A stretch of 64,000 bases of DNA. It comes from an uncultured Actinomycetota bacterium (GTDB taxonomy: Bacteria > Actinomycetota > Actinomycetes > Streptosporangiales > Streptosporangiaceae). Each line of letters opens with the position of its first letter. The first letter of the stretch is position 1. The stretch spans positions 167,041-231,040 of the forward strand of contig CAVWBQ010000013.1 in the NCBI GenBank assembly GCA_963753225.1. The letters are read 5' to 3'. Both the position numbers and the translations under genes were made by a program. This document shows, piece after piece, positions 1 to 64,000 of the stretch. The notes under the pieces were generated by a model. The model was not told the origin of the DNA and ran no database searches. It saw only the letters and a list, made by a program, of their open reading frames with translations.

Positions 1-102
1 GACCCCTACGGCGCCGACCACGAAGTGGCCCCAGACGTCGGGAACGGGCGAGATATCGGGCTCGGCGGGCGCGGGTGCCTGCGCCGCGGCCGTCTCGGTC
101 AT
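1..102 (-). CDS. 5' end (34 codons) of an unidentified ORF that runs off the window; translationally coupled to trpC
   Basis: ATG at 102..100 overlaps the trpC TGA (ATGA at 99-102). Peptide is [34 protein letters not shown]. This position is where trpB or a small Trp-operon membrane peptide lies in actinomycetes, but the fragment is too short to decide. Confidence 0.3.
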
Positions 103-908
103 CCGCGTTCTCCTCGCAGCGCGGGGTGCGACCCCGCGGTAACCAGGTCGGCGACGGCGCAGCGCGGGTCCTTCTCGGTGACCAGGCTCTCGCCGACCAG
201 CACCGCGTCCGCGCCGGAGGCGGCGTAGGCGAGCAGGTCGCGCGGACCGCGGACGCCGGACTCGGCGATCTTGACGATGCCGTCCGGGATCCGCACCGCT
301 ATCCGGCCGAAGATCCCGCGGTCCACCTTGAGCGTGGCCAGGTTGCGCGCGTTGACGCCGACGACGGTGGCGCCCGCGTCGAGCGCCCGGTCGAGTTCGG
401 GTTCAGTGTGCACTTCCACCAAGGGCAGCAGGCCGATCGAGGCGGCGCGCTCCACCAGCGAGACCAGCGCGCTCTGCTCGAGCGCGGCCACGATCAGCAG
501 CACCACGTCCGCGCCGTGAGCACGGGCCTCCCACAGCTGATAGGAACTGACCACGAAGTCCTTGCGCAGCACCGGGACCTGCACCGCACGGCGCACCGCG
601 TCCAGGTCGTCCAGGCTGCCGCCGAAACGCCGCGATTCGGTCAGCACGCTGATTATCTTGGCCCCGCCGGCCTCGTAGTCCGCGGCCAGCGCGGCCGGGT
701 CGGCGATGGCCGCCATCTGGCCCCGGGACGGGCTGGCCCGCTTGACCTCGGCGATCACGCTGACGCCCTCGGCCCGCAGCGCGGCCATGGCGTCCAGTGG
801 TGACGGCGCCTGCCGCGCCATCTCCTTCAGGTGGTCAAAAGAGACCCGCCGCTGCCGTTCGGCGAGATCGGCACGCACGCCGTCTAGGATCTCGTCGAGC
901 ACACTCAC
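99..908 (-). CDS. trpC: indole-3-glycerol-phosphate synthase
   Basis: C-terminal 269 aa of the 99..1400 track ORF ([15 protein letters not shown]...[10 protein letters not shown]...VLRKDF...VGVNARNL...IAESG) read as TrpC. GTG at 908 chosen as start. The upstream part of the track ORF is Arg/Gly-rich shadow overlapping the next gene. Confidence 0.93.
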
Positions 909-925
909 GCGGTTCGCTCGTCCCC

Positions 926-1702
926 TCAAATCGGTACTGTTGCGCCACTGATGGTAGCCCGGCCACTCGGGCGCCCGGGCGACTGCCCCCCTGAAATCGC
1001 GCCGGTGTCCCGATTTGTCCCCGGATCGAAGGCATAGCCGGCGCCGCGCACCGTCCTGATCGTGCCCACCCCCCCGATCTTGGCCCTGAGCTGGGCAATG
1101 ACCACGTCGACCGCCCGGTCGCCGGCCGCCTGACTGCCCGCGGCGGCGAGCAGCTGGCGGCGGGACAGCACGCGCCCCTGCTGGCCGAGCAGGGCCGCCA
1201 GGATGGCGGTCTCGGTCGCCGTCAGCTTCACGGGCTGGCCATCCGCCCGGCCGCAGCGGCCCGCGAGATCGAGCCGGAGCTCCCCGTCGGCCCGTTCGGC
1301 CGGTTCTCCGGCGTCCCCGGCCGGCCGCGGCACCGGCCCGGCCAGCACGTCGCGGACCATGGCCACCAGCTGACGCGGGCCGAAGGGCCGGCCCAGCCAC
1401 CGCCGCGGGCCGGCCGCCCCGCCGCGGGCCAGGCCGCGCGGCCGGGGGCCCTGCGGGCCGGCCACCAGGAAGATGACCGGGGTCCGCAGCGCGCGGCGGA
1501 TGCGCCGGGGGTCCAGGCCGGGCATGGTCAGGTCGAGCACGGCCACGGCGTCCGGGCCCGCGGTCAGCTCGGCCAGCGCCCGCTCAGGCGTGGTCACCAG
1601 CCGCACCGGCAGCCCGTCCCGGCGCAGGTAGCGGGCTGACATCTCGGCGACCTCGGGCTCGTGCTCGGCCAGCAGGACCGAGTTAGGTCCGGGTACCGTC
1701 AT
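926..1702 (-). CDS. OmpR/PhoB-family response regulator with a degenerate receiver domain (orphan; no kinase nearby)
   Basis: 258-aa ORF. The C-terminus has a winged-helix pattern ([13 protein letters not shown]...RVLSRRQLL...[12 protein letters not shown]...[11 protein letters not shown]). The receiver keeps the phospho-Asp context ([11 protein letters not shown]), but the acidic pocket reads LLAEHEP instead of DDE, and the conserved Lys position reads GRPF. Confidence 0.75.
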
Positions 1703-2336
1703 CGGCCGTCGGGTCGACGTCGCGGCTCAGCGACTCCCACATGCTGGCTGAGTCGGCGCCGCGCGGCCGGGCCGGGGCTGGCCGCTCGAAGCGCGCGGAC
1801 ATGACGGGCCAGCGCGGGCCACGCACGGCGGTGGCCACGCCGGCCAGCACGATCGCGACCGCGCCGGCGACGGCCGCCGCGCGCCAGGACACTCCGGCCA
1901 TGATCACCCGGCCGGGCCCGGCCACCACGATCTCGTGCACGGCGCCGCCGGAGGGCGCGCCGCTCGTCGTCGAGCCGCCCAGCGGGCCCGACAGCGCGCT
2001 GGCCCGCGCCGCGGCGAGGACGGCCGAGGTCCGCAGGCTAGCCAGGACGGCCACCGCGGCGGCCGCGCCGAGAACGGCCAGCAGGGCGCCGACGGCCCGC
2101 CTGATCACCGACCTGGTGGCGATCACCGCCGCCAGGCAGGCAAGCGCGGCTAGCCCGAGCGCGCTGGCCAGCGGGACGAGCTGCTGCCCGGTCACCGCGA
2201 TGTCCTGGGCGGGCAACGGCCGGGGCGGGGTGAAGACGGCGTGCGCCCAGGCCTGGCGGACGGCGAGCACGACCAGGACTGCGCCGGCCGCGCCGGCCAG
2301 CAGCGCCAGCATGAATTCCCTGCGTGTCGCCGGCAT
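1683..2336 (-). CDS. Trp-region conserved membrane protein (TIGR02234-like)
   Basis: Multi-TM Ala/Leu/Val-rich protein ending ...[15 protein letters not shown], typical of the membrane protein embedded in actinobacterial trp clusters. Start is ATG 2336, or GTG 2345 which overlaps the hisI stop (GTGA). Confidence 0.75.
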   Translation of the reverse strand: MPATRREFMLALLAGAAGAVLVVLAVRQAWAHAVFTPPRPLPAQDIAVTGQQLVPLASALGLAALACLAAVIATRSVIRRAVGALLAVLGAAAAVAVLASLRTSAVLAAARASALSGPLGGSTTSGAPSGGAVHEIVVAGPGRVIMAGVSWRAAAVAGAVAIVLAGVATAVRGPRWPVMSARFERPAPARPRGADSASMWESLSRDVDPTADDGTRT

Positions 2337-2341
2337 CGGGG

Positions 2342-2683
2342 TCACTGCTCCTTCAGCAGCACATCCGCGTCGAAGCAGGTCCGGTCGCCGGTGTGGCAGG
2401 CCGCGCCGACCTGGTCGACCTTGACCACCAGGGCGTCGCCGTCGCAGTCCAGCGCCACCGACTTGACCCACTGGTAGTGCCCGGACGTGTCGCCCTTGAC
2501 CCAGTACTCCTGGCGGCTGCGCGACCAGTAGGTGCACCGGCCGGTGATCAGGGTGCGATGCAGCGCCTCGTCGTCCATCCAGCCGAGCATCAGCACCTCA
2601 CCGGTGTTGTGCTGCTGCGCGATGGCCGCGACCAGGCCGGATGCGTCCCGCTTCAGCCGCGCCGCGATGGCAGGGTCAAGCAT
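2342..2683 (-). CDS. hisI: phosphoribosyl-AMP cyclohydrolase
   Basis: 113-aa C-terminal part of the 2342..3142 track ORF: [41 protein letters not shown]...[21 protein letters not shown]...[29 protein letters not shown] at 2683..2681. Confidence 0.95.
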
Positions 2684-2743
2684 CGGTTCCCCTCGTTTCC
2701 TCGAGACTTCAGCCAGGGTAGCAATGACGCCTAGGATCGGCGG

Positions 2744-3403
2744 GTGAGCTACTCCCGGGAAGAGCGCGGCGCGCTGTGCGCGCTGCTCGAAAAGACCGGC
2801 CCGGACGCGCCGACGCTGTGCGAAGGCTGGACCACCGGCGACCTCGCCGCGCACCTGGTACTGCGGGAGCGTCGCCTGGACGCCGCGGCCGGCGTGGCCG
2901 GCGGCCCGCTGGCCGGGTACACGGCCCGCGTACAGCAGCGGCTCAGGAGCCGGATCCCGTTCCCGGACCTGGTGCGGATCATCAGGTCGGGTCCGCCCGC
3001 GCTGTCGGTGATGGCGCTGCCCGGCATGGACGAGCGGGTGAACGCGGTGGAGTTCTTCGTGCACCACGAGGACGTCCGGCGCGCCGCGCCCGGCTGGGAG
3101 CCCCGCGAGCTCGGCAGCGGCGAATCGGACATGCTCTGGCACCGGCTGCGGATGGCGCGGTTCATGCTCCGCAAGGCGCCGGTCGGCGTGGAACTGGCCC
3201 GGGACGACATTGACGCTGGCATTGACACGGGCGCGGACGGCGCGTCCTACCGGATCACGGCGCGGAACGCTACGCCGGCGGTGACCGTGGTCGGCAGCCC
3301 GGCCGAGCTCACCATGTGGGTGATGGGCCGCCGGACCGCGGCGCGGGTGCGCATGGACGGCATCCAGGCCGCGGTGACCAAGCTCGCCGAGGCGAACTGG
3401 TAA
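2744..3403 (+). CDS. DinB/mycothiol-maleylpyruvate-isomerase-like metal-binding protein (TIGR03085-like)
   Basis: 219 aa. N-terminus [38 protein letters not shown] and later [11 protein letters not shown] are characteristic of this actinobacterial family. GTG start. Confidence 0.7.
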
Positions 3404-3406
3404 ACG

Positions 3407-3760
3407 CTAGCTGCCCATCTCCCGCTTGAGCCGCGCCAGTTCGTCGTCTACGTCGTGGGTGGCGGGCCGGACCGGGGACGGCGGCGGCGGCGCGGCGGGC
3501 TCGACGTCAGCCCGCGGCAGCGGCCTGCTGTACTCCTCGTGGTCGCGGTCGCGAACCTCGCGCTCGGCCTTGGAACCCGAGACCTGCCGCCGGGAACGGG
3601 CCACCTTGATCGCCACCGCGATCGCGCCGACCACGAGCGCGGCGATCACTAGCTTGGTCACCGCGCCGATTATGAAGCCGATCACCGATCCGGCGATCAG
3701 GAACGCGATCAGTATGCCGGCCCCGATGGCGGCGATCTTGAACCAGCGCATCCGCCGCAT
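3407..3760 (-). CDS. small membrane protein with a charged C-terminal tail
   Basis: 117 aa. N-terminus has two hydrophobic helices (WFKIAAIGAGILIAFLIAGSVIGFIIGAVTKLVIAALVVGAIAVAI), followed by a charged/Pro-rich tail. No family recognised. Confidence 0.5.
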   Translation of the reverse strand: MRRMRWFKIAAIGAGILIAFLIAGSVIGFIIGAVTKLVIAALVVGAIAVAIKVARSRRQVSGSKAEREVRDRDHEEYSRPLPRADVEPAAPPPPSPVRPATHDVDDELARLKREMGS

Positions 3761-3859
3761 CCTCTCTCGACAAGGGAACTTCCCTCTCTCGCGATATTAC
3801 CCGACCTGGCTCGCTCCGGCAGAGCGCCAGGCGCGCCGCGCGGGGCAGACCGTTACGCT

Positions 3860-4642
3860 GTGGCCATGCACGCACTCGGGATTGACATCGGCGGTTCCGG
3901 CATCAAGGCAGCGCCGGTGGACGTGAGCACGGGCAAGCTCCTGGCCGACCGGCAGAAGCTCGCCACGCCGCGCCCGGCGCTGCCGGACGCCGTCGCCGAC
4001 GTGGTGAAGCAGCTCACCACCTCATTCAGCTGGTCCGGGCCCATCGGCATCACCTTCCCCGGGGTAGTTACCGACGGTGTGACCAGGACCGCAGCGAACC
4101 TGGACCCGGCGTGGATCGGGGCGGACGCGGGCGCGCTGTTCCGCAAGGCGGCCGGCAACCCGGTCCGGGTGCTGAACGACGCCGACGCGGCCGGCGTGGC
4201 CGAGATGACGTTCGGCGCGGGAATGGGTCAGAAGGGCACCGTGCTGATGCTGACGTTCGGCACCGGGATCGGCAGCGCGCTTTTCACCGGCGGCCTGCTG
4301 GTGCCGAACACCGAGTTCGGGCACATCGAGATCCGCGGGCACGACGCGGAGACGCGCGCATCCGAGCGCGCCAAGGAACTGCACGACCTGAGCTGGGGCA
4401 AGTGGGCGGGCCGGGTCGACGAATACCTCCAGCACATCGAGGCGCTGCTGTCGCCGCACCTGATCATCGTGGGCGGCGGGATCAGCAAGCAGTCGGAAAA
4501 GTGGGTGCCGCGGCTGACCGGGATCAGGGCCAGGGTCGTGCCGGCGGCGCTGCTCAACGACGCCGGCATCGTCGGCGCCGCGATGGCCACCTCCGCCGGT
4601 ATCGCGCCGGATACCTCAGGCGCGACCGGAACCGGCAGTTAG
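3860..4642 (+). CDS. ppgK: polyphosphate glucokinase (ROK family)
   Basis: 260 aa: [16 protein letters not shown]...GITFPGVV...LNDADAAG...[12 protein letters not shown]...NTEFGHIEI...IVGGGISK. Confidence 0.88.
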
Positions 4643-4661
4643 CCTGGTACGTTCCACCATC

Positions 4662-5432
4662 GTGTCGAAGAGCAACAGGGCCAGGCAGGAGCGCGCACGG
4701 GAACGGATCGCGCAGATCCGGGCCGAGGAAGCCAGGCGCAGGCGCCGACGGCTGTGGCTGTCCGGCGGGGGTGCGGCGGTCGTGGTCATCGGACTCGTCG
4801 TGGGCCTGGTGCTCGCGCTGTCCGGGGGCGGCGCCAAGGCCACCGGCCCGCCGCACCTGAAGCCGCTCAGCTCCCTTGGCTCGCTCGGGCCGGCGCCCGC
4901 CGCCGGGCCGCAGGGGCCCGAGCAGGTGCCGGTGCCGGCCGCCGCCGCGCTGGCCAGCACCGCCACCGCGGTCACCGGCCAGGCCAAGGACGGGATCAGC
5001 TGCCAGTCCAGCGAGCAGACCCTTTTCCACATCCACGCCCACCTGACCGTCTTCGTGAACGGCTCGGCCCGGCAGATCCCGGCCGCCATCGGCATCCCGG
5101 GAGCGGTGGCCCAGTCAACCCCGGCGGGCTCCTTCGTCGAACAGGGGACCTGCTTCTACTGGCTGCACACGCACGCCGCCGACGGCATCATCCACATCGA
5201 GTCCCCTGTGCACCGGTCCTACACGCTGGGCAATTTCTTCGACGAGTGGGGCCAGCCGCTCAGCCCCAGCCGGGTCGGCCCCGCCAGCGGGCACGTCGTG
5301 GCGATCTACAACGGCCAGGTCTTCCAGGGCGACCCGCGGAACATCCCGCTTACCGCACACGCCCAGATCCAGCTGGAGGTGGGCACCCCGCTGGTCGCGC
5401 CGGAGCGCATCACGTTCCCGGCCGGGTTGTGA
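4662..5432 (+). CDS. membrane-anchored hypothetical protein
   Basis: 256 aa with GTG start. It has an Arg-rich N-terminus, one TM helix (AAVVVIGLVVGLVLAL), and an extracytoplasmic domain with His-rich motifs (FHIHAHLTVFVNG, CFYWLHTHAADGIIHIE). Confidence 0.6.
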   Translation: MSKSNRARQERARERIAQIRAEEARRRRRRLWLSGGGAAVVVIGLVVGLVLALSGGGAKATGPPHLKPLSSLGSLGPAPAAGPQGPEQVPVPAAAALASTATAVTGQAKDGISCQSSEQTLFHIHAHLTVFVNGSARQIPAAIGIPGAVAQSTPAGSFVEQGTCFYWLHTHAADGIIHIESPVHRSYTLGNFFDEWGQPLSPSRVGPASGHVVAIYNGQVFQGDPRNIPLTAHAQIQLEVGTPLVAPERITFPAGL

Positions 5433-5440
5433 GCCGGACC

Positions 5441-6202
5441 CTAACGGACCGGGTGGCCCGCGCCGCGCAGCGCGGTCTTGACCTGCCCGATGCGCAGCGC
5501 GCCGAAGTGGAACACACTGGCCGCCAGCACCGCGTCCGCGCCCGCCTCCACGGCCGGGGCGAAGTGCGCGAGCGTGCCCGCGCCGCCGCTGGCGATCACC
5601 GGGACGGTTACCACGGCGCGCACCGCGCGGATCAGCTCCAGGTCGAAGCCGGAGGTGGTGCCGTCCGCATCCATCGAGTTCAGCAGGATCTCCCCCGCGC
5701 CGAGTTCGGTGGCCCGCCGGGCCCAGTCCACCGCGTCGATCCCGGTGCCGGTCCGGCCGCCGTGCGTGGTCACCTCGAACCCGCTGGCAGGACCATCGGC
5801 ACGGCGCGCGTCGATGGACAGCACCATGCATTGCGACCCGAACCGGCCGGCCGTCTCGGCCAGCAGGCCTGGCCGGGCGATGGCGGCGGTGTTGAGCGAT
5901 ACCTTGTCCGCCCCGGCCCGCAGCAGCCGGTCCACGTCCGCCACGCTGCGCACGCCGCCGCCCACGGTAAGCGGGATGAAGACCTGTTCGGCGGTGCGCC
6001 GCACCACGTCGTACATGGTGTCCCGGCCGCCGCTGGACGCGGTGATGTCCAGGAACGTGAGCTCGTCCGCCCCTTCGGCGTCGTAGAACGCGGCCAGTTC
6101 CACCGGGTCGCCGGCGTCACGCAGCTCCCGGAAGTTGACCCCCTTGACCACCCGGCCGCAGTCCACGTCCAGGCAGGGAATGACCCGCACGGCGACGCTC
6201 AT
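5441..6202 (-). CDS. hisF: imidazole glycerol phosphate synthase, cyclase subunit
   Basis: 253 aa starting [24 protein letters not shown]...[11 protein letters not shown]...[10 protein letters not shown]...[10 protein letters not shown]...ASGGAG. ATG 6202 overlaps the priA stop (ATGA). Confidence 0.95.
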
Positions 6203-6927
6203 CGCGAGGCGGCCTCCGCCAGCGCTTCCTCCAGGGTGAACGCGCCCTCGTAGAGGGCGGTGCCGACGATCGCGCCCTCCACTCCGAGCGGGACCAGCTC
6301 CGCGATCGCCCGCAGGTCGGCCAGGCTGGCGACTCCCCCGCTGGCCACGACCGGCGCGGACGTATGCGCGCACACCCGGCGCAGCAGCGCGAGGTTCGGG
6401 CCGCGCAGCGTGCCGTCCTTGAGCACGTCGGTCACCACGTACCTGGCGCAGCCCTCGCGGTTCAGCCGGGCCAGGGTGTCCAGCAGGTTCCCGCCCTCGG
6501 CGGTCCAGCCGCGGGCGGCCAGCCGGGTACCGCGCACGTCCAGGCCGACCGCGATCCGGTCCCCGTGCCGGGCGATGACGTCGCCCACCCAGTCCGGGTT
6601 CTCCAGCGCCGCGGTGCCGATGTTGACCCGGGCGCAGCCGGTGCCGAGCGCGCGAGCCAGTGATTCGTCGTCCCTGATGCCGCCGGACAGCTCCACCTGG
6701 ACGTCGACCTTGCGCACCACGTCGGCCAGCAGGTCCGCGTTCGACCCGCGGCCGAACGCCGCGTCCAGGTCCACCAGGTGGATCCAGGAGGCCCCGGCCC
6801 GCTGCCAGGCCAGGGCGGCCTCCATCGGGTCGCCGTACTGGCCGCCGCTGCCGGCCACGCCCTGGACGAGCTGGACCGCGTGCCCCTCGGTGACGTCGAC
6901 GGCGGGCAGCAGCGTCAGCCCGGTCAC
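6199..6927 (-). CDS. priA: bifunctional HisA/TrpF-type phosphoribosyl isomerase
   Basis: 242 aa: [20 protein letters not shown]...[11 protein letters not shown]...VELSGGIRD...[11 protein letters not shown]...[11 protein letters not shown]...VVASGGV. GTG 6927 overlaps the hisH stop (GTGA). Confidence 0.9.
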
Positions 6928-7556
6928 GAGAGCGTCTCCAGCCAGTTGGCGAGCAGGGCGGCGCCGGCGTCGCCCGACTTCTCCGGGTGGAACTGCGTCG
7001 CGGCCAGCACCCCCTGCTCGGCGGCGGCGGCGAACGGCTCGCCGTGCTCGGCCCAGGAGATCAGCGCGCCCGCCGCGGCGAGTTGCTCCGCGCCGGGCGC
7101 GCGCAGCGCGTAGGAGTGCACGAAGTAGAACCGCGTCTCCGCCGGGATCCCGGCGAACAGCGCCGAGCCGGGCGCGGGCGTCACCGTGTTCCAGCCCATG
7201 TGCGGCAGCACGCCCGCGTCGAGCCGCTCCACCGTGCCGGACCACGCCCCGCAGCCGTCGGACGCCACCCCGTGCTCCACCCCCGCCTCGAACAGCACCT
7301 GCATGCCGACGCAGATGCCGAGCACCGGCCGTCCGAGCTCGAGCCGCCGGGCGACCAGCTTGTCGCCGCCGACCGCGCGCAGCCCGGCCATGCAGGCCGC
7401 GAACGCGCCCACCCCGGGCACGGCCAGCCCGTCGCAGTCCAGCGCGGCGTCTGGGTCCGCGGTCACCTCGACCCGCGCGCCGACCCGCTCCAGCGCGCGC
7501 TGCGCCGAGCGCAGGTTCCCCGACCCGTAGTCGAGCACCACCACGCGGGTACTCAT
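6924..7556 (-). CDS. hisH: imidazole glycerol phosphate synthase, glutamine amidotransferase subunit
   Basis: 210 aa: [19 protein letters not shown]...VPGVGAF...[10 protein letters not shown]...HMGWN...YFVHSY...TQFHPEKSG. Confidence 0.95.
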
Positions 7557-8142
7557 GCGAGCACCCCCTTCGTGCTGGGGATGCCGCCGGCCCGCGGATC
7601 CGGCGCCGCGGCCGCGCGCAGTGCCCGGGCGACCGCCTTGAACTGGGCCTCCACGATGTGGTGCGGGTTGCGGCCCTCGATCACCCGCACGTGCAGGCAG
7701 ATCCCCGCGGCGAACGCGAGCGACTCGAAGATGTGCCTGGTCAGCGTGGTGTCGTAGGTGCCGATCAGCGGGGCCATGCCGTCCGGTTCGTGGTGCACTA
7801 CGTACGGGCGCCCGGACAGGTCCAGCGCGGCCTGCACCAGCGTCTCGTCCAGCGGGACCAGCGCGTTGCCGAACCTGGCGATGCCGGACTTGTCGCCCAG
7901 TGCCTCCCTGAGCGCCTGGCCCAGGGCGATGGCGGTGTCCTCCACCGTGTGGTGCGCGTCGATCTCGACGTCGCCCTTGGCCCGCACGGTCAGGTCGAGG
8001 CTGCCGTGCTTACCCAGCTGGGCGAGCATGTGGTCGAAGAACGGCACGCCGGTACCGACCTCGACCACCCCGATGCCGTCCAGGTCGAGTTCCACCATGA
8101 TCTGCGTCTCGCGGGTGAGCCGTTCCACCCGCGCCACCCTGT

Positions 8143-8146
<4 letters not shown>
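7553..8146 (-). CDS. hisB: imidazoleglycerol-phosphate dehydratase
   Basis: 197 aa: [14 protein letters not shown]...[14 protein letters not shown]...[14 protein letters not shown]...[18 protein letters not shown] overlaps at both ends. Confidence 0.95.
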
Positions 8147-9218
<1,072 letters not shown>

Positions 9219-9222
<4 letters not shown>

Positions 9223-10541
9223 GATTGACCGCGCACCCTGACGGCCTGGACGTGCGCCGCCAGGTCCTCGGCTCCGCCGAGCGCGTCGATCAGGGGCGCG
9301 GTGGCGGCCAGCGTCTCGCGGTCGCACTCGACCACGTTCACCAGCCGGAGGAAGGGGAACACGGACAGGCCGCTGGTGTGCCGCGCGGTCCCGCCGGTGG
9401 GCAGCACGTGGTTCGAGCCTGCCAGGTAGTCGCCGAGCGAGACCGGCGCGTACGGGCCGGCGAACACCGCGCCCGCGTTGGTCACCCGGGCCGCCAGCTT
9501 GGCCGCGTCCCTGGCCTGGATCTCAAGGTGCTCGGGCGCCCAGGCGTCGCTGACGGCGAGCGCGGCGTCCATGTCGTCCACCAGGACGCACGCGGACTGG
9601 CCGTTGAGGGCTTTCTGTACCCGCTCGCGGTGCCGGGTGGCGGCTACCTGGTCGCGGAGCTCGGCGTCAACGCGGTCCGCCAGGGCGGCGGCGGTGGTGA
9701 CGAGCAGGCACGCGGCGAGCTCGTCGTGCTCGGCCTGGGCGACCAGGTCGGCCGCGACGTGCCGGGGGTCGGCGGTGTCGTCGGCGATGATCGCCACTTC
9801 GGTCGGGCCGGCCTCGCCGTCGGTGCCGACCACGCCGCGGAGCACCCGCTTGGCCGCGGCCACGTAGACGTTGCCCGGGCCGGTGATGACATCGGCCGGC
9901 GGGCAGTCTTCCGTGCCGTAGGCGAACATGGCCAGCGCCTGCGCGCCGCCCGCCGCGTGCACCTCGGTCACGCCGAGCAGCGCGCACGCGGCGAGTACGG
10001 AGGGGTGCGGCAGCCCGCCGTTGCTTTCCCGCGGCGGGGACGCCACCGCGATCGAGGCCACGCCCGCGGCCTGAGCCGGGACAATGTTCATCACCACCGA
10101 GGAGGGGTAAGCCACCAGCCCGCCGGGGACGTACACCCCGGCCCGGCCGACCGGGACGAAGCGGCCGGTGACGGTGAGACCCCCGGTGACCCGGGTGACG
10201 ATCTCGGCCGGGATCTGCGCGCCGTGCACCCGCCTGGTCCGGCGGGTGGCCTCCTCCAGGGCGGCCCTGACGTCCGGGTCGAGCCCGGCCAGCGCCGCCT
10301 CCAGGGCCTGTCGAGGCACCCGGGTGGTGGCCAGGTCCACGCCGTCGAAACGGGCCGTGTACTCGCGGACGGCCTCGGCGCCGCGGCTCCGGACGTCGTC
10401 GCAGATCGGGCGGACCAGCGCGACGGCCGCCTCGACGTCGGTCGCGGCCCGGGGCAGGACACCGGCTAGTTCGGTCCGGCTGAGGCTGGATGGCGGGCGC
10501 CCGCGCAGATCGATACGGCGCAGGTCGATAGGGGAAATCAC
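9219..10541 (-). CDS. hisD: histidinol dehydrogenase
   Basis: 440 aa: ...[12 protein letters not shown]...GVYVPGG...[14 protein letters not shown]...[11 protein letters not shown]...AQAEHD...APEHLEI...[14 protein letters not shown]. Confidence 0.95.
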
Positions 10542-10545
10542 CCGC

Positions 10546-11001
10546 CTAGTCTACGGAGAGTAGACCTTCTTCGGACGCCGGACGCCGGCCGCCGTACTCG
10601 GCCAGCAGCATGATCAGGCAGGTGAGGCCCGGCCAGAACGCCAGCGCGCTCTTGGCGCCCAGGGCCAGCGAGGCGCGGAAGGAGGCACCGTCCGGGCTCG
10701 CGGCGAGCAGGTGGTTGTAGGTGCCGAGCCCGATGTTCTCGCCGGTCCACAGCATGAGCAGGGAAGCCGCCACCGTGCCGAGGACCAGGCCGGCCGCCGC
10801 GGTCCAGCCCGCCCGGCGGACCAGCAGCCGGTAGCCCGCGATACCGGTGATCGCCCCGCCGATCGCCGCGATCAGGCAGAACCAGGCGTCGGCCACGATG
10901 AACGCGGCGCTCTCCGCGTTCACGAGCTGGGCCTCGCCGTGTCCAACCTCCTGCAGCAGCGCCCGAGGCGCCACCGCGGCCCAGATGAGCCCCGCGGCCA
11001 C
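10546..11001 (-). CDS. integral membrane protein, probably first gene of the his transcription unit
   Basis: 151 aa with 3-4 hydrophobic helices. Its stop lies only 4 nt upstream of the hisD start. No family recognised. Confidence 0.5.
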
Positions 11002-11103
11002 GCCGAGTATCGCGCTGCCCGCCAGGGCCGCGGCGAACGCGGCCAGTCGCCCCTTCGTCGGGTACTCCTTATAGTCGATCGGCTCCGGGCACGATCGTAC
11101 CCG

Positions 11104-12048
11104 TCAGCCCCGCCCCGGTTCGATGGCGTGTACCTCGGGCAAGATCGCCGCGACCGCATCGAGGGTGGCCTCGTCCCACGCCTGCCGGGGGGAGACCAGG
11201 GCGTGGTCGATCCCGGCCGCGGCCAGCTCGCGCAGGCGGGCCAGGAACGCGGCCGTGCCCGCCTTGGGGTCCTCGCCGAAGTCGAAGTTGCTGGTGACGG
11301 TCTTCTCGATGGCGGCGAAGTCGCGGCCGGCCCGCGCACAGTGCCCGCGGAGCACGTCCAGCTTGCGGACGATGTTGTCGCGGAACTCCGGGGTGGGCAG
11401 GTCGAACAGGTTGCACGCGTCGGCGTACTGCGCCACCAGCCGCAGGGTCTTGCCCTCCCCGCTGCCGCCGATCAGGATCGGCGGGTGCGGCCGCTGCAGG
11501 GAGTTCGGCGAGTTGAGCGGGCGGACCAGCTGGTAGTGCCGCCCCTGGTAAGGGCGCTCGTCACCGCGCCACATCTGGTGCGCGATCTGCAGCACTTCCT
11601 CCAGCCGCTCGAAGCGCTCGGCCAGCGAGGGGAAAGGGATGCCCAGGCCCTCCGCCTCGAAGACCGTGCCCATTCCCGGGCCCGGCGCGGCCGGCGCGGG
11701 GTTGAACGGCGCTCCGGCCCCCACGCCGAAGATCACCCGGCCGCCGGTCAGCACGTCGAGCGCGGTCACGGTCTTGACCAGCACCCCGGGGTGCCGGTAG
11801 GCCACCGACGTCACCAGCGTGCCGAGCTTGATTCTCTTGGTCAGGCCGCCCAGGAAGGCGAGCGTCGCGTACGCCTCGGGCATGGGCGACTCGGCCGGAA
11901 GCCCGGACAGCCGGATCTGGAAGAAGTGGTCCATCACCCACAGGCTGTCCAGGCCGGCGTCATCGGCCGCCGCGGCGATCCCGGACACGACCGGGCCGAT
12001 CTGCTCCGCCGGCCAGGGAAAGGTGGTGATGCCGATGCCGAGTTTCAT
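11104..12048 (-). CDS. LLM-class (luciferase-like) F420-dependent oxidoreductase
   Basis: MKLGIGITTF...DSLWVMDHFFQ...PEAYATLAFLGGLTKRIKLGTLVTSV.YRHP..L.K.V.ALDVL..GR..FGVGAG. ATG 12048 is preceded by GGAGG at 12058..12054. Confidence 0.85.
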   Translation of the reverse strand: MKLGIGITTFPWPAEQIGPVVSGIAAAADDAGLDSLWVMDHFFQIRLSGLPAESPMPEAYATLAFLGGLTKRIKLGTLVTSVAYRHPGVLVKTVTALDVLTGGRVIFGVGAGAPFNPAPAAPGPGMGTVFEAEGLGIPFPSLAERFERLEEVLQIAHQMWRGDERPYQGRHYQLVRPLNSPNSLQRPHPPILIGGSGEGKTLRLVAQYADACNLFDLPTPEFRDNIVRKLDVLRGHCARAGRDFAAIEKTVTSNFDFGEDPKAGTAAFLARLRELAAAGIDHALVSPRQAWDEATLDAVAAILPEVHAIEPGRG

Positions 12049-12068
12049 GGATGCCTCCACATGGCCAT

Positions 12069-12138
12069 GCTCCTGGTCCTGAGCTCCTGGTCCTGAGCTC
12101 CTGGTCCTGAGCTCCTGGTCCTGAGCTCCTGGTCCTGA
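12069..12138. repeat. perfect 14-bp tandem repeat x5 (gctcctggtcctga)
   Basis: Five identical, contiguous copies read directly from the sequence. The array lies 21 nt upstream of the LLM start codon, in the divergent LLM/MarR intergenic region. Confidence 0.95.
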
Positions 12139-12142
12139 AATT

Positions 12143-12181
12143 CGTTAGCCGGGTAACGAGTTTACCATGAGCCGGCTAACG
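12143..12181. promoter_or_regulatory. 10-bp perfect inverted repeat (cgttagccgg N19 ccggctaacg); candidate MarR operator
   Basis: Arms at 12143-12152 and 12172-12181, ending 29 nt upstream of the MarR start codon. Confidence 0.45.
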
Positions 12182-12209
12182 TATTTTCGGGCCGTACGCT
12201 AAAGCTGCC

Positions 12210-12677
12210 ATGTCCGAGAAAATGAGTGCTGACCAGCCAGCACATGCAGACGATCAGCCGGCGCCCGACTTCCAGACGGCGTTCTGGTCGACCAAGCACG
12301 CACTGTCGATGGCGACCGCGACGGCCTTCTCGCGGCACGGCGTGCACGAGGGCCAGCAGTTCATCCTGCGCCAGCTGTGGGCCGAAGACGGGCAGACGCC
12401 GGGTGAGATCGCCCGGCGACTCGGGCTGGCCACCCCGACCGTGACCAGGGCCGCCACCCGGATGGAGGCGGCTGGCCTGCTGCGCCGAGAGCCGCACCCG
12501 GGTGACCGCCGACTCGTCCGGCTGCTGCTTACCGAGCGCGGGCGCTCGCTGGATGGCGTGATCGCGGCCGAGACGGACAAGCTCACCGAGCGGGCGCTGG
12601 CCACCTTCGGCCCCGCCGAGCGCGAGGCGGTGATCAGGGCGCTCACCGCCATCCGGCGCAACCTCACCGGACCCTGA
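12210..12677 (+). CDS. MarR-family transcriptional regulator
   Basis: 155 aa: HEGQQFILRQLWAEDGQTPGEIARRLGLATPTVTRAATRMEAAGLLRREPHPGDRRLVRLLLTERG. Confidence 0.9.
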   Translation: MSEKMSADQPAHADDQPAPDFQTAFWSTKHALSMATATAFSRHGVHEGQQFILRQLWAEDGQTPGEIARRLGLATPTVTRAATRMEAAGLLRREPHPGDRRLVRLLLTERGRSLDGVIAAETDKLTERALATFGPAEREAVIRALTAIRRNLTGP

Positions 12678-12751
12678 AGACGGTCACTGCGGTTTAGCCC
12701 GGTTTATCGGGGGGAGTCGGGGTGCTGTTCCGACACCTCACGGAGGTCATT

Positions 12752-13456
12752 ATGTCGACCGGAGCAGTAATAGGAATCGTCATCGCCGTCATCGTCGTGG
12801 TGGCGGTCGTAGTCGTGGCCTCGGCTGAGATGCGGCGGGCGAGGCTGCGCCGCCAGTTCGGGCCGGAGTACGACCGCCTGGTCGAGAAACTGGGCAGCAG
12901 GAGGAAGGCCGACGCCGAGCTGGCCGAACGCCAGCGGCGCGTGCAGGCACTCCCCATCCGCGAGCTCTCACCGGAGCAGCGGGCCAGCTACAGCGGCGAC
13001 TGGGCCGCGGTGCAGGAGCGGTTCGTGGATACCCCGGCCGAGGCCGTGGGCGCCGCGCACGCGCTCATCTGGAACGTTATGCGCGACCGCGGCTACCCAG
13101 CCGATGACAAGACCACCAGCATGGACGCCCTGACCGTGTACCACGGCCGCTCGCTCGAGGGCTACAGGAAGGTGCAGGACCTGCGAGCCGATTCGGCGAG
13201 CACCGAGCAGCTCAGGGAAGCCATGATTCACTACCGCGCGCTGTTCGAGGACCTGACCGGCCTGCGGGAGGCTCACGGCGAGCCCGCGCGCGATCGCGTC
13301 GCGGAAATCCGTGGCCGCGCGCCCGTTACTGCCGAGCCCGTCACGGCCGAGCCCGTCACGGCCGAGGGCTCCCCGGCCGATGAGCGGGACCTGGCCGCGC
13401 GAGACGACGAGCTAGCCGCGGAGAACGCCAGCCGGACCACGTACCCGCCCCGGTAG
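12752..13456 (+). CDS. membrane-anchored hypothetical protein (paralogous domain shared with 14223..14585)
   Basis: ATG 12752 is preceded by GGAGG. There is one N-terminal TM helix (AVIGIVIAVIVVVAVVVVA). The conserved block is W..VQERFVDTP..AV..A and TEQLREAMIHYRALFEDL. The C-terminus has a VTAEP x3 repeat. Confidence 0.6.
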   Translation: MSTGAVIGIVIAVIVVVAVVVVASAEMRRARLRRQFGPEYDRLVEKLGSRRKADAELAERQRRVQALPIRELSPEQRASYSGDWAAVQERFVDTPAEAVGAAHALIWNVMRDRGYPADDKTTSMDALTVYHGRSLEGYRKVQDLRADSASTEQLREAMIHYRALFEDLTGLREAHGEPARDRVAEIRGRAPVTAEPVTAEPVTAEGSPADERDLAARDDELAAENASRTTYPPR

Positions 13457-13489
13457 CCACGCCCACACCTTTAAGCACTCACGGGAGAG

Positions 13490-14585
13490 ATGATTGCTAT
13501 GACCCAGGACCAGTACGGCCAGGCGAGGGGACCCGGCTACGTCGTACGCGGCGACGTCGTCCCAGAAGCCGAGACCGAGGACACCCGTACCGGGGAACCC
13601 AAGCCGATGACCCGCTTCCAGAAGGTGGCCTCGGCGCTGCGCGGGGGCTCCGAGGCGGATGAGCAGGACCAGGCCGCCGCGGACCGGGCATCTACGGACC
13701 GGACGGCCGCGGATGCCCGGGCGGCGGACGCTCAGCCGGCCGACCCGGCGGTCTCCGAGTCCAGCCCGCCGTGGGTAAACGGGCAGGACGAGGCGGCCAT
13801 GGCCGGAAGCCCGATCTCCCGGGAGTCGGCCGCCAAGCGCGACTACTGGGATGACGCCGACGCGGCCGGGCACGAAGACGCGGTCGCGGTGACCAGCCCC
13901 GACACCCCCGCGGATCACCAGGCGACCGAGCCCGACATGTTCGGTACCACCAGGCGCACAGGCGAGGAAACCGCCGAGATGCCCGCTGCGACTGCGGAGG
14001 ATCAGCCCGGCGCCGCGACCATCGCGGACGTCCCGGCCGCCCGTACCCCCGTAGGCGAGGCCCCGGTAAACGAGACCCCGGCCCGCGACATGCCCGCCCC
14101 GGCCGGCGACGTGCCGGCTTCGGCCGGCGACGTGCCGGCCCAGGCTGCCGAGGCGACCGGGAGCACCGGGCGGCACGCCGCGGCCACTCCGGCGGCCGGC
14201 CCCGCCGGCCGATGGCGAGCTGCGGCCCGGCGAGGCGACCGCGAAGCTGGGTGACTTCAGCGATCTCACGTACGGGAACCTGGTCCCGGATGCGGCGCAC
14301 TACACCGAGCAGTGGCAGCAGATCCAGTTCAGGTTCGTGGACGACCCGCATGGCTCCGTAACCGAGGCCGCCGACGTCATCGCTCAGGTCACCGCCAAGA
14401 TGGAGGCGGCCATCCAGGAGCGGCAGCGGGCCATCGAGGAACGGCAGCGCGCCATCGCCGAGCAGCAGCGCACGCTGCGCGACCGGTGGGGCGAGGGCAG
14501 CAACGCCGACACCGAGGCGCTGCGTGCGACGCTGCGGATGTATAAAACCTTCCTCGACCAGCTCATCGGCCCCCGGGCCAGTTGA
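13490..14585 (+). pseudogene. acidic low-complexity protein whose C-terminal conserved domain is in a different frame (apparent +1 frameshift near 14190-14215)
   Basis: Frame A (13490..14254) encodes an Asp/Ala/Pro-rich region. Frame B is open from before 14200 to 14585 and encodes ...DGELRPGEATAKLGDFSDLTYGNLVPDAAHYTEQWQQIQFRFVDDP...TEALRATLRMYKTFLDQLIG, paralogous to 12752..13456. Frame B has no ATG/GTG/TTG upstream of 14337. Confidence 0.5.
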
Positions 14586-14586
14586 G

Positions 14587-17500
14587 CTAGCTGACGCAGG
14601 CCGGTCCGAGTAGCTGCTTCAGGTCGCCGATCAGGGCGGGTGAGGTGGCTACTCGGAGCTTGTCGTCGAGCCGGACCAGCGTGGTGCGCTCCTGGCCGCG
14701 CAGCTTGAGGTGCACCTCCGTCGGGCCCGGATGGGTCACCAGCACCTCGCGGAGCCGCTCCACCACCGGCGGCACGCACCTGGCCACCGGCATTGATACC
14801 ACGAACGGGCCGGAGTCGTCGAGCGACAGGTCCGGGATGGTCAGGTCCATGGCGATCAGCTTGGGCACGTCATCCCGCCGGTCCATCTTGCCCTTCACCA
14901 CCACCACCGCGTCCTCGGCGATCGAGGTGGCGTATAGCTGGTAGGTCTGCGGGAAGAACAGCACCTCGATGGCGCCACCCAGGTCTTCGAGGGTGGCCGC
15001 GGCCCACTGGTTGCCCTGCTTGGTCACCTTGCGCTGCACCCCGGACAGGATGCCGCCGATCTTGACGATCTGCGCGTCTGACCGGTCGCCTGCCCGCGGC
15101 CGCGGCTCGGCCTCGTCGGTCATCAGGTCGGCCAGCGAGCAGTCGCTCTCCCTGGCGATGATGTGCTCGATGCCGAACAGCGGATGGTCGGAGACGTAGA
15201 GCCCGAGCATCTCGCGCTCGAAGTTGAGCAGGGTGGACTTGTCCCACTCCCCCGCCGGGACGGGCACGTCGAAGACCGCCTCCGACTCGGTGTCGCCGCC
15301 GAACAGCGAGTCCTGCCCGATCGCCTCGTTGCGCTTGATGTCGATCACCGCGTCGACGGCCAGCTCGTGCACCAGCACCAGGCCCTTGCGCGCGTCCTGG
15401 AACGAGTCGAAGGCGCCCGCCTTGATCAGCGACTCGATCACCCGCTTGTTGCACACGACGAGGGGGACCTTACGCAGGAAGTCGGAGAACCCGGTGAACT
15501 CGCCCTTGGACTTGCGGGCCGTGATGATCGCCTCCACCACGTTGCCGCCCACGTTGCGGATCGCCGCCAGGCCGAACCTGATGTCCGTCCCTACCGGGGC
15601 GAAGGTCGCCACCGACTCGTTGACGTCGGGCGGCAGCACCTTGATGCCCATCCGCCGGCACTCGCTCAGGTAGAGCGCCGACTTGTCCTTATCGTCGGCG
15701 ACGGAGGTGAGCAGCGCGGCCATGTACTCCGCGGGGTAGTTCGCCTTCAGGTAGGCGGTCCAGTACGACACCAGGCCGTACGCGGCCGAGTGCGCCTTGT
15801 TGAAGGCGTAGCCCGCGAACGGGACCAGCACGTCCCAGACCGCCTGGATCGCCTTGTCGGAGTAGCCGCGCTCCCGGCAGCCCTGCCGGAACGGGACGAA
15901 CTCCTTGTCCAGGATCTCCTTCTTCTTCTTGCCCATGGCGCGGCGGAGCAGGTCCGCTTGTCCGAGCGTGTAGCCGGCCAGGATCTGGGCGGCCTTCTGC
16001 ACCTGCTCCTGGTAGACGATCAGGCCGTAGGTCGGCTCGAGCACCTCGCGCAGCGGCGCCTCGAGCTCAGGGTGGATGGGCGTGATCTCCTGCAGCCCGT
16101 TCTTGCGCAGCGCGTAGTTTGTGTGGGAGTTCACGCCCATCGGGCCCGGCCGGTACAGGGCGCCGACGGCGGAGATGTCCTCGAAGTTGTCCGGCTTCAT
16201 CGTCCGCAGCAGCGTGCGCATGGGCCCGCCGTCGAACTGGAACACGCCGAGGGTGTCACCGCGGGACAGCAGGTCATAGGTCGGCTGGTCGTCGAGCGGC
16301 AGGCTCAGCAGGTCGATCGAGATGTTCCTGTTCTTCTCGATCGCCACGATCGAGTCGGCCATGATCGTGAGGTTGCGCAGGCCGAGGAAGTCCATCTTCA
16401 GCAGCCCGAGGCCCTCGCAGGTCGGGTAGTCGAATTGCGTGATCACCGCGCCGTCGGCATGCCGGGTCCAGACGGGGATGTGATCGGTCAGCGGCTCCGC
16501 CGACATGATCACTCCGGCCGCGTGCACGCCGGGCTGGCGGATCAGCCCCTCGATCCCCCGGGCGGTATCGATGACCTGCTTGATCTCCGCTTCGGCCTCG
16601 TAGAGCGAACGGAGCTCACCGGCTTCCTTGTACCGGGGATGGGTCTCGTCGAAGATCCCGGAGAGCGAGATGTCCTTGCCCATCACGGCCGGCGGGAAGG
16701 CCTTGGTGACCCGGTCGCCGAGCGCGTAGGGGAAGCCGAGCACCCGGCAGGAGTCCTTGATCGCGGCCTTGGCCTTGATCGTGCCGTAGGTGACGATCTG
16801 CGCGACCCGGTCCGAACCCCACTTCTGGGTCACGTACCTGATCACGTCGGCCCGGCCACGTTCGTCGAAGTCGATGTCGATGTCGGGCATGGACACGCGC
16901 TCGGGGTTGAGGAAGCGCTCGAAGATCAGGCCGTGGTCCAGCGGGTCCAGGTCGGTGATGCCCATCGCGTAGGCGACGATCGAGCCGGCCGCCGAGCCGC
17001 GGCCGGGGCCCACAGCGACGCCGTTGTTCTTGGCCCACATGATGAAGTCCGCGACCACCAGGAAGTAGGCGGGAAAGCCCATCTGGCAGATGATCTGGAT
17101 CTCATACTCGGCCTGCTGGCGCCGCTGCTCGTCGTACCCCTGCGGGTAGCGCCGGTCCATGCCCTTCCACACCTCGGCGCGGAACAGGTCATCCTCGGAC
17201 TCGAAACCGTCGGGGATGGGGAACCTGGGCATCAGGTTGCGGGACTCGAACATGCCGCTGGCGTCGACCCGGTCGGCGATCAGCAACTGGCTATTGCGAC
17301 ACCCCTCCTGCCAGTAGTCGCCGCCGTCGATGCCGTACATCGCGGCCGCGGGCTTGATGAAGTAGCCGCCGCCCTCGAGCCGGAACCTGTCGGCGTCGGC
17401 CAGGGTCTTGCCGGTCTGGATGCACAGCAGGGTGTCGTGGCTGGTGGCGTCCTGCTCACGGGTGTAATGCGAGTCGTTGGTCACGACCGGCGGGATGCTG

Positions 17501-18144
17501 AGTTTCCTGCCGATCTCGAGCAGGCCGTCGCGGACCCTGCGCTCGATGTCCAGGCCGTGCTCCATCAGCTCGAGGAAGTAGTTCTCCTTGCCGAAGATGT
17601 CCTGCCATTCGGCCGCCCCCCTGAGCGCCTCGTCGAACTGGCCGAGCCGCAGCCTGGTCTGCAGCTCGCCCGACGGGCACCCGGTGGAGGCCATCAGCCC
17701 TGAGGCGTGCGCCGCGATGATCTCCTTGTCCATCCGCGGCCACTTGACCAGCCAGCCTTCGGCGTACGAACGGGAGGAGAGCTTGAACAGGTTGTGCAGG
17801 CCCTGCTTGTCCCTGGCCCAGATGGTCTTGTGCAGGTAGGCCCCGGAGGCGGAGACGTCGTCTTTCTTCTGGTGCGGCTGGCCCCACAGGACGCGGTTGG
17901 TATTGCTCCTGGACTCGGGCGCGACGTAGGCCTCGATCCCGATCACCGGCGTGACGCCGGCCTCCTTCGCGTGCCGGTGGAACTCCGCGGCGGCGAACAT
18001 GTTGCCGTGGTCGGTCATCGCCACGTGCGTCATGCCCTGGCTCTTGACCTCCTCGAACAGGTCCTTCAGCCGGGCGGCGCCGTCCAGCATGGAGTACTCG
18101 GTGTGCACGTGCAGGTGAGCGAACGGCGCACCGGACTCTGCCAT
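14587..18144 (-). CDS. dnaE: DNA polymerase III alpha subunit (DnaE1)
   Basis: 1185 aa from MAESGAPFAHLHVHTEYSMLDGA (PHP domain) through polymerase core motifs to an OB-fold C-terminus. The internal ATG at 18144 is chosen over the track start at 18210. Confidence 0.97.
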   Translation of the reverse strand: MAESGAPFAHLHVHTEYSMLDGAARLKDLFEEVKSQGMTHVAMTDHGNMFAAAEFHRHAKEAGVTPVIGIEAYVAPESRSNTNRVLWGQPHQKKDDVSASGAYLHKTIWARDKQGLHNLFKLSSRSYAEGWLVKWPRMDKEIIAAHASGLMASTGCPSGELQTRLRLGQFDEALRGAAEWQDIFGKENYFLELMEHGLDIERRVRDGLLEIGRKLSIPPVVTNDSHYTREQDATSHDTLLCIQTGKTLADADRFRLEGGGYFIKPAAAMYGIDGGDYWQEGCRNSQLLIADRVDASGMFESRNLMPRFPIPDGFESEDDLFRAEVWKGMDRRYPQGYDEQRRQQAEYEIQIICQMGFPAYFLVVADFIMWAKNNGVAVGPGRGSAAGSIVAYAMGITDLDPLDHGLIFERFLNPERVSMPDIDIDFDERGRADVIRYVTQKWGSDRVAQIVTYGTIKAKAAIKDSCRVLGFPYALGDRVTKAFPPAVMGKDISLSGIFDETHPRYKEAGELRSLYEAEAEIKQVIDTARGIEGLIRQPGVHAAGVIMSAEPLTDHIPVWTRHADGAVITQFDYPTCEGLGLLKMDFLGLRNLTIMADSIVAIEKNRNISIDLLSLPLDDQPTYDLLSRGDTLGVFQFDGGPMRTLLRTMKPDNFEDISAVGALYRPGPMGVNSHTNYALRKNGLQEITPIHPELEAPLREVLEPTYGLIVYQEQVQKAAQILAGYTLGQADLLRRAMGKKKKEILDKEFVPFRQGCRERGYSDKAIQAVWDVLVPFAGYAFNKAHSAAYGLVSYWTAYLKANYPAEYMAALLTSVADDKDKSALYLSECRRMGIKVLPPDVNESVATFAPVGTDIRFGLAAIRNVGGNVVEAIITARKSKGEFTGFSDFLRKVPLVVCNKRVIESLIKAGAFDSFQDARKGLVLVHELAVDAVIDIKRNEAIGQDSLFGGDTESEAVFDVPVPAGEWDKSTLLNFEREMLGLYVSDHPLFGIEHIIARESDCSLADLMTDEAEPRPRAGDRSDAQIVKIGGILSGVQRKVTKQGNQWAAATLEDLGGAIEVLFFPQTYQLYATSIAEDAVVVVKGKMDRRDDVPKLIAMDLTIPDLSLDDSGPFVVSMPVARCVPPVVERLREVLVTHPGPTEVHLKLRGQERTTLVRLDDKLRVATSPALIGDLKQLLGPACVS

Positions 18145-18261
18145 GACGTCCCGCCTCCTCAGCGCTTGCCCCGATTTGGGCATGCTCGAAACCGCACGTG
18201 ACCCTGCCAAACTCGCGGGCCTGCGCGTTTAGTCATCAACCGGTGTTCACCACCTTAACGG

Positions 18262-18284
18262 AGACCGGCCTTTCCCGCCGGTCT
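18262..18284 (-). terminator. 8-bp GC stem-loop just downstream of the HNH gene stop
   Basis: agaccggc / ctttccc / gccggtct. No U-tract, so it would be an I-shaped terminator at best. Confidence 0.25.
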
Positions 18285-18299
18285 GGCGCGCCGACCGGG

Positions 18300-19970
18300 T
18301 CACACCTGAATCGGGACCAGGACCGGGGCGAAGCGCCTGGGCGTGCGGGCCTCGTACTGGCGGATCCGTTCGGGCCAGTCTTCGGGTTCGTAGATGGTGA
18401 CGCGGCCCCGGCTGGCGGGATCGACATCCTGGTGCTGCTCACGTTCTTCCCCGGTCCTGGCGTTGGCCAGGCAGACGTAGATGGCGTGGTCCAGGTCGAG
18501 GCGCTCGCCGTACCAGGGCGGGATGATCGTCTCACCGGTGATGTCCGCGTCGTGGGTTTCCCCGATACTGCCGCCGGGTTCGGGCAGGGGCGGGCTGGAC
18601 GGGACCGGGGTGCCGTCCGGGCGGTAGAACGCGAAGTCCCCGCCGCCGCCCGGTGGTGCGGCGATGAGGTAGCCGCGGTCGTGGACCGCCTTGTGGTGCC
18701 AGGGGCACAAGCTGACCAGGTTGGCCAGGTCGGTGCGGCCGCCGTTGACCCAGTGCTGGATGTGGTGCAGGTCGACCCGGCGGGACTCGCAGCCCGGGAA
18801 CCGGCACCGGCAGCCGTCGCGCTCGCGGGCGGCGCGGCGGATCGCGGCGCTGGGACGGCGCCGGCGCCGCCCCAGGGCCAGCACCGCGCCGCCGTCACCG
18901 TGGGTCATCCAGGACAGCGCGGCGCCGCAGCCGAGCAGCTGCGCGGTGGAGATGCTGACCGCCGGGCCGTCCTCGACGTGGCACCGGCCCGGGTCCGCCG
19001 GATCACCGGGAACCCGCGGGGCCGGGGACGTTTCCGCGGAAACGCCGGCGGGCCCCGCGGCCTGGGCCGGGGGCTCGGTGAGCACGCCGGTGCCGGCGTG
19101 GACCACGACCTGGTACACCTCCGCGTCATCCGCGCCGGCCACCTGGCCGGCCAGGAACGACTCCGCGATGGCCACCAGGCCATCCGCCAGGTCCGAAGAG
19201 GTACCGACCGCCGGGGCGTCCCCGGCGGGGGCGTCCCCGGCCGGGGCGTCCGCGGCGGGCGGGTCCGCGGCCGGCGTTTCCGCGGCGGCGGGCGTTTCCG
19301 CGGAAACGTCTCGGCCCGGGCCGGCGAGGTCGGCGCAGGCCGCGCGCAGCGCCTTGAGCAGCACCGCGCCGGCCAGCGGCGGCAGCCGGAACGTACCGGA
19401 CAGGGAGCCGTCCTCCTCGAACCGCCAGGCCAGCCGGCGGCGGATGCGGGCGTCCGCGTCATCGGCGGCGGTGACCTGGCGGTGCGCCCGGGCGAACCGC
19501 TCCAGCTGGTTCCCCGTCATCGGCCCGGCGATCTCGGCCAGCCCCGCCTCGTTCGCCGCGGTGGCGATCCGGGTCAGCGCCCGGACCTTGGCATACGACA
19601 GCCGGGCCGCGGCGAACCGGGCCCGGATCACCGGCAGGTCCCGCAGCGCCCGCGCCACCCGGACATGCTCCCGGGCGGTACCGGAGGACATCTGGCACTT
19701 CCACGACAGCCACTGCGCGCAGCTGTTCATCTCCCAGCTGGCCCAGCCCCGGCGGGCGTCGAAATCACCCAGCAGGACCAGGAACCGGCACGTCGCCGCG
19801 GCCAGGTGCCCGGCCAGCTCGCAGATCTGCGCCTCCAGCCGCTCCAGCGGCACCCCGGCCGGCTCAGCCGGGGACGCCGCGGCGTCGGCCGGCGGCGAGA
19901 CGGCGGCGAAGATCGAGCCCGGCCTATCTATCTCGAACATGTATTCAATGCTAGCGCGAGGGTCTGACAT
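18300..19970 (-). CDS. DUF222-type (13E12-repeat-like) HNH endonuclease
   Basis: 556 aa. N-terminus: LEAQICELAGHLAAATCRFLVLLGDFDARRGW...CAQWLSWKC..S..TAREHVRVARAL..LP. C-terminus: RDGCRCRFPGCESRRVDLHHIQHWVNGGRTDLANLVSLCPWHHKAVH (HNH). An alternative start is MFEIDRP at 19940. Confidence 0.88.
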   Translation of the reverse strand: MSDPRASIEYMFEIDRPGSIFAAVSPPADAAASPAEPAGVPLERLEAQICELAGHLAAATCRFLVLLGDFDARRGWASWEMNSCAQWLSWKCQMSSGTAREHVRVARALRDLPVIRARFAAARLSYAKVRALTRIATAANEAGLAEIAGPMTGNQLERFARAHRQVTAADDADARIRRRLAWRFEEDGSLSGTFRLPPLAGAVLLKALRAACADLAGPGRDVSAETPAAAETPAADPPAADAPAGDAPAGDAPAVGTSSDLADGLVAIAESFLAGQVAGADDAEVYQVVVHAGTGVLTEPPAQAAGPAGVSAETSPAPRVPGDPADPGRCHVEDGPAVSISTAQLLGCGAALSWMTHGDGGAVLALGRRRRRPSAAIRRAARERDGCRCRFPGCESRRVDLHHIQHWVNGGRTDLANLVSLCPWHHKAVHDRGYLIAAPPGGGGDFAFYRPDGTPVPSSPPLPEPGGSIGETHDADITGETIIPPWYGERLDLDHAIYVCLANARTGEEREQHQDVDPASRGRVTIYEPEDWPERIRQYEARTPRRFAPVLVPIQV

Positions 19971-19985
19971 TCCGGGGTGAGCCGG

Positions 19986-20756
19986 TCAGCCCCAGCGGAC
20001 GCGGACGCTGGCCTGCCAGGCGGAGAGCAGTCCGGGGTCGCCGGTAACGGTGACGCCAACCCGGTCGGCGTCGGCGCGGTTCCACAGGTACAGGTAGAGG
20101 CCGGAGGCGGGGCCGCTCACCGTGCACCCTGCCTCCTGCTCGCGGTCGGCATTGCGCCGCGGCTGCAGGCGGCCCTCGTTCGCCTCGACGAGCCAGGCGT
20201 CGCCGGTGTCCGCGGCCAGCATGTGCAGCCGCGTGCCGCCGGCGGCAGAGCCGGGCTGGTACTTGCGCCGCCGGCCGAACCCCATGATCAGCTCGTCGAT
20301 CCCGTCGGCGGCGAAGTCCGCCTCGTACTCGGGCGTCGCGCCGGCGGCGCTCTCCGCGTCGGCCCGGTGGATAGCGGTCTCGTGGGCCTGCCGCCGGGCC
20401 CAGAACGCCAGCGGGGACGGCGCGGCTATGAACGTCGCGCATTCCACCGCGGGATCGGCCGTGGCCAGGGTCTGCACGAGCGCCGCGTGGCCGTCCCGGA
20501 ACCAGGCGAGCAGCCGGTTGTCGTCCGCGCCGCCGCGCAGGATCTCCTCCTCGGGCGGACCGTCGAGGATCTGGTCCGGGCATTCGGTGATGTGCCTGGC
20601 GGCCCACCGGTGGACGTAGCCCGTGTGCCGCAGCAGGTCCTTGACCCGCCAGGGCGCGCACGGCGGGACGGAGGCGTCGAGCCCGGCCCGTTCGGCCGCA
20701 TCGGCCAGCCATTCGCCCTGGCGGCGCAGGGCGGCGATGTGCTCGGCGATTTCCAT
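19986..20756 (-). CDS. mycothiol-dependent maleylpyruvate-isomerase-family (DinB-like) protein
   Basis: 256 aa from MEIAEHIAALRRQGEWLADAAERAGLDASVPPCAPWRVKDLLRHTGYVHRWAA... ATG at 20756. The rest of the 640-aa track ORF is shadow over rluD/lspA. Confidence 0.75.
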   Translation of the reverse strand: MEIAEHIAALRRQGEWLADAAERAGLDASVPPCAPWRVKDLLRHTGYVHRWAARHITECPDQILDGPPEEEILRGGADDNRLLAWFRDGHAALVQTLATADPAVECATFIAAPSPLAFWARRQAHETAIHRADAESAAGATPEYEADFAADGIDELIMGFGRRRKYQPGSAAGGTRLHMLAADTGDAWLVEANEGRLQPRRNADREQEAGCTVSGPASGLYLYLWNRADADRVGVTVTGDPGLLSAWQASVRVRWG

Positions 20757-20761
20757 CGTGG

Positions 20762-21691
20762 TCAGCTTTCGGCTCGCAAGATATCCAGGGCGTGGGCCAG
20801 GTCGGCGGGGTATTCGCTGGTGAACGTGACCTCGCGGCCGTCGGCGGGGTGCGCGAACGTCAGGCTGACCGCGTGCAGCCATTGCCGGGTCAGCCCGAGC
20901 CTGGCCGCCAGCACCGGGTCGGCGCCGTAGAGCAGGTCGCCCACGCAGGGGTGCCGCAGTGCGGCCATGTGCACCCGGATCTGGTGGGTCCGGCCGGTCT
21001 CCAGGTGCACCGATACCAGGCTGGCGGCGCGGAACGCCTCCAGCGTGTCGTAGTGGGTCACGCTCGGGCGGCCGTCGCTGACCACGGCGAACCGGCCGTC
21101 GCCCGACGGATGCCTGCCGATCGGCGCGTCGACCGTGCCCCGCAGCGGGTCGGGATGCCCCTGCACCAGCGCGTGGTAGCGCTTGTCCACGGTGCGCTCG
21201 CGGAAGGCCCGCTTGAGCGCGCTGTAGGCCCGCTCGCTCTTGGCCACCACCATCACGCCGGTGGTATTGGCGTCCAGCCGGTGCACGACGCCCTGGCGCT
21301 CGGCGGCGCCGCTGGTCGCCACCGTGTGCCCGGCCGCGATCAGCCCGCCGGTGACGGTCGGCCCGGACCAGCCCGGCGTCGGGTGAGCGGCCACGCCGCG
21401 GGGTTTGTCGATCACCGCGATGTCGTCGTCCTCGTAGATGACGACGAGGCCCTCGACCGGCCGCGGGGGTTCGGCCGGCCGCGGCGGCGGCAGGGTGACC
21501 TGCAGCGGGTCTCCGGCCAGCACGCGGTCCGACTTCAACGCGGTCCGGCCGCCGAGGAGCACCAGGCCGTCGCCGATCAGTTCCGCCGCCCGGGACCTGG
21601 ACAGCCCGAACATCCTGGCCAGGGCGGCGTCGAGCCGCTCGCCGTCCAGGCCGTCGGGGACCGCGACCAGCCGCTCGCCGGGCGCCGTCAT
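20762..21691 (-). CDS. RluA/RluD-family 23S rRNA pseudouridine synthase
   Basis: 309 aa. It has an S4-like N-terminus ([23 protein letters not shown]) and catalytic [15 protein letters not shown], ...[12 protein letters not shown] 21691 overlaps the lspA stop (ATGA). Confidence 0.92.
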
Positions 21692-22203
21692 GCCGATTCC
21701 CTGGCCGGCCTGGTCCCGTCCATCCGGATCCCGCGCAGCGCGAGCAGCACGACCAGCACGCCCGCGCACACGATGGCGGAGTCGGCGAGGTTGAAGACCG
21801 GCCAGTCCGGCAGCTCGATCCAGTCGACCACATGCCCCTGGAACAGCCCAGGCGCGCGGAAGATCCGGTCCAGCAGGTTCCCGGTAGCCCCGCCGAGCAG
21901 CAGGCCAAGCGTGATGGCCCAGCCGACGCTGCGCAGGTTCCGGGCGGTGCGCAGGATGTAGACGACCACGCCGAGGGCGATCGCGGTGAACACGATCGTC
22001 ATCGACGTGCCGATGCTGAACGCGGCCCCGCCGTTGCGGGTCAGCGTGATCGTCAGCGCCCCGCCGAGAAGCCTGATCGGCGCGTGGTCCGGCATCGCGG
22101 CCACGACGATGGCCTTGGAGATGACGTCGGCCGCGATGACGAACACGGCCACGGCGAGCAGCAGCACGATCCGGCGCGGCCGCTGCGGTGGCGCGGCGTC
22201 CAT
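21688..22203 (-). CDS. lspA: lipoprotein signal peptidase (signal peptidase II)
   Basis: 171 aa: ...[12 protein letters not shown]...[12 protein letters not shown]...[20 protein letters not shown]. Confidence 0.92.
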
Positions 22204-22244
22204 GGTGAGCAAGCTTATCTGCGCTTTGGCGTTACGCTGGGCCG

Positions 22245-25200
22245 GTGCCGGGATTCGAGCCGCTCCCCGCGCAGGTCGACCTGCCCGCGCTTGAGCTTCA
22301 GATACTGACCCGCTGGCAGGACGCGGGGATCTTCGAGCGATCACTGAAGCAGACCGAGGGCGGACCGAGCTGGATCTTCTACGAGGGACCGCCCACCGCC
22401 AACGGGATGCCTGGCGCGCACCACGTCGAGGCGCGCACGTTCAAGGACCTGTTCCCCAGGTTCAAGACCATGCAGGGGTTCCACGTCCCGCGCAAGGGCG
22501 GCTGGGACTGCCACGGGCTTCCGGTCGAGGTCGCGGTGGAGAAGGAACTTGGCTTCACCGGCAAGCGGGACATCGAGGCGTACGGGGTCGCCGAGTTTAA
22601 CGCGCGCTGCCGCGAGTCCGTGCTCAGGCACGTCGACGCGTGGCTGGAAATGTCCCGGCGGATGGGTTACTGGGCCGACACCGACAATGCCTACCGGACC
22701 ATGGACCCCAGCTACATCGAGTCGGTCTGGTGGTCGCTCAAGGTCGTGTTCGACGCCGGGCTCCTGGTCCGTGACCACCGGATCAGCCCGTACTGCCCCC
22801 GCTGCGGCACGCCGCTGTCCGACGCCGAACTCGGCCAGCCCGACGTCTACCAGATCGTCTCCGACCCGGCCGTCACGGTCAGGTTCCGGCTGCGCGCGCT
22901 GCCGGAGGGCTCGCCGCGTGAGCTCGAGGGGGCCGACCTGCTCGTCTGGACGACCACGCCGTGGACGCTGGTAGCCAACACCGCGGTGGCGGTCCATCCG
23001 GACGCGACCTACGTGGTGGCGCGCAAGTCGCGGGACGGCGACCGGGTCGTGGTCGCCGACGACCTGTTCGCCAGGGTGCTCGGCGACGGCTGGCACGTCG
23101 CCGCCAGGTTCAGCGGACAGGCGCTGGTCGGGGCGAGTTACCAGCGCCCGTTCGGCCTCATCGAGATTCCCGACGCTCACATCGTCGTTCCAGGGTCATT
23201 CGTGACCACGCAGGACGGCACCGGGCTGGTCCACCTGGCGCCGGCGTTCGGCGCTGACGACATGACCGCCTCGCGCGCGCACGGCCTGCCCGTGGTCAAC
23301 CCGATCCGGCCGGACGGGCGGTTCGAGGACGACGTACCGCTGGTCGGCGGGATGTTCTTCAAGGAAGCCGACCGGCGGCTGATCGACGACCTCGACGACC
23401 GCGGGCTGCTGTTCCGGTCCGAACGGCACGAGCACAGCTACCCGCACTGCTGGCGGTGCGGCACCCTGCTGCTCTACTACGCGGTGCCCTCGTGGTACAT
23501 CAGGACCACCGCGATCAAGGACAGGCTGCTGGCCGAGAACGAGCGGACCAACTGGTACCCGGCGACGGTCAAGGATGGCCGGTACGGCGAGTGGTTGCGG
23601 AACAACGTGGACTGGGCGCTGTCGCGGACCAGGTACTGGGGCACGCCGCTTCCCCTGTGGGAGTGCTCGCAGTCGCACCTGACCTGCGTCGGCTCGCTGG
23701 CCGAGTTGTCCGCGCTGGCCGGGCGTGACCTGACCCGGCTCGACCCGCACCGGCCGTACGTGGATTCGGTCACGTTCACGTGCCCTGCCTGCGACGGCGA
23801 GGCGCGGCGGGTGCCCGAGGTGATCGACGTCTGGTACGACTCCGGCTCGATGCCGTTCGCGCAGTTCGGCGCGCCGTGGTCTGGGCTGGCCGAATTCGAG
23901 GCGTCGTACCCGGCCCAGTTCATCTGCGAGGCGCTGGACCAGACCCGGGGCTGGTTCTACTCGCTGATGGCCGTGGGGACGCTGGTGTTCGGACGTTCGG
24001 CGTACGAGAACGTGGTGTGCGTCGGGCTGCTCGTCGATGAGACCGGCCGCAAGATGAGCAAGCACCTGGGCAACGTGCTGGAGCCGATCCCGCTCATGGA
24101 CGCGCACGGCGCCGACGCGCTGCGCTGGTTCTTCGCGGCCTCCGGCTCGCCGTGGGGCGCCCGGCGGGTCGGGCACGACGTGCTCAGCGAGATCGTCAGG
24201 AAGGTGCTGCTCACCTACTGGAATACCGCGTCGTTCCTGGTGCTCTACGCGAACGCGGGCGGCTGGAGTCTGGCTACGGCCGCCGAGGTTCCGATGGCGG
24301 ACCGGCCGCTGCTCGACCGGTGGATGCTCAGCGAGCTGCACGCGGTGACGCGCGACGTCACGTCGTCGCTGGAGGACTTCGACACCGCCGCGGCCGGCCT
24401 GCGGCTCACGATGTTCATCGACGACCTGTCCAACTGGTACGTACGCCGGTCGCGGCGGCGGTTCTGGGATGGTCCTGGTTCTGCCGATGGCGCAGCGGCA
24501 TTCGCCACGCTGTACGAGTGCGTGACCACCTTGACGCTGCTGCTGGCGCCGTTCGTGCCGTTCGTGACCGACTACGTTCTGGGGCGTGCTGCGCCGCGCC
24601 GGGGCGCCGGAGTCCGTGCACCTGGCGTCGTGGCCTGCTGCTGAGGAGTCGCTGGTCGATTCGGAGCTGTCGGAACAGATGGCGCTGGCGCGGCGGCTGG
24701 TCGAGCTGGGACGTTCGGCCCGGTCGGGGGCTTCGGTGCGGACCAGGCAGCCGCTGCGGCGCGCGCTGATCGGGGCGGCCGGCTTCGACGCGCTGCCGCT
24801 TGAGCTGCGGTCGCTGATCGCGGCGGAGCTCAACGTGGCGTCGCTCTCCGTGCTGGGGCCGGCGGACGGGGAACTGGTCGACTACGCGGTCAAGCCGAAC
24901 TTCCGCGCGCTCGGCCGCCGGTTCGGCGCTCAGACGCCTTCCGTGGCGGCCGCGATCGCCGCCGTGCCCGCCGCCGAGGTCGCCGCCGCGGTGCTGGCGG
25001 GCGGCACGGTCACCGTTCCGGTGGCTGACGGCCCGGCCGTTTCCGTCGGCCCGGACGACGTGATCGTGACCCAGACGCCGCGGGCGGGCTGGGCGGTGGC
25101 CACCGACGCGGGCGAGACTGTGGCCATCGACACCACGATCACCCCGGAACTGCGGCGCGAAGGGCTCGCGCGCGAGGCCATCCGGCTCATCCAGGAGGCA

Positions 25201-25473
25201 CGCAAGAGCGACGGCCTGGACGTCACCGACCGGATCGCGCTGCTCTGGTCGGCTCTTGACCCTGCCGGCGCTGCCGGCGCTGCTGGCCCTGCGGGCGCTG
25301 CCGGCCGGGAACTGGCGGAGGCGCTGACCCGGCACGCCGCGCTGATCGCGGGCGAGGTACTGGCAGTGGAGTTCGGCCCGGCCGAGGCTGATGTGGCTGG
25401 GCTGGGGTCTGATGACGTGCGGGAACACGCGGACGAGGAACTGGGCCTGCGGTTCTGGCTCAGGCGGGTCTGA
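22245..25473 (+). pseudogene. ileS: isoleucine--tRNA ligase; reading frame broken by one extra nucleotide near 24579
   Basis: The 22245..24578 frame carries the class I motifs (PPTANGMPGAHHV, KMSKHLGN). The 24580..25473 frame continues ...WGVLRRAGAPESVHLASWP... Skipping C24579 gives a seamless FVTDYV-WGVLRR junction and a product of about 1075 aa. Confidence 0.9.
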
Positions 25474-25701
25474 ACCGCTCGGCTTGCTGCCGAAACTTGG
25501 CGCATGGGAACTGGCAGTATGGCGCCGCGCGGGCACAGAAACGCTTCAGCGACTCTGGCACCGCCCGTACCACGCTCATACTGCATGGTTGCCGCAACCA
25601 TGTCGCTAGGGGGGCGCGTCAGAAGATAACCCGTCGCGTCGGGATTTCTGGCGTGCTGATGCGGTAACCGCTGGGTCGATGGGCCGTTGGTCCGGTTAGA
25701 G

Positions 25702-26038
25702 AAATCATGAGCCACTGCGTGGCTCTGCCGCAGGTGATGGAAACTGGGTCCCTTGCCGCCGCGGGCGGGTGCGGGTGGTGACGGGCTGGGGTCTTTTGCG
25801 GTGTCCGGGCTGCGGGGCCGGGCGCGGAGGGTGCAGGCTCGTGGCGGCTGCCGCCGGTCGTGACCGTTCCAGCCTGGGCCGTTCGAGGCCGTGTTAGAGA
25901 CAGGTCCTGAGGGCTCCCTTGCCGGGTAACCCCCGCTGCTGCTACGTGCGCGCGTGTCAGTCTCCTGTACTGACGGGGGCCCTGGCCGGCGGCGCGCCTA
26001 TCCCAGTCAGATGATGCCGCTGCAGGAGGTGGACGCAG
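25702..26038 (+). ncRNA. candidate bridge/seek RNA in the IS110 5' non-coding leader
   Basis: A leader of about 340 nt lies upstream of the transposase. It contains words identical to the insertion junctions. gggccgtt (25876-83) plus gttagag (25893-99) match the left junction gggccgttggtccggttagag. cgtgtcag (25953-60) matches the right junction ccgtgtcag|ccggacc. It also has local hairpins such as gtcag...ctgac (25956-25974). Confidence 0.25.
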
Positions 26039-27352
26039 GTGAGAGTGCTGTATGAGCATGTCGCCGGGATCGACGTGCACAAGAACATGATCAAGGTCGC
26101 GATCCGGTCCCCGGGTGAGAAGCCGTGGACCCGCACGACCGAGATCCTGGAGTTCCGCACGTTTTACGGGGTGCTGCAGGAGATGGCCCGCCTGCTGCGC
26201 CGCCGCGGGGTGACGCACGTGGTGATGGAGGCGTCCGGGATCTATACCGACCCGGTGTATTACGCGCTCGCCGAGCAGGACTTCACCGAGGTCGCGGTGG
26301 TCAACCCGGCGCACGCCAGGGCGCTGAAGGGCCATAAGACCGACGCGGCGGACTGCCGGCGGCTGGCGGAACTGTTCGAGTGCGGGCTGCTGCGCGGCTC
26401 GTATATCCCGCCGGCGGAGCTGAGGGAGGTGCGGGACCTGACCCGGTACCGGATGAAGACGGTGCAGGCCCGCACCTCGGAGATCCAGCGGCTTGCCAAG
26501 GCGCTGGAGTCGGCCGGCATCAAGCTCGGCTCGGTTGCCAGCGACATTACCGGCAAGTCCGCCACGGCGATGATCGATTCGCTGATCGACGGTGAGCGCC
26601 GCGGTGCCGTGCTGGCGGACCTGGCCAAAGGCCGGATGCGGACCGCGGGCAAGCTGGCTGACCTGTCGATGGCCCTGACCGGCCGGTTCACCGGGCATCA
26701 CGCGCTGATGTGCCGGCTGCACCGGGACCGGATCGCCGGCCTGGACGCCGCCGTGGCTGACCTGGACGACCAGATCGCGGGCCGGGCCGGGCGCTGGCAG
26801 CGGGAACTGGACCTGCTCAAGACCATCCCCGCGTTCGGCAACGTGGTCGCGCAGGCGTGGCTGGCCGAGATCGGCCCGGCCCCGCACCGGCACTTCGCCA
26901 GCCACGAGAAGCTGGCCTCCTGGGTCACGCTCTGCCCGGGCAACAACATCAGCGCCCGCAAGCGCAAGCACGGCCGCACCGGCGACGCCGGCACCTACAT
27001 CAAGCCGGTGCTCATCCAGGCCGCCTGGAACGCCATCCGCACCAAAGGGCGGCTGCAGGCCCGCTACAGCCGGCTGGTCCGCCGGTTCGGCGGAGACAAG
27101 AACCCCGCCGCGAAGAAGAAGGCCATCACCGCGATCGCGCACACCCTGCTCAAGATCGCCTACCAGGTCCTCAAGAGCGGCACCCCCTACCAGGACCTGG
27201 GCGCGGACTTCTACACCCGCCGGGAATCACCCGACCAGCAGCGCGCCTACCTGGAACGACGGCTCCAGAAGCTCTATCCCGGCTGCGCCATCACCATCAC
27301 CATCAGCCCGCCGGAGGCCGTCTTAACATCCACCGCCAGCACCACACCCTGA
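26039..27352 (+). CDS. IS110-family transposase (DEDD/RuvC-like N-domain plus Tnp C-domain)
   Basis: 437 aa: AGIDVHKNMIKVAI...HVVMEASGIY...VAVVNPAHARALKGHKTDAADCRRLAE...LLKTIPAFGNVVAQAWLAEIGP...FASHEKLASWVTLCPGNNISA. Confidence 0.93.
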   Translation: MRVLYEHVAGIDVHKNMIKVAIRSPGEKPWTRTTEILEFRTFYGVLQEMARLLRRRGVTHVVMEASGIYTDPVYYALAEQDFTEVAVVNPAHARALKGHKTDAADCRRLAELFECGLLRGSYIPPAELREVRDLTRYRMKTVQARTSEIQRLAKALESAGIKLGSVASDITGKSATAMIDSLIDGERRGAVLADLAKGRMRTAGKLADLSMALTGRFTGHHALMCRLHRDRIAGLDAAVADLDDQIAGRAGRWQRELDLLKTIPAFGNVVAQAWLAEIGPAPHRHFASHEKLASWVTLCPGNNISARKRKHGRTGDAGTYIKPVLIQAAWNAIRTKGRLQARYSRLVRRFGGDKNPAAKKKAITAIAHTLLKIAYQVLKSGTPYQDLGADFYTRRESPDQQRAYLERRLQKLYPGCAITITISPPEAVLTSTASTTP

Positions 27353-27814
27353 TCCCCGCAGCACCGGAGCCGCCGCCGAACCGGCACCCCCGGCCCGCCC
27401 CCGCCGGACAAACCAGCGCGACCACGCAGCCCTCGCCACCGCCCGGGCCAGGGTTCGCTCCCGCACGCCCACCGGGACCCAGTTTCCGTGTCAGCCGGAC
27501 CAACGGCACATCGACCCAGAACCGCCCTGTGCCGCGGCCGCGGCTATCGCATCGCCGCTCGCACCCGAGCTCAGACCAGCGTGCTAATAACTGACGCGCA
27601 CTAGCTGCATGGACGAGGCAGCCATGCAGTATGAACGGGCGCGCCCGGCCCAACGGCGGAGGTATCAGCGGTCACTGGTGAGGCCCGGCAGCGTACGCGC
27701 ACCAGGATGTGGGGGCCAGAGCCCGCGCCGCGGCCCGCCATGATCAACGTGAACTCGCCGGCAGCGCAGCAATCGGGGATCTGGGATCAGCGCCGGAGCG
27801 GGTAGACACGCCTG

Positions 27815-28864
27815 CTACTCGGGAGACTTATCGGGCTGGTCCGGAAGGCAGGCGCGGCAGGGAGTGCAGCCGACTTTCCGCGCGGCGGCGAGGGTCATCT
27901 TGTCCAGGTCGCTGTCGCCCATGAAACGAATGAGGATGCAGTGGGCGTTGTGATACCTCGGAACGCCCGGGACCACGGTTACCTCCATGGTGGGGTCCGG
28001 GACCGCGGGTTCGGCTTCGGCGGCTTGCTCGTCCTGCTCGGGCCGCTCGGCCTGCGAGGTTGCGGGAGCGCTACCGGCAGTGGTGGCGCCGGGGACCAAC
28101 GTCAGTTCGGGCTCGGAAGCCGGGTCAGCGCCGGAAACCGGTTCGGGCCCGGGAGCGGGCTCCGGCGGCTGTTCCTTGGCCGGGGGCTGGTCTCGCTCGG
28201 CGGTCGGCGAGGGTTCGGCGGTGTCCTCCTCGCGGGGCGGGACAGGCTTCACGACCGGCTGGGGTGACGTGGGAGGCGCGGCTGACGGGGCGGGGGCTTC
28301 CGCGGCGGCGGGCGGGGCCTGGATGGTGTTGTCGCGAAACTCCCAGGCACCTGGTGCCGACGGCTCCCGGCGCGGGGTGAACGCGGCGGGGGCACGCGGC
28401 ACGTCGTCCGGGCGTGAGCCCGGCGGCTGGGCGCCCGGGCGTGACTCGGGCTTGGGCCTAGGTGCCTCGGTGGCGGGCAGGTATCCGGGACGGGACGGGC
28501 CCGAAGGGGCCGCGGCGGGCCAGCCGGATCCGGCGGTGGCCGGGGCAGACCCGGCCGGGACCGACCCGGCCGCCGGGACCGACCCGGCCGGGACCGGCAC
28601 CTGCGGCGGCTGGGCCTGTGACGTCGCGGCCTGTGACGTCGCGGCCTCGGGGGCCGCGGCTTGCGCGGCGGGCCCCTGTGCGCTGGTTTCGGCCGTCTTG
28701 CCGGTTAGCTCACGCCAGTTGACGGCCGCGCCTATGCCCAGCGCCAGCAGGGCCACGCCACTCACGCCGATCGCGATGTAGACGAGCAAGAGCTTGCTCG
28801 TGACTACACCGGCGACCAGCAATCCGACCGCGACGACAACGAGAAACGCACTGAAGCGAATCAC
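27815..28864 (-). CDS. membrane protein with a long Pro/Ala-rich linker and a C-terminal His/Cys motif
   Basis: 349 aa with GTG start. It has two N-terminal TM helices, a low-complexity linker of about 230 aa, and a C-terminus VVPGVPRYHNAHCILIRFMGDSDLDKMTLAAARKVGCTPCRACLP (H-x3-C ... C-x2-C). Confidence 0.6.
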   Translation of the reverse strand: MIRFSAFLVVVAVGLLVAGVVTSKLLLVYIAIGVSGVALLALGIGAAVNWRELTGKTAETSAQGPAAQAAAPEAATSQAATSQAQPPQVPVPAGSVPAAGSVPAGSAPATAGSGWPAAAPSGPSRPGYLPATEAPRPKPESRPGAQPPGSRPDDVPRAPAAFTPRREPSAPGAWEFRDNTIQAPPAAAEAPAPSAAPPTSPQPVVKPVPPREEDTAEPSPTAERDQPPAKEQPPEPAPGPEPVSGADPASEPELTLVPGATTAGSAPATSQAERPEQDEQAAEAEPAVPDPTMEVTVVPGVPRYHNAHCILIRFMGDSDLDKMTLAAARKVGCTPCRACLPDQPDKSPE

Positions 28865-28908
28865 AACGCGTTCTCTCCCCGCGGTTCCCGCTCAAGGTCC
28901 TTGTGTGC

Positions 28909-29754
28909 CTACCGGCGCTCGCGCGAGGGCGCTCCGTCGCTCGTGCGGAAACCACCGGAGTGCTGCACTACCTCGGGGACGCCGTACTGACCCGTGCCCT
29001 GACCGCCGTTGCGCGCGCCGCTCGGGGCGAGCGCGGGCGGCATCGACGGCTGCGTGCCCGAACCCATCGTCGGGAAGGTTCCGCTGTCGGTGACACCAGC
29101 CTCCAGGTCGCGGAGCTGGCCCTCCAGGTAAGCCTTCAGCCTGCTGCGGTACTCGCGCTCGAACGCACGCAGGTCGTCGACCCGGCGCTCGAGTTCCTCG
29201 CGGGTCTGGACCAGCGAGCCCATGGCCTGACGGTGCCGCTCCTGCGCGTCGCGCTCCAGGCTCTCGGCCCGGGCTCGTGCGTCGCCGGTGATCTGCTCCG
29301 CCTGCCGCCTGGCCTTGGTCAGCACCTCGTCCGCCTCACGGCGAGCGCGGCCCAGCGTCTCGTCGGCTTCCCGACGGGCGTCGGCAATGGCCTGGTCGGC
29401 GGTCTGCTGTGCCAGGGAGAGCACGCGGGCGGCCGTGTCCATGTTGTCCTCGATGTGCGGCATCCCGCCCATCATGACCGGCTCGGGCTGCCTGCGCTCC
29501 GGCTCCATCCGCTCGGGCGCCATCATGTCAGGCTTCGGGTCCGACAGCGGGGAGCTCAGCGCGGGTACCGCAGACTTACCACCGCGCAGGCATTCCGCCA
29601 GCTTGGCCCGGAGCTCTTCGTTCTCCTGGATCAGCCGGTCAAGCTCACCCTCAACCTCGTCAAGGAAGGCGTCAACCTCTTCCTCGTCGTAGCCCGGCCT
29701 GAGCCTGGTCGTACTGAACTGCTTATTCCGCACATCCGCGGGCGTCAGCGGCAT
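28909..29754 (-). CDS. divIVA: DivIVA/Wag31 polar growth and division protein
   Basis: 281 aa from MPLTPADVRNKQFSTTRLRPGYDEEEVDAFLDEVE, followed by coiled-coil segments. ATG at 29754. Confidence 0.93.
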   Translation of the reverse strand: MPLTPADVRNKQFSTTRLRPGYDEEEVDAFLDEVEGELDRLIQENEELRAKLAECLRGGKSAVPALSSPLSDPKPDMMAPERMEPERRQPEPVMMGGMPHIEDNMDTAARVLSLAQQTADQAIADARREADETLGRARREADEVLTKARRQAEQITGDARARAESLERDAQERHRQAMGSLVQTREELERRVDDLRAFEREYRSRLKAYLEGQLRDLEAGVTDSGTFPTMGSGTQPSMPPALAPSGARNGGQGTGQYGVPEVVQHSGGFRTSDGAPSRERR

Positions 29755-29803
29755 CTCGTCTCCTCGGCGCACTTGGACCGTGTTCCTCACGACGGTACCC
29801 GAA

Positions 29804-30091
29804 TCAAAGGCGCGGCACGACCACTTCAAGCAGGATCAGAATCACGATGAACAGAACCATGAAGCTGAGGTCCAGGGCCACCATGCCGAGCCGAAGGGTC
29901 GGGATGAACCGCCGCAGTAGTTTCAGGGGCGGATCTGTGATCGTGAAGATACCCTCGGCGATCACCAGCAGTATGCCGGATGGGCGCCACTCACGGGCGA
30001 AAACCTGCACCCAGCTGAAGATCATCCTGCCGATCAGGACCACAAGGTAGATCGTCAGCACATATGTGAGGACTTCCCTCAGGTACTGCAC
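29804..30091 (-). CDS. yggT: YggT/YlmG-family membrane protein
   Basis: 95 aa: YVLTIYLVVLIGRMIFSW...TDPPLKLLRRFIP..R.G..DLS. It occupies the conserved position between sepF and divIVA. Confidence 0.88.
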   Translation of the reverse strand: MQYLREVLTYVLTIYLVVLIGRMIFSWVQVFAREWRPSGILLVIAEGIFTITDPPLKLLRRFIPTLRLGMVALDLSFMVLFIVILILLEVVVPRL

Positions 30092-30180
30092 AAATCCACC
30101 CTGCCCCTGTCATGACCAGCGGGGTCGCCGACCGGGTCGGCCTGATCACTGATCAGCATCACGTCATCACTACTCGCTGG

Positions 30181-30699
30181 CTAGCTCTGGTTGAAGAAGC
30201 CGCGCTCTGCGATGCGAGCCTTATCCTCCGCAGTCACCTCGACGTTCGCCGGTGACAGCAGGAAGACCTTGTTGGTCACACGCTCGATGCTCCCGCGCAG
30301 GCCGAAGATCAGCCCCGCCGCGAAGTCGACCAGACGTTTTGCGTCGCTGTCGACCATCTCGGTCAGGTTCATGATCACCGGGGTGCCTTCGCGGAAGTGT
30401 TCACCAATAGTACGCGCTTCATTGTAGGTGCGAGGATGCAGTGTCGTGATACGGGCGAGATCGGTCGTCTGCGACACGTGCTCAGCGCGCCAGTCGGCGG
30501 GCTGGTAGCCGGCGTAGTCATCACGGCCGACACGGACATCGGGCTCGTCGGCCTGCTCGACCCGGTCGACCCGGTCGACCCGGTCAGCCTGGTCGTCGTA
30601 GTCCTCGTACTCTCCGTAGGAGTCGTACTTGTCCTGCAAGCGGTGATCGTCCTCAACGAGGCCGAGGTAGACCGCCATCTTCCGCATGGCACTGGCCAT
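30181..30699 (-). CDS. sepF: cell division protein SepF
   Basis: 172 aa: [13 protein letters not shown]...[32 protein letters not shown]....[26 protein letters not shown]. Confidence 0.94.
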
Positions 30700-30760
30700 C
30701 CTTCAGTCCTCCCAGCCTGTACCCGTCTTCGCCAGCCGTTTCGGCCTCACGCGTGGGACA

Positions 30761-31474
30761 CTACCTGACACGCGGCCCGCGATCGCCGAGCAACGCCGTA
30801 CCGATTCGCAGGTGTGTCGCGCCGGCCTCGACGGCGGCCTCGAGATCGCCGCTCATGCCGGCCGAGATCACCGTGGCGCCCGGCCTGACCGCGCGCACGG
30901 CGGCCGCGCTGACCCGCAGCCGGGCGAAGGCGTCGGCGGGCGCCATGGACAGCGGGGCGATGGCCATCACGCCGCTGAGCACCAGTCCCTCCTCGGCTGC
31001 CAGCGCCTCGGCTAGGGCCGGAACCTCCGCCGCGGCCGCCCCGCCGCGGGCCGGGTCGCCGTCCAGGCTCACCTCAACCAGGCACTCGATCACCCGCCCG
31101 GCCCGGCGCGCGGCCTTGCCGAGGGCACCAATCAGCCGCAGCCGGTCCACCGAATGCACGACGCTGGCGTACCGCGCCACGCTGGCGCACTTGTTCGTCT
31201 GCAGCTGCCCGATGAAGTGCCAGGTGAGGTTTTCAAGGCCAAGGTCAGCGCACTCGGCGGCCTTCGGCGCCGCCTCGGCGTCGCGGTTCTCCCCGATGTC
31301 GGTCAGGCCAAGCTCGCTGAGCAGCCGGACGTCGGACGCGGGCTTGGTCTTGGTCACCGCGATCAGCGTCAGCTCGCTGACGTCCCTCCCGGCCGCCTCG
31401 CATGCCTTGGCGATTCGGCCGCGGACTTCGGCCAGCCGCAGGGCGAGTTCTTCTCGCCGGCCGGGCTCGGTCAC
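30761..31474 (-). CDS. yggS: YggS/YlmE-family pyridoxal-phosphate-binding protein
   Basis: 237 aa: LIAVTKTKP...GENR.QE...[11 protein letters not shown]...VHSVDR...V.L.......GG......LSGVMAIAP...LSAGMS.D...A...[15 protein letters not shown] 31474 overlaps the ftsZ stop (GTGA). Confidence 0.92.
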
Positions 31475-32979
31475 TTCAGGAAGTCGGGAACATCAAGGTC
31501 GTCGTCCTCCTCGAAGACGACGGGGCGGCGGCGCGTGGCGGCGACGTCGAAGGTCTTGGCCGCCCCGTCAGCGTGCGCCGGGCGGTAGGAAGAAGAGGAG
31601 TCACCGGCGTCGGAGCTCACGGCGACCCGCTCCGGCTGGCCGGGGCTCTCGGTGCTCTCCGTGCTCGTCGGATGCGCCGGTTCCTGCCCGGGCAGCTCGT
31701 AGGCCGCGGCCGGGGCGGCCTCGGCGGCCAGGTCGCGGGACGCCGCGATCGCGCCACCTGGCACCGGCGCACTGAGAATAGAGCCACCCGCCAGCGCGAA
31801 GCTGGTGTCGGGGGCGGCCGGGGAGTGCCCGTTACTGCTGGTCTCCGGGGTGGCGGGGCCGGAGGGCGCGCCGGGAGCAGGCCGGGGTGCCGGCGCGGGC
31901 GCGGGCGCCGGGCTAGCGCTCGGCGCGGGCGCCGGGCTAGCGCTCCGGCTGATGCTGAAAGAGGAGCCGTCGGCGTCGGCGCCGGCTGAGCCCCCGCCCG
32001 CCGCCCCGTCCCGCCCCACTCCGCGGCCGGCCTGCTCCTGGTCCAGGCCGGCCGCGATGACCGTCACCCGCACCTCATCACCGAGGGCGTCATCGATGAC
32101 CGCGCCGAAGATGATGTTCGCGTCGACCGCGGCCGAGTTGGAGACGAGCTGAGCCGCCTCGTTGATCTCGAACAGGCCGAGGTCAGAGCCGCCCTGGATG
32201 GAAAGCAGCACGCCGTGCGCGCCGTCGATGCTCGCCTCGAGCAGCGGGCTGGAGATCGCCATCTCGGCCGCGGCGACCGCGCGGTCGTCGCCGCGCGAGG
32301 AGCCGGTGCCCATCAGCGCCGAACCCGCGCCGGACATGACCGACTTCACGTCGGCGAAGTCGAGGTTGATCAGTCCCGGCGTGGTGATCAGGTCGGTGAT
32401 GCCCTGGACACCGGAGAGCAGCACCTGGTCGGCGGCCTTGAACGCGTCGAGGACGCTCACGTGCCGGTCGGAGATGGAAAGCAGCCGGTCGTTCGGGATG
32501 ACGATCAGCGTGTCGACCTCGCTGCGCAGCTTCTCGATACCGACCTCGGCCTGCACCACGCGGCGCTTGCCCTCGAAGCCGAACGGCCTGGTCACCACGC
32601 CGATGGTGAGGGCGCCGAGGGACCGGGCCACGTTCGCGACCACCGGCGCGCCGCCAGTGCCGGTGCCGCCGCCCTCCCCGGCCGTGACGAAGACCATGTC
32701 GGCGCCCTTGAGCACCTCCTCGATCTCCTCACGGTGATCTTCGGCGGCCTTGTTGCCGACATCGGGGTTGGCGCCGGCGCCCAGTCCCCTGGTGAGTTCC
32801 CGGCCGACATCGAGCTTGACGTCGGCGTCGCTCATGAGCAGCGCCTGCGCGTCAGTGTTGATCGCGATGAACTCGACGCCCTTGAGCCCCTCTTCGATCA
32901 TGCGATTGACGGCGTTGACGCCGCCACCGCCGATTCCGACGACCTTGATAACCGCCAGATAGTTCTGCGGTGCTGCCAC
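31471..32979 (-). CDS. ftsZ: cell division GTPase FtsZ
   Basis: 502 aa: [18 protein letters not shown]...GLGAGANP...[18 protein letters not shown]..., followed by a long Pro/Ala-rich linker and a C-terminal [10 protein letters not shown] peptide. Confidence 0.98.
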
Positions 32980-33227
32980 GAGGAGGGTACCTTTCCGCTC
33001 GTTTTAACTCTGCCATCCCGGCAGGCGGGCGACGTTTTTCGGTATACACGAATTCATCGCCTTGGCATGTTCGGTCACCATCAGGTTTCACCTTCAGGTT
33101 AAGATTTAGAGTTTTTTCCGTCCGCACGATTGATACGGACAGTAGGGTCGGACGGCACCCGGGTCAACTAACCACGCGCGAACCGGTCAGCGTGTCGCGG
33201 ATCGGCGGGTCTGAGCATCAGGCCAGA

Positions 33228-34010
33228 TCACTTGGCCGCGACGGACCCCGGCGCGCTCACGTCGTAATAGCGCATGTGCGATCGCATGAGGACGGTCAAC
33301 TCCCGCGCCTTGACCCCGGCCCGGCCGGTGTCGCCCCAGAGCACCGTTATCCCGTCGGCCAGGTACAGGGTCACCTGATCTGGCTCCGGCGCGTCGACCG
33401 ACGTCACTGAGTGCCGCAGCGTGGCGGGCAGCTCGCCGAGGACGGCGGCGGCCGCGGCCAGACCCGGATCGCCGCGCAGCGTGCCCACGGGGACCGCGGT
33501 GGCAAAGAGCGGCAGCCCGGCCGGGTGCCCGGCGGCCCACCGCACCACCACGCCGTCGGCGTCGACCAGGTCGTATCCTCCGCCCGGTGCGGGCAGGGCC
33601 AGGGCAGGCGTCCGCTCCCGCACCACGACGGTCAGCCGGTCCGGCCATGACCTGGTGACCTGCACGCTGCGGACCTGCCTGATCGCCTCGATCCTGGCCG
33701 CCGCCCTGGCGGTGTTCACGCGGATCAGCGGGGTGCCGAGCTGGACGCCGGACACGGCGAGAACCTCGGACCGCGGCACTAGGTGCGTCCCGCTGACGGT
33801 CACCGAGCGGACCACCAGCAGCGGCGAGCCGAACAGGACCCAGGCCGCGGCGCCGGTCACGCCGATGGCCGCGAGGACGAAGAACGCCGCGCGCCAGGCC
33901 GGGCGCTGTTTTACCGTCTTAACACGAGAAGTCGGGCTGTCACCAGCGGCTTCATCGTGGGAGGTTCGCGGGTCCGCACCGCCGGAGATGATGCCGCCGG
34001 GGCCGGTCAC
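33228..34010 (-). CDS. ftsQ: cell division protein FtsQ (POTRA domain)
   Basis: 260 aa. TM helix is AAFFVLAAIGVTGAAAWVLF, then SPLLVVRSVTVSGTHLVPRSEVLAVSGV..GTPL..V........I.....V.SV.V.R.WP..L.V.V.ER. GTG 34010 overlaps the murC stop (GTGA). Confidence 0.85.
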   Translation of the reverse strand: MTGPGGIISGGADPRTSHDEAAGDSPTSRVKTVKQRPAWRAAFFVLAAIGVTGAAAWVLFGSPLLVVRSVTVSGTHLVPRSEVLAVSGVQLGTPLIRVNTARAAARIEAIRQVRSVQVTRSWPDRLTVVVRERTPALALPAPGGGYDLVDADGVVVRWAAGHPAGLPLFATAVPVGTLRGDPGLAAAAAVLGELPATLRHSVTSVDAPEPDQVTLYLADGITVLWGDTGRAGVKARELTVLMRSHMRYYDVSAPGSVAAK

Positions 34011-35482
34011 TCCCGCGGCCCCCGGGGGGGTACGGGGGGGTTGTCCCCCCCGGAGGCAGCGGAGAGAACCTCGACCAGCCGCGGCCCGAGCGCGGTGATA
34101 TCCCCGGCTCCCATGGTCAGCACCAGGTCTCCCGGCTCCGCGATGGCGTCGATCAGCATGGCCACCCGCGCCGGGTCGGGCACGAACCTGGCGTGCCCGC
34201 CGGGCACGGCGTCCACGATGAGGCGGCCGCTGACGCCGGGTTCCGGGTCTTCCCTGGCGGCGTACACGTCGAGCACGACGGCCTCGTCGGCCAGCCCGAG
34301 CGCGGCGCCGAACTCGGCCGCGAAGATCCTGGTCCGGCTGAACAGGTGCGGCTGGAAGATCGCGATGACCCGGCCCTTGCCCGCGGAGTTCACGATGTCC
34401 CTGGCCGCGTGCAGGTCGGCGGCGAGTTCGGTGGGGTGGTGCGCGTAGCTGTCCAGGACCCGCACCCCGCGCGCCTCGCCCTTGAGTTCCATCCGGCGCC
34501 ACGCGCCGCGGTAGCCCGCGATGGCCGCGGCCACCCGGGGCGGGGCGAAGCCGAGCTCGACGGCGGCGGCGAAGGCGGCGGTGGCGTTCAGGGCGTTGTG
34601 GTGACCGGGCACGTCCACGGTCATCTGGGTGAAGATCTCACCGAACGGACCGCGGTCGGCCGCCACGGTAAAGCCGGTCGCCATCCCCAGGGACGTCACG
34701 TCGGTGAGCCGGTAGTCGGCGTCCGAGGTCACTCCGTACCTGCGGACCCGCGCGGGATCCAGGCGGGCCGCGACGGCCTCGGCACCAGGGTCGTCCGCGC
34801 AGGTCAGCACCATTGCGCTGACGCTCTGGCCGAATGTGGTGAACGCCGCCTGGATTTCCGCCAGGCTCGCGTAGTGGTCCAGGTGGTCGGCCTCGACGTT
34901 GGTGATGATCGCGACGTCGGGCGACAGCAGCAGGAACGACCCGTCGCTCTCGTCCGCCTCGGCCACGAAGTCGAGGCCTGATCCGTCTTCCGCGCCGAGC
35001 CCGGTCTCGGTGAGGATCCCGCCGATGACGTAGCCGGGGTCGGCCCCGCATTCGCGCAGCACCGTGGTGAGCATGGAGGTGGTGGTGGTCTTGCCGTGCG
35101 TCCCGGCGACCGCGATAACCCGGCGGCCGGCCATGACCGAGGCGAGCGCCGCTGCCCGGTGCACCACCCGCATCCCGCGCCGGATCGCCTCGGCCAGTTC
35201 CGGGTTGTCCGCGCGGATTGCGCTCGACACCACCAGCGTGTCGCCGGGGCCGAGACGGCCGAGGTTGCCGGGCGCGTGCCCGACATGCACGTCGGCGCCG
35301 AGATCCCTTAGCTCGCCGAGCAGCGCCGAATCCCTCGCGTCGCTCCCGGACACCCCGATGCCGCGGGCCAGCATGATGCGAGCGATCCCGGACATGCCCG
35401 CGCCGCCGATGCCGGCGAAGTGCACCCGGCCGAGCATGGCCGCGGGCACCGGCTCAGCGGGAGTGACGAGGTTCTTGAGCAC
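34007..35482 (-). CDS. murC: UDP-N-acetylmuramate--L-alanine ligase
   Basis: RVHFAGIGGAGMSGIARIML..G..VSGSD...AVAGTHGKTTTTSML. Start is GTG 35482 (overlaps the murG end) or ATG 35437. Confidence 0.94.
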   Translation of the reverse strand: MLKNLVTPAEPVPAAMLGRVHFAGIGGAGMSGIARIMLARGIGVSGSDARDSALLGELRDLGADVHVGHAPGNLGRLGPGDTLVVSSAIRADNPELAEAIRRGMRVVHRAAALASVMAGRRVIAVAGTHGKTTTTSMLTTVLRECGADPGYVIGGILTETGLGAEDGSGLDFVAEADESDGSFLLLSPDVAIITNVEADHLDHYASLAEIQAAFTTFGQSVSAMVLTCADDPGAEAVAARLDPARVRRYGVTSDADYRLTDVTSLGMATGFTVAADRGPFGEIFTQMTVDVPGHHNALNATAAFAAAVELGFAPPRVAAAIAGYRGAWRRMELKGEARGVRVLDSYAHHPTELAADLHAARDIVNSAGKGRVIAIFQPHLFSRTRIFAAEFGAALGLADEAVVLDVYAAREDPEPGVSGRLIVDAVPGGHARFVPDPARVAMLIDAIAEPGDLVLTMGAGDITALGPRLVEVLSAASGGDNPPVPPRGPRE

Positions 35483-36569
35483 CTGCGCCCTTTCCCTCCA
35501 CGATCTCGTAGACCGCCTCGGCCAGCCAGCGGTCCGCGTCGCCGCGGCCGAGCGAGTGGGCCGCCTCCGACATGTCCGCCACCTGGTCGATGTTGACCAG
35601 CACCGGCAGCAGGGTGTCGCGGATCCACTCGGGGGTCAGGTCGGCGTCGGTCACCAGCATGCCGCCGCCCCGCTGCACGATCGGCAGCGCGTTCAGCCGC
35701 TGCTCGCCGTTGCCGATGGGCAGCGGGACGTAGGCGGCCGGCAGGCCGACGGCGGTGAGCTCGGCGCAGGTCATCGCGCCCGCCCGGCACAGCGCGAAGT
35801 CCGCCGCCGCGTAGGCCAGGTCCATCCGGTCGATATAGGTCATGGCCACGTAGGGCACGCCGGAGGACGCCACCGGAGCCTCGTGGCCGTTGCGGGGGCC
35901 GATGATGTGCAGCACCTGGACGCCCGCCTCGCGGAGCCATCCGGCGGCCCCGAACACCGCGTCGTTCAGCGAGCGTGCCCCCTGCGAGCCGCCGGTCACC
36001 AGCAGCACGGGCAGGTCGGGGCGGAGCCCGAAGTGCGTGCGCGCCTTGTCGCCGAGCCCCAGCCGGTCGAGGTCGGCGATCTCGCGCCTGATGGGGATGC
36101 CGAGGTACGTGCCGTTCCTGAGCTGGGTATCCGGGTGGCCGGTGAAGACGTGCGTGGTGAACCGGGCGCCGAGCCGGTTGGCCAGCCCGGGCTTGGGGTT
36201 AGCCTCGTGCACGACGATCGGGATCTTGCGGCGCCGCGCCGCGAGGTAGGCCGGGGTGGCGACATAGCCGCCGAACCCGACGAGTACCTGGGCCCGGGTC
36301 CGGTCGATCGCGGCGGCGGCCGCGTTGACCGCACCGGCCAGCCGGCCGGGCACCGTGAGCAGCCTGGGCGTGACGGACCTGGGCATCGGCACCGCCGGGA
36401 TGAGCTCCAGCGGGTACCCGCGCAGCGGGATAAGCCGGGTTTCCAGGCCACGTTCCGTGCCCAGGCAGGTCACTTCGGAGCCGGAGTCGATCCGGCGCAA
36501 AGCGTCGGCCAGTGCCAGCGCTGGCTCGATGTGGCCGGCGGACCCGCCGCCGGCTAGCAGTACCCTCAT
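35454..36569 (-). CDS. murG: UDP-N-acetylglucosamine--N-acetylmuramyl-(pentapeptide) pyrophosphoryl-undecaprenol GlcNAc transferase
   Basis: 371 aa: MRVLLAGGGSAGHIEPALALA...GGYV..P...AA....IP.VVHE.N...GLAN...VTGGSQGA...RAGA.T.AEL...G.P...VPLP. Confidence 0.95.
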   Translation of the reverse strand: MRVLLAGGGSAGHIEPALALADALRRIDSGSEVTCLGTERGLETRLIPLRGYPLELIPAVPMPRSVTPRLLTVPGRLAGAVNAAAAAIDRTRAQVLVGFGGYVATPAYLAARRRKIPIVVHEANPKPGLANRLGARFTTHVFTGHPDTQLRNGTYLGIPIRREIADLDRLGLGDKARTHFGLRPDLPVLLVTGGSQGARSLNDAVFGAAGWLREAGVQVLHIIGPRNGHEAPVASSGVPYVAMTYIDRMDLAYAAADFALCRAGAMTCAELTAVGLPAAYVPLPIGNGEQRLNALPIVQRGGGMLVTDADLTPEWIRDTLLPVLVNIDQVADMSEAAHSLGRGDADRWLAEAVYEIVEGKGAGAQEPRHSR

Positions 36570-36576
36570 ATGTTTT

Positions 36577-37872
36577 TTACTTTCGGCGCTTGGACAGACC
36601 GAGCCAGCTTAGAACGCGCAGCGGCCAGCCGGGGCCACGTGCGGCCAAAGCCTCGCGGGCACCGGGCTCCAGCCGGGCGAGCGACATCAGCATGCCCAGC
36701 CCGACCAGTGTCACCAGCAAGGATGATAGCCCGGCGGAGACGAGCGGCAGCGGGACTCCGGTGATGGGCAAGATGCCGATCACCGCTCCGATGTTGATGG
36801 CCGCCTGGACCACGATCCACGCCGTGATTGCGGTCGCGGCCATGCGGCAGAACATGTCCGGCACGCGGCGGGCGATCCTGAGGCCGGCGAAGGCCAGCCC
36901 GCCGTACAGGATGGTCACGCACAGCGTGCCGACGAGCCCGAGTTCCTCGCCGATGATGGCGAAGATGAAGTCGGTGGTCGATTCCGGCACCCAGCCCCAC
37001 TTGCCCCCGCTGGCGCCGAGGCCAACGCCGAACCAGCCGCCAGAGCCGACCGCGTACTTGCCCTGGATGCTCTGCATGTTGACGCCGGTGGCGCTGCCCT
37101 GCCCCTCCAGGTAGCCGGTCAGGCGCTGGAAGCGGTACTTGGCCGAGACGATCATCAGGAGCATGGCCAGGGCCATCAGGATCAGCACGCCGCTGAAGAC
37201 CCGGCCGGGGGTGCCGATGACCCACAGCAAGGCGAGGAAGATGACCAGCAGGATGAACGTGGTGCCCAGGTCGTCGCCCGACATCACGAGCAGGCATAGC
37301 ACGCCCGCGCCGGGCATGAGCGGCACCAGCATGTGCCGCCAGTCGGCCAGCTGGCCGAACCTGTCCTTGCGGGCCAGCAGGTCGGCTCCCCACATGGCCA
37401 GGGCGAGCTTGGCGATCTCCGAGGGCTGTACCTGCTGCCCGCCGATGTTGATCCAGCGCGAGGCGCCGTTCTGCGTGACGCCGACGCCGTGGATGAGGGT
37501 GAGGCAGAGCCCGACCACCGAGACCGCGAGCAGCGGGTAGGCCAGGGCGCGGAACAGCCGTGGCGACGAACGCGCCGCCACCCACATCAGCGGCAGGCCG
37601 ACGCAGGCGCCCAGGAGCTGCTTTTTGAAGTCGGAGTAGGGCGAGAGCCCGGCGGTCAGGTCGGCCACCGACGCGGTGGACTGCACCATCACCAGGCCGA
37701 GCCCGAGCAGCAGCAGGGTGATGCCCAGCACGAGGTAGTACGACGTGAGCGGCCGGTCGAGCAGCGCGCGCCACACGCCGATCCGTCCCCTGATGTCCCG
37801 CACACCGCCCAGGCCGGGAAGGCGCGGCGCGTCCTGCTCGGGCAGGTCAAGCTCCGCGAGATCCTGCTGCAT
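36577..37872 (-). CDS. ftsW: FtsW (SEDS-family peptidoglycan glycosyltransferase / lipid II flippase)
   Basis: Polytopic protein: ...RWINIGGQQVQPSEIAKLAL...MSGDDLGTT...AVGSGGWFGVGLG.S..K..W.PE..TDFIFA.IGEELG...LP.TGVPLP..S.G.SS. ATG 37872 is preferred over TTG 37902. Confidence 0.92.
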   Translation of the reverse strand: MQQDLAELDLPEQDAPRLPGLGGVRDIRGRIGVWRALLDRPLTSYYLVLGITLLLLGLGLVMVQSTASVADLTAGLSPYSDFKKQLLGACVGLPLMWVAARSSPRLFRALAYPLLAVSVVGLCLTLIHGVGVTQNGASRWINIGGQQVQPSEIAKLALAMWGADLLARKDRFGQLADWRHMLVPLMPGAGVLCLLVMSGDDLGTTFILLVIFLALLWVIGTPGRVFSGVLILMALAMLLMIVSAKYRFQRLTGYLEGQGSATGVNMQSIQGKYAVGSGGWFGVGLGASGGKWGWVPESTTDFIFAIIGEELGLVGTLCVTILYGGLAFAGLRIARRVPDMFCRMAATAITAWIVVQAAINIGAVIGILPITGVPLPLVSAGLSSLLVTLVGLGMLMSLARLEPGAREALAARGPGWPLRVLSWLGLSKRRK

Positions 37873-37998
37873 GGTCCCAGTGTGTTGGCCGGCCCGCAGC
37901 AAGACCGGGACATCCGGTGCGTGTCGCCGGATTTGACCGGTGACCCGCCGCGCCAGGCGAGATGAAGTTGGATCGTTAATCTGGCATGATGTGACCCA

Positions 37999-38178
37999 AT
38001 GAGCAGGTCAGAGTCTTCTCGTTTCCCGGTGACGGTTTCCCGGCTTCCCGTAACACGCTGCGAGGTATGCGGGCGTACCCTCGCCTACCGGCCCGGCCAG
38101 GCCAGCGCGGTGCTAACCCAGCACTACAACCGGATGCACCCCGAAGCCCTCACCGGCACGCCGGACAAAACGCGTTAA
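37999..38178 (+). CDS. possible 59-aa zinc-ribbon-like small protein (below the track length cutoff)
   Basis: Hand-translated as MSRSESSRFPVTVSRLPVTRCEVCGRTLAYRPGQASAVLTQHYNRMHPEALTGTPDKTR, with a C-x2-C...H-x4-H spacing. Third-position GC is fairly high. There is no clear Shine-Dalgarno sequence. Confidence 0.3.
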   Translation: MSRSESSRFPVTVSRLPVTRCEVCGRTLAYRPGQASAVLTQHYNRMHPEALTGTPDKTR

Positions 38179-38216
38179 ACGGGCTACCGCCGCCGGAACC
38201 CGCCCGGATAGGCTGA

Positions 38217-38732
38217 GTGATGGCCATCGCGGCGATGATCGCATGGGTCGTCACCGCCAGCATCGGGTTCTACATGCTGCGCACCTGGGTGACGCGCGGC
38301 GGCCTGCGGCGGCAGCGCTCCACCGGGGTCGGGGTCCCGCCGGCGGTGGTCTTCGGCCATGCCAGCGCCGCCCTTACCGGCCTGGCGATCTGGCTCGGCT
38401 TCGTCGACACGGGCCTGGACCTGCTCGCCTGGATCGGCGTCGCGGTGGTCACCGGCGCCATCGCCCTGGGCGTGTGCACGGTCACCTTGTGGACGCCCTA
38501 TCCGGTGGCCGTCCCCCCGGCCCCTCCGCCCCCTGAAGCCGTCGCCGGGGCACCCGCTCCCGCGGACGGGAGCACTATCACCGACGAGATGATCGCGAAA
38601 CTGCTGGCCAACCCGGTCCGGGCCTCGCGCAGGCCGCGGCTCAAGCTGGTCCCGCTCATCCCGGTGGCGCACGGCTTCGCCGCGCTGACCACGTTCATGC
38701 TCGCCGTGCTGGCCGCCATTAGCGCCCGATAG
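38217..38732 (+). CDS. integral membrane protein (4 predicted helices, Pro-rich loop)
   Basis: 171 aa: IAAMIAWVVTASIGFYML, VVFGHASAALTGLAIWLGFV, LLAWIGVAVVTGAIALGV, LIPVAHGFAALTTFMLAVLAAI. No family recognised. Confidence 0.55.
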   Translation: MMAIAAMIAWVVTASIGFYMLRTWVTRGGLRRQRSTGVGVPPAVVFGHASAALTGLAIWLGFVDTGLDLLAWIGVAVVTGAIALGVCTVTLWTPYPVAVPPAPPPPEAVAGAPAPADGSTITDEMIAKLLANPVRASRRPRLKLVPLIPVAHGFAALTTFMLAVLAAISAR

Positions 38733-38806
38733 GTAGGTTTTAATCCCATTCGTTCCCCGCCTACCCCGGTTGGGCCGTCGGCGCGCTCGTCAGGCAGTCT
38801 GGATCC

Positions 38807-39643
38807 ATGGCAGAAACGCTGACAATGATGGCCGTACACGCGCACCCCGACGACGAGGCGTCGAGCACGGGCGGCGTACTGGCGGCCTACTCGGCCCAGG
38901 GCATCCGGACCGTGGTCGTGACGTGCACCAACGGGGAGTTCGGGGACGCGACCGGCGGGGTCAAGCCCGGCCAGAATGGGCACGACGAGCAGGCCGTGGC
39001 TCAGCAGCGACTCGCTGAGCTGCGCGAATCCTGCGCGATCCTGGGCGTGACCAACCTGGAACTACTCGGCTACCACGATTCCGGCATGCCGGACTGGGAC
39101 TATAAGGACCGGCCGGACGCCTTCTGCAACATCCCTGAGGCGGACGTGGCGGCCCGGATCTCAGAGCTGATCGAGGTGTACCAGCCGCAGGTGCTGGTCA
39201 CGTACGACGATCAGGGGCCGTACCAGCATCCCGATCACGTGCATGCGAGCCGCTCGGCCCAGAAGGCGTTCGCCGCCAGCGGCAGCGTGGCCAAGCTCTA
39301 CCTCAGCGCGATGCGCGGCAGTGACTGGCGGAAGATCTGGGAGGCCCTGCGCGAACTCGGCGCCGACGTGCCCGACTTCGAGAACCCGGACGCGGAACGA
39401 CAGCGGCGGGGGCTCGAGTCCGAGCAGCGCATCACCACCACCGTCGACATCCGGCAGGTGCTCCCCCGCAAGCGCGAGGCCCTGTTCGCGCACGGCAGCC
39501 AGATCGGCGGCGAGTCGTGGTTCAGTAAGATCCCCCAGGACATCGCCGAGGCCACCTTCGGCCGCGAGAGCTTCATCCGGGTCAGTGACAGCACCGGCGC
39601 CCCGCTGCCAGAAGACGACCTGTTCGCGGGCCTGCGGCCATGA
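38807..39643 (+). CDS. PIG-L/LmbE-family deacetylase (MshB/Mca-like)
   Basis: 278 aa: LTMMAVHAHPDDEASSTGGVLA...VVVTCTNGE...LGYHDSGMP...VTYDDQGPYQHPDHV. Confidence 0.85.
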   Translation: MAETLTMMAVHAHPDDEASSTGGVLAAYSAQGIRTVVVTCTNGEFGDATGGVKPGQNGHDEQAVAQQRLAELRESCAILGVTNLELLGYHDSGMPDWDYKDRPDAFCNIPEADVAARISELIEVYQPQVLVTYDDQGPYQHPDHVHASRSAQKAFAASGSVAKLYLSAMRGSDWRKIWEALRELGADVPDFENPDAERQRRGLESEQRITTTVDIRQVLPRKREALFAHGSQIGGESWFSKIPQDIAEATFGRESFIRVSDSTGAPLPEDDLFAGLRP

Positions 39644-40533
39644 CCGCCGGGTCCTACGCCGACGCCGCGGGGCTGGTCGAGCGGTCCGCCGCCGCGTACG
39701 CGGCCGCCGTGCCGGTCACGCCGGAGGACGACGGCTTCTTCGGGCCAGGGAGCGTGACCTGGCGGGTCAGCACGGATCTGGCCGCACCGGTGGCGGGACT
39801 CCGGTCACTGCTCATCCAGGCGCTGCACCCGCTGGCAATGGCCGGAGTCGACCAGCACAGCGACTGGCGCACCGATCCGGTCGGCAGGCTCGCGGCCACC
39901 TCCGCCTACGAGGCCACGGTCACGTTCGGGGACCGGGCCGGCGCCGCCCGGGCTGCGCGGCAGGTACGGGCCATCCACGAGCACGTCCGCGGCGTGGACA
40001 CGGTGACCGGCCTGCCGTACGCGGCCGGCGACCCGGCGCTGCTGCTGTGGGTGCACGCCGCCCTGGTCGATTCGGGCCTGGCCGCGAGCACCCTGTTCGG
40101 CACGCCGCTGACCGCCGCGGACGCCGACGGCTACGTGGCCGAGATGACCATCGCGGCCGAACTGCTCGGGGTGCCGCACGAGATGATCCCGGACAGCGTG
40201 GCCGCCCTCGGCCGTTACTTCGCCGGGGTCCGGCCGGACCTGCGCCGCACGCCCGCGGCGGCGGAGTCGATGAGCTACCTGCTCGATCCGCCCGGGCTCG
40301 ACGAGGACATCGCCGAGCTGTGGCAGGACATCAGGGACGCCGCGCTGCTGGCGCTGCCTGACTGGGCCATCCAGATGTACGGATACGCCGAGCCGCCACC
40401 GCTGACGGCGGAACGGCGGACCGAGATCCGCCAGGCCCTGGGCGTGCTGGACGCGGTCTTCCTGGGCGAACCCGGCGTGCTGGAGGCCCGGCAGCGGATC
40501 ATCGCGCGGATGCGTTCGGCGGGCAGGAAGTGA
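39640..40533 (+). CDS. DUF2236 / MpaB-type oxygenase-family protein
   Basis: 297 aa: GPGSVTWRVSTDLAAPVAGLRSLLIQALHPLAMAGVDQHSDWRTDPVGRLAATSAYEATVTFG....A......VR.IHEHVRG. ATGA overlap with the preceding gene. Confidence 0.78.
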   Translation: MTAGSYADAAGLVERSAAAYAAAVPVTPEDDGFFGPGSVTWRVSTDLAAPVAGLRSLLIQALHPLAMAGVDQHSDWRTDPVGRLAATSAYEATVTFGDRAGAARAARQVRAIHEHVRGVDTVTGLPYAAGDPALLLWVHAALVDSGLAASTLFGTPLTAADADGYVAEMTIAAELLGVPHEMIPDSVAALGRYFAGVRPDLRRTPAAAESMSYLLDPPGLDEDIAELWQDIRDAALLALPDWAIQMYGYAEPPPLTAERRTEIRQALGVLDAVFLGEPGVLEARQRIIARMRSAGRK

Positions 40534-41987
40534 GGGCGAGGCGCCTGGCGATCGCCGCGGGGATAGGCGCCGTCTCGGTCGCCGCGCTGACGCTGCTGCG
40601 GGGCAGGCAGGCTAGGAAGCTTAGGTTCAAGCGGGGCATGGCGACGGTGCGGCTGGCGGTGCGCGGCGGCGCGCGCTACGCGACCAGCGCGCCCCGGCTG
40701 TTCGCCAGCGCGGGCGAGCACCGGGAGGCACTGCGCAACGACCTGGCCCTGCAGACCGCCGAGGACGTCGCCGCCACCCTGGGGACGATGAAGGGCGTGC
40801 TGATGAAGCTGGGCCAGATGGCCAGCTACGTCGGCGACGGCCTGTCCCCCGCCGCCCGGCGGACGCTGAGCCGGCTGCAGGACAGCGTGCCCCCGATGAG
40901 CCCGGAACTGGCCGCCCAGGTCATCACCGAGGAGCTGGGCCAGCCGCCGGACCGGGTCTTTGCCACCTGGGACCCCAACCCCATCGCGGCCGCCTCGATC
41001 GGGCAGGTGCACCGCGCGATCACCCAGGACGGCCGCGCCGTCGCGGTCAAGGTGCAATACCCGGGCATCGCCGAGACGATCGAGGCGGACCTGGGCAACG
41101 TCGCGCTGCTGCGCCGGATGCTCAAGATCACCGCGCCGATGCAGGACGTGGACGCGCTGCTGGCCGAGCTGCGGGAACGCGTCACCGAGGAACTCGACTA
41201 CCGGCGGGAGGCCCGGAACCAGCAGATGTTCGCGCGCTACTACGCCGGCCACCCCACCATTAGCGTGCCCGGCATCGTGCCCGAACTGTCCACCCGCCGG
41301 GTAGTGACCGGCGAGCTGGCCGACGGCGCGCGGTTCGCCGAGCTCGCCACCTGGTCGCAGGCCGAACGCGACCTGGCCGCCGAGACGATCTACCGCTTCG
41401 TGTTCCGCAGCCTGTACGGGGCGCACGCGTTCAACGGTGACCCGCACCCGGGGAACTACCTCTTCCACCCCGGCGGGCGGGTCACCTTCCTGGATTTCGG
41501 CCTGGTCAAGTACTTCACCGCCGATGAGCTCCAGCCTCTGGTCGCGATGGTCAAGCACCTGTGCGTGGACGGCGACCCGGAGGGCTTCCGCCGCGCGATG
41601 GAGGACGCGGGCTTCCTGATGCACGGCGCGCCGCTGCCCACGGACATGATCGTCGAGCACATGGCGGTGTTCTACAACACGGTCCGCGAGCGGGGCCCGC
41701 GGACCATGACCGGAGCCTACGCCTCGGCGGTGACCAGGCGCTTCTTCGACTTCCGCAGCCCGCTCGCGGCCTACGTGCAGATCCCCAGGTCATACGTGAT
41801 CCTGCAGCGGATCAACCTGGGCCTGTTCGCGCTCCTCGGCGAGCTGTCCGCGACCGCGGACTGGCGCTGCGTCGCCGAGGAGATCTGGCCGTTCGTCCAG
41901 GGGACACCGTGTACCCCGATGGGTGCCGCCGAGGCCGAGTGGCGTGCCACCAGGACCAGGGCGGGCGACCTCAGGCCGTTCGGCTAG
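40530..41987 (+). CDS. ABC1/AarF/UbiB-family atypical protein kinase
   Basis: 485 aa: LGTMKGVLMKLGQMAS....LSP.......LQD.VPPMS...PIAAASIGQVHRA....GR.VAVKVQYPGI...I.ADL...DPHPGNYLF. GTGA overlap with the preceding gene. Confidence 0.9.
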   Translation: MRARRLAIAAGIGAVSVAALTLLRGRQARKLRFKRGMATVRLAVRGGARYATSAPRLFASAGEHREALRNDLALQTAEDVAATLGTMKGVLMKLGQMASYVGDGLSPAARRTLSRLQDSVPPMSPELAAQVITEELGQPPDRVFATWDPNPIAAASIGQVHRAITQDGRAVAVKVQYPGIAETIEADLGNVALLRRMLKITAPMQDVDALLAELRERVTEELDYRREARNQQMFARYYAGHPTISVPGIVPELSTRRVVTGELADGARFAELATWSQAERDLAAETIYRFVFRSLYGAHAFNGDPHPGNYLFHPGGRVTFLDFGLVKYFTADELQPLVAMVKHLCVDGDPEGFRRAMEDAGFLMHGAPLPTDMIVEHMAVFYNTVRERGPRTMTGAYASAVTRRFFDFRSPLAAYVQIPRSYVILQRINLGLFALLGELSATADWRCVAEEIWPFVQGTPCTPMGAAEAEWRATRTRAGDLRPFG

Positions 41988-43423
41988 AAATTACCGAACT
42001 GCGGGAACAGGTTGAACGGCCGCAGGTACCTGGTCGGTGAGAAGCTGATGAAGGCCGGATCGGTCGGGACGATCTTGCCGCCCGAGGAGAAGATGTTGAG
42101 CTGCGGGCCGAGCGCCGCGGCCTGGGCGTTCATCGCGGCCGGGCTGGGCACATGCCACCGCCCGGTGGCCAGGCGGTTCTCCAGCGTCTGGACCGCGGCG
42201 ACGGTCTCGGCCGGGGTAAACGCGCAGTGCCCGGCGCGGTGCACGAAGACCTGGCGGAGCAGGCTGGCGCGGCCGGCCCGGTCGACGGCGCTGCGGTACG
42301 CCTGCTCGTTCTCCGGCACCACCAGCCCGTCGCCCGTGGTGTGCATCGTGAGCACCGGGACCGAGATGCTGCCATTGAAGGCGATGTTCTTGATCAGGTA
42401 GGCCTCGGCGTTCGGGTTGGCCTTGACCCGCGGCGAGTTGTTCAGCGTCAGCAGGTCCTTGGTCAGGCTGAGCCCGGCCGCCTGGTAGAGCGCCACGACC
42501 TCCTTGAAGTCGGCGGACTTGGCCAGGTCGGCGAAGTAGTTCACGCCGGTGTTCCAGGACGGGTTGCCGCCGGCCCGGCCCTCGAGTTCGGCGCGGAAGG
42601 CGAAGACGAACGGGAAGGTCACCTGCGATCCCCACAGGAACTGGTTCGCTTCCTGGGCGGCGTAGTCGGTGGCGGCGGGTTCGGGCGACAGCGGGGTGAA
42701 CCAGCCGGGGGTGTCGCCCAGCGCCGAGACCAGTGCGAGGCGGGCCCGGCCCTGCGCGTTCTGCTGGGCCGAGGCCCCCGCGGTCTCGGCAGCCTGCAGG
42801 TTGGCCGTGGGGTTGGTGATGTTGACGACCTGGACCGCGGGGTCGATCAGCTTCTGGAACGCGAACTCCGCGTCGAGCGCGGTGTTCCAGGTGGCCACGC
42901 CGCCGGACAGCACGCCACACATGGGCAGCGCGGCGTCGAACCGCTTCGGGTAGTCCTGCAGCAGCCCGGCGGTGATGATGCCACCCAGCGAGTGCCCCCA
43001 GGCGACCGTCGTCTTGGGCTGGCCGTAGAGGCTGCCGAAGGCGTCCAGCGTGTTGATCTGGTCGGGCAGTGCCTGCGCGATGGCCCAGCCGGTGCTGGCG
43101 TAGGACGAGCCCGCGAGCGCGTAGCCGTGGCCGAGCATCCAGGCCGCGGTGGCCGGGTCGCCGACGTCCTGGGCCGGGTTGCTGCTGCCTGGCGTGACGT
43201 AGCCGTGGCTGTAGAGGTACAGCGTTCCGTTCCAGGCGCCGGGCGGGCACTGGAGCAGGTACGTCGCGCCGTCGCCCAGCTTCCCGTTGACCGTGGTCAC
43301 CGCGCCGGAACCGCCGCAGGTTGACGACGAGGCGGACGCCGCGCCTGCCGTGATCGCGGTAAGTCCGCCGATGGCCAGCCCGGCGGTAAGCACCAACCCG
43401 GCAATTTTCTTCGACCGCACCAT
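41984..43423 (-). CDS. secreted alpha/beta-hydrolase-fold protein
   Basis: Signal peptide is MVRSKKIAGLVLTAGLAIGGLTAITAGAASA. The nucleophile elbow is WGHSLGG. ATG 43423 is preferred over the track start at 43501. Its stop shares the tetranucleotide ctag (41984-87) with the convergent kinase gene. Confidence 0.72.
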   Translation of the reverse strand: MVRSKKIAGLVLTAGLAIGGLTAITAGAASASSSTCGGSGAVTTVNGKLGDGATYLLQCPPGAWNGTLYLYSHGYVTPGSSNPAQDVGDPATAAWMLGHGYALAGSSYASTGWAIAQALPDQINTLDAFGSLYGQPKTTVAWGHSLGGIITAGLLQDYPKRFDAALPMCGVLSGGVATWNTALDAEFAFQKLIDPAVQVVNITNPTANLQAAETAGASAQQNAQGRARLALVSALGDTPGWFTPLSPEPAATDYAAQEANQFLWGSQVTFPFVFAFRAELEGRAGGNPSWNTGVNYFADLAKSADFKEVVALYQAAGLSLTKDLLTLNNSPRVKANPNAEAYLIKNIAFNGSISVPVLTMHTTGDGLVVPENEQAYRSAVDRAGRASLLRQVFVHRAGHCAFTPAETVAAVQTLENRLATGRWHVPSPAAMNAQAAALGPQLNIFSSGGKIVPTDPAFISFSPTRYLRPFNLFPQFGNF

Positions 43424-43567
43424 CAACCCCACGCTCCCCAGCGCAGCTGACCCTGGACGAAAGTAACTTACCGGCAGGTCAGGCGAACGGGTAGATGTCA
43501 CCCCGGATTGGCTGAAACTACACGGAAACTACGCTGAATCGCGTCCTTGACGACGGGGGCGCCCCCT

Positions 43568-44317
43568 TTACGACCCGGCCGGTATGCGGTATACAGCCCG
43601 CAGCTCCGCGGCCTGGCCGGCGGGCAGTCGGCGCACGGCTTCGGTGAAGGTCACGCCGGACATCTGAGCCAGGTGGCTCCGCGTCCACGCGGCGACGTAG
43701 GCCGGGTCTTTCTTCGCCGTCTCGCGCAGTACCCAGCCGATCGCCTTCCTGATGAAGAACTCCTTCTCGGCCAGCATCGGCGTAGCGTACCGCTCGAACC
43801 GCTCGCGGTCGAGCCCGCCCCGCCTGACCCCGGGCAGCAGCGTGAGCAGGGCCGACCGGCGGACCCAGAAGTCCTCGTCGGTCGCCCACTCATCGATCAG
43901 CGGCCAGGCCGCCGGGTGCAGTAGCGCGACCGGGCCCGCGATGTCCCCGGCGAGCGGGTCCACGTAGGCCCAGCTGTGCGCCTGACGCACCCACGCCTCC
44001 ACCAGGGCCAGGTCGGCGGGCCGCAGGCCCCGCACGTGACGGCGCAGGACCTCGATGGCCGCGGTCCGCCGCTCGTGCACGGGCTCGCGCCACAGCGCAC
44101 GGGCCCAGGCCAGCGCTTCGTCCCGGCCGAGGCCGCGAAGAGAGCGGTCGGCCTCGACGACGGCGGCCCGGATGCCAGGCACGCCGACGCCGAGGAAAGC
44201 CAGGTCGCTCTTGAGGTATCTCTTCGCCTGCCCGGCCCGTTCCGGGTCGGCCAGCGGGCGCAGAGCCGCCATCACCGTGCTCGCGGCCGCTTCCGCGTCG
44301 AAGGCCGCACTGGTCAC
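43568..44317 (-). CDS. DNA alkylation repair protein (AlkD-like HEAT-repeat family)
   Basis: ...AKRYLKSDLAFLGVGVPGIRAAV...WREPVHERR.AAIE.L...EDFWVRRSALLTLL...EKEFFIRKAIGWVLRE. The start is uncertain: GTG 44317 is favoured, and the track ORF runs to 44467. Confidence 0.75.
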   Translation of the reverse strand: MTSAAFDAEAAASTVMAALRPLADPERAGQAKRYLKSDLAFLGVGVPGIRAAVVEADRSLRGLGRDEALAWARALWREPVHERRTAAIEVLRRHVRGLRPADLALVEAWVRQAHSWAYVDPLAGDIAGPVALLHPAAWPLIDEWATDEDFWVRRSALLTLLPGVRRGGLDRERFERYATPMLAEKEFFIRKAIGWVLRETAKKDPAYVAAWTRSHLAQMSGVTFTEAVRRLPAGQAAELRAVYRIPAGS

Positions 44318-44405
44318 CGGCACACGGTACCGCGGGCGTGCTTCGACCGGCGTCGCAACGTTTCGCCGCGAGAATGTGTTATCTGAGCTGAGGGAGGTTC
44401 GGTCC

Positions 44406-45023
44406 ATGCCACGGCAGAACCGGGTGACGCCGCACGGGGAACTGCTCGCCGTGCCCGATCGCGGCATGTTCTGGGGTAACCGCGGCCCGCTGCTGGACCA
44501 CGCGGGCCGGCTGGCCCGCTACTCCCGCGGGCAGGCCTGGGCCATCTGCGTGCTCTCGTTCAAGGGGCGGCGCCGACAGCAGTGGAGGCCGGGGCGGCTG
44601 ACCGAGTTGTACTTCCTCGACGAGGCCACCGGGCTGGCCGCCGGGCACCGGCCCTGCGGGGAATGCCGTTACCGGGAGTACCAGGCGTTCAAGCGGGCCT
44701 GGGCGGACGCCGCCGGCGGCGGCTCGGCCGGCGCCCCGGAGATCGACGAGCGACTGCACGCCGACCGGCTGGCCGGGCCCGGCGTGCGGCGCACCTACCG
44801 GGCGCCGCTGGCCGGGCTCCCTTCCGGGACCATAGTGAACCTCGGCGGAGCGCCCTGGCTGGTGCACGACGGACGGCTGCTGGCCTGGACGCCAGGCGGT
44901 TACCGGCAGCGCCCGGTCGAGGTGCTCGCCGGCCCGGTGACGGTGATCACCCCGCGGGCCACCGTGGCCGTGCTGGCGGCGGGGTACCAGCCGGTGCTTC
45001 ACCCGAGCGCGCTAGCCGCCTAG
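44406..45023 (+). CDS. conserved hypothetical protein
   Basis: 205 aa from MPRQNRVTPHGELLAVPDRGMFWGNRGPLLD... with a CGECRYREY motif. The upstream part of the 322-aa track ORF overlaps the divergent gene and looks like shadow. Confidence 0.5.
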   Translation: MPRQNRVTPHGELLAVPDRGMFWGNRGPLLDHAGRLARYSRGQAWAICVLSFKGRRRQQWRPGRLTELYFLDEATGLAAGHRPCGECRYREYQAFKRAWADAAGGGSAGAPEIDERLHADRLAGPGVRRTYRAPLAGLPSGTIVNLGGAPWLVHDGRLLAWTPGGYRQRPVEVLAGPVTVITPRATVAVLAAGYQPVLHPSALAA

Positions 45024-45044
45024 CCGCCTAGCCGCCTAGCCGCC
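45013..45044. repeat. 8-bp tandem repeat x4 (tagccgcc) spanning the stop codon of 44406..45023
   Basis: Four perfect, contiguous copies. Because 8 is not a multiple of 3, the TAGs fall in all three frames. Confidence 0.9.
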
Positions 45045-45059
45045 GGGAGCCTGGCCTGG

Positions 45060-45857
45060 TCATACTCGCAGGACCAGCCCGTCGTGTGCCGTCTCGCAGC
45101 AGGCCTGCTCCTGGCGCCCGAGCATGTCGGCGGACATGTGGGTCAGCACCGTGCGCCGGGCGGTGAGCTCGTCCCGGCGGGCGGCGAGATCCGCGTGCCG
45201 CAGGTGATGCGGCACGGCCTTGTCCCAGTAGTACGCCTCGGCGATGAGCAGGTCCGCGCCGGCCGCGGCCGCGGCGATCGCGGGCGTCCAGGCGGTGTCG
45301 CCCGTATAGGCGATGATCCTGTCGCCGAGGGTCAGCCGCAGGATCAGGGCCGGGGCGCCGCTGGGGTGGCTGGCCTGGAAGGCCTGCGCCCGCACCCCGG
45401 CCGCCACGGTGGCGGAACCGCCCGGGCGCAGCTCAGTCACCTCGACCGCGAACCGGCGCCGTACCCGGGAGGAGCCGGGGAACATGCACTCCATCGCCTC
45501 GGCGAGCCGCTGGCCGGTGCCGGCCGGGCCGGCCACGACCAGGGGCGCGGTGCGCCCGGCGAACTGAGCGTCGAGGATCAGGAACGGCAGCCCGCCGAAA
45601 TGGTCTCCGTGCAGGTGCGAGACGAACACGGCGGCGATCCCGCCCGGGTCAAGGCCGCACCGCCGCAGCGCGGGCAGCGACGTCGCGCCGCAGTCCAGCA
45701 GCACCGGGGCGACCCCAGCGACCCCGGCGGGCCCGGCCGGCCCGGCCGGCCCGGCCGACTGCAGGTGGATGCAGGCCTGGAAGCGGCCCCCGCTGCCGAA
45801 CGCGTCGCCGGAGCCGGCGAAGGTCACCGTGACCCCGGCCGGGTCCGGGCTAGCCAC
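45060..45857 (-). CDS. MBL-fold metallo-hydrolase
   Basis: VTVTFAGSGDAFGSGGR...LLDCG...VFVSHLHGDHFGGLP (HxHxDH)...YTGDT...THM. GTG 45857 overlaps the MarR 3' end by 8 nt. Confidence 0.82.
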   Translation of the reverse strand: MASPDPAGVTVTFAGSGDAFGSGGRFQACIHLQSAGPAGPAGPAGVAGVAPVLLDCGATSLPALRRCGLDPGGIAAVFVSHLHGDHFGGLPFLILDAQFAGRTAPLVVAGPAGTGQRLAEAMECMFPGSSRVRRRFAVEVTELRPGGSATVAAGVRAQAFQASHPSGAPALILRLTLGDRIIAYTGDTAWTPAIAAAAAGADLLIAEAYYWDKAVPHHLRHADLAARRDELTARRTVLTHMSADMLGRQEQACCETAHDGLVLRV

Positions 45858-46326
45858 CGAACCAGCCGGGGACGTCGAGCCGGAACGTCTCGCCCGGCAC
45901 CATGGTCCGCAGCCCGGCTTCCAGCCCGGCCAGGCGGTCGGCGCCCAGCGTGCCTGCCCACCGTGACCGGATGTCATCGAAGATCATCGCGGACAAGGCG
46001 AGAACTTCGACGCCACGCGGGGTGAGGCGGGCCAGCCTGCGCCGCCGGTCGGCGTCATCGCCGGCGCGCTGCACGTAGCCGAGTTCCTCGAGCCGGTCGA
46101 TGGTCTTGCCCGCCGCCTGCTTGGAGATTCCGAGACGGCGGCCCGTCTCGGTGGCGGTGGCCCCGCCCGGGCCTATCGCCTGCAGCGCGAAGCCGTGCGC
46201 CGGGCGCACATCGGGATGGCCGCGGCGGGCCAGTTCGGCGTGCAGCTCGTCGATGATCGACCGGAACCCTCCGAACAGCAGCAGCGGCAGCTCGAAGCCG
46301 TAGGTGTCATTTGACATGATGGACAA
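45850..46326 (-). CDS. MarR-family transcriptional regulator
   Basis: 158 aa: FALQAIGPGGATATETGRRLGISKQAAGKTIDRLEELGYVQRAGDDADRRRRLARLTPRG. Confidence 0.9.
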   Translation of the reverse strand: MSIMSNDTYGFELPLLLFGGFRSIIDELHAELARRGHPDVRPAHGFALQAIGPGGATATETGRRLGISKQAAGKTIDRLEELGYVQRAGDDADRRRRLARLTPRGVEVLALSAMIFDDIRSRWAGTLGADRLAGLEAGLRTMVPGETFRLDVPGWFGG

Positions 46327-46341
46327 CCTTGTTTACTGTTT

Positions 46342-46360
46342 TAGACAACCTAGTTGTCTA
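46342..46360. promoter_or_regulatory. perfect 8-bp inverted repeat tagacaac-cta-gttgtcta; candidate operator of the adjacent MarR
   Basis: It lies in the 52-bp divergent intergenic region between the MarR gene (start 46326) and the CMD-GNAT gene (start 46379). A further gacaac half-site lies at 46322-27. Confidence 0.5.
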
Positions 46361-46378
46361 CCTTACCGGAGATAGACC

Positions 46379-47602
46379 ATGTCTGCTGACGTCATGCCCG
46401 GCTCCTCCTTCACCGAGCACGGTGTCTCTACCGGGCACAGTGTCCCTACCGGGCACAGTGTCTCTACCGGGCACAGCGCCTTCACCGAGCACAGCATCGA
46501 GTCCGCGCCGCCGGCCGCCCGCCGGTTCATGTCCGCGACCAGGAACCACCTGGGCTACCTCCCGGCGGCCATGGCCCGGATGGCGGCGTCGCCGGAGCTC
46601 ATGGACGGTTTCCTGAAGCTCACCGCGATCTTCGAGAACACTTCGCTCGAGCCTGTGGCGCGCGAGGTGCTGGTCATGACGGTAGCCACGAGGAACCGCT
46701 GTCACATCTGCGTGGCCATGCACACGGCCAGGCTCACCGCTCTCGGCGCCGACCCCGGGCTCATCGCGGCGCTGCGCGACCCGGACCGCGCCGAGCCGCT
46801 CCCGGACGAGCGCCTCAACGCGGTCCGCGTGTTCACCGTGCGGGTCCTCGACACCGCGGGCGACGTCGGCGACCGGGCGCTGCGCGACTTCCTGGCCGCC
46901 GGCTACACGACCCAGAATGCGCTCGAGGTCGTGCTCGGCGTCGGCACCTACACGATGTCCACCCTGGCCAACCGGCTCACCGGCGCGCCCGTGGACGACC
47001 AGTTGGCCGCATACGCCTGGGCGTTATCGTGCAGCATGACGCAAAACGATGGTGACGCGCGGGTGACGCTGCGCCCGCTGGGACCGGGCGACCAGGACGA
47101 GTTCGTCACGCGGGCGCGGGCCAGCGTGAAACTGCACCATCCGTGGTACTCCATGCCCACGACACCCAAGGAGTTCCGGACCTACCTGGCCAAGTTCAGC
47201 CAGCCGACCGCCGAGGGGTTCCTGGTCTGCCTGCGCGACGGCGGCACGCTGGCCGGCATGGTCACCATCGACTCGATCATCCGGGGACGCTACCAGTCCG
47301 CCAGCTTGAGCTACGCGGCGTTCGCGGCCGGGGCCGGGCGGGGCTACATGTCCGAGGGGGTGGCCCTGGTGCTGCGGTACGCGTTCAGCGAGTTGCGGCT
47401 GCACCGGCTCGAGGCCAGCATCCAGCCGGCCAACCAGGCCTCGCTGCGACTGGTCGGCCGGCTGGCTTTCCGCAAGGAGGGCTACTCACCCGCCATGCTG
47501 TTCATCGACGGCGCCTGGCGAGACCATGAGCGGTGGGCCATCACCCGCGAGATGACAGATTTCCCTCCGGTCGACCCGCACCCCACCCTCCCCACCCGCT
47601 GA
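46379..47602 (+). CDS. carboxymuconolactone-decarboxylase (AhpD-like) domain fused in frame to a RimJ/RimL-type GNAT acetyltransferase domain
   Basis: CMD part: REVLVMTVATRNRCHICVAMHTARL. GNAT part from MTQNDGDARVTLRPLGPGD...GRGYMSEGVALVLRYAFSELRLHRLEASIQPAN.AS..L. There is no stop between them. Alternative starts are ATG 46529 (CMD) and ATG 47036 (GNAT). Confidence 0.72.
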   Translation: MSADVMPGSSFTEHGVSTGHSVPTGHSVSTGHSAFTEHSIESAPPAARRFMSATRNHLGYLPAAMARMAASPELMDGFLKLTAIFENTSLEPVAREVLVMTVATRNRCHICVAMHTARLTALGADPGLIAALRDPDRAEPLPDERLNAVRVFTVRVLDTAGDVGDRALRDFLAAGYTTQNALEVVLGVGTYTMSTLANRLTGAPVDDQLAAYAWALSCSMTQNDGDARVTLRPLGPGDQDEFVTRARASVKLHHPWYSMPTTPKEFRTYLAKFSQPTAEGFLVCLRDGGTLAGMVTIDSIIRGRYQSASLSYAAFAAGAGRGYMSEGVALVLRYAFSELRLHRLEASIQPANQASLRLVGRLAFRKEGYSPAMLFIDGAWRDHERWAITREMTDFPPVDPHPTLPTR

Positions 47603-47612
47603 GGATGACTTC

Positions 47613-47920
47613 AACCGCCATGATGTGACATCGTGACGGTTAGCTTAGGTAAGCTTAGCTAACTGCGCGTCAGTTATTAACACGCGGGTTTGATCTCGGG
47701 TGCGAGCGGGCGGGCGGTAGCCGCGGCGGCGGTGCGGGGCGGCGGTAGCCGCGGCGGTACGGGGCGGCGGTTCTGGGTCGAAGTGCCGGTGGTCCGGTTC
47801 TAGCCGGACCAACGGCCCATCGACCCAGCGGCTACCACATCAGCGCGCCAGAAATCCCGAAGCGACGGGTTATTTTAAGACGCGCGCTTATAACCGCAAC
47901 GATGTGACATCGTGGCGGTT
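47613..47920. repeat. copy B (uninterrupted) of the long-palindrome repeat element
   Basis: Terminal near-palindromic hairpins: aaccgccatgatgt-g-acatcgtgacggtt (47613-41) and aaccgcaacgatgt-g-acatcgtggcggtt (47892-920). The two arms are imperfectly complementary to each other around the apex ggtccgg-ttctag-ccggacc (47791-47810). The left arm carries an internal tandem duplication of about 26 bp (about 47712-47764). Confidence 0.85.
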
Positions 47921-48001
47921 GCGGAGGTGCGGCGGGAGTGGCTCGTGTAAACGGAAGAGGTGCGAGTGGCAGGGGGCGCGCGGGAGGATGCAAGAAGGCG
48001 G

Positions 48002-48043
48002 CTGGGGTCAGCCGACGTAGAACTGGGGTCAGCCGACGTAGAA
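48002..48043. repeat. perfect 21-bp tandem duplication spanning the mraY stop codon
   Basis: ctggggtcagccgacgtagaa occurs at 48002-48022 and again at 48023-48043. In the mraY sense this reads TTCTACGTCGGCTGAccccag x2, the last four codons plus the stop plus 6 nt. Confidence 0.95.
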
Positions 48044-49072
48044 GATGCCGAGGCCCAGGGCCACGCAGATGCCGGCGATGATCCAGAAGCGGACCACGAC
48101 GGTGGTCTCGGCCCACCCGGCCAGCTCGAAGTGGTGCTGCAGCGGGGCCATCCGGAACACCCGCTTGCCGGTCAGCTTGAACGACCCCACCTGGATCACC
48201 ACCGACAGGGTGATGAGCACGAACAGGCCGCCGAGCAGGAGGAGCAGCAGCTCGGTCTTGGTGGTGATGGCCAGCCCGGCGAGCGCGCCGCCGAGGGCCA
48301 GCGCCCCGGTATCGCCCATGAAGATCTTGGCGGGCGGCGCGTTCCACCACAGGAAGCCGGTGCAGGCGCCCATCACGGTGGCGGCCACGATGGCCAGGTC
48401 CTGCGGGTCGCGAACGGCGTAGCACGCCGGGGCGAGGAACACCGTGCAGTCGTTCCGCAGCTGCCAGATCCCGATGATCATGTAGGCGGCGAGCGCCAGG
48501 ATGGCCGCGCCGGTGGCCAGGCCGTCCAGTCCGTCGGTGAGGTTCACGCCGTTGGAGGTCCCGGCCACCATGAAAATGACCCAGACCACGAAGAGCACCG
48601 GCCCGATGGAGATGCCGAAGTCGGCGTAGAAGGACAGGTGGGTGGATGCCGGGGTGAGATCGTATCCGTCCGGGAACCTGATCGCGAGCAGGGCGAACAC
48701 CCCGCCCACCACGGCCTGCCCGGCCAGCTTAGCCCCGCTGCGCAGGCCCAGGCTGCGCTGCATGTACAGCTTGATGAAGTCGTCCGCGAAACCGACCAGG
48801 CCCAGGCCGGTCATCAGGAACAGCACGAGCAGCCCGGACGCGGACATGGCGTTGCCGGTGACCACGTGGCCGATCAGGTAGCCGGTCAGCGACGCGATGA
48901 TGATCACCGTGCCGCCCATGGTCGGAGTGCCCCGCTTGGACAGGTGCCCGGCCGGGCCGTCGGACCTGATCTCCTGGCCGTAGCCGCGCCTGCTGAACGT
49001 CTTGATCGCCAGGGGGGTGCCGAACAGCGCGATGAACAACGACACGGCGGCGGACAACAGGACGGTCTTCAC
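48029..49072 (-). CDS. mraY: phospho-N-acetylmuramoyl-pentapeptide transferase
   Basis: 347 aa: ...KRGTPTMGG...GFADDFIKL...[13 protein letters not shown]...[12 protein letters not shown]...RMAPLHHHFEL-like ([12 protein letters not shown]). GTG 49072 overlaps the murF stop (GTGA). Confidence 0.96.
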
Positions 49073-50511
49073 TGGCCGGCCTCCCCCAGTAGAGCAGCGG
49101 CGACGCCTTCCAGGTGCGCCGCGCGGGACGCCTTTACCAGTACGACGTCTCCGGGCTTCAACCGGTTTGCAAGCTCCTCGAGCGCGGTCGCCCCGTCCGG
49201 CACCGCAAGCGCCTCGCCGGGCCAGGACCGCACGCGGCGCGCCCCGGCCAGCAGCGGCTCGGCCTCTTCCCCCACCGCGATGAGCGCGGCCAGCCCGGGG
49301 TCGGACACCCGCGCGGCGTACTCGCCGATGTCCTCGTGGCTGGCCCGCGAGGTGCCGCCGAGCTCGGCCATGTGACCGAGCACGGCGAACCCGCGGCCGC
49401 CCTGGGCTACGTGGACCAGGGCGTCGATCGCCGCCCGGACGGACTCGGGGTTCGCGTTGTAGGCATCGTTGATCACCGTCACCCCATCCGCCCGCTGGCG
49501 GACCTCCATCCGCCACCGGCTGCGCGCGACCGCCGCGCCGAGCCCGTCCGCGACGCCGTCGAGGTCCATCCCGAGCTCACGCGCCAGGGCCGCCGCGGCC
49601 AGCGCGTTCGGCACGTTATGCGCGCCATGCAGCCGTAGGCTTACCGGCGCGGAACCTTCGGGTGTCAGCAGGGTGAAGGACGGCCGTCCCAGCTCGTCCA
49701 GGCGGATATCCGCCGCTTTGACTGACGGCTGGGGCATGTGGGACTGGTGAGGCGTGCGGGCGTGCGGGCTGGCGCTGAACGTGACGACGCGGGCCTGGGT
49801 CCGGGCCGCCATGGCCAGCACGCGGGGGTCGTCGGCGTTCAGGATGGCCACGCCGTCCGCGGGCAGCGCCTCGACCAGTTCGCCCTTGGCCCGCGCCACC
49901 TGGTCAAGGCCGCCGAACTCCCCGGTGTGCGCGTGCCCCACGTTCAGCACCACGCCGTAGCGGGGCGGCGCGACGCGGCACAGGTGGGCGATGTGCCCGA
50001 TGCCTCGCGCGGACAGCTCGAGGACCATGTACCTGGTCGCGGCGTCGGCGCGCAGCACGGTCAGCGGATGGCCGAACTCGTTGTTGAACGAGCCTGCCGG
50101 GGCGATCGTCGGCCCGAGCCGCTCCACCAGCTGGGCGGCCAGGTCCTTGGTCGAGGTCTTGCCCGACGACCCGGTGATGCCGGCGATCCGCGCCGCGGGC
50201 AGCGCGTCCACCACGGACCTGGCCAGCGCGGCCAGGGCGGCCGGCACGTCCGCGACGAGCACCGAGGGCACCGGGACCGGCCGGGTGGCCAGCACGGCGG
50301 TGGCGCCCGCGGCCACCGCCGCGGCGGCGAAGTCGTGTCCGTCGGACCGCTCCCCCGCGACCGCGGCGAACAGCCCGCCGGGGCCGGCCCGCCGCGAGTC
50401 GATCACCACCTCGCCGCTCACCACGGCATCGGGATCGCCGCGACAGAGCCGCCCGCCGGTTATCCGCGCGATCCGCGCCAGCGTCAGGGGGATCACCGGT
50501 TCACCGCCCAT
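49069..50511 (-). CDS. murF: UDP-N-acetylmuramoyl-tripeptide--D-alanyl-D-alanine ligase
   Basis: [16 protein letters not shown]...NNEFGHPLT...[11 protein letters not shown]...N.G.AH.GEFG. The alternative start GTG 50496 would give a GTGA overlap with the murE stop. Confidence 0.94.
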
Positions 50512-52052
50512 GGTTCAAGCGCCGGCGTCCGCGCGGCCAGGGCGGCCGCGGTGACCTGGCGGTCGTCAAACGGCAGCACCGCGCCGCCCACGTACTGGCC
50601 GCTCTCGTGGCCCTTGCCGGCTACCACGATCACGTCGCCCGGCGAGGCCAGCGCGACGGCCTGCCCGATGGCCGCGGCCCGGTCCGGCTCGATGATCATC
50701 CGGCCGCGCTCGGTGACCGGTACGCCCAGCACACCGTCCAGCATCGCCGCGAGGATGGCCAGCGGGTCCTCCGAGCGCGGGTTGTCGCTGGTCAAGATGG
50801 CCACGTCGGCCAGGGACGCGGCGGCCGCGCCCATCATCGGGCGCTTGGCCTTGTCCCGGTCGCCACCACAGCCGAGCACGATGATCAGGTTGCCCTGGGT
50901 GACCGGCCGCAGCGAGCGCAGCACGGCCTCCACCGCGGCCGGCTTGTGCGAGTAGTCGACGAACGCGGTCACCCCGAGATCCGGCGCAGGCACCCGCTCG
51001 AGCCGGCCGGGGACTCCGGGGCAGGCGCCCACGCCCGCCACCGCGTCCTCCAGCCTGACGCCCGCCTCGACCAGCGCGACCACGGCGCCGAGCGCGTTGG
51101 CCACGTTGAACACCCCGGCCAGGCCCACCGACACGTCCGCCTCGACCCCGCCCGGCCCGATCAGCCGGAAGGTGCTGCCGTCCGCACCCGACCTGACGTC
51201 GGTGGCACGCCAGTCCGCGTCCGCCAGGCCCGCAGCCGAGAACGTGGTCACCGGCACCGGCGCGGTCTTGGCGAGCCGGCGCCCGTACTTGTCGTCGACG
51301 TTCACGACACCTATTACGGGCGGCATGAACAGCGACGCCTTGGCCCGGAAGTAGTCCTCAAGGTCGGCGTGGAAGTCCAGATGGTCCTGCGACAGGTTGG
51401 TGAAGACGGCCACGTCGAAGCTGGTGCCGCCGACCCGGCCCAGGGCCAGCGAGTGGCTCGACACCTCCATAGTGGCGGCGGTCACCCCGTGCTCCAGCAT
51501 GACCGCGAACAGCGCCTGCAGGTCCGGCGCCTCCGGCGTGGTCAGCACGCTGGCCATATGTTGCTCCCCGACCCGGAGCTCGACCCCGCCGACCAGGCCG
51601 GTCCTGTGCCCGGCCGTGCGCAGGCCGGACTCGATCAGGTAGGTGCTGGTGGTCTTGCCGCTGGTCCCGGTGACGCCGATGAGCCGGAGCCGGCTCGACG
51701 GGTCGCCGTACACCCAGCAGGCGATCTCGCCCAGCTTGCCGCGCAGGTTGGCGAGCACGAACACCGGAACGCCGCTGGCCACCGCGCGGGCCCGGCCGTC
51801 CGGGTCGGTCAGCACCGCGACCGCGCCTGCCGCCACGGCGTCCGCGCAGAACTCCGCGCCGTGCACCCGCGCCCCGGGCAGGGCGACGTACAGGTCACCG
51901 GGTTTCACCGACCGGGAGTCGAGGGTAAGCCCGGACAGGAAACCCAGCTCGTTCGGCGTCATGCCTTTGCCCGCGGCGACCAGCCGGACGCCGAGCAGCG
52001 TGCTGAGCGCCGACAGCGGCCGCTGCGGCCGGGACGCGGGACGGATCGCCAC
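50493..52052 (-). CDS. murE: UDP-N-acetylmuramoyl-L-alanyl-D-glutamate--2,6-diaminopimelate ligase
   Basis: 519 aa: LDSRSVKPGDLYVALPG...GVTGTSGKTTSTYL...EVSSH.L...FTNLSQDHLDFH...CGGDRD..KRP.MG. Confidence 0.95.
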   Translation of the reverse strand: MAIRPASRPQRPLSALSTLLGVRLVAAGKGMTPNELGFLSGLTLDSRSVKPGDLYVALPGARVHGAEFCADAVAAGAVAVLTDPDGRARAVASGVPVFVLANLRGKLGEIACWVYGDPSSRLRLIGVTGTSGKTTSTYLIESGLRTAGHRTGLVGGVELRVGEQHMASVLTTPEAPDLQALFAVMLEHGVTAATMEVSSHSLALGRVGGTSFDVAVFTNLSQDHLDFHADLEDYFRAKASLFMPPVIGVVNVDDKYGRRLAKTAPVPVTTFSAAGLADADWRATDVRSGADGSTFRLIGPGGVEADVSVGLAGVFNVANALGAVVALVEAGVRLEDAVAGVGACPGVPGRLERVPAPDLGVTAFVDYSHKPAAVEAVLRSLRPVTQGNLIIVLGCGGDRDKAKRPMMGAAAASLADVAILTSDNPRSEDPLAILAAMLDGVLGVPVTERGRMIIEPDRAAAIGQAVALASPGDVIVVAGKGHESGQYVGGAVLPFDDRQVTAAALAARTPALEPWAVNR

Positions 52053-52070
52053 GGGCTGAGGGTACCTCCA

Positions 52071-54026
52071 TCACGGGGCGTTCAGGCGTACCTTCGCAGG
52101 TCTGGCCCCGTCCGGCGGGATTTGCAGCGTGGCAAGCGCGTCCTTCATGACCTGGTAGAACACCGGGCCGGCGACGACGGCGCCGAAGTGGCCGCCCTTA
52201 CGCGGATTCTGCACGTTCACCGAGACGACAAGCTGAGGCTTGTCACCCGGGGCGATGCCGATCCAGCTCGATCCGTAGACGCACAGAGCGCATTTCCCGT
52301 TGGACTCCTGGGAGGTCCCGGTCTTGGCGGCGATGGCGTAACCGGGGATGATCCCCCACGGCTGGCTGCCCTCCGCGTCGATGGCCGGCACCTGCTGCAT
52401 GATCTGGAGCAGTTCCCTCGCCGTCTTGGCCTGGATGACCCGGTGCGACCGCGACGGCGCGGCCGGGGTGTACTTCCCGGCCGAGTCGGTGGTGCCCTCG
52501 ATCAGGGTGGGCTGCACCCGGACGCCGCCGTTGGCGATCGTCGCGTATACCTCGGCCATCTGCATCGCGGTCGCGGCCACGCCCTGCCCGAACGACAGTG
52601 TGTACCTGGTGTCGCCGTACCACTGCGACACCGGCGGCAGGTCACCGTCGCTCTCGTTCGGCAGGCCGACGCCGGTGGGCTGGCCGAGGCCGAACGCCCG
52701 CAGGTAGTCATACTGCGTCTGCTCGCTGATGTGGTTGGCGACCTGGGACATGCCGACGTTAGAGGAATGCGCGATGATACCCGCGATGGTGTAGTGCTCG
52801 CCCGGCGCCCATTCCGCGTCGTGGATGTACTGCCCGCCCTCGCGGATCTGGTACGGGATCTTGTACGCGCTCATCGGCGTCTGGCCGCCGCGCTCGAACG
52901 CGGCCGAGGCGGTGATCACCTTGGCCGTGGAGCCCGGCTGGAACTGGGCCTGCACGGCCAGGTTGGCGGTCTGGTCCACGTTGGTGACGTTCGACGGGTC
53001 ATACGTCGGGTACTGCGCCAAGGCCAGCACGGCCCCGGTCTTCGGCGCGATGATCACCACGGTGCAGTTGTCCGCCTTGGTCTTCCTGACCTGGCTGGCG
53101 CACGCCTGCTCGGCCGCGTACTGCAGCGCCGGGACGATGGTGAGCTGCAGGCTGCTGCCGTTCACCACCGGCGTGGTGCGGCCGCCCGCGAGCGGTATCT
53201 GCTGGCCGTCGGTGCCGCGCTGCACCTGCTCGCTGCCGGACCGGCCGGCCAGCAGCGCGTTGTGCTGGAGCTCCAGGCCGGCCCCGCCGGTCAGGACGCC
53301 CTTGCGGATGCCCGTGAAGCCGATGATGCTGGCCGCGACGCTGCCCTGCGGGTAGGACCGCGCGTAGCTGGCGACCTGGTTGATGCCGGGCAGGCCCAGC
53401 GCCGTGATCTGGCTGCTGGCCTGGGCAGGCACGCCCTTGGCCAGCACCACGTACTCCCGCGAGGTGGGGTGCTGGAGCTTGTCCAGGACCGCGGCGGAGG
53501 TCAGGCCCAGCGGGCCGGCCAGCGCGCCGGCGGCATTCTGCAGCCTGGCCACCGGGATCTGCGTCGGGTCGGCCCATACCAGGTAGGTGGCCACGGTCAT
53601 CGCCAGGACCTGCCCGTTGGCGCCGGTGATGCTGCCGCGCAGCGCGGGCAGCGGGATGGTCTTGTCCCGCTCCTGGGACGCCAGCTTGCGGTAGTCGCCC
53701 GACTCCATGCCCTGCAGCTGGACCAGGCGGCCGGCGAACAGCGACAGCACGAAGACGATCGCGAGCAGGCTGATGCCCAGCCGCCGGCCCGGGTCGCCGC
53801 GAGCGGCCAGGCGGGTCCTTGGGCGGGGCCGGGTCGGGGGGGTACGGGGGGGCGGATAGTCCCCCCGTGCCCGGGGGCCTCGGGGGGTCCGGGGGGTGGT
53901 CCCCCCGGATGACGGAGCGGAGGGCCGCCGCCCCGGGCTAGCACGCCCCCCCGGGCTAGCGCCGCGGGGACGCCGGTCGTCCCGGCGGCCGGCCTGCGGC
54001 CTGCGGGTAGGGTCCTGTGGGGTCAC
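52071..54026 (-). CDS. ftsI: division-specific class B penicillin-binding protein (FtsI/PbpB)
   Basis: 651 aa. It has an Arg/Pro-rich cytoplasmic tail, a TM helix (ISLLAIVFVLSLFAG), a dimerisation domain, and a transpeptidase domain with STAKV, SSN and KTGT motifs. GTG 54026 overlaps the ftsL stop. Confidence 0.93.
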   Translation of the reverse strand: MTPQDPTRRPQAGRRDDRRPRGASPGGRASPGRRPSAPSSGGTTPRTPRGPRARGDYPPPRTPPTRPRPRTRLAARGDPGRRLGISLLAIVFVLSLFAGRLVQLQGMESGDYRKLASQERDKTIPLPALRGSITGANGQVLAMTVATYLVWADPTQIPVARLQNAAGALAGPLGLTSAAVLDKLQHPTSREYVVLAKGVPAQASSQITALGLPGINQVASYARSYPQGSVAASIIGFTGIRKGVLTGGAGLELQHNALLAGRSGSEQVQRGTDGQQIPLAGGRTTPVVNGSSLQLTIVPALQYAAEQACASQVRKTKADNCTVVIIAPKTGAVLALAQYPTYDPSNVTNVDQTANLAVQAQFQPGSTAKVITASAAFERGGQTPMSAYKIPYQIREGGQYIHDAEWAPGEHYTIAGIIAHSSNVGMSQVANHISEQTQYDYLRAFGLGQPTGVGLPNESDGDLPPVSQWYGDTRYTLSFGQGVAATAMQMAEVYATIANGGVRVQPTLIEGTTDSAGKYTPAAPSRSHRVIQAKTARELLQIMQQVPAIDAEGSQPWGIIPGYAIAAKTGTSQESNGKCALCVYGSSWIGIAPGDKPQLVVSVNVQNPRKGGHFGAVVAGPVFYQVMKDALATLQIPPDGARPAKVRLNAP

Positions 54027-54532
54027 GGGGTGTACCCGGGAACATTGATCGCGGCCTCGGCCCTTGACGGCTTGCCGACGACGATCTTCCCGGTTTTCAG
54101 GTCGATGAAGCCCAGGCGGGGGTTCGGCTGCATGCCGAGCTCCTGGGCTTCCCTCGCGATCACGGCCGGGTTTCCGGCCTGCGCGACCTGGTTGGTGAGA
54201 ATCTGCGCCTGGCGGGCCAGTTCGGCGTTCTGCTCTTGCAGGCTGGTGATCCGGAACGACCCCTGGGCCAGGGTGGTGCTGATCACCAGCAGCGAGACCA
54301 GCGCGCCGCCGAGCAGCCCCACGAGCAGCAGGATGAACGGCATCCGCGGCGCGCGGGAGCGTGATCTTGGCCCGGCGGTCCGCGGCGCGGGCCTGGGGCT
54401 TGGCGCGGTGACCGGCCGGGTGTGGCGCGGGGCGGTGACCCGGCGGCCTCTCGGGTCCTGCCGCGGTACTGGCCCGCGTCCGGGCGCCTGGCGGGGGGAC
54501 GCGGGGGTGCGCCGCATGGTGTCAGTGGCCAT
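54023..54532 (-). CDS. ftsL: FtsL-like septum formation protein
   Basis: 169 aa. It has an Arg/Pro-rich tail, one TM helix (FILLLVGLLGGALVSLLVISTTL), and then a coiled coil (LQEQNAELARQAQILTNQV). It sits in the conserved slot between rsmH and ftsI. Confidence 0.7.
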   Translation of the reverse strand: MATDTMRRTPASPRQAPGRGPVPRQDPRGRRVTAPRHTRPVTAPSPRPAPRTAGPRSRSRAPRMPFILLLVGLLGGALVSLLVISTTLAQGSFRITSLQEQNAELARQAQILTNQVAQAGNPAVIAREAQELGMQPNPRLGFIDLKTGKIVVGKPSRAEAAINVPGYTP

Positions 54533-54550
54533 TGTCTGTGCCCCCTTGGG

Positions 54551-55516
54551 TCATGCTGCTTGCCTGATGCGCTCCGCGGCCCGCAGCCGGGCGGAGGCCG
54601 CGCGCGGATTGCCGGTGACTTCTTCGCTGTCGGGGCGTTCGGCCCCCCTCGTGAGCAGGCGGAACCGCGGCGCGGCCGCCTCCGCGGGCACGGGCAGGCC
54701 GGGCGGCGTCTGGTCGGCGGCCTGCCGCACGAGTTCCCGCTTGACGATGCGGTCCTCGAGCGAGTGGTAGGCCAGCACGACGACGCGTCCGCCGACGGCC
54801 AGCACGTCGAGCGCGGCGGGCAGCGCCCGGCGCAGCGTGCCGAGCTCGTCGTTCACCTCGATTCGCAGCGCCTGGAAGGTGCGCTTGGCCGGGTTTCCCC
54901 CGGTGCGCCTGGTAGCCGCGGGGATGGCGTCCTTGACGATCGCGCTCAGCCGCTGGGTCGAGGCGATCGGGGCACGGGCGCGCTCGCGGACCACCGCATC
55001 GGCGATCCGCCGGGCGAACCGCTCCTCGCCGTACTCGTGCAGGATGCGGGCGAGCTCGGCGGGCGGGTAGCCGTTGACGATGTCGGCGGCGGTGCGCTCC
55101 GCGGTCCTGTCCATCCGCATGTCCAGCGGGGCGTCCTGGGCGTAGGCGAAGCCGCGCGCGGGATCGTCGAGCTGCGGGGACGACACGCCCAGGTCGAACA
55201 GCAGGCCCATGACCTCAGCCGGCCCGGAGGGGCGACCCAAAGCGGCCACGATGGTCGGGATCTCGTCGTACCTGGCGTGCACCAGCGTGACGCGTTCGGC
55301 GTAGGGGGCGAGCAGCTCGCTGGCGGCCTCGATCGCGGCCACGTCGGCGTCGATGCCGACCAGGAACAGGCCTGGGCAGGCTTCCAGCAGCGCGCGGGCG
55401 TGACCCGCCCGGCCCAGGGTGGCGTCCACCAGCACGGCGCCCTCGGCGGCCAGGGCGGGCGCGAGCAGGGCCGTGACACGCCCGGCCAGAACCGGTACGT
55501 GCTGCGCCCTGTCCAC
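54551..55516 (-). CDS. rsmH: 16S rRNA (cytosine1402-N4)-methyltransferase
   Basis: 321 aa: HVPVL...VDATLG.AGHA...G.D.D..A...F.DLGVSS.QLD...RGF.......LDMRMD...[13 protein letters not shown]. Confidence 0.96.
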
Positions 55517-55572
55517 GTTTCCCCTCCCCTTTCGTCGTGGTGGCTGGCTTGCGGTGCCCGCGTTGCGGCCCC

Positions 55573-55649
55573 GGCCGGCCCCATCCGCTCGCGCTGCCGG
55601 CTGGCACCGGGGAAGTGATGCCAGCAGGGAGCGGCGGATGGGGGCCGGC
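55573..55649 (-). ncRNA. long bulged hairpin in the mraZ-rsmH spacer; candidate mraW RNA motif
   Basis: The outer stem ggccggccccatccgc (55573-88) pairs with gcggatgggggccggc (55634-49), with one bulged base. The inner stem gctggca (55600-06) pairs with tgccagc (55619-25), leaving a 12-nt loop. The hairpin lies 57 nt upstream of the rsmH start. Confidence 0.4.
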
Positions 55650-55658
55650 GCGTGGGGG

Positions 55659-56090
55659 CTACAGGATTCCCGGGAGCACCTCCTCGGCGGCTTCGGCGAA
55701 CGAGTCCTCCTGTGCGGCGAGGTAGGTCTCCCAGGCTTGCGTGTCCCAGATCTCCAGCCGGGTGTTGGCGCCGATCACCACGCAGTCCCGCTGCAGTCCC
55801 GCGTAGGAGCGCAGCGCGGTCGGGACGGTGATCCGGCCCTGCTTGTCGGGAAGCTCATCGGAGGCGCTGGCGAAGAAGACCCGGCTGTAGTCCCTGACCG
55901 ACTTGGCCGTCACGGGCGCGGTGCGCAGCGCCTCGGTGATGCGGGCGAACTCCTCTTGCGGGAAGACGTACAGGCAGCGCTCTTGCCCCTTGGTGATCAC
56001 CACGCCCCCAGCGAGCTCGTCCCGGTACTTCGCGGGCAGGATCAGCCGACCCTTCTCGTCAAGCCGGGGGGCGTGAGTACCGAGGAACAC
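55659..56090 (-). CDS. mraZ: transcriptional regulator MraZ
   Basis: 143 aa: [25 protein letters not shown]...[13 protein letters not shown]...[21 protein letters not shown]...R.EIWD. Confidence 0.96.
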
Positions 56091-56100
56091 AGGTGCTCAC

Positions 56101-56249
56101 CTCCCACGCCTATCCTCCACTGCGCTCCACTGTACCCCACATTTCCCCACGGTCAACGCTTAAAACGCCGCGATCGCTCCCCCTCCCCCACTGAAGTGCC
56201 AGGTAGGCGCGGTGGAGTGGAGTGGGGGAACCAGTGGAGGAAAGTGGAG
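56101..56249. promoter_or_regulatory. two opposed arrays of GTGG(G/A)G boxes; candidate MraZ operators
   Basis: In the mraZ sense, boxes are at 56150-45, 56140-35, 56130-25, 56120-15 (exact 10-bp phasing) and 56107-01, plus one at 56191-86. On the plus strand, boxes are at 56212-17, 56217-22, 56222-27, 56234-39 and 56244-49. Confidence 0.55.
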
Positions 56250-56419
56250 GGCCCTGCTGGCCGGGATGAACCAAGGTGTCAGCGGCCGCGTTGCACAGAT
56301 GAGGGAGCAGCGTCGCGCATCCGGCGGAGAAGGACGTACTGTATCTAGACCGGCTGCGTTTACCTGACAGGATGTTCGGACTGGCTGGTGGTGCGCGCCA
56401 GCGCCTTCAAGGAGGCCAT

Positions 56420-57394
56420 GTGGTTCTAGACACCGGACGGCAGACGGGGAGTCCGATCGATGATCTAGTCCCGGCGGCCCGCCGGATCGGCAAGGCGATC
56501 GAGGCCGTCATCGAGGGCAAGCGGGACGCCATCCAGCTCACCTTGGCCGTGCTGCTCGCCGAGGGCCACCTGCTCATCGAGGACGTGCCCGGGGTAGGCA
56601 AGACCATGCTGGCCAAGGCGCTGGCCCGGGCGATCGACGGTACCGTGCGGCGGGTCCAGTTCACGCCGGACCTGCTGCCCAGCGACATCACCGGCGTGAG
56701 CGCCTACAACCAGGAGCGGCGCGACTTCGAGTTCAAGCCGGGTCCGGTGTTCGCCAACATCGTGCTCGGCGACGAGATCAACCGGGCCTCCCCCAAGACG
56801 CAGTCGGCGCTGCTCGAGGCGATGGAAGAGCGCCAGGTCACGGTGGACGGCACCACGTACGTGCTGCAAGAGCCCTTCATGGTGATCGCCACCCAGAACC
56901 CGGTGGAGATGGAAGGCACCTACCCGCTGCCTGAGGCGCAGCGGGACCGGTTCACCGCGCGCATCTCCCTCGGCTACCCGCTGCCCGCCGCCGAGCGGGA
57001 CATGCTCGACACGCACGGCGGCGCCTCCCCGCTGGACCAGCTCAGGCCGGTCGCGCGGGCCAGCGACGTGCATGAGCTTGTCCTCGCGGTCCGCAAGGTG
57101 CTGGTATCGGACCAGGTCAAGGACTACATCATCAGCCTGTCCAACGCGACGAGGACGTCGCCCGAGCTACGCCTGGGCGCGTCTCCGCGGGCCACCTTGC
57201 ACCTGCTCCGCGCCAGCCGGGCCTGGGCCGCGCTGGACGGGCGGGATTACGTGATCCCGGACGACGTGCAGCGGCTGGCCAGGCCGGTGCTCGCGCACCG
57301 GCTGCTGCCCACCGCGGAGGCCATCGTGGAGCGGCACCTGCCCGAGCAGGTGGTGGACCGGATCGTCGCCCAGCTCCCCCTGCCGCGGCGGTGA
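56420..57394 (+). CDS. MoxR-family AAA+ ATPase
   Basis: LLIEDVPGVGKTMLAKALA (Walker A)...FANIVLGDEINRASPKTQSALLEAMEE (Walker B/sensor)...ATQNP.E.EGTYPLPEAQ.DRF. GTG 56420 is preceded by AAGGAGG. The track ORF starts at ATG 56372. Confidence 0.92.
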   Translation: MVLDTGRQTGSPIDDLVPAARRIGKAIEAVIEGKRDAIQLTLAVLLAEGHLLIEDVPGVGKTMLAKALARAIDGTVRRVQFTPDLLPSDITGVSAYNQERRDFEFKPGPVFANIVLGDEINRASPKTQSALLEAMEERQVTVDGTTYVLQEPFMVIATQNPVEMEGTYPLPEAQRDRFTARISLGYPLPAAERDMLDTHGGASPLDQLRPVARASDVHELVLAVRKVLVSDQVKDYIISLSNATRTSPELRLGASPRATLHLLRASRAWAALDGRDYVIPDDVQRLARPVLAHRLLPTAEAIVERHLPEQVVDRIVAQLPLPRR

Positions 57395-57423
57395 GCCCGG
57401 GGCCTGGCGCTAGGAGGTAGGCC

Positions 57424-58686
57424 GTGCGTGGCGTATTCGGCTCGCTGACCACGCGGGGCCGGTCGTTCGTGGCCGCGGGCGGCGCGGCCATGGTGTGCGG
57501 CCTGGCCATTCCCCAACCGGACCTGGTCCGCGTCGGCGCGCTGCTGGTCATCTTGCCGCTGGTGTCCGCGCTGATCGCGCGGCGGTCCCGGTACCGGCTG
57601 TCCTGCTCGCGCAGGCTGGACCCGCCGCGGGTCCCGGCCGGCCAGCCCACCACGGTGACCGCGCGGGTGGAGAACGTGTCCCGGCTGCGCACCAGCGTGC
57701 TGCTGGCCGAGGACATCACCCCGTACACGCTGGGCAGCAGGCCGAGGTTCGTGCTGGACGAGATCGAGCCCGGGGGGCACAGGGAGCTCAACTACCAGAT
57801 CCGTTCTGACAGCCGGGGCAAGTTCACCATCGGGCCGCTCAGGGTCCGGGTCGCCGACTCGTTCGGCCTGGTGGAGATCAGCCGGTCGTTCAGCACCACC
57901 AGCACGCTGGTGGTCACGCCGAGGATCCACCCGCTGCCGCGGGCCAACGCGCAGAGCAGCTGGCTTGGCGAGGGCGACGGCGGGATGCGGACGATCTCGG
58001 CCATCGGCGAGGACGACGCGGCGCCGCGTCAGTACCAGGACGGGGACGGGCTGCACCGGGTGCACTGGAAATCGACAGCGAGGTACGGCGAGCTGATGGT
58101 GCGGCGGGAGGAACACCAGTGGCGTAACAGCGCGTCGGTGTTCCTCGACACGCGGCGCGCGGCGCACGCGGGGACCGGGCCCGCCTCGACGTTCGAGTTC
58201 GCGGTCAGCGCGGCGGCCTCGATCGGCGCGCACCTGTCCGGCGAGGGCTTCCGGGGCAGGCTCATCACCGAGGCCGGCGAGATCGCCCCGCGCGGCACGT
58301 TCCAGGACACCCTGCTCGACATGCTCGCGGTCATCACCCCTTCGCACGCCGCGGGCCTCCGGACCGGCACCGCCGAGCTGGCCCGGGCGGGCGGCCAGCT
58401 GATCGCCGTGGTCGGGCGGCTGACCGCGGACGACGCCCGCCAGCTGGCCGCGAGCCGGCGCGGGAACGCGCCCGCGATGGCGCTGCTGCTCGCCGTCTCG
58501 GCGTGGGCGACTGACGGGATAGCCGAGGACACGGCGCGGACGGCGGAGATCCTGTCGGCCGCGGGCTGGCGGGTCGCGGTGACCAGCGCGAGCACGCCTC
58601 TCGCGACCGCCTGGCAGCAGTTGCACCGCCCGTTCGACTCCGACCGGCCGATGCCGATCGGCGGTCTAGGAGGTGACCTGCGATGA
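57424..58686 (+). CDS. DUF58-family protein (MoxR partner, vWA-like)
   Basis: 420 aa with two N-terminal TM helices: ...GKFTIGPLRVRVADSFGL...RQYQDGDGLHRVHWKSTARYGELMVRREE. AGGAGG lies upstream of GTG 57424. Confidence 0.9.
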   Translation: MRGVFGSLTTRGRSFVAAGGAAMVCGLAIPQPDLVRVGALLVILPLVSALIARRSRYRLSCSRRLDPPRVPAGQPTTVTARVENVSRLRTSVLLAEDITPYTLGSRPRFVLDEIEPGGHRELNYQIRSDSRGKFTIGPLRVRVADSFGLVEISRSFSTTSTLVVTPRIHPLPRANAQSSWLGEGDGGMRTISAIGEDDAAPRQYQDGDGLHRVHWKSTARYGELMVRREEHQWRNSASVFLDTRRAAHAGTGPASTFEFAVSAAASIGAHLSGEGFRGRLITEAGEIAPRGTFQDTLLDMLAVITPSHAAGLRTGTAELARAGGQLIAVVGRLTADDARQLAASRRGNAPAMALLLAVSAWATDGIAEDTARTAEILSAAGWRVAVTSASTPLATAWQQLHRPFDSDRPMPIGGLGGDLR

Positions 58687-61361
58687 CGCTGAACGGCCGG
58701 ATGACGGTGACGACGGCGGTGGCCTGCATGCTGGTCTCCACCGTCTTGCTGCCCCTGTTCATCAACACCCTGTGGTTCGTGATCGGGGCCGGCGCGGTGA
58801 TCGCCGTCGCCGGGACCGGGGCGCTGACCCGGCTGCGCACGCTGCCGGTGTCGGTATGCCTGGCGGCCGGCGTGGTGGGCCTGCTGCTATACCTGAACCT
58901 GATCTTCGAGGTGCGGCACTCGCTGCTGCTGGTGATCCCCACGCCGGGCTCGCTCACCCGGCTGTGGCACCTCGCGGGCACCGGGCTGCACGACGCGAAC
59001 AGGTACGCGCCGCCGGCTCCTAACCTGCCCGGCCTGCTGCTGCTGGCCGCCGCCGGGGTGGGCATCACCGCCGTGCTGACCGACCTCATCGCGGTGCGGC
59101 TGCGGTCCACCGCTCTGGCCGGGCTGCCGCTGCTCGTCCTGTTCACCGTGCCGGTCACGATGAACGCGTCGCGCGACCAGCTCGCCACCGGGGTGGTGTT
59201 CGGCCTGGGCGCGGTGGGGTACCTGGCCATGCTCAGCGCCGACGGGCGGGAGCGGATCCGGGTCTGGGGCCGCCTGGTGTCGCTGTGGCGGGCGGCGCCG
59301 CGGTACGGCCGGCAGGGGTTCGAAGGGAACGGAGAGCCGGGCACGCCGCGCAAGATCCGCGAGCGCGGGGAAAATGGTCAGGGCCCGGACACCCGGGCGC
59401 TGGCCGCGGCGGGCCGCCGGGTCGGGCTTGCCTCCATCGTGCTGGCCTTGTGCGCGCCGCTGATCGTGCCGGGCCTGCACGCGAGCAAGCTTTTCTCCTC
59501 CGGCCCCGGCATCGGCGGCAACGGCGGCAACGGCGACCAGTCCCTGTCGCTGCCGAATGCCCTGGACCAGGCCGTCGCGCAACTGCACGAGAGCCAGCCG
59601 AGCACCCTGTTCACATACACCACCAACGCCACCCAGTCCCAGCAGGCCAACGACGCGGAGTACTTCAGGCAGTACGTGTTCGACACGCTCGGCGACACGG
59701 GCTGGCTGGTCGACCACTACGGCTCCCGCGCGGTGCCAGTCAGCTCGATCCCCGGTCCCCCGGGCCTGGACGACACCACGCGGGCTCAGACGGTGCGGAC
59801 GACCGTCACCGTCGGCAATGACTTCCGCAGCCCGGCCCAGCAGCCGACGTTCCTGCCGCTGCCCTACCCGGCCATCCAGGTCACCGCCCCGGGCAAGTGG
59901 CTGGCCGATCCCGACCTCATGGTGTATTCCACCACTGACTCCATCGCCGGCCGGTCCTACTCGGTGGCCAGCGTGATGGTAGACCCGAGCCAGGCGCAGC
60001 TGCAGACGGTGCCGGGGCTGGCGCGGACGGCCGGCCTGGTCCCTGACCTGGGGCTGCCCACGGCGTACCAGGCGTCCGCCCTGAAGAGGCTCGCGGAGGC
60101 CAACTCGGCCGGCCAGGCCACCGAGTTCGGCAAGGTGAACGCGCTCGCCACCTGGCTGTCGGGCCCGCAGTTCACCTACAGCCTCGCCGCGCCGCAGCTG
60201 ACCAGCGCGGCGAAGCTGGTGAACTTCCTGACCAAGGTCAAGAGCGGCTTCTGCGTGCAGTACGCCTACGCGATGACCGTGCTGACCCGCCTGCTCGGCA
60301 TCCCGGCCAGGTTCGTCGTCGGCTACACGGGCGGGACCCGTCTGAAGAACGGCAGCTACGAGGTCAAGACCACCGACGCGCACGCGTGGACCGAGGTGTA
60401 CTTCCCGACCCTGGGCTGGATCCGCTTCGAGCCCACGCCGGCCGGCCAGGGCACCGCCAACGCCCCGGACTACATGACCGGCGGGGCGCGGAACGGGCTG
60501 GGCGGCGGCTCCAACCCGGTCAACTCCGCGACCGAGTCGCCGAGTGCCGTCAAGACCCCTCCGCCCAATGGCGGGCTGGGCCGGACCGTCCGGCCGGGCG
60601 GCACCGACGAAGGGCTGGCCGGCGCGGCCAAGCGGGCCAGGACGCCGTGGACGGCGGTCGCGCTGGCCGTGATCGCCGCGCTGGTGCTTGCCCTCGGGCT
60701 GATCTCGGTCGCCGCGGGGCCCGCCCAGCAACTGCTGGCCGGTCACCCGGGCGCCGCACGCCGCCGGCCTCGCACCGCGACCGTCGCCGTCGTGGCCGTC
60801 GCCGCGGCCGCTCTGGTTGCCCTGGCCCTGTACCGGCTGATGGCGCGCACCAGGGGGCTGGACCTCGGGGTCGGCTGGGCCACCGTCGGCATCGCGTTCG
60901 GCGCCACGGCCGCCGCCGCCCTGATCACTCCCGCCGTGTTCCGCCTGGTGCTGCGCCGCTGGCGGTGGATGCGGGCCGACGACGACGCCGGGCGCGCCCA
61001 CGCCGCCTGGCGCGAATTCCACGACGACCTCGCCGACTTCGGCATGACCAGCCGTCCCAGTGAGCCGCCTCGCACGCTGGCCGCCCGCGTCACCACCACG
61101 CTGACCGAGCCCGCCGCCAAGGCGGTCACCCGCCTGGCCCTGGCCGAGGAGCGGGCCAGCTACGCCGCCCGTCCCGCCGAATCGCAGAGCCTGCGCAGGG
61201 ACGGCACCGCTGCCCGCCGCGGCCTGGCCGCCAACGCGCGCCGGTCGACCCGCTGGCGCGCGGCCGTCTTCCCCGCCTCGATGATGACCGCCCTGGGCCA
61301 AGCCGCCACGCGGATCCCGGACCGCGTCGTCTCGCTGAGGTTCCGGCGCCGCACCCGGTGA
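58683..61361 (+). CDS. transglutaminase-domain membrane protein (TgpA-like)
   Basis: 892 aa. It has about 6 N-terminal TM helices and a Cys-His-Asp core (GFCVQYAYAMTVLTRLLGIPARFVVGY...TDAHAWTEVYFPTLGWIRFEPTP), with further TM helices near the C-terminus. ATGA overlap with the DUF58 gene. Confidence 0.9.
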   Translation: MTLNGRMTVTTAVACMLVSTVLLPLFINTLWFVIGAGAVIAVAGTGALTRLRTLPVSVCLAAGVVGLLLYLNLIFEVRHSLLLVIPTPGSLTRLWHLAGTGLHDANRYAPPAPNLPGLLLLAAAGVGITAVLTDLIAVRLRSTALAGLPLLVLFTVPVTMNASRDQLATGVVFGLGAVGYLAMLSADGRERIRVWGRLVSLWRAAPRYGRQGFEGNGEPGTPRKIRERGENGQGPDTRALAAAGRRVGLASIVLALCAPLIVPGLHASKLFSSGPGIGGNGGNGDQSLSLPNALDQAVAQLHESQPSTLFTYTTNATQSQQANDAEYFRQYVFDTLGDTGWLVDHYGSRAVPVSSIPGPPGLDDTTRAQTVRTTVTVGNDFRSPAQQPTFLPLPYPAIQVTAPGKWLADPDLMVYSTTDSIAGRSYSVASVMVDPSQAQLQTVPGLARTAGLVPDLGLPTAYQASALKRLAEANSAGQATEFGKVNALATWLSGPQFTYSLAAPQLTSAAKLVNFLTKVKSGFCVQYAYAMTVLTRLLGIPARFVVGYTGGTRLKNGSYEVKTTDAHAWTEVYFPTLGWIRFEPTPAGQGTANAPDYMTGGARNGLGGGSNPVNSATESPSAVKTPPPNGGLGRTVRPGGTDEGLAGAAKRARTPWTAVALAVIAALVLALGLISVAAGPAQQLLAGHPGAARRRPRTATVAVVAVAAAALVALALYRLMARTRGLDLGVGWATVGIAFGATAAAALITPAVFRLVLRRWRWMRADDDAGRAHAAWREFHDDLADFGMTSRPSEPPRTLAARVTTTLTEPAAKAVTRLALAEERASYAARPAESQSLRRDGTAARRGLAANARRSTRWRAAVFPASMMTALGQAATRIPDRVVSLRFRRRTR

Positions 61362-61482
61362 GCGCGCCGTGCGGGCGCGTGATGCCCGGCGTGGCGTAGC
61401 GGGGTACTCGCTGGGCGCATGGTATCCGGTGCTGGCCGGGGCCTGACGCGCCGCCTGTCCCGCGGGACGGCGGCGCGGGCCG

Positions 61483-61920
61483 CTACATCCTGCCGCCCTC
61501 CTGCCGGCGACGCCACCGCTCTTCCATCCGCTCCATCATCCGCGCCCGCCTGGTCTGCGCCGGACGACCGGGGCCCGGCGTGGCCTGCCCCTTCGCGCCC
61601 TTTATGCTCGCCTTGGCCCGCGGGGGCCTGACCCTGGCCAGGTGCCGCCGCCAGCTGACCACCGCCCATGTCAGGGCCAGCACCGCGAGCGCCGCCCCGG
61701 CGACCTCAAGGTAGAGGCGGTGGGTAACCACCCCGGCCGCGAGCAGGCCCGCACCGGCGGCAAGGCCGATGAGGCCCTGCGCCAGTTTCCGCTTATAGTG
61801 CACGCGCGGATCGCTGGAGCGCACGACACGCCCGAACTTCGGATCCTCCCGGTAGAGCGCTTGCTCGATCTGCTCTAGCTGGCGCTGCTCATGTTCAGAG
61901 AGCGGCACGACGCCTCCCAT
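61483..61920 (-). CDS. DUF3040-family membrane protein
   Basis: 145 aa: PLSEHEQRQLEQIEQALYREDPKF, followed by two TM helices. Confidence 0.8.
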   Translation of the reverse strand: MGGVVPLSEHEQRQLEQIEQALYREDPKFGRVVRSSDPRVHYKRKLAQGLIGLAAGAGLLAAGVVTHRLYLEVAGAALAVLALTWAVVSWRRHLARVRPPRAKASIKGAKGQATPGPGRPAQTRRARMMERMEERWRRRQEGGRM

Positions 61921-62033
61921 AAAAAACCCTTGCGCCCGGCACGTGTGCGGTGATCCTTCACCTCACATACCCGGTTCAATTTCCAGAATACGAGCGTTGA
62001 CACACCGCTGGGTAGGGTGGACCCCGTAGCAGG

Positions 62034-63266
62034 TCAGAAAGCACCCCCAGCCGGGCGATCCGGATCCTCGACCAGGGCCGCCGGCCGGACCGCGCTGGCC
62101 CCGAACCGGCTGGCAATCTTGTCCACCGCCTGCTCGGCCTCGCGCCAGCCGACCGGCCGGTCATCGAGCGTCAGCTGGGCACTCGCCCCGGACGCCGGGA
62201 CCAGGCCGGAAACCCGGACGCCGACGAGCCGGAGCTGTGCGCCATGGTCGAGACCGGCCGCCTCATACAGGGCGCAAGCTGTGGCGTAAATCTCACGCGC
62301 CACGTCGGTCGGATAGGCCAGGGTCCGGGACCTGGTCATCGTCTTGAAGCTGGCCAGCCTGAGCTTAACCGACACCGTGCGTGCCACGTAGCCGCCCGCG
62401 CGCAGGCTGTGCGCCGTCCGCCCGGACAGCTTCAGCAGCTCCCGCCGGATCCGTTCCGGGTCGGAGATATCGCTGGCGAAGGTTTCCTCGGCCCCGATGC
62501 TCTTCTCCGGCATGTGCGCCCTCACCCGGCGCTCGTCCCGGCCCCAGGCCAGCGCGGCCAGGTGCGATCCGTGCGCGACGCCGAGCTCGTGCTTGAGCGT
62601 GGCCAGCGGGGTGTGCGCGATGTCCGCCACGGTGCGCAGCCCCAGCCGGGCCAGCATCTCCCCGGTCCGCTCGCCCACGCCCCACAGCGCCGAAACCGGC
62701 AGCGCGTGAAGGAAATCGAGCGTGCCCGCGCGGGACACCACGAGGAGCCCGTCCGGCTTGCACCGGGCCGACGCGATCTTGGCCACGAACTTAGTCGGCG
62801 CGACCCCGACCGAGCAGGTTATGCCCTGCTGCGCCGCCACCTGAGCGCGGATGTGACGGGCAATAACGGCGGGCGGTCCGAGTCGGCGCAGCGCGCCGGA
62901 GACATCCAGGAAGGCCTCGTCGAGCGCGAGCGGCTCCACGTCCGGCGTGACCGTGCCGAAGACCGCCATGACCTCCCTGGACACCTCGGCGTACCGCCGG
63001 TGACTGGGTGCGACGAACACCGCCCGCGGGCACAACCGCTGCGCCCGGCCCACCGGCATCGCCGACCGCACCCCGAACGCCCGGGCCTGGTACGACGCGG
63101 AGAGCACCACGCCCCGGCCGCCGGTGCCGCCGACGATGACCGGCAGGCCCGCGAGCTCGGGCTGGTCCCTGATCTCCACGCTCGCGTAGAACGCGTCCAT
63201 GTCCACGTGCAGGATGTGGCAGCCGGTGTCGTCCGGTTCCGCGCTGCCCTCGGCACCCGCACTCAT
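62034..63266 (-). CDS. dinB: DNA polymerase IV (Y-family)
   Basis: 410 aa: ILHVDMDAFYASVE....P.L.G.PV.VGG....GVV..ASY.AR.FGVRSAMP...LDEAFLDV...SVGVAP.KF.AK.AS...KPDG. Confidence 0.95.
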   Translation of the reverse strand: MSAGAEGSAEPDDTGCHILHVDMDAFYASVEIRDQPELAGLPVIVGGTGGRGVVLSASYQARAFGVRSAMPVGRAQRLCPRAVFVAPSHRRYAEVSREVMAVFGTVTPDVEPLALDEAFLDVSGALRRLGPPAVIARHIRAQVAAQQGITCSVGVAPTKFVAKIASARCKPDGLLVVSRAGTLDFLHALPVSALWGVGERTGEMLARLGLRTVADIAHTPLATLKHELGVAHGSHLAALAWGRDERRVRAHMPEKSIGAEETFASDISDPERIRRELLKLSGRTAHSLRAGGYVARTVSVKLRLASFKTMTRSRTLAYPTDVAREIYATACALYEAAGLDHGAQLRLVGVRVSGLVPASGASAQLTLDDRPVGWREAEQAVDKIASRFGASAVRPAALVEDPDRPAGGAF

Positions 63267-63271
63267 GACGC

Positions 63272-64000
63272 TCAGCGGTGGCCGAGCAGGTGCAGCTGGG
63301 CGGCGATGTCCCGTAGTGGCGGGGTGGCCGCGGCGGCCGCCTCGAGCGCGCGCAGGGCCTCGGGTCCGCCGGCCCCGCCCGCGTCACCGTCGAGCAGCGC
63401 GCCGGGCACGAGCCCGCTGAAGATCCGCAGCCCGTGCGCCTGTCCGGCGCGCAGCCCCGCGCCCTCGATCAGCGAGGTCAGCGCGGGCAGGGTGAAACGC
63501 CGCGGGGTCCCGGCCGCGCCTTCCGTCTCCAGCAGCAGGCGGGCCTCGTTGAACCGGCCGGCCAGCGCCCGGTGCAGGACGGCGGCCATCGCGTTCGCCG
63601 CGATCACGCTCACCGTGGCTGACGGCCGGAGCACGGCGGCGATCGCGGCCATCGCGTCGGCCGGCGAGTCGACGTATTCCAGCACGTTGTGGCAGATGAC
63701 GAGGTCCGCCGTCTTCGGACCGGCCACGCTGTCCAGGCTGGCCGCATCGCCCTGCACCGCGTTCAGCCGCGCGCCCGCCTCGGCCGCCCGCCGCTGCGCC
63801 GCCGCGAGCGCGTCCGGGCTCGGGTCGACCACGGTTACGTTATGTCCCAGGGCGGCGAACGGCACCGCCAGACCGCCGGTCCCCCCGCCCACGTCGATGA
63901 TGTCCAGCGCCTGCCTGCCGGTCACCGCCACCCGGGCGGAGACGAAATCGCGCAGAACGTCCCATACCAGGGAGAAGCGGACACCATCGCGCCTGAAGTC
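63272..64000 (-). CDS. class I SAM-dependent methyltransferase (5' end beyond the window)
   Basis: ALDIIDVGGGTGGLAVPFAALGHNVTVVDPSPDAL (motif I)...ADLVICHNVLEYV. The frame stays open upstream of the track start at 63931 (...WDVLRDFVSARVAVTG) to the window edge. Confidence 0.8.
   Translation of the reverse strand, partial: DFRRDGVRFSLVWDVLRDFVSARVAVTGRQALDIIDVGGGTGGLAVPFAALGHNVTVVDPSPDALAAAQRRAAEAGARLNAVQGDAASLDSVAGPKTADLVICHNVLEYVDSPADAMAAIAAVLRPSATVSVIAANAMAAVLHRALAGRFNEARLLLETEGAAGTPRRFTLPALTSLIEGAGLRAGQAHGLRIFSGLVPGALLDGDAGGAGGPEALRALEAAAAATPPLRDIAAQLHLLGHR

Follow-up and report, generated by a model that had tools for sequence, protein, structure and literature searches.

The RNA-guided mechanism of IS110-family insertion sequences (IS) has been known since 2024. 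In IS621/ISEc21 of Escherichia coli (IS110 group), a DEDD recombinase with a Tnp domain works with a 177-nt bridge RNA encoded in the non-coding left end, upstream of the transposase; the RNA has two arms, each an internal loop round an inner hairpin, in which one guide equals flank plus core, the second complements the core and the opposite flank, and handshake bases adjoin a target guide, with a CT core and repeated palindromes (REP) as natural targets (PMC11208160, PMC11208158). Within the IS621 target loop, the bottom-strand guide (LTG, 9 nt) lies 5′ and the top-strand guide with the handshake lies 3′ (PMC11208158). IS1111-type elements (ISEc11, ISKpn4, ISPa11) place the complement of the top strand 5′ of the bottom-strand match, have subterminal inverted repeats of 11–13 bp with a 7-bp terminal extension on one side, and carry the non-coding region with its seekRNA downstream of the transposase, rare exceptions with an upstream region such as ISMtsp17 notwithstanding; ISPa11, too, targets a REP (Siddiquee et al. 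2024, PMC11187229). ISPpu9 and ISPpu10 of Pseudomonas putida (IS110 family) are multi-copy and reportedly lie in repetitive extragenic palindromes only (PMC12288879; 10.64898/2026.03.19.712850), and ISPpu10 reportedly needs a target DNA hairpin besides RNA pairing (10.64898/2026.03.19.712850).

The window, a 64,000-nt stretch of a contig from an uncultured Actinomycetota bacterium, contains a 1.8-kb element that sequence comparison supports as an insertion sequence of the IS110/IS1111 kind with its own putative bridge-RNA guide upstream of the transposase (Table 1). It resembles IS621 in its recombinase domains, the left-end position of the predicted RNA, the two arms with inner hairpins, the division of labour between the guides, the handshake bases, the core (CT, or AG on the coding strand here) and the repeated palindrome that it occupies (PMC11208160, PMC11208158).

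Table 1 Features of the element, its leader and the targeted repeat, in window coordinates
Feature	Position	Strand	Basis or detail
Targeted repeat, left half	25577–25701	.	Alignment with empty copy 47664–47885; flank same at 9 copies
End of left half	25689–25695; 25696–25701; 25700–25701		Stem GGTCCGG; loop TTAGAG; core AG
Insertion sequence	25702–27494, equally 25700–27492	+	1,793 bp; 9 copies and empty TTAGAG sites; AG common to both junctions
Left-end hairpin GAGCCAC-TGC-GTGGCTC	25709–25725	+	Conserved; 7 nt inside left end
Subterminal inverted repeat, left copy GGAAACTGGGTCCC	25739–25752	+	14 bp; exact reverse complement of 27474–27487
Predicted bridge/seek RNA core, three-way junction	25849–25994	+	Covariance model R1, 142.8 bits
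Closing stem of three-way junction	25849–25858 with 25985–25994	+	
Target loop, 5′ strand GTTCCAGCC	25866–25874	+	Complementary to top strand of AG plus right flank
Target-arm inner hairpin TGGGCC-GTTCGA-GGCCG	25875–25891	+	Near-invariant in 64 relatives whatever the target; contains gggccgtt
Target loop, 3′ strand	25893–25902	+	GTTAGAG (25893–25899) = left flank plus core AG, then ACA handshake
Donor-binding arm	25908–25984	+	Stem 25908–25918/25976–25984; hairpin 25923–25935; small hairpin just 5′ of donor guide
Donor guide CGTGTCAG	25953–25960	+	Equals last 8 nt of IS (27487–27494)
Transposase/recombinase gene	26039–27352	+	437 aa; GTG start; GGAGG 10 nt upstream
Subterminal inverted repeat, right copy GGGACCCAGTTTCC	27474–27487	+	7 nt from right end
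Targeted repeat, right half	27495–27633	.	Opens with stem CCGGACC; alignment with empty copy; 9 copies
Uninterrupted repeat copy	47664–47885	-	Majority loop CTAGAA (47798–47803); variant not targeted
Candidate target sequence of IS GGTCCGGTTAGAGCCGGACC			

The element is present in nine near-identical genome copies (at least 99.5% identity) with identical ends, all at GTTAGAG/C... apexes (here and below a slash marks the insertion point). Aligning every copy with its flanks, a check put forward in the first-pass annotation, showed ends and target to be constant in 9/9 cases, the target being the apex of one repeat type with loop TTAGAG, and the guides are likewise the same in all nine. Empty TTAGAG sites elsewhere in the genome set the border, which can be written in two ways because the terminal AG (27493–27494) repeats the core AG (25700–25701). 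Borders of 25696–27494 (at most 1,799 bp), as annotated earlier, are wrong, since TTAGAG (25696–25701) is the loop of the repeat and not IS DNA; the AG reported at both junctions is indeed there, is the only sequence that the two junctions have in common, and is accompanied by no target duplication beyond the core. The ends themselves (AAATCATG... and ...CGTGTCAG) form no inverted repeat, and the non-coding left end measures 337 nt against 142 nt for the right. Close to the left end, the hairpin at 25709–25725 keeps its predicted pairs (11–14/20–23 of leader alignment A1) in relatives; on the minus strand it is terminator-like by score.

The protein is, by its sequence, a member of the IS110 family. 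It matches PF01548 (E = 4e-20) and PF02371 (E = 6e-16), that is, DEDD_Tnp_IS110 (RuvC-like) and Transposase_20, as well as NF033542, ‘IS110 family RNA-guided transposase’, at 226 bits (cut-off 140). DEDD residues D12, E64, D102 and D105 can be aligned to ISCro4 and IS621, and Ser 305 is the candidate catalytic residue. Similarity to IS621 and ISCro4 is weak and confined to the N terminus (IS621, E = 2e-7), and plasmid matches, annotated only as ‘IS110 family transposase’, give no placement in the IS110 or the IS1111 group.

The targeted repeat is abundant and the choice of site within it is narrow. Comparison with the uninterrupted copy at about 47664–47885 (minus strand) bears out the early claim of an IS110-family element inserted at the apex of a palindromic repeat, here a long one; the two are not the exact pair of empty and filled alleles that had been assumed, as the empty copy carries the majority loop CTAGAA and not TTAGAG. 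The repeat family has ~140 members in the genome, and TTAGAG is a minority loop variant that stands uninterrupted at 15 genome sites. Occupancy is 9/24 for TTAGAG-type repeats versus 0/~114 for repeats with other loops (Fisher p = 3.4e-8). All nine filled sites read ...GGTCCGG TTAGAG, the IS, then C(C/A)G..., so that the insertion point is GTTAGAG/C.G in 9/9 copies, in a single orientation relative to the loop. Right-flank position 1 is C at every filled site and G or A at most of the empty TTAGAG sites (10/15). A contig from a DNA run that appeared to skip the IS was rejected as an excision product, its extra G identifying it as a paralogous empty TTAGAG/GCGGACC repeat.

Such uniformity would say little about targeting if the nine copies had multiplied together with their repeat, as duplicated or recombined repeat-plus-IS units, a route open to copies that are at least 99.5% identical and sit in a ~140-member repeat family able to recombine. 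We consider this extremely unlikely: beyond the palindrome core the flanks vary among the nine copies, the IS points either way with respect to the asymmetric outer portion of the repeat, and relatives in other genomes follow the guide–flank rule described below at unrelated sites.

We compared the leader with those of about 90 related elements, drawn from soil metagenomes and related genera, and found a conserved, covarying structure. Across 64 distinct leaders (alignment A2), 96.6% of cells were paired versus 39–50% in slid controls; the same alignment held 77 double-change cells, and its covariation score was reached by 0/500 shuffles. Compensatory changes affected 26/34 pairs in a more diverged set (alignment A4), occurred in all four stems in alignments A1 and A4, and are seen among relatives in the donor-arm stem; the stem changes include G-U pairs. 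The search for a structured RNA in the leader proposed by the first-pass annotation thus ended in a model that fits (64 relatives; R1, 142.8 bits), and R1 also matches over its full length ahead of the transposase at 31 of 42 loci from other genera, with transposases 37–50% identical. An Rfam scan of 25000–28200 with E up to 10 gave no relevant match, both hits obtained being fortuitous and lying outside the leader, and the single-sequence minimum-free-energy fold of the leader was not stabler than shuffles (z = +1.0), a comparison that is uninformative at 70% G+C. A hairpin GTCAG...CTGAC around the donor guide was rejected as a structure, not being conserved in relatives.

The target loop of this structure carries words that follow the insertion site of each element. 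A loop word of at least 7 nt equal to the element’s own left junction was found in 50/58 events versus 27/3150 (0.9%) mismatched pairings, and the longest word common to loop and own left junction averaged 7.66 nt versus 3.83 nt in mismatched pairings. Relatives display ~30 different loop words, and the left-flank rule extends to diverged relatives, in 23/24 of which the IS starts with the two handshake bases that follow the left guide; in the element studied here, the ACA handshake and the IS begin with the same base. By chance, any one 7-mer should turn up ~0.02 times in a 337-nt leader, and it is the covariation across relatives that is decisive. Of the echo of the left junction noted earlier, gggccgtt...gttagag, the GTTAGAG part (25893–25899) stands as a guide and the gggccgtt part falls: this echo (GGGCCGTT) belongs to the hairpin TGGACCGTTCGAGGCCG, which is kept in relatives whose targets are unrelated.

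Evidence that the 5′ strand of the loop guides the right flank is statistically clear but imperfect. Over 48 insertions, the strand made 2.58/5 Watson–Crick matches with its own right flank versus 1.43/5 in mismatched pairings, and complementarity of at least 3/5 was reached in 27/48 events versus 14% of mismatched pairings. The 5′ guide of this element pairs with the core G and with right-flank positions 1, 3, 4 and 5, has a mismatch at position 2 and sets a C opposite the core A, a reading that agrees with the empty TTAGAG sites of the genome, which differ mostly at right-flank position 1.

These results bear on a rival reading, in which the leader is a structured 5′ untranslated or regulatory region, the protein reads a DNA hairpin and the matching words are incidental. 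That the target is a hairpin apex would suit it, as would the single-sequence fold being no stabler than shuffles (z = +1.0), the separate small RNA being a prediction only, and the reported need of ISPpu10 for a target DNA stem-loop as well (10.64898/2026.03.19.712850). A protein-only model, however, does not predict that ~30 loop words should each equal their own, otherwise unrelated left flank, that the opposite strand should track the right flank, or that this should hold in relatives mostly outside palindromes, and we judge the reading very improbable.

The same logic extends to the donor arm. The reported echo of the right end, cgtgtcag (25953–25960), proved sound, because the corresponding word covaries with the right ends of relatives, reading CGTATTAG, GTATCAG, GTCACAG, CGGATTAG, CGGATCAG or CCGGTCAG. 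The junction words are therefore conserved in a particular sense, their positions being kept and their letters changing with each element’s own flank and end, which is the signature of guide segments. A guide for the left end (right-donor guide) was sought in close relatives and in more diverged ones whose left ends differ: the donor arm, including the strand before its inner hairpin and the stretch after the donor guide, showed no complement to AG plus the first bases of the left end. ATGAT at ~26027 was rejected for this role as not conserved.

The internal words might alternatively act as DNA sites, that is, as subterminal copies of the junctions bound as DNA or pairing as single-stranded DNA. 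In favour, the two copies of the element’s 14-bp subterminal inverted repeat, of which the left one lies 37 bp inside the left end, covary in four relatives (L032, L033, L034 and L035); DNA-level recognition of the ends therefore exists in some form. Against DNA as the form in which the words themselves act, they lie in the loops of a structure with compensatory stems that include G-U pairs, as fits RNA, and the arms, inner hairpins and handshake bases mirror the solved IS621 bridge RNA (PMC11208158), so that we hold this reading, too, to be highly unlikely.

From what is directly established, namely the protein family, nine site-specific insertions, RNA covariation and the covariation of guides with flanks and ends, we consider it very probable that the element is an autonomous IS110/IS1111-family IS whose 337-nt left end encodes a ~146-nt bridge (seek) RNA guiding the site choice of its DEDD recombinase. 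The bridge-RNA candidate of the first-pass annotation is thus supported, by a covarying leader structure and by words that track their own flanks and ends across ~90 relatives. That annotation had named three findings that would speak against it (copies with other ends or unrelated targets, a leader that no structured RNA model fits, and junction words that are not conserved), and all three were resolved in favour of a bridge RNA.

In the mechanism that we propose, the 3′ strand of the target arm, GUUAGAG, equal to left flank plus core AG, would pair with the bottom strand, and the 5′ strand, GUUCCAGCC, would pair with the top strand of AG plus right flank, to which it is complementary. The donor-arm segment CGUGUCAG would pair with the right end of the IS, brought next to the left end in a predicted circle. 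Recombination at the common AG core (CT on the other strand) would then place the IS between the last base of the loop and the first base of the stem, and insertion would be confined to repeats reading GTTAGAG/C.G; guide pairing with this sequence would explain why only a minority repeat variant is occupied. Transcription of the RNA, its binding by the recombinase, the circular intermediate and the chemistry of strand exchange are proposed by analogy with IS621, ISEc11 and ISEc21 (PMC11208160, PMC11208158, PMC11187229), and transposition would by inference require the RNA. Evidence from sequencing runs consists of Logan contigs, from which starts, ends and strand are unreadable: leaders of relatives (90–95% identity) appear in metatranscriptome contigs from two studies, a weak hint given possible DNA carry-over. 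One metagenome contig (L063) opens with a right-end/left-end junction and is the sole hint of a circular intermediate; an exact-pattern scan of the genome contigs for that junction gave no match. A sigma-70-type promoter scan, which models actinobacterial promoters poorly, found none in either the integrated left end or the L063 junction.

Several features separate the element from IS621. The architecture departs from the IS621 type with which the first-pass annotation compared the element, as the order of the guides is the reverse of that in IS621 and is that of the IS1111 type: the top-strand guide lies 5′, and the 7-nt bottom-strand guide with the handshake lies 3′. When both elements are read with CT as the core, gene and RNA point the opposite way from those of IS621. 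Unlike in IS621, a common stem closes both arms into a three-way junction, the subterminal inverted repeat is 14 bp long (absent or 2–3 bp in the IS110 subgroup), the protein has 437 aa rather than 326 aa, and a right-donor guide was not found in the leaders of close and diverged relatives.

Guide order and the 14-bp repeat, with 7 nt beyond it on one side, resemble the IS1111 type (PMC11187229), whereas the predicted RNA lies upstream as in the IS110 type rather than downstream, and the second copy of the inverted repeat sits 37 bp inside the left end rather than 3 bp (PMC11187229). The lineage could accordingly be seen as a distinct type between the IS110 and IS1111 groups, marked by upstream RNA, IS1111 guide order, a three-way junction and a long repeat 37 bp in, a classification that we regard as doubtful. 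Compared with ISPpu9 and ISPpu10, the host phylum and the repeat family are different and insertion is at the loop/stem border of the apex; because most relatives lie outside palindromes, a structural requirement on the target is not indicated here.

The element is a well-documented new example of a known mechanism and introduces no new principle. What it adds is data: the 9 filled, 15 near-cognate empty and >100 non-cognate repeats of one genome are a natural read-out of specificity at single-base level (positions 1 and 6 of the loop, 1 and 3 of the right flank), and the ~90 relatives contribute ~30 naturally reprogrammed guide words on one conserved scaffold. These words are in effect a guide code, ready for use, for an actinobacterial, high-GC bridge recombinase with an RNA layout unlike that of IS621. 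For annotation, covariance model R1 finds such leaders, and IS borders can be read from the RNA loops. For the right half of the donor, the inverted repeat or the conserved left-end hairpin might serve as the recognition signal; in that case, donor recognition would be partly based on protein or DNA structure. If the lineage is truly an intermediate type, it would document the movement of an RNA module between the ends of an insertion sequence.

A BLAST search of the host assembly (G000) with the element recovered nine copies at an identity of at least 99.5%, all with the same ends and flanks: ...TGGTCCGG TTAGAG precedes the left end AAATCATGAGCC..., and the right end ...CCGTGTCAG precedes C(C/A)GGACCAACGG.... 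Because TTAGAG is also an apex loop of uninterrupted palindromic repeats, it is target DNA and not insertion sequence (IS) DNA; the insertion reported in the first-pass annotation is real, with its border off by these 6 bp. AG stands at each junction, which fits a core dinucleotide common to the two. Among the copies, G000:C23:9828-11626 lacks the C of the terminal GTCAG, giving the right end GTGTAG, and G000:C16:135744-137536 has an in-frame 6-bp deletion at window positions 27288-27293.

The repeat family numbers about 140 copies in the genome, each with a conserved 25-bp stem on either side of a 6-nt apex loop, and its loop variants are discrete; members in the window lie at 25577-25701 plus 27495-27633 (interrupted) and at 47664-47885. 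When the apex loops of the 129 uninterrupted copies were tallied in both orientations, insertions fell in TTAGAG-type repeats in 9/9 cases and in none of the other ~114 (Fisher p = 3.4e-8). The minus-strand copy at 47664-47885, initially read as the empty site, has the majority loop CTAGAA, making it a non-cognate relative of the target and not an empty allele. Filled sites always have C as the first base after AG, whereas 10 of the 15 empty TTAGAG repeats have G or A there and two more deviate at the third base; the sequence read by the element is therefore at least G-TTAGAG-C.G. In eight empty copies TTAGAG is followed by G, not C, so that the first stem pair is disrupted and the match to the IS guide is lost as well; these may be a subfamily or variants escaping insertion. 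The element has always one orientation relative to the loop and both relative to the asymmetric outer part of the repeat. Across the nine copies the guide regions do not vary, and the leaders differ at 25786 only.

Features of the element in window coordinates, and apex loops of the palindromic repeat in the genome
Feature	Position	Strand	Description	Basis
Element insert	25702-27494		1793 bp	Flanks of nine copies and repeat census
Transposase ORF	26039-27352	+	437-aa protein	
Subterminal inverted repeat	25739-25752 and 27474-27487		14 bp	
Closing stem	25849-25858 with 25985-25994			Leader alignments
Target arm	25860-25865 with 25903-25907		Stem around hairpin 25875-25891	Leader alignments
Donor arm	25908-25918 with 25976-25984		Stem with internal hairpins	Leader alignments
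Apex loop CTAGAA			71 uninterrupted copies	Repeat census
Apex loop TTAGAG			15 uninterrupted copies, plus 9 occupied by the element	Repeat census
Apex loop TTAGAA			12 uninterrupted copies	Repeat census
Apex loop TAAGAG			11 uninterrupted copies	Repeat census
Apex loop ATAGAA			10 uninterrupted copies	Repeat census
Rarer apex loops			Remainder of the 129 uninterrupted copies	Repeat census

The window is high-G+C actinobacterial DNA. The transposase carries both IS110-family domains (PF01548 and PF02371) and reaches 226 bits with the NCBIfam model NF033542, 'IS110 family RNA-guided transposase' (cut-off, 140 bits). Its DEDD residues D12, E64, D102 and D105 are alignable to the ISCro4 and IS621 recombinases, whose structures are solved; overall similarity to these is weak (E about 1e-7, N-terminal only). 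Related elements occur in same-genus genomes (transposases 50-91% identical), at 80 further loci from a metagenome scan (77-95%) and in other genera of the order (37-50%).

Alignments of relatives' leaders (A1, 14 sequences; A2, 64 distinct sequences) gave a consensus of four stems. Standard pairs fill 96.6% of cells in A2, against 39-50% with the 3' partners slid; 77 cells are changed on both sides, and the covariation score was reached by 0/500 shuffles. A covariance model derived from this structure (R1; 156 positions, 33 pairs) found the nine element copies at 142.8 bits and one weak orphan, G000:C13:14641-14794, outside the window (48.8 bits, E = 7e-5), with no homologue of the element's transposase detectable in the 2 kb downstream. 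At 31/42 loci with 37-50% identical transposases, R1 matched over its full length immediately 5' of the transposase, and compensatory changes occur in 26/34 predicted pairs of this more diverged set, in an alignment fitted to the model and so biased toward the structure. In contigs of RNA libraries only relatives' leaders were found (two studies), all runs with the stretch being contig sets, and a scan of the integrated left end and of a natural right-end to left-end junction (L063) recognised no sigma-70-type promoter. The left end also has, 7 nt in, a conserved hairpin (25709-25725), which precedes ATGATTTCT on the minus strand and is scored there as an intrinsic-terminator-like site. Also conserved, on the plus strand and 5' of the bridge RNA, is another stem with GGGGTCTTTT after it (about 25767-25797).

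On the 3' side of the inner hairpin, the target-arm strand holds a word of 7-9 nt that finishes in AG and is identical to the left flank of the same element together with AG. Some 30 distinct words were seen, GTTAGAG in the window and AAAAGAG, AAGTAAG, GTTTCAG, CTGAAAAG, TGATTAG, GACAAAG and AGTAAAG among the others. The longest word shared by this strand and its own left junction averages 7.66 nt (mismatched pairings, 3.83 nt), and reaches at least 7 nt in 50/58 events versus 27/3150 mismatched pairings. The leader had been noted to echo the left junction: GTTAGAG bears this out, while 'gggccgtt' belongs to the inner hairpin, which is nearly invariant regardless of target, and that echo is therefore coincidental. 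The 1-3 bases after AG are usually the first bases of the IS (the first two in 23/24 of the diverged set: AC, AT, TC or TT), corresponding to the handshake guide described for the IS621 bridge RNA (PMC11208158).

On the 5' side of the inner hairpin, a 9-nt strand complements AG and the right flank, with 2.58/5 Watson-Crick matches versus 1.43/5 in mismatched pairings, and at least three matches in 27/48 events versus 14%; perfect cases include ACGCCCT with AGGGCGT, TGTCGCT with AGCGACA and AACTG with CAGTT. In the window, GUUCCAGCC pairs with the core G and flank positions 1, 3, 4 and 5, leaving position 2 and the core A unpaired, which agrees with C or A at position 2 in filled sites and with the deviations of empty sites at 1 or 3. 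Some loci share guides and left-flank word and have unrelated right flanks (L035 vs L036; L059-L061 and L137; L084 and L097 vs L090-L105), which suggests insertions or rearrangements that matched the left target half only. The title of a 2026 preprint (10.64898/2026.08.31.748434) refers to 'half-match recombination'.

The donor-arm word CGTGTCAG (25953-25960), first noticed as an echo of the right junction, is exactly the final 8 nt of the IS, and it varies along with the right end among relatives (CGTATTAG, GTATCAG, GTCACAG, CGGATTAG, CGGATCAG, CCGGTCAG). No right-donor guide (complement of AG plus the left-end start) was identified, including in relatives with differing left ends. In L121, L126 and L082, AA replaces AG at the end of both arm words, GAATTAA (target) and GTGTCAA (donor), as though the core-binding positions of the two arms had changed in concert. 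In L050-L052, L017, L028, L025 and L009/L010, from other genera, the donor-arm word ends in CCG and the target-arm word in AG; searching with the donor-arm word did not find their right ends. At the start of metagenome contig Ga0335081_10207830 (L063:1-40), the final 25 nt of the right end of a related element run straight into that element's left end (...TTTCCGTGTCAG then AAATCATGAGCC...); this is a tandem or circular junction, the kind expected for a transposition intermediate.

In the target loop of IS621, the inner stem-loop is preceded on its 5' side by the bottom-strand guide (LTG) and followed on its 3' side by the top-strand guide and handshake bases (PMC11208158), an order opposite to that found here. 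Siddiquee et al. (PMC11187229) describe IS1111-type seekRNAs as having the top-strand complement first, reversed relative to IS110-type ISEc21, and the element shares this IS1111 order. Its subterminal inverted repeat, whose two copies covary among relatives and which has the typical 7-bp extension to one side, is another IS1111 trait, whereas the position of its RNA, 5' of the transposase, is that of the IS110 type; rare IS1111 relatives such as ISMtsp17 also have the non-coding region upstream (PMC11187229). Read on the core-CT strand, the layout is that of IS621, but with gene and RNA inverted. Repeated palindromes are well-known targets of the family (IS621, ISPa11, ISPpu9, ISPpu10).

With covarying stems and words that match each element's own flanks and right end, the bridge-RNA interpretation proposed at first pass is well supported by comparative evidence, on which the loop words of the leader RNA would be the guides. 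The element is a well-resolved new example of an already known system, and its mixed IS110/IS1111 layout may deserve specialist attention.

Follow-up and report, generated by a model that had tools for sequence, protein, structure and literature searches.

Results

The dcw locus and the genes between mraY and ftsW

The window, that is, the whole 64-kb stretch of DNA analysed here, carries a dcw cluster in two halves, and our NCBIfam and Pfam calls agree with the first-pass annotation that both of them are intact (56090-48029 and 37872-28909). Some calls were made on the near-identical contig L001.

48029..56090, minus strand: mraZ-to-mraY half of the dcw cluster, intact
55659-56090, minus: mraZ, NCBIfam above curated cut-off
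54551-55516, minus: rsmH, NCBIfam above curated cut-off
54023-54532, minus: ftsL, NCBIfam above curated cut-off
52071-54026, minus: ftsI, from position and PBP-family matches below curated cut-offs
50493-52052, minus: murE, NCBIfam above curated cut-off
49069-50511, minus: murF, NCBIfam above curated cut-off
48029-49072, minus: mraY, NCBIfam above curated cut-off, start from the GTGA overlap with murF
36577..37872, minus: ftsW, NCBIfam FtsW
28909..36569, minus: murG-to-divIVA part of the downstream half, NCBIfam and Pfam calls on L001
35454-36569, minus: murG, NCBIfam above curated cut-off
34007-35482, minus: murC, NCBIfam above curated cut-off
between murC and ftsZ, minus: ftsQ, Pfam calls on L001
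31471-32979, minus: ftsZ, Pfam calls on L001
30761-31474, minus: yggS, Pfam calls on L001
30181-30699, minus: sepF, Pfam calls on L001
29804-30091, minus: yggT, Pfam calls on L001
28909-29829, minus: divIVA, Pfam calls on L001

The start codon of ftsW is the ATG at 37872, as first proposed, and a longer ORF with a TTG start is not conserved in relatives. No ylmD was present between ftsZ and yggS in the window. The split between mraY and ftsW, with a murD slot lacking murD and unrelated genes in the gap, was confirmed; the two genes are spaced by 10,156 bp with 11 unrelated genes. The listed translations of the interval had also been described as lacking a Mur-ligase P-loop, and tblastn of the 64-kb window with MurC, MurE, MurF and five MurD proteins indeed found no fourth Mur ligase.

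37999-38178, plus strand: Zn-ribbon-like ORF of 59 aa (zn59), insert core
38217-38732, plus: membrane protein, insert core
38807-39643, plus: PIG-L deacetylase, insert core (Pfam; NCBIfam below cut-off)
39640-40533, plus: MpaB/Lcp-type (DUF2236) protein, insert core (Pfam; NCBIfam below cut-off)
40530-41987, plus: ABC1/UbiB-like kinase, insert core (Pfam; NCBIfam below cut-off)
41984..43423, ORF to 43501, minus: secreted alpha/beta hydrolase, 479 aa as on L001 (Pfam Peptidase_S9, Abhydrolase_1)
43568..44272, ORF to 44467, minus: AlkD-like DNA alkylation repair protein, 234 aa as on L001 (Pfam DNA_alkylation, 2e-51)
44406..45023, plus: hypothetical protein, 205 aa as on L001 (no Pfam or NCBIfam family)
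45060..45977, minus: MBL-fold hydrolase (Pfam Lactamase_B_2, 1.8e-24)
45850..46326, minus: MarR-family regulator, divergent from CMD-GNAT (Pfam MarR_2, 2e-11)
46379..47602, plus: CMD (AhpD-like) and GNAT fusion (on L001 Pfam CMD and Acetyltransf_3; NCBIfam below cut-off)

The insert core (37999..41987, plus strand) runs divergently from ftsW, and its zn59, PIG-L, MpaB and ABC1 genes were found in identical order in all relatives with the big insert (L002, L004, L006, L021 and L090), the membrane protein having no match in L002 or L006. The content of the insert varies between species. The alpha/beta hydrolase is also encoded in L002, L004, L006 and L021, with a YjbR gene instead in L090, the AlkD-like gene is limited to the window/L001 and L006, and the 205-aa hypothetical protein is conserved in L002, L006 and L021. 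The MBL-fold hydrolase is limited to the window genome and L001, with no match in any of the five big-insert relatives. The MarR gene also occurs in L002, L005, L006 and L021, and the CMD-GNAT gene, which belongs to the variable mraY-proximal end, is present in L002, L003, L005, L006 and L021 and absent from L004 and L090.

Distribution of murD loss

The split recurs in six other assemblies, L001 and the five big-insert relatives, which come from different samples and assemblers with contigs of up to 1 Mb, and a misjoin was thereby excluded. Among 29 species-representative loci of the Trebonia-like radiation of Streptosporangiales, 19 had a murD slot that was empty or otherwise occupied (for L003 the count rests on a partial contig, which stops within the gene that follows mraY), and mraY-murD-ftsW was kept in every named genus examined. 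The genomes are nearly all MAGs, some of them with frameshift errors. In 10 of the 19 murD-less species mraY is followed directly by ftsW, so the loss of murD predates the insert and is independent of it. Elsewhere the slot is occupied by an antisense PLP-dependent Cys/Met-metabolism-like enzyme or what remains of it (n = 3), by CMD-MarR alone (n = 1) or, in the subclade of the window, by the zn-ribbon/membrane/PIG-L/MpaB/ABC1 unit with its variable end. The absence of ylmD tracks that of murD within the radiation (14/14 vs 0/11).

In a neighbour-joining tree of 10 proteins, which was built from the dcw genes themselves, clade A was monophyletic in all 100 replicates and A+B in none of them, and the murD+ locus L087 was nested inside clade B at 100%. 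L087 was also closest to its murD-less neighbours in the genes on either side of the slot. Two or three independent losses of murD are indicated by this tree, and the spread of one deletion allele by recombination may give the same picture.

A murD relic upstream of ftsW

37873..37930, minus strand: murD 3'-end relic, predicted ftsW promoter (alignment and tblastn)

A conserved block of ~60 nt lies directly 5' of ftsW in every murD-less genome. Among the aligned sequences it is conserved in each of 16 murD-less loci and falls within murD in each of 11 murD+ loci. The alignment of these 27 sequences has no gaps, and GCGACACGC, the ATG and hexamer positions A2 and T6 do not vary in it. In more than 60 murD+ loci the block is found inside murD, ~200 nt before the murD stop. 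Box 1 (GCGACACGCACCGGATGTCC, 37908-37927) includes GACACGC, which matches the published WhiA/WhiB motif, and the -10-like CACACT at 37879-37884 occupies -12..-7, counted from the A of the ftsW ATG. Column identity was 0.90 in box 1 vs 0.45 in the upstream flank, and identity between clades A and B was 66% in the block vs 28-34% in the flanks.

MurD proteins matched 37852-37950 by tblastn (best E 5e-5), and by sequence comparison the block is a relic homologous to murD. The ftsW start codon is the Met codon of the MurD motif 'TDTGVMD', so that the first ftsW codons derive from murD, ~30 nt of whose coding sequence is kept after the ATG in all murD-less lineages. ORFs from the relic ATG read into FtsW in 15/16 murD-less loci, and FtsW N-termini such as MDRVEEAARPG and MERVVDAQAAG resemble MDxVVxEAAxLAxPGD of MurD. 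Because the block is homologous to the murD 3' end and the Met codon is reused, murD was probably erased in place, with a predicted embedded ftsW promoter being kept.

In the Streptomyces dcw operon WhiA has a footprint over a GACAC site 5' of ftsW, interpreted by the authors of that study as the marker of an ftsW-specific promoter, and the reported ChIP summit in S. venezuelae lies 269 bp upstream (PMC3781837). In M. tuberculosis the WhiA/WhiB2 motif reads GACACGCC, and ftsW is activated by WhiB2, which binds upstream of it (PMC13473873). The mRNA of the WhiA/B target sepX is leaderless (PMC10243135). The relic block may likewise act as a promoter, and the spacing of its hexamer predicts a leaderless ftsW mRNA. 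WhiA/WhiB dependence of this promoter is putative, as is WhiA binding at box 1, since GACAC is short and frequent. A simple sigma-70 scan found no promoter in 37500-38900, an outcome to be expected of a promoter that depends on an activator and has no -35 match, but one that lends the prediction no support.

Repeats, duplication and IS110

48002..48043: 21-bp tandem duplication (CTGGGGTCAGCCGACGTAGAA twice) over the mraY stop and last 4 codons (repeat search, 100% identity)
47612..47921: dispersed palindromic repeat element (repeat search)
25701..27494, plus strand: IS110-family insertion sequence, transposase 26039-27352 (Pfam DEDD_Tnp_IS110 and Transposase_20)

The tandem duplication of the mraY 3' end, already reported in the first pass, is exact, with units at 48002-48022 and 48023-48043, and it is a single copy in L002-L005 and L021. 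It is genome-specific and would most simply be a slipped-strand event. The palindromic repeat described at the mraY junction is real as well, its pattern being matched in 0/100 window shuffles. Its core (47663-47885) ends in TIR-like sequences and includes a central palindrome (47773-47828), and it is flanked by hairpins of 29-31 nt at 47613-47641 and 47892-47920 with fold energies of -13.7 and -17.8 kcal/mol (z -3.1 and -4.8). The hairpin arm had no match in the 88 loci searched, and the element is absent from the mraY junction of relatives, including carriers of the same insert. The element is dispersed, with one copy at the junction and another, elsewhere in the window, that is targeted by IS110: the central palindrome of this second, inverted copy (~25590-25700 and 27495-27620) is split by the IS110, with the repeat halves flanking it. 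L001, a different strain 99.6% identical to the window, lacks the IS110 and carries this copy unsplit.

The 11-mer CATGATGTGAC does recur at 37985-37995, so that both junctions share it, but its reading as a scar did not hold. Chance sharing of an 11-mer between the junctions was seen in 116/5000 junction shuffles, and the motif belongs to the small ORF rather than to a scar, since it is conserved directly 5' of the zn59 start codon in L002, L004 and L021.

Discussion

Canonical actinobacterial dcw clusters (Mycobacterium, Actinomadura, Microbispora) have the order mraZ-rsmH-ftsL-ftsI-murE-murF-mraY-murD-ftsW-murG-murC-ftsQ-ftsZ-(ylmD)-yggS-sepF-yggT-divIVA. The window keeps all of these genes except murD and ylmD, all in one direction, in the canonical order and mostly with translational coupling, between the usual flanks of MoxR-DUF58-TgpA upstream and ileS and dnaE downstream. 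Unlike in the canonical clusters, its murD slot is filled by unrelated genes that span 10 kb and lie on both strands, and the start codon of its ftsW comes from murD. A Mur ligase gene away from dcw has an actinobacterial precedent in Streptomyces, where murC lies outside the cluster (in the loci examined murG is followed by ftsQ/ftsZ, with no murC match), but there another ligase is concerned, and mraY-murD-ftsW are contiguous without foreign genes. The GACAC(GC) box upstream of ftsW is shared with the WhiA/WhiB ftsW promoters of S. venezuelae and M. tuberculosis. In Streptomyces the homologous block is inside murD, with GACAC ~185-230 nt before the ftsW start (counted in L037), whereas in the window it is outside coding sequence and abuts the ftsW ATG, with the leaderless mRNA predicted. 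The IS110 sits exactly in the central palindrome of the repeated element, as with palindrome-targeting members of the IS110 family, and it appears as a bystander to murD loss, the junction copy of the repeat carrying no IS.

The locus is quite probably a form of the actinobacterial dcw cluster that is peculiar to its lineage and arose through erosion of murD in place. The dcw murD would have become dispensable in an ancestor of the Trebonia-like radiation, MurD activity presumably being encoded a second time elsewhere; this step is an assumption, because no gene for MurD activity was found in the 64-kb window or among database homologues of a sister-lineage MurD. murD would then have been deleted except for a 3' segment of ~60 nt, which may have survived as an ftsW-specific promoter embedded in murD, with a WhiA/WhiB-type GACACGC ~50 nt upstream and an nAnnnT -10 hexamer at -12..-7 from the ATG. 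An in-frame junction would have made the 'TDTGVMD' Met codon the start codon of ftsW, whose mRNA is predicted to be leaderless from the placement of this ATG. Since ftsW would have its own promoter in the relic, mraZ..mraY and ftsW..divIVA are predicted to be separate transcription units, and with the operon already broken the mraY-ftsW gap would have been permissive for gene gain. The palindromic repeat and the 21-bp duplication would be later, genome-specific additions.

The first-pass annotation took the interval for a recent scar, in which a mobile insertion or rearrangement of ~10 kb displaced or removed murD and left the repeats, the duplication and the 11-mer behind. The repeats at the mraY-side junction, an active IS110 elsewhere in the window and the variable insert content speak for such an event, but we consider it very improbable: ten species have an empty slot without murD, the relic marks a deletion in place, the repeat is a dispersed element missing at this junction in relatives with the insert, and the 11-mer is a small-ORF motif. 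There is also no tRNA gene in the window, no integrase among the insert products (Pfam, NCBIfam) and no compositional shift, the G+C of the insert resembling that of its flanks. The first-pass annotation had foreseen an old lineage trait as the alternative, with the split itself remaining, and the synteny comparison with relatives came out in this way. A chimeric join in a metagenome contig, or a collapsed region without murD, has a negligible probability; the window matches metagenome or MAG contigs and no isolate genome, and some related MAGs have frameshifts, but the arrangement recurs in the six assemblies, and a conserved relic with an in-frame ftsW junction is unlike the product of a misjoin. 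It is rather unlikely that a single loss removed murD and ylmD from the common ancestor of clades A and B, with nested murD+ lineages such as L087 regaining the genes by recombination or the deletion allele spreading laterally. The same block, the same ATG and the same ~30 nt of murD coding sequence in all murD-less lineages would fit this, as would the exact match of ylmD and murD absence. Against it stand the tree, in which A+B is never monophyletic and L087 falls in clade B, and the ftsW, murG, murC and ftsZ genes of L087, which lie between murD and ylmD, are closest to murD-less neighbours and show no donor-like segment; selection on the embedded promoter could also yield convergent relics.

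A specific form of the assumed step in murD erosion is that another route, non-orthologous or divergent, supplies the second stem-peptide residue and made the dcw murD dispensable, a candidate being a MurD2 (L-Glu ligase) and MurL (epimerase) pair with genes elsewhere, of the kind present in Xanthomonas and Micromonospora. Some actinobacteria do have MurD2/MurL, and in such systems (Xanthomonas oryzae, Micromonospora, Salinispora) the canonical D-Glu-adding step is replaced, with a MurD-like gene paired with murL (PMC8788868). The sole gene annotated as MurD in X. oryzae is the MurD2 gene adjoining murL. The dcw clusters of Xanthomonadales are not known to include murD. Repeated murD loss in one radiation suggests that redundancy was already present. 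Metagenomes are very rich in the window lineage (its FtsW clusters reach up to 549 members), and yet 114 of the best 120 database homologues of a sister-lineage MurD map at ≥73% identity to the dcw-resident murD of murD+ lineages, and all 6 close homologues looked up are in ordinary dcw clusters. Such a replacement is nevertheless unlikely in our view: none of the sequences examined showed a MurD2-like or MurL gene, wherever the motif pattern could be matched the best 150 representatives of 50%-identity clusters all have the canonical DH and DDSKATN, and the single 'EH' variant belongs to Kineosporiales. A relocated, vertically inherited murD (~60-66% identity) would rank just below the matches listed, and its absence from them is weak evidence. 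murD is an essential gene whose place is normally fixed, and the lineage in which this place has been given up consists of widespread, mostly uncultured soil actinobacteria related to Trebonia.

[quoted passage not shown] The cluster and the genes lying inside it are as follows.

56090-48029, minus strand: MraZ, RsmH, FtsL, MurE, MurF and MraY, NCBIfam matches above curated cut-offs
Same run, minus strand: ftsI, assigned by position and by PBP-family matches under the curated cut-offs
48029-49072, minus strand: mraY, with a GTGA overlap with the murF stop
mraY-proximal insert: secreted alpha/beta hydrolase, AlkD-like protein, hypothetical protein, MBL-fold hydrolase, MarR regulator and CMD-GNAT fusion, in that order
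ftsW-proximal insert, plus strand: 59-aa Zn-ribbon-like ORF, membrane protein, PIG-L deacetylase, MpaB/Lcp-type protein and ABC1 kinase-like protein
37872 downward, minus strand: FtsW, MurG and MurC, NCBIfam matches above curated cut-offs
After MurC, minus strand: FtsQ, FtsZ, YggS, SepF, YggT and DivIVA, Pfam calls on the near-identical public contig L001

Two defining features of the canonical dcw cluster are missing here, murD directly between mraY and ftsW and the contiguity of the cluster: the mraY stop (48029) and the ftsW ATG (37872) are 10,156 bp apart, and 11 unrelated genes on both strands lie between them. A tblastn search with the MurC, MurE and MurF of the window and five MurD proteins of relatives found no fourth Mur ligase in the 64-kb window, and no MurD-like ORF was present in 37873-48028 or in the rest of the window, only a relic of about 60-100 nt. 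Given these gene identities and the lack of a fourth Mur ligase in 64 kb, the first-pass annotation was therefore correct in describing a split cluster with murD absent from its slot and foreign genes in its place, and its ftsW start at 37872 was confirmed as well. Streptomyces provides a precedent for a Mur ligase gene, murC, residing outside the cluster.

Absence of murD from the slot is a lineage trait

The misjoin that the first-pass annotation had considered possible is ruled out as an explanation, because the split is shared by independent contigs. MurG is also encoded on L001, an ENA metagenome contig 99.6% identical to and colinear with window 27493-46561, which represents a different strain because the 1.8-kb IS110 element of the window is missing there. 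The mraY-insert-ftsW layout is also present in five MAGs, four of them species representatives (L002, L004, L006 and L021) and the other one L090; their contigs derive from different samples and reach 1 Mb.

An MraY scan with one genome per GTDB species yielded 80 loci, on all of which the cluster genes were mapped. The mraY-murD-ftsW order was kept in all named genera, including Microbispora, Nonomuraea, Streptosporangium, Planobispora, Herbidospora, Actinomadura, Spirillospora, Streptomyces and others. Nineteen species representatives lacked murD in the slot; they belong to a radiation made up largely of MAGs of uncultured 'Streptosporangiaceae', with a Trebonia sp. among its members, and ten other species of this radiation retained the gene. 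The slot was empty in 10 of the 19 (L007-L012, L020, L022, L023, L026), where mraY is followed directly by ftsW with its start codon 80-230 nt past the mraY stop. L005 carries CMD-MarR alone, and the large insert characterizes the subclade of the window; L003, a partial contig, ends inside CMD-GNAT. The slots of about 1-1.6 kb in L015, L030 and L025, from the Trebonia sp. sub-branch, were considered as degenerate murD and rejected: L015 (11142-12614) and L030 (11151-12323) hold an antisense PLP-dependent Cys/Met-metabolism-like gene and L025 (~7000-7430) a decayed fragment of the same gene, a cystathionine gamma-synthase-like call made by judging the translation by eye.

Absence of murD from the slot is thus a lineage trait. 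The recent event first proposed is not compatible with 19 murD-less species representatives and ten empty slots, and the comparison of 80 loci instead favors the alternative named alongside it, an old lineage trait in which the split itself remains. A search of the open-access literature turned up neither a description of an actinobacterial dcw cluster without murD nor a paper on the cell-wall genes of Trebonia.

Some members of the radiation show further oddities. L027 has two tandem mraY copies (10001-12154; 73% and 69% identical to the MraY of the window) before a frameshifted murD, and L083 has a fused MurF-MraY gene call of 815 aa (5548-7995); both could be real or long-read indel errors. 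Empty-slot members of clade A, the murD-less group that includes the window, have a Pro/Gly-rich repetitive ORF of 150-300 residues between murG and murC (L010, 13455-14339; L011, 13527-14327; L026, ~13700-14220), which seems to extend MurG at the C terminus.

The insert and the repeats around it

The 59-aa ORF, PIG-L, MpaB and ABC1 genes occur in the same order in all members of the subclade of the window and are transcribed divergently from ftsW; the membrane protein of this core has no match in L002 or L006. The mraY-proximal end is variable, consisting of a YjbR gene alone in L090 and the hydrolase alone in L004, with the hypothetical protein, MarR and CMD-GNAT in addition in L002 and L021; AlkD is also present in L006, and the MBL gene is confined to the window and L001. 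An integrative genomic island was considered and rejected: no integrase or recombinase Pfam domain occurs among the insert genes, no tRNA gene in the window and no flanking direct repeats around the insert, and its G+C (0.69-0.76) is similar to that of the flanks, with no compositional shift. Rfam returned no family in the window. With variable gene content and neither integrase, tRNA gene nor compositional shift, the mraY-ftsW gap thus behaves as a permissive site where genes have been gained and lost many times since murD disappeared.

The 59-aa ORF (37999-38178) lies immediately divergent from ftsW and is kept at 71-93% identity in all big-insert relatives. It has a CxxC...H..H pattern with a weak zf-BED match (E 0.008), and a conserved ATCTGGCATGATGTG motif is found just ahead of its start codon.

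Three sequence features had been taken as scars of a rearrangement, and none of them proved to be related to the loss of murD. The 21-bp tandem duplication (48002-48043) is exact and found in this genome only. A dispersed element accounts for the palindromic repeat (47612-47921), which is one of its copies; the element is absent from the mraY junction in relatives sharing the same insert. The hairpins flanking it are stable and may also serve as terminators, because two convergent genes end there. The 11-mer (37985-37995) was rejected as a recombination scar, as it is conserved just upstream of the start codon of the small ORF in L002, L004 and L021. A second, inverted copy of the palindromic repeat near 25.6-27.6 kb is split at its central palindrome by the following element.

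25701-27494: IS110-family insertion sequence, transposase at 26039-27352 with DEDD transposase domains

Its assignment to the IS110 family is based on the DEDD domains and on presence/absence polymorphism, L001 being without it, at a palindromic target. The target is the central palindrome of a repeat element of about 220-310 bp, and the insertion looks like a recent, strain-specific transposition into it.

A murD remnant upstream of ftsW

All murD-less loci share a conserved block ahead of ftsW, composed of GCGCGACACGCGCCGGATGTCCC, a spacer of about 24 nt and GA(C/G)ACTGGGAnCATG, whose closing ATG opens the ftsW frame. Its elements in the window are as follows.

37908-37927, minus strand: box 1
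37879-37884, minus strand: hexamer CACACT
37872-37870, minus strand: ftsW ATG

In more than 60 murD-bearing loci, this block forms part of murD, about 200 nt ahead of the murD stop, and encodes '..ARHAPDVPV..TDTG(V/I)MD..'. The alignment of 27 block sequences, with Streptomyces, Actinomadura, Nonomuraea, Microbispora and MAG relatives on the murD-bearing side, is gap-free except for one base, and GCGACACGC, two hexamer positions (A2, T6) and the ATG are invariant. Across the 16 murD-less sequences, columns are conserved at an identity of 0.90 within box 1 and 0.79 between the hexamer and the ATG, compared with 0.45 and 0.52 on the flanking sides; clade A and clade B, the second murD-less group, share 66% pairwise identity in the block and 28-34% outside it. 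The ORF from the relic ATG runs into FtsW in 15 of 16 murD-less loci (L007 is frameshifted), and the FtsW N-termini of several lineages (MDRVEEAARPG, MERVEQAARP, MDLVAEKAAQ, MERVVDAQAAG) resemble MurD MDxVVxEAAxLAxPGD. MurD proteins match window 37852-37950 in tblastn (best E 5e-5), the sole MurD-like remnant in the interval. The conservation of the block, the MurD-like first codons and the tblastn match together indicate that murD was in all probability erased where it stood, leaving a short island of its 3' end and an in-frame junction to ftsW.

The island is conserved although it is free of coding constraint, which suggests a cis-regulatory role. GACACGC occurs in box 1, some 50 nt upstream, and GACACGCACC at 37916-37925 on the minus strand provides a GACAC motif upstream of ftsW, which the alignment places at the position homologous to the murD 3' end of murD-bearing actinobacteria. 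The hexamer, with only A2 and T6 invariant (nAnnnT), has the pattern expected of a -10 element; it lies at exactly -12..-7 relative to the A of the ftsW ATG, so a leaderless ftsW mRNA is predicted. In Streptomyces venezuelae, WhiA leaves a footprint on a GACAC site upstream of ftsW (PMC3781837). In M. tuberculosis, where the WhiA/WhiB2 motif is GACACGCC, ftsW is activated by WhiB2 bound upstream of it (PMC13473873); sepX, a further WhiA/B target, has a leaderless mRNA (PMC10243135). The block shares its motif with the WhiA/WhiB-activated ftsW promoter of Streptomyces and M. tuberculosis and its position with the site inside murD of the aligned murD-bearing actinobacteria; WhiA/WhiB binding here is putative. 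A generic consensus scan found no sigma-70 promoter at the relic, consensus promoter and terminator scans gave no match at either the mraY-side or the ftsW-side junction, and the WhiA-type decamer was uninformative across the window (16 matches against ~43 expected). Considering the conservation, the -10-like hexamer, the GACACGC and the WhiA/WhiB literature, the block most likely represents a putative ancestral ftsW promoter embedded in murD, which would have been kept as the rest of the gene decayed.

Independent losses and the source of MurD activity

In a neighbor-joining tree of 10 concatenated dcw proteins (4077 columns, 100 bootstraps), the radiation was supported at 100%, and so was clade A, which includes the window and is wholly murD-less. 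Monophyly of clades A and B was recovered in 0 of 100 bootstraps, and L087, a murD-bearing contig, is nested within clade B at 100%. Regain of murD by recombination in L087 was rejected, since the genes on either side of its slot are closest to those of its murD-less neighbors. The simplest reading of the tree would be two, probably three, independent losses of murD; spread of one deletion allele through recombination may instead account for the pattern.

Because the losses were repeated within one radiation, redundancy may already have existed in its ancestor. MurD activity could be provided by ordinary relocation of the gene or by an alternative early peptidoglycan pathway. The best 120 database homologues of the MurD of a sister lineage (L013) map almost all to dcw-resident genes of murD-bearing lineages, and all six that we looked up sit in ordinary dcw clusters; this is weak evidence, because a murD that had moved but was inherited vertically, at about 60-66% identity, would come just under the listing cut-off. 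The lineage of the window is very abundant in public metagenomes, where its FtsW protein clusters have up to 549 members. A plausible alternative for it is the MurD2/MurL route described in Xanthomonas and Micromonosporaceae (PMC8788868). MurD2 is marked by Glu where E. coli MurD has D182 and by Arg where it has K348 (PMC8788868), and this signature (EH / S-R-ATN) was not found among the best 150 50%-identity representatives from HMMER; NCBIfam holds no bacterial MurD2 model. The murG-murC gaps of L010, L011 and L026 contain only the Pro-rich extension and no hidden ligase. The single 'EH' variant, P0152, was rejected as the MurD2 of the lineage because it belongs to Kineosporiales. We consider it rather unlikely that the Trebonia-like radiation lives without canonical MurD, with the second stem-peptide residue added by a non-orthologous or strongly divergent system (MurD2/MurL-type or undescribed) and pre-existing redundancy permitting the loss of murD and ylmD from the dcw cluster two or three times.

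P0152 itself, from a 2.8-kb JGI metagenome contig, is a MurD homologue of Kineosporiales type whose catalytic motifs are degenerate (P-loop GSNGKST; 'TEHLD' versus 'xDHLD'; 'DDSAAVN' versus 'DDSKATN'); it may represent a pseudo-enzyme or a specificity variant, or be an artefact of sequencing. The dcw MurD of the murD-bearing relatives L016, L017, L029, L043, L082 and L083 (e.g. P0056, P0110) reads 'NVAGHHLDWH' in place of the canonical 'NVAPDHLDWH'; in these proteins, His takes the place of the Asp that corresponds to E. coli D182, which is reported to influence D- versus L-Glu specificity (PMC8788868).

The gene ylmD (Cu-oxidase_4, a YfiH-PgeF and UDP-MurNAc-peptide editing-factor homologue) usually lies between ftsZ and yggS. 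It is missing in all 14 murD-less loci that reach ftsZ-yggS (L007-L012, L015, L020, L022, L023, L025, L026, L030 and L090) and in L001 too, and is present in 11 of 11 members of the radiation that bear murD. The ftsZ and yggS genes of the window (30761-32979) overlap by 4 nt (31471-31474). The co-loss of ylmD tracks that of murD over apparently independent events. Microbispora, Nonomuraea and Streptosporangium, which keep murD, lack ylmD too.

Biological significance

Few gene orders are known to be as stable as mraY-murD-ftsW. The constraint on this order is not absolute, since a soil actinobacterial lineage of high abundance has broken it, probably more than once. The relic amounts to a natural experiment in which two overlapping functions of the murD 3' end were separated: once the coding constraint was gone, only about 60 nt matching a WhiA/WhiB-type ftsW promoter stayed conserved. 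The comparative evidence supports the view that such an embedded ftsW promoter may be essential across Actinobacteria. A dead gene can supply a start codon and, as predicted here, a leaderless mRNA for reuse, and an alternative early peptidoglycan pathway, if true, would matter for MurD-directed inhibitors.

What the first reader, a model, noticed from the sequence alone, without database searches (positions are those of the whole stretch)
47613..47920. Undescribed long-palindrome repeat element (about 300 bp) present in two copies, one at the dcw break
Copy B (47613-47920) consists of two terminal near-palindromic hairpins that share gatgtgacatcgtg. Between them are two arms that are imperfect reverse complements of each other. 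The arms meet at the apex ggtccgg-ttctag-ccggacc. Copy A (25577-27633) is in the opposite orientation. Its arm 25614-25695 matches the reverse complement of 47804-47888 with 7 mismatches over about 82 nt by my manual alignment. Its arm 27495-27600 matches the reverse complement of 47664-47797, apart from a tandem duplication of about 26 bp that is present only in copy B. Both copies are intergenic and sit just downstream of genes: ileS for copy A, and the CMD-GNAT and mraY genes for copy B. The architecture fits a MITE/REP-like element or a structured RNA gene. It is not explained by any annotated feature.
Basis: seen in the sequence. Interest (0 to 1): 0.65.

Follow-up and report, generated by a model that had tools for sequence, protein, structure and literature searches.

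The report
Palindromic repeat targeted by an insertion sequence
The 300-base palindrome is a real, repeated piece of intergenic "junk-like" DNA of a soil actinomycete. Its hairpin tip is the landing site of an RNA-guided jumping gene that has split the second copy in two, so this is a new example of a known kind of element rather than a new kind of biology.

Summary
Copy B (47613-47920) is a three-hairpin palindrome. Copy A has the same ~210-nt core (88% identical) in the opposite orientation.

1. Copy A is one element cut at its apex loop by a 1,795-bp IS110-family insertion sequence (25700-27494).
2. A third copy, cut at the same nucleotide by the same IS, lies at an unrelated locus in a near-identical metagenome organism.
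3. The ~52-nt apex hairpin is a repeat family found at many loci in Streptosporangiaceae MAGs and soil metagenomes.

Evidence on what it is:
- The element is absent from the orthologous GNAT|mraY site of relatives.
- The IS carries a 7-nt guide (GTTAGAG, 25893-25899) identical to its own left flank plus the AG core. In four sister IS lineages this segment changes to match their different flanks.
- There is no Rfam hit, no target-site duplication and no compensatory change in the hairpin.

Best reading: a REP/ERIC/MITE-like non-autonomous palindromic repeat that serves as a safe-harbour target for a bridge-RNA-guided IS110 element. It may also act as a stem-loop between convergent genes. Copy number in the genome and the mobilising enzyme remain unknown. 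This is a new member of a known kind, of moderate interest.

The parts
47613..47641 (.). Copy B, terminal hairpin T1 (AACCGCCATGATGTGACATCGTGACGGTT). It is a 29-nt palindrome and forms a 31-nt inverted repeat with T2.
   Evidence: D3, I1. The same hairpin occurs independently in L064, L071, L098 and L053.
47639..47663 (.). Copy B-specific AT-rich mini-palindrome (GTTAGCTTAGGTAAGCTTAGCTAAC). It is absent from copies A and C.
   Evidence: I7, I8; alignment.
47664..47772 (.). Copy B, long arm. It starts with GCGCGTCAG and an AT-rich box (TTATTAAC) and contains a G+C-rich 28-nt tandem duplication (47706-47733 / 47734-47761).
   Evidence: D4.
47773..47828 (.). Copy B, apex hairpin: 25-nt arms around the loop TTCTAG (47798-47803). 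It belongs to a ~52-nt hairpin family found in Streptosporangiaceae MAGs and soil metagenomes.
   Evidence: I2.
47829..47891 (.). Copy B, short arm. It has a local hairpin CCCG-AAGCGA-CGGG, an AT-rich box and ends in GACGCGCGC.
47892..47920 (.). Copy B, terminal hairpin T2 (AACCGCAACGATGTGACATCGTGGCGGTT).
   Evidence: D3, I6.
25577..25699 (.). Copy A, left half. Terminal inverted repeat CATACTGCATGG with a local hairpin (25577-25610), then the arm 25613-25695 ending in GGTCCGG, then TTAG of the loop.
25700..27494 (+). IS110-family insertion sequence, 1,795 bp, AG-AAATCATG...CCGTGTC-AG, with an AG core at both junctions. It is inserted in the apex loop of copy A.
   Evidence: A 99.9%-identical copy in L053 splits a third palindrome copy at the same nucleotide.
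25893..25899 (+). Predicted left-target guide of the IS-encoded bridge RNA (GTTAGAG). It equals the left flank GTTAG plus the AG core.
   Evidence: The segment changes to match the flank in 4 further IS lineages.
25954..25960 (+). Predicted donor guide (GTGTCAG). It equals the right IS end GTGTC plus the AG core and is invariant in all IS lineages compared.
26039..27352 (+). IS110-family recombinase gene (437 aa; DEDD_Tnp_IS110 plus Transposase_20 domains).
   Evidence: The window-encoded protein is listed. Distant match to the IS621 and ISCro4 recombinase structures.
27495..27633 (.). Copy A, right half. The arm starts with CCGGACCAACGGCACATCGACCCAG. It is followed by the AT-rich box, GACGCGC, and the terminal hairpin/inverted repeat ending in CCATGCAGTATG.

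Best explanation
The feature is a composite, non-autonomous palindromic intergenic repeat, REP/ERIC/MITE-like. The host is probably a Streptosporangiaceae-type actinomycete.

Anatomy:
- A ~210-250-nt core bounded by GCGCGTCA...TGACGCGC.
- At the centre of the core, a 23-25-bp hairpin with a 6-nt loop.
- The core is framed by two short terminal hairpins that are inverted repeats of each other.

Behaviour:
- Copies sit in the 'safe' gaps between convergent genes. They drift in sequence and pick up internal duplications.
- They are present or absent between relatives, as expected of selfish or near-neutral repeat DNA.
- The apex loop is the programmed target of a bridge-RNA-guided IS110-family insertion sequence. 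[quoted passage not shown] Recombination at the AG core placed the 1,795-bp IS in the loop of copy A, and in the loop of a third copy elsewhere.
- Copy B has loop TTCTAG instead of TTAGAG, a 5/7 match to the guide, and is unoccupied.

Shown: repeat status, anatomy, insertion polymorphism, IS identity and junctions, and guide-flank covariation.

Inferred: that the repeat is or was mobile, by an enzyme not identified. That in transcripts it acts only as a stem-loop (3' end protection or U-tract-less termination) between convergent genes. That the loop difference is why B is empty.
For: - Three copies with unrelated flanks, 86-91% identical over the core. The two IS copies inside them are 99.9% identical, so the insertions were recent and independent, into old, diverged repeat copies.
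- Apex hairpin family: found at at least 7 right-flank and 12 left-flank contexts in MAGs and metagenomes.
- The terminal hairpin T also occurs on its own.
- Orthologous GNAT|mraY site: 11 nt in L096 and an unrelated 183 nt in L093-L095, against 426 nt with the element in the window.
- The ileS-side site of a relative with identical DivIVA (L102) holds only weak collinear remnants, which suggests no strong purifying selection.
- IS: Pfam DEDD_Tnp_IS110 plus Transposase_20, homology to the IS621 and ISCro4 recombinases, and AG at both junctions.
- Guide covariation at one aligned position of the 5' non-coding end: GTTAGAG / CCGATAG / ACTTAAG / AAAAGAG match flanks GGTTAG|AG, CCCGAT|AG, CACTTA|AG and CCAAAAG|AG. 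The fifth lineage (P0020-type, L101) carries the same AAAAGAG guide and has one mismatch to its own flank.
- Fold z-scores of -7.0 and -7.6.
- All three full copies lie between convergent genes.
Against: - Only three full-length copies were seen. The source genome could not be scanned, so 'repeat family' status for the whole 300-nt unit rests on few copies.
- No transposase that could move the repeat was found, and there is no target-site duplication.
- Outside this lineage only the ~52-nt apex and the T hairpin recur, not the long arms.
- The right-target guide of the bridge RNA could not be located.
- The intact loop TTAGAG is inferred from the junctions and was not observed in an unoccupied copy.
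- The left arm of the apex is almost invariant across loci and taxa. That could mean a sequence-specific function rather than recent spread.
- One window-type IS copy (L054) has a non-palindromic right flank.
Confidence: 0.7

Rival explanations
1. The element is a functional, selected RNA element. It would be a bidirectional, U-tract-less terminator or insulator, or an mRNA 3'-end stabiliser, placed between convergent genes and kept for its structure. The IS merely exploits it.
For: All three full copies lie between convergent genes. Very stable folds on both strands. Copy A's termini differ in sequence from B's and C's, yet are still inverted repeats of each other. REP targets of ISPpu10 act as terminators.
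Against: No terminator-like site with a T run. No Rfam family. No compensatory pairs and several pair-breaking changes among 17 apex copies. Relatives manage with 11 nt at the same site. Two of three copies are split by 1.8 kb. Other apex copies lie between co-directional genes.
Confidence: 0.15
2. The apex (inverted arms around a 6-nt spacer, GGTCCGG-TTCTAG-CCGGACC) is a site-specific recombination site of a dif/att/attC kind. Exchange at it shuffles flanking DNA, and the IS110 element is only one of its users.
For: Among metagenome contigs one right flank (R4) is joined to four different left flanks. One left flank (L6) is joined to two different right arms and flanks, with the switch inside the hairpin. 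The arm-spacer-arm geometry resembles tyrosine-recombinase core sites (own knowledge).
Against: No recombinase other than the IS110 enzyme is linked to the sites seen. At least one flank switch lies 47 nt outside the hairpin (L057 versus L059). Short-read metagenome contigs can be chimeric at repeats. Homologous recombination between IS copies followed by excision would give the same pattern.
Confidence: 0.08
3. The palindrome arms are the long terminal inverted repeats of the IS itself, and copy B is a deletion derivative (a MITE) of that IS.
For: Two of three copies carry the IS exactly between the arms.
Against: The IS copies are 99.9% identical, but the arms around them are only 86% identical. 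Sister IS lineages (84-94% identical) end at the same nucleotides and have completely different flanks. The IS-encoded guide matches the flank as a target. Copy B keeps no IS-derived sequence between the arms.
Confidence: 0.04
4. The two window copies are a chance resemblance or a simple segmental duplication.
For: Only two copies lie in the window.
Against: The arm motif occurs 4 times against 0.01 expected. There is a third copy at an unrelated locus. The flanks are unrelated and the window copies are in opposite orientation. A related hairpin family occurs in other genomes.
Confidence: 0.01

Closest known systems
REP sequences as targets of IS110-family bridge recombinases (IS621 in E. coli; ISPpu9 and ISPpu10 in Pseudomonas putida)
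   Same: An intergenic, repeated, hairpin-forming sequence is the specific insertion site. The IS has no terminal inverted repeats and carries a 2-nt core at both junctions. A guide in the IS non-coding end has the sequence of the left target plus the core. The target hairpin lies in 'safe' intergenic DNA, often between convergent genes (PMC11208160; ISPpu10 preprint; PMC12288879 abstract).
   Different: The host is a high-G+C actinomycete. The core is AG, not CT. Insertion is in the apex loop of a 23-25-bp hairpin that sits inside a ~300-nt composite palindrome, much larger than a ~35-nt REP. No RAYT gene or GTAG-type REP signature was seen. The right-target guide was not resolved.
ERIC/IRU elements of enterobacteria (127-nt imperfect palindromes; own knowledge)
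   Same: A long imperfect palindrome in intergenic regions next to gene 3' ends, with size variants caused by internal insertions, no coding capacity and no known transposase.
   Different: No sequence similarity. The element here is about twice as long, has distinct terminal hairpins, and its apex is an IS110 target. Copy number is unknown.
MITEs such as Correia elements of Neisseria (own knowledge; general description in PMC3184786, abstract)
   Same: A size of 100-400 nt, terminal inverted repeats (about 30 nt here), hairpin-forming, present or absent between relatives.
   Different: No target-site duplication at any of the three copies, and no parent IS with the same ends was found. The ends differ between copies (T hairpins in B and C, another hairpin pair in A).
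Palindrome-associated transposable elements of IS200/IS605, and REPIN/RAYT systems (own knowledge)
   Same: Sub-terminal hairpins at both ends, no terminal-repeat/duplication signature, and short hairpins (T) that also occur alone or as adjacent doublets.
   Different: No Y1/HUH transposase was detected in the window ORFs scanned. A conserved cleavage tetranucleotide was not identified.

Membership tests
IS110-family insertion sequence with bridge RNA (applies to 25700-27494, the insert in copy A) | [quoted passage not shown] | tested here: met
   E = 4e-20 and 6e-16, both above the gathering scores; matches to the IS621 and ISCro4 structures, E about 1e-7.
IS110-family insertion sequence with bridge RNA (applies to 25700-27494, the insert in copy A) | No terminal inverted repeats, and a short core sequence present at both junctions | tested here: met
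   every copy in 5 lineages starts with AG-AA(A/T)(T/A)CAT and ends with GTGTC-AG.
IS110-family insertion sequence with bridge RNA (applies to 25700-27494, the insert in copy A) | A non-coding end encodes an RNA whose target-binding loop covaries with the insertion site (left target guide = top-strand sequence of the left target plus core) | tested here: met
   7/7 matches in four lineages with three other guides, 6/7 in a fifth. Rule taken from PMC11208160.
IS110-family insertion sequence with bridge RNA (applies to 25700-27494, the insert in copy A) | A right target guide complementary to the core plus the right target | tested here: inconclusive
   only 3-nt-plus-core matches, not consistent across lineages.
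REP / REPIN | A short (about 20-40 nt) imperfect palindrome, often in inverted pairs, in extragenic DNA | tested here: inconclusive
   The T hairpin (29 nt, also found as an adjacent doublet in L064) and the 52-nt apex fit. The whole unit of 262-308 nt is far larger.
REP / REPIN | Tens to hundreds of copies per genome | not testable with these tools
   The source genome is not searchable. There are 2 copies in 64 kb, a third in a near-identical organism, and 16 apex loci in JGI metagenomes.
REP / REPIN | An associated RAYT (Y1/HUH) transposase gene flanked by the repeats | not tested
   No such domain appeared among the roughly 40 window ORFs scanned. The rest of the genome is unknown.
MITE | Terminal inverted repeats | tested here: met
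   B: 31 nt, 87% complementary (I1). A: about 34 nt, 27/34 by eye, with outer 12 nt exact. C: T hairpins at both ends.
MITE | A target-site duplication flanking each copy | tested here: not met
   No direct repeat abuts the ends of A, B or C (sequences). Comparison with the empty site L096 gives no simple duplication.
MITE | An autonomous parent IS with the same ends | tested here: not met
   No element with T-hairpin ends and a transposase was found in 648 kb of fetched loci. The only IS associated with the element has unrelated ends.
Structured non-coding RNA gene or cis-regulatory RNA | A match to a curated RNA family | tested here: not met
   Rfam 15: no hit at gathering score in the window. 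Only chance-level hits at E >= 0.4.
Structured non-coding RNA gene or cis-regulatory RNA | Compensatory base changes that maintain helices | tested here: not met
   0 compensatory pairs among 17 distinct apex hairpins, and pairs 5 and 12-14 are often broken; the only 'compensatory' columns come from copy A's different terminal repeats.
Intrinsic (Rho-independent) terminator | A G+C-rich hairpin followed by a T/U run | tested here: not met
   no terminator-like site in 47300-48200 on either strand.

The most novel reading that the evidence does not exclude
The apex hairpins may form a genome-wide network of recombination sites rather than passive repeats. Bridge-RNA-guided IS110 recombinases, whose guides are retuned among close IS lineages to the loops of different palindrome families, would use them as landing pads. 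They would also exchange the DNA on either side of the loop. That would produce the shuffled left and right flanks seen around identical hairpins in soil actinomycete contigs. On this reading the 300-nt composite is a host- or IS-maintained 'docking module', not decaying junk.
Probability: 0.1. Interest if true: 0.7.

Novelty: new member of a known kind. Interest (0 to 1): 0.35.

Why it matters
- Genome structure: it explains an odd 2-kb 'palindrome' next to the cell-division gene cluster as a small repeat split by an insertion sequence. It also shows the repeat did not cause the break in that cluster.
- Actinomycete genomics: it defines a so far unnamed family of palindromic intergenic repeats in Streptosporangiaceae-type soil bacteria. 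The parts are a ~52-nt apex hairpin, a 29-nt T hairpin and a ~300-nt composite. These repeats will confuse assembly, annotation and sRNA or terminator prediction.
- Bridge recombinases: it offers a natural series of close IS relatives, 84-94% identical. Their 5 variable guide bases have been retuned to different targets, two of which are the loops of different palindromic repeats. One occupied/unoccupied pair of targets differs by two loop bases. That is a ready-made test set for target rules in high-G+C hosts.

Tried and rejected
- The genome-contig scan used a 20-nt degenerate arm motif.
- Look-ups of the window's own transposase and of three near-identical ones (P0001, P0002, P0004, P0005) returned nothing on record. 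The source genome's other IS and repeat copies could therefore not be seen.
- Plasmid collection: no match to the element, and only distant (65-68%) IS110 genes.
- Viral contigs: no apex or T hairpin.
- Rfam at permissive E-values: only chance hits to microRNA and lncRNA models.
- Attempts to locate the right-target guide by complementarity and by consensus folding of the IS 5' end gave only 3-nt matches and were left unresolved.
- Target-site duplications were looked for at all three copies, and by comparison with an empty site. None was found.
- Literature searches for a described actinobacterial REP/RAYT or palindromic IS110 target found nothing specific.
- Rejected ideas: segmental duplication; the arms as part of the IS; LexA, HAIR or CIRCE-type operator (no resemblance, own knowledge); a tRNA- or riboswitch-derived element (no Rfam hit).

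Full report
1. THE OBSERVATION

Copy B is as described.
- Two 29-nt terminal palindromes (47613-47641 and 47892-47920) are 90% identical to each other and contain GATGTGACATCGTG (D3, I1, I6).
- They frame two unequal arms that meet at a 25-bp hairpin with the loop TTCTAG (47773-47828, I2).
- A 28-nt G+C-rich tandem duplication (47706-47761) lengthens one arm (D4).
- The whole 324-nt stretch folds much better than shuffled controls on both strands (z = -7.0 and -7.6).

The match to copy A is confirmed.
- A 25613-25699 aligns with the reverse complement of B with 7 arm mismatches.
- A 27495-27606 aligns except for gaps totalling 28 nt that fall at the duplication.
- The 20-nt arm motif occurs four times in the window against 0.01 expected.

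2. WHAT COPY A REALLY IS

The 1.8 kb between the two halves of copy A is a 1,795-bp insertion sequence (25700-27494).
- It encodes a 437-aa protein with the DEDD_Tnp_IS110 and Transposase_20 domains.
- The protein is distantly related to the solved IS621 and ISCro4 bridge recombinases.
- The junctions read GGTCCGGTTAG|AG-AAATCATG ... CCGTGTC-AG|CCGGACC.
- The IS therefore sits in the apex loop. Removing it, and keeping one AG, restores a hairpin with the loop TTAGAG.
- Copy A without the IS is about 262 nt.
- Its terminal hairpins differ in sequence from B's, but are again inverted repeats of each other.

3. MORE COPIES

An ENA soil metagenome (ERZ25039538) holds an organism with a 99.9%-identical IS.
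- There (L053) the IS lies between a D-Ala-D-Ala-ligase-like gene and leuD, again convergent genes.
- It splits a third copy (C) of the palindrome at the same nucleotide. Copy C has B-type T hairpins.
- Over the ~210-nt core the three copies are 86-91% identical, while the IS copies are 99.9% identical.
- So these were recent, independent insertions into old, diverged repeat copies. The arms are not part of the IS.

Parts of the element recur more widely.
- The ~52-nt apex hairpin (GGGTCGATGTGCCGTTGGTCCGG-TTCTAG-CCGGACCAACGGCACATCGACCC and a variant right arm) recurs in four Streptosporangiaceae MAG loci.
- It also recurs in 16 JGI soil-metagenome loci. These have at least 12 different left flanks and 7 right flanks, next to ordinary housekeeping genes.
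- The T hairpin also occurs alone: as an adjacent doublet in L064, singly in L071, and beside another IS copy in L098.
- The long arms were found only in A, B and C.
- The 300-nt unit is therefore a lineage-specific composite of more widely spread hairpin modules.

4. PRESENCE AND ABSENCE IN RELATIVES

- At the orthologous GNAT|mraY junction, one relative (L096) has 11 nt between the two stop codons.
- Three others (L093-L095) have an unrelated 183-nt insert with a different hairpin.
- The window has 426 nt there, including copy B.
- The same GNAT/MarR/metallo-beta-lactamase island abuts mraY in those relatives. The dcw break is therefore ancestral and was not caused by the element.
- At the ileS site, a relative with 100% identical DivIVA (L102) has a 452-nt spacer. 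It shows only weak, collinear remnants of copy A (E = 0.005-0.02) and has no IS.
- This suggests, tentatively, an old copy decaying without strong constraint.

5. WHY THE IS IS THERE

I aligned the IS 5' non-coding ends from five lineages that are 84-94% identical in DNA. One short segment changes between them. In each lineage it equals that lineage's own left flank plus the AG core.

| IS lineage | Guide segment | Left flank and core |
|---|---|---|
| Window type | GTTAGAG | GGTTAG / AG |
| P0031 type | CCGATAG | CCCGAT / AG |
| P0071 type | ACTTAAG | CACTTA / AG |
| P0011 type | AAAAGAG | CCAAAAG / AG |
| P0020 type | AAAAGAG | CCAATAG / AG (one mismatch) |

- With five variable bases matching in four independent guide/target pairs, chance is negligible (own estimate, about 10^-12).
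- This is the published rule for the left target guide of IS110 bridge RNAs (PMC11208160).
- An invariant GTGTCAG 60 nt downstream equals the right IS end plus the core, as expected for the donor guide.
- The P0031-type IS sits in the loop of a different palindromic repeat (GGGGTGAAGGGGCCCTTACCCCC...). Targeting hairpin loops is therefore a habit of this IS clade. It parallels IS621, ISPpu9 and ISPpu10 in REP sequences.
- Copy B's loop (TTCTAG) matches the guide at only 5 of 7 positions. This plausibly explains why it is empty (inference).
- I could not identify the right target guide.

6. WHAT THE PALINDROME IS NOT

- It is not a known RNA family.
- It has no sigma-70-like promoter and no hairpin-plus-T-run terminator.
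- Among 17 distinct apex hairpins the left arm is nearly invariant and the right arm falls into two subfamilies. There are no compensatory changes, and several changes break pairs. Conservation therefore reflects shared origin or sequence recognition, not selection for an RNA helix.
- It has terminal inverted repeats but no target-site duplication, and no parent IS was found. It is not a classical MITE.
- No Y1/HUH transposase was seen among about 40 window ORFs.

7. VERDICT

- Best explanation (confidence about 0.7): a REP/ERIC/MITE-like composite palindromic repeat that is tolerated between convergent genes. Its apex loop is the programmed target of a bridge-RNA-guided IS110 element.
- Any role as a stem-loop at transcript 3' ends is inferred only.
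- Rivals, with confidence: a selected terminator or insulator RNA (0.15); a general recombination site that shuffles flanks (0.08); the arms as IS ends (0.04); chance or duplication (0.01).
- The element is unnamed, as far as my literature searches show. In kind, though, it is a new member of a known class.
- The main unknowns are its copy number in the source genome and the enzyme that spreads it.

Noticed in passing
window 22245-24644 and 24586-25473 (+): ileS is split into two overlapping ORFs in different frames: tRNA-synt_1 plus Anticodon_1, then Anticodon_1 plus DUF5915. In the relative L102 it is a single 1,077-aa gene. This is either a frameshift (pseudogene) or a sequencing indel.
   Followed up: partly
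window 48002-48022 and 48023-48043: A perfect 21-nt tandem duplication (CTGGGGTCAGCCGACGTAGAA) covers the last codons and the stop of mraY. Relatives L093-L095 carry other partial repeats of the same GACGTAG motif there. The spacer downstream of mraY is a hotspot for slippage or insertion.
   Followed up: partly
window about 38200-47602: A ~9-kb island lies between mraY and ftsW, where murD is expected. It holds PIG-L, MpaB-like, ABC1 kinase, peptidase S9, DNA-alkylation repair, metallo-beta-lactamase, MarR-like and CMD-GNAT genes. No murD was seen in the window. The mraY-proximal part of the island (peptidase S9 to GNAT) is also present in relative L096, so that part of the split is ancestral.
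   Followed up: partly
L083-L092 (JGI soil metagenomes), IS junctions: A sister IS (88.7% identical) always sits in the loop of a different palindromic repeat, GGGGTGAAGGGGCCCTTACCCCC-GAT|IS|GCGGGGGTAAGGGCCCCTTCACCCC. Further copies of that repeat lie nearby. This is a second REP-like family with its own retuned guide (CCGATAG).
   Followed up: partly
L057-L059, L063, L064, L067, L071 and others (apex hairpin loci): Identical hairpins join different combinations of left and right flanks. Right-flank class R4 has four different left flanks. Left-flank class L6 has two different right arms and flanks, with the switch inside the hairpin. This is either recombination at the hairpin or assembly chimeras.
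   Followed up: partly
L064 1145-1202: Two T hairpins lie back to back, separated only by CCTG, with no central palindrome between them. It looks like an 'empty' version of the window's composite, or a REPIN-like doublet.
   Followed up: no
L054 1-1795 and right flank: A 99.8%-identical copy of the window-type IS has the right flank CACGTCAAC..., not the palindrome arm. That flank resembles the CGTCAAC right flanks of the P0071-type IS. The contig starts at the IS end, so this is either off-target insertion or an assembly join.
   Followed up: no
L077/L078 (one contig) and L090: Two P0071-type IS copies lie in tandem, 42 nt apart. In L090 the last 12 nt of the IS right end (TTTCCGTGTCAG) are duplicated in tandem.
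   Followed up: no
L099 and L098, flanks of the P0011-type IS: This IS (93.9% identical, guide AAAAGAG) is inserted between an apex-arm-like sequence (CCAACGGCACATCGACCC) and T-type hairpins. The same hairpin modules therefore cluster around other IS targets in relatives.
   Followed up: no
L002 about 500-585 and L050 (same locus, two MAGs): The outer half of the apex left arm plus a G+C-rich spacer is tandemly duplicated (period about 36 nt). This parallels the 28-nt duplication in the window's copy B.
   Followed up: no
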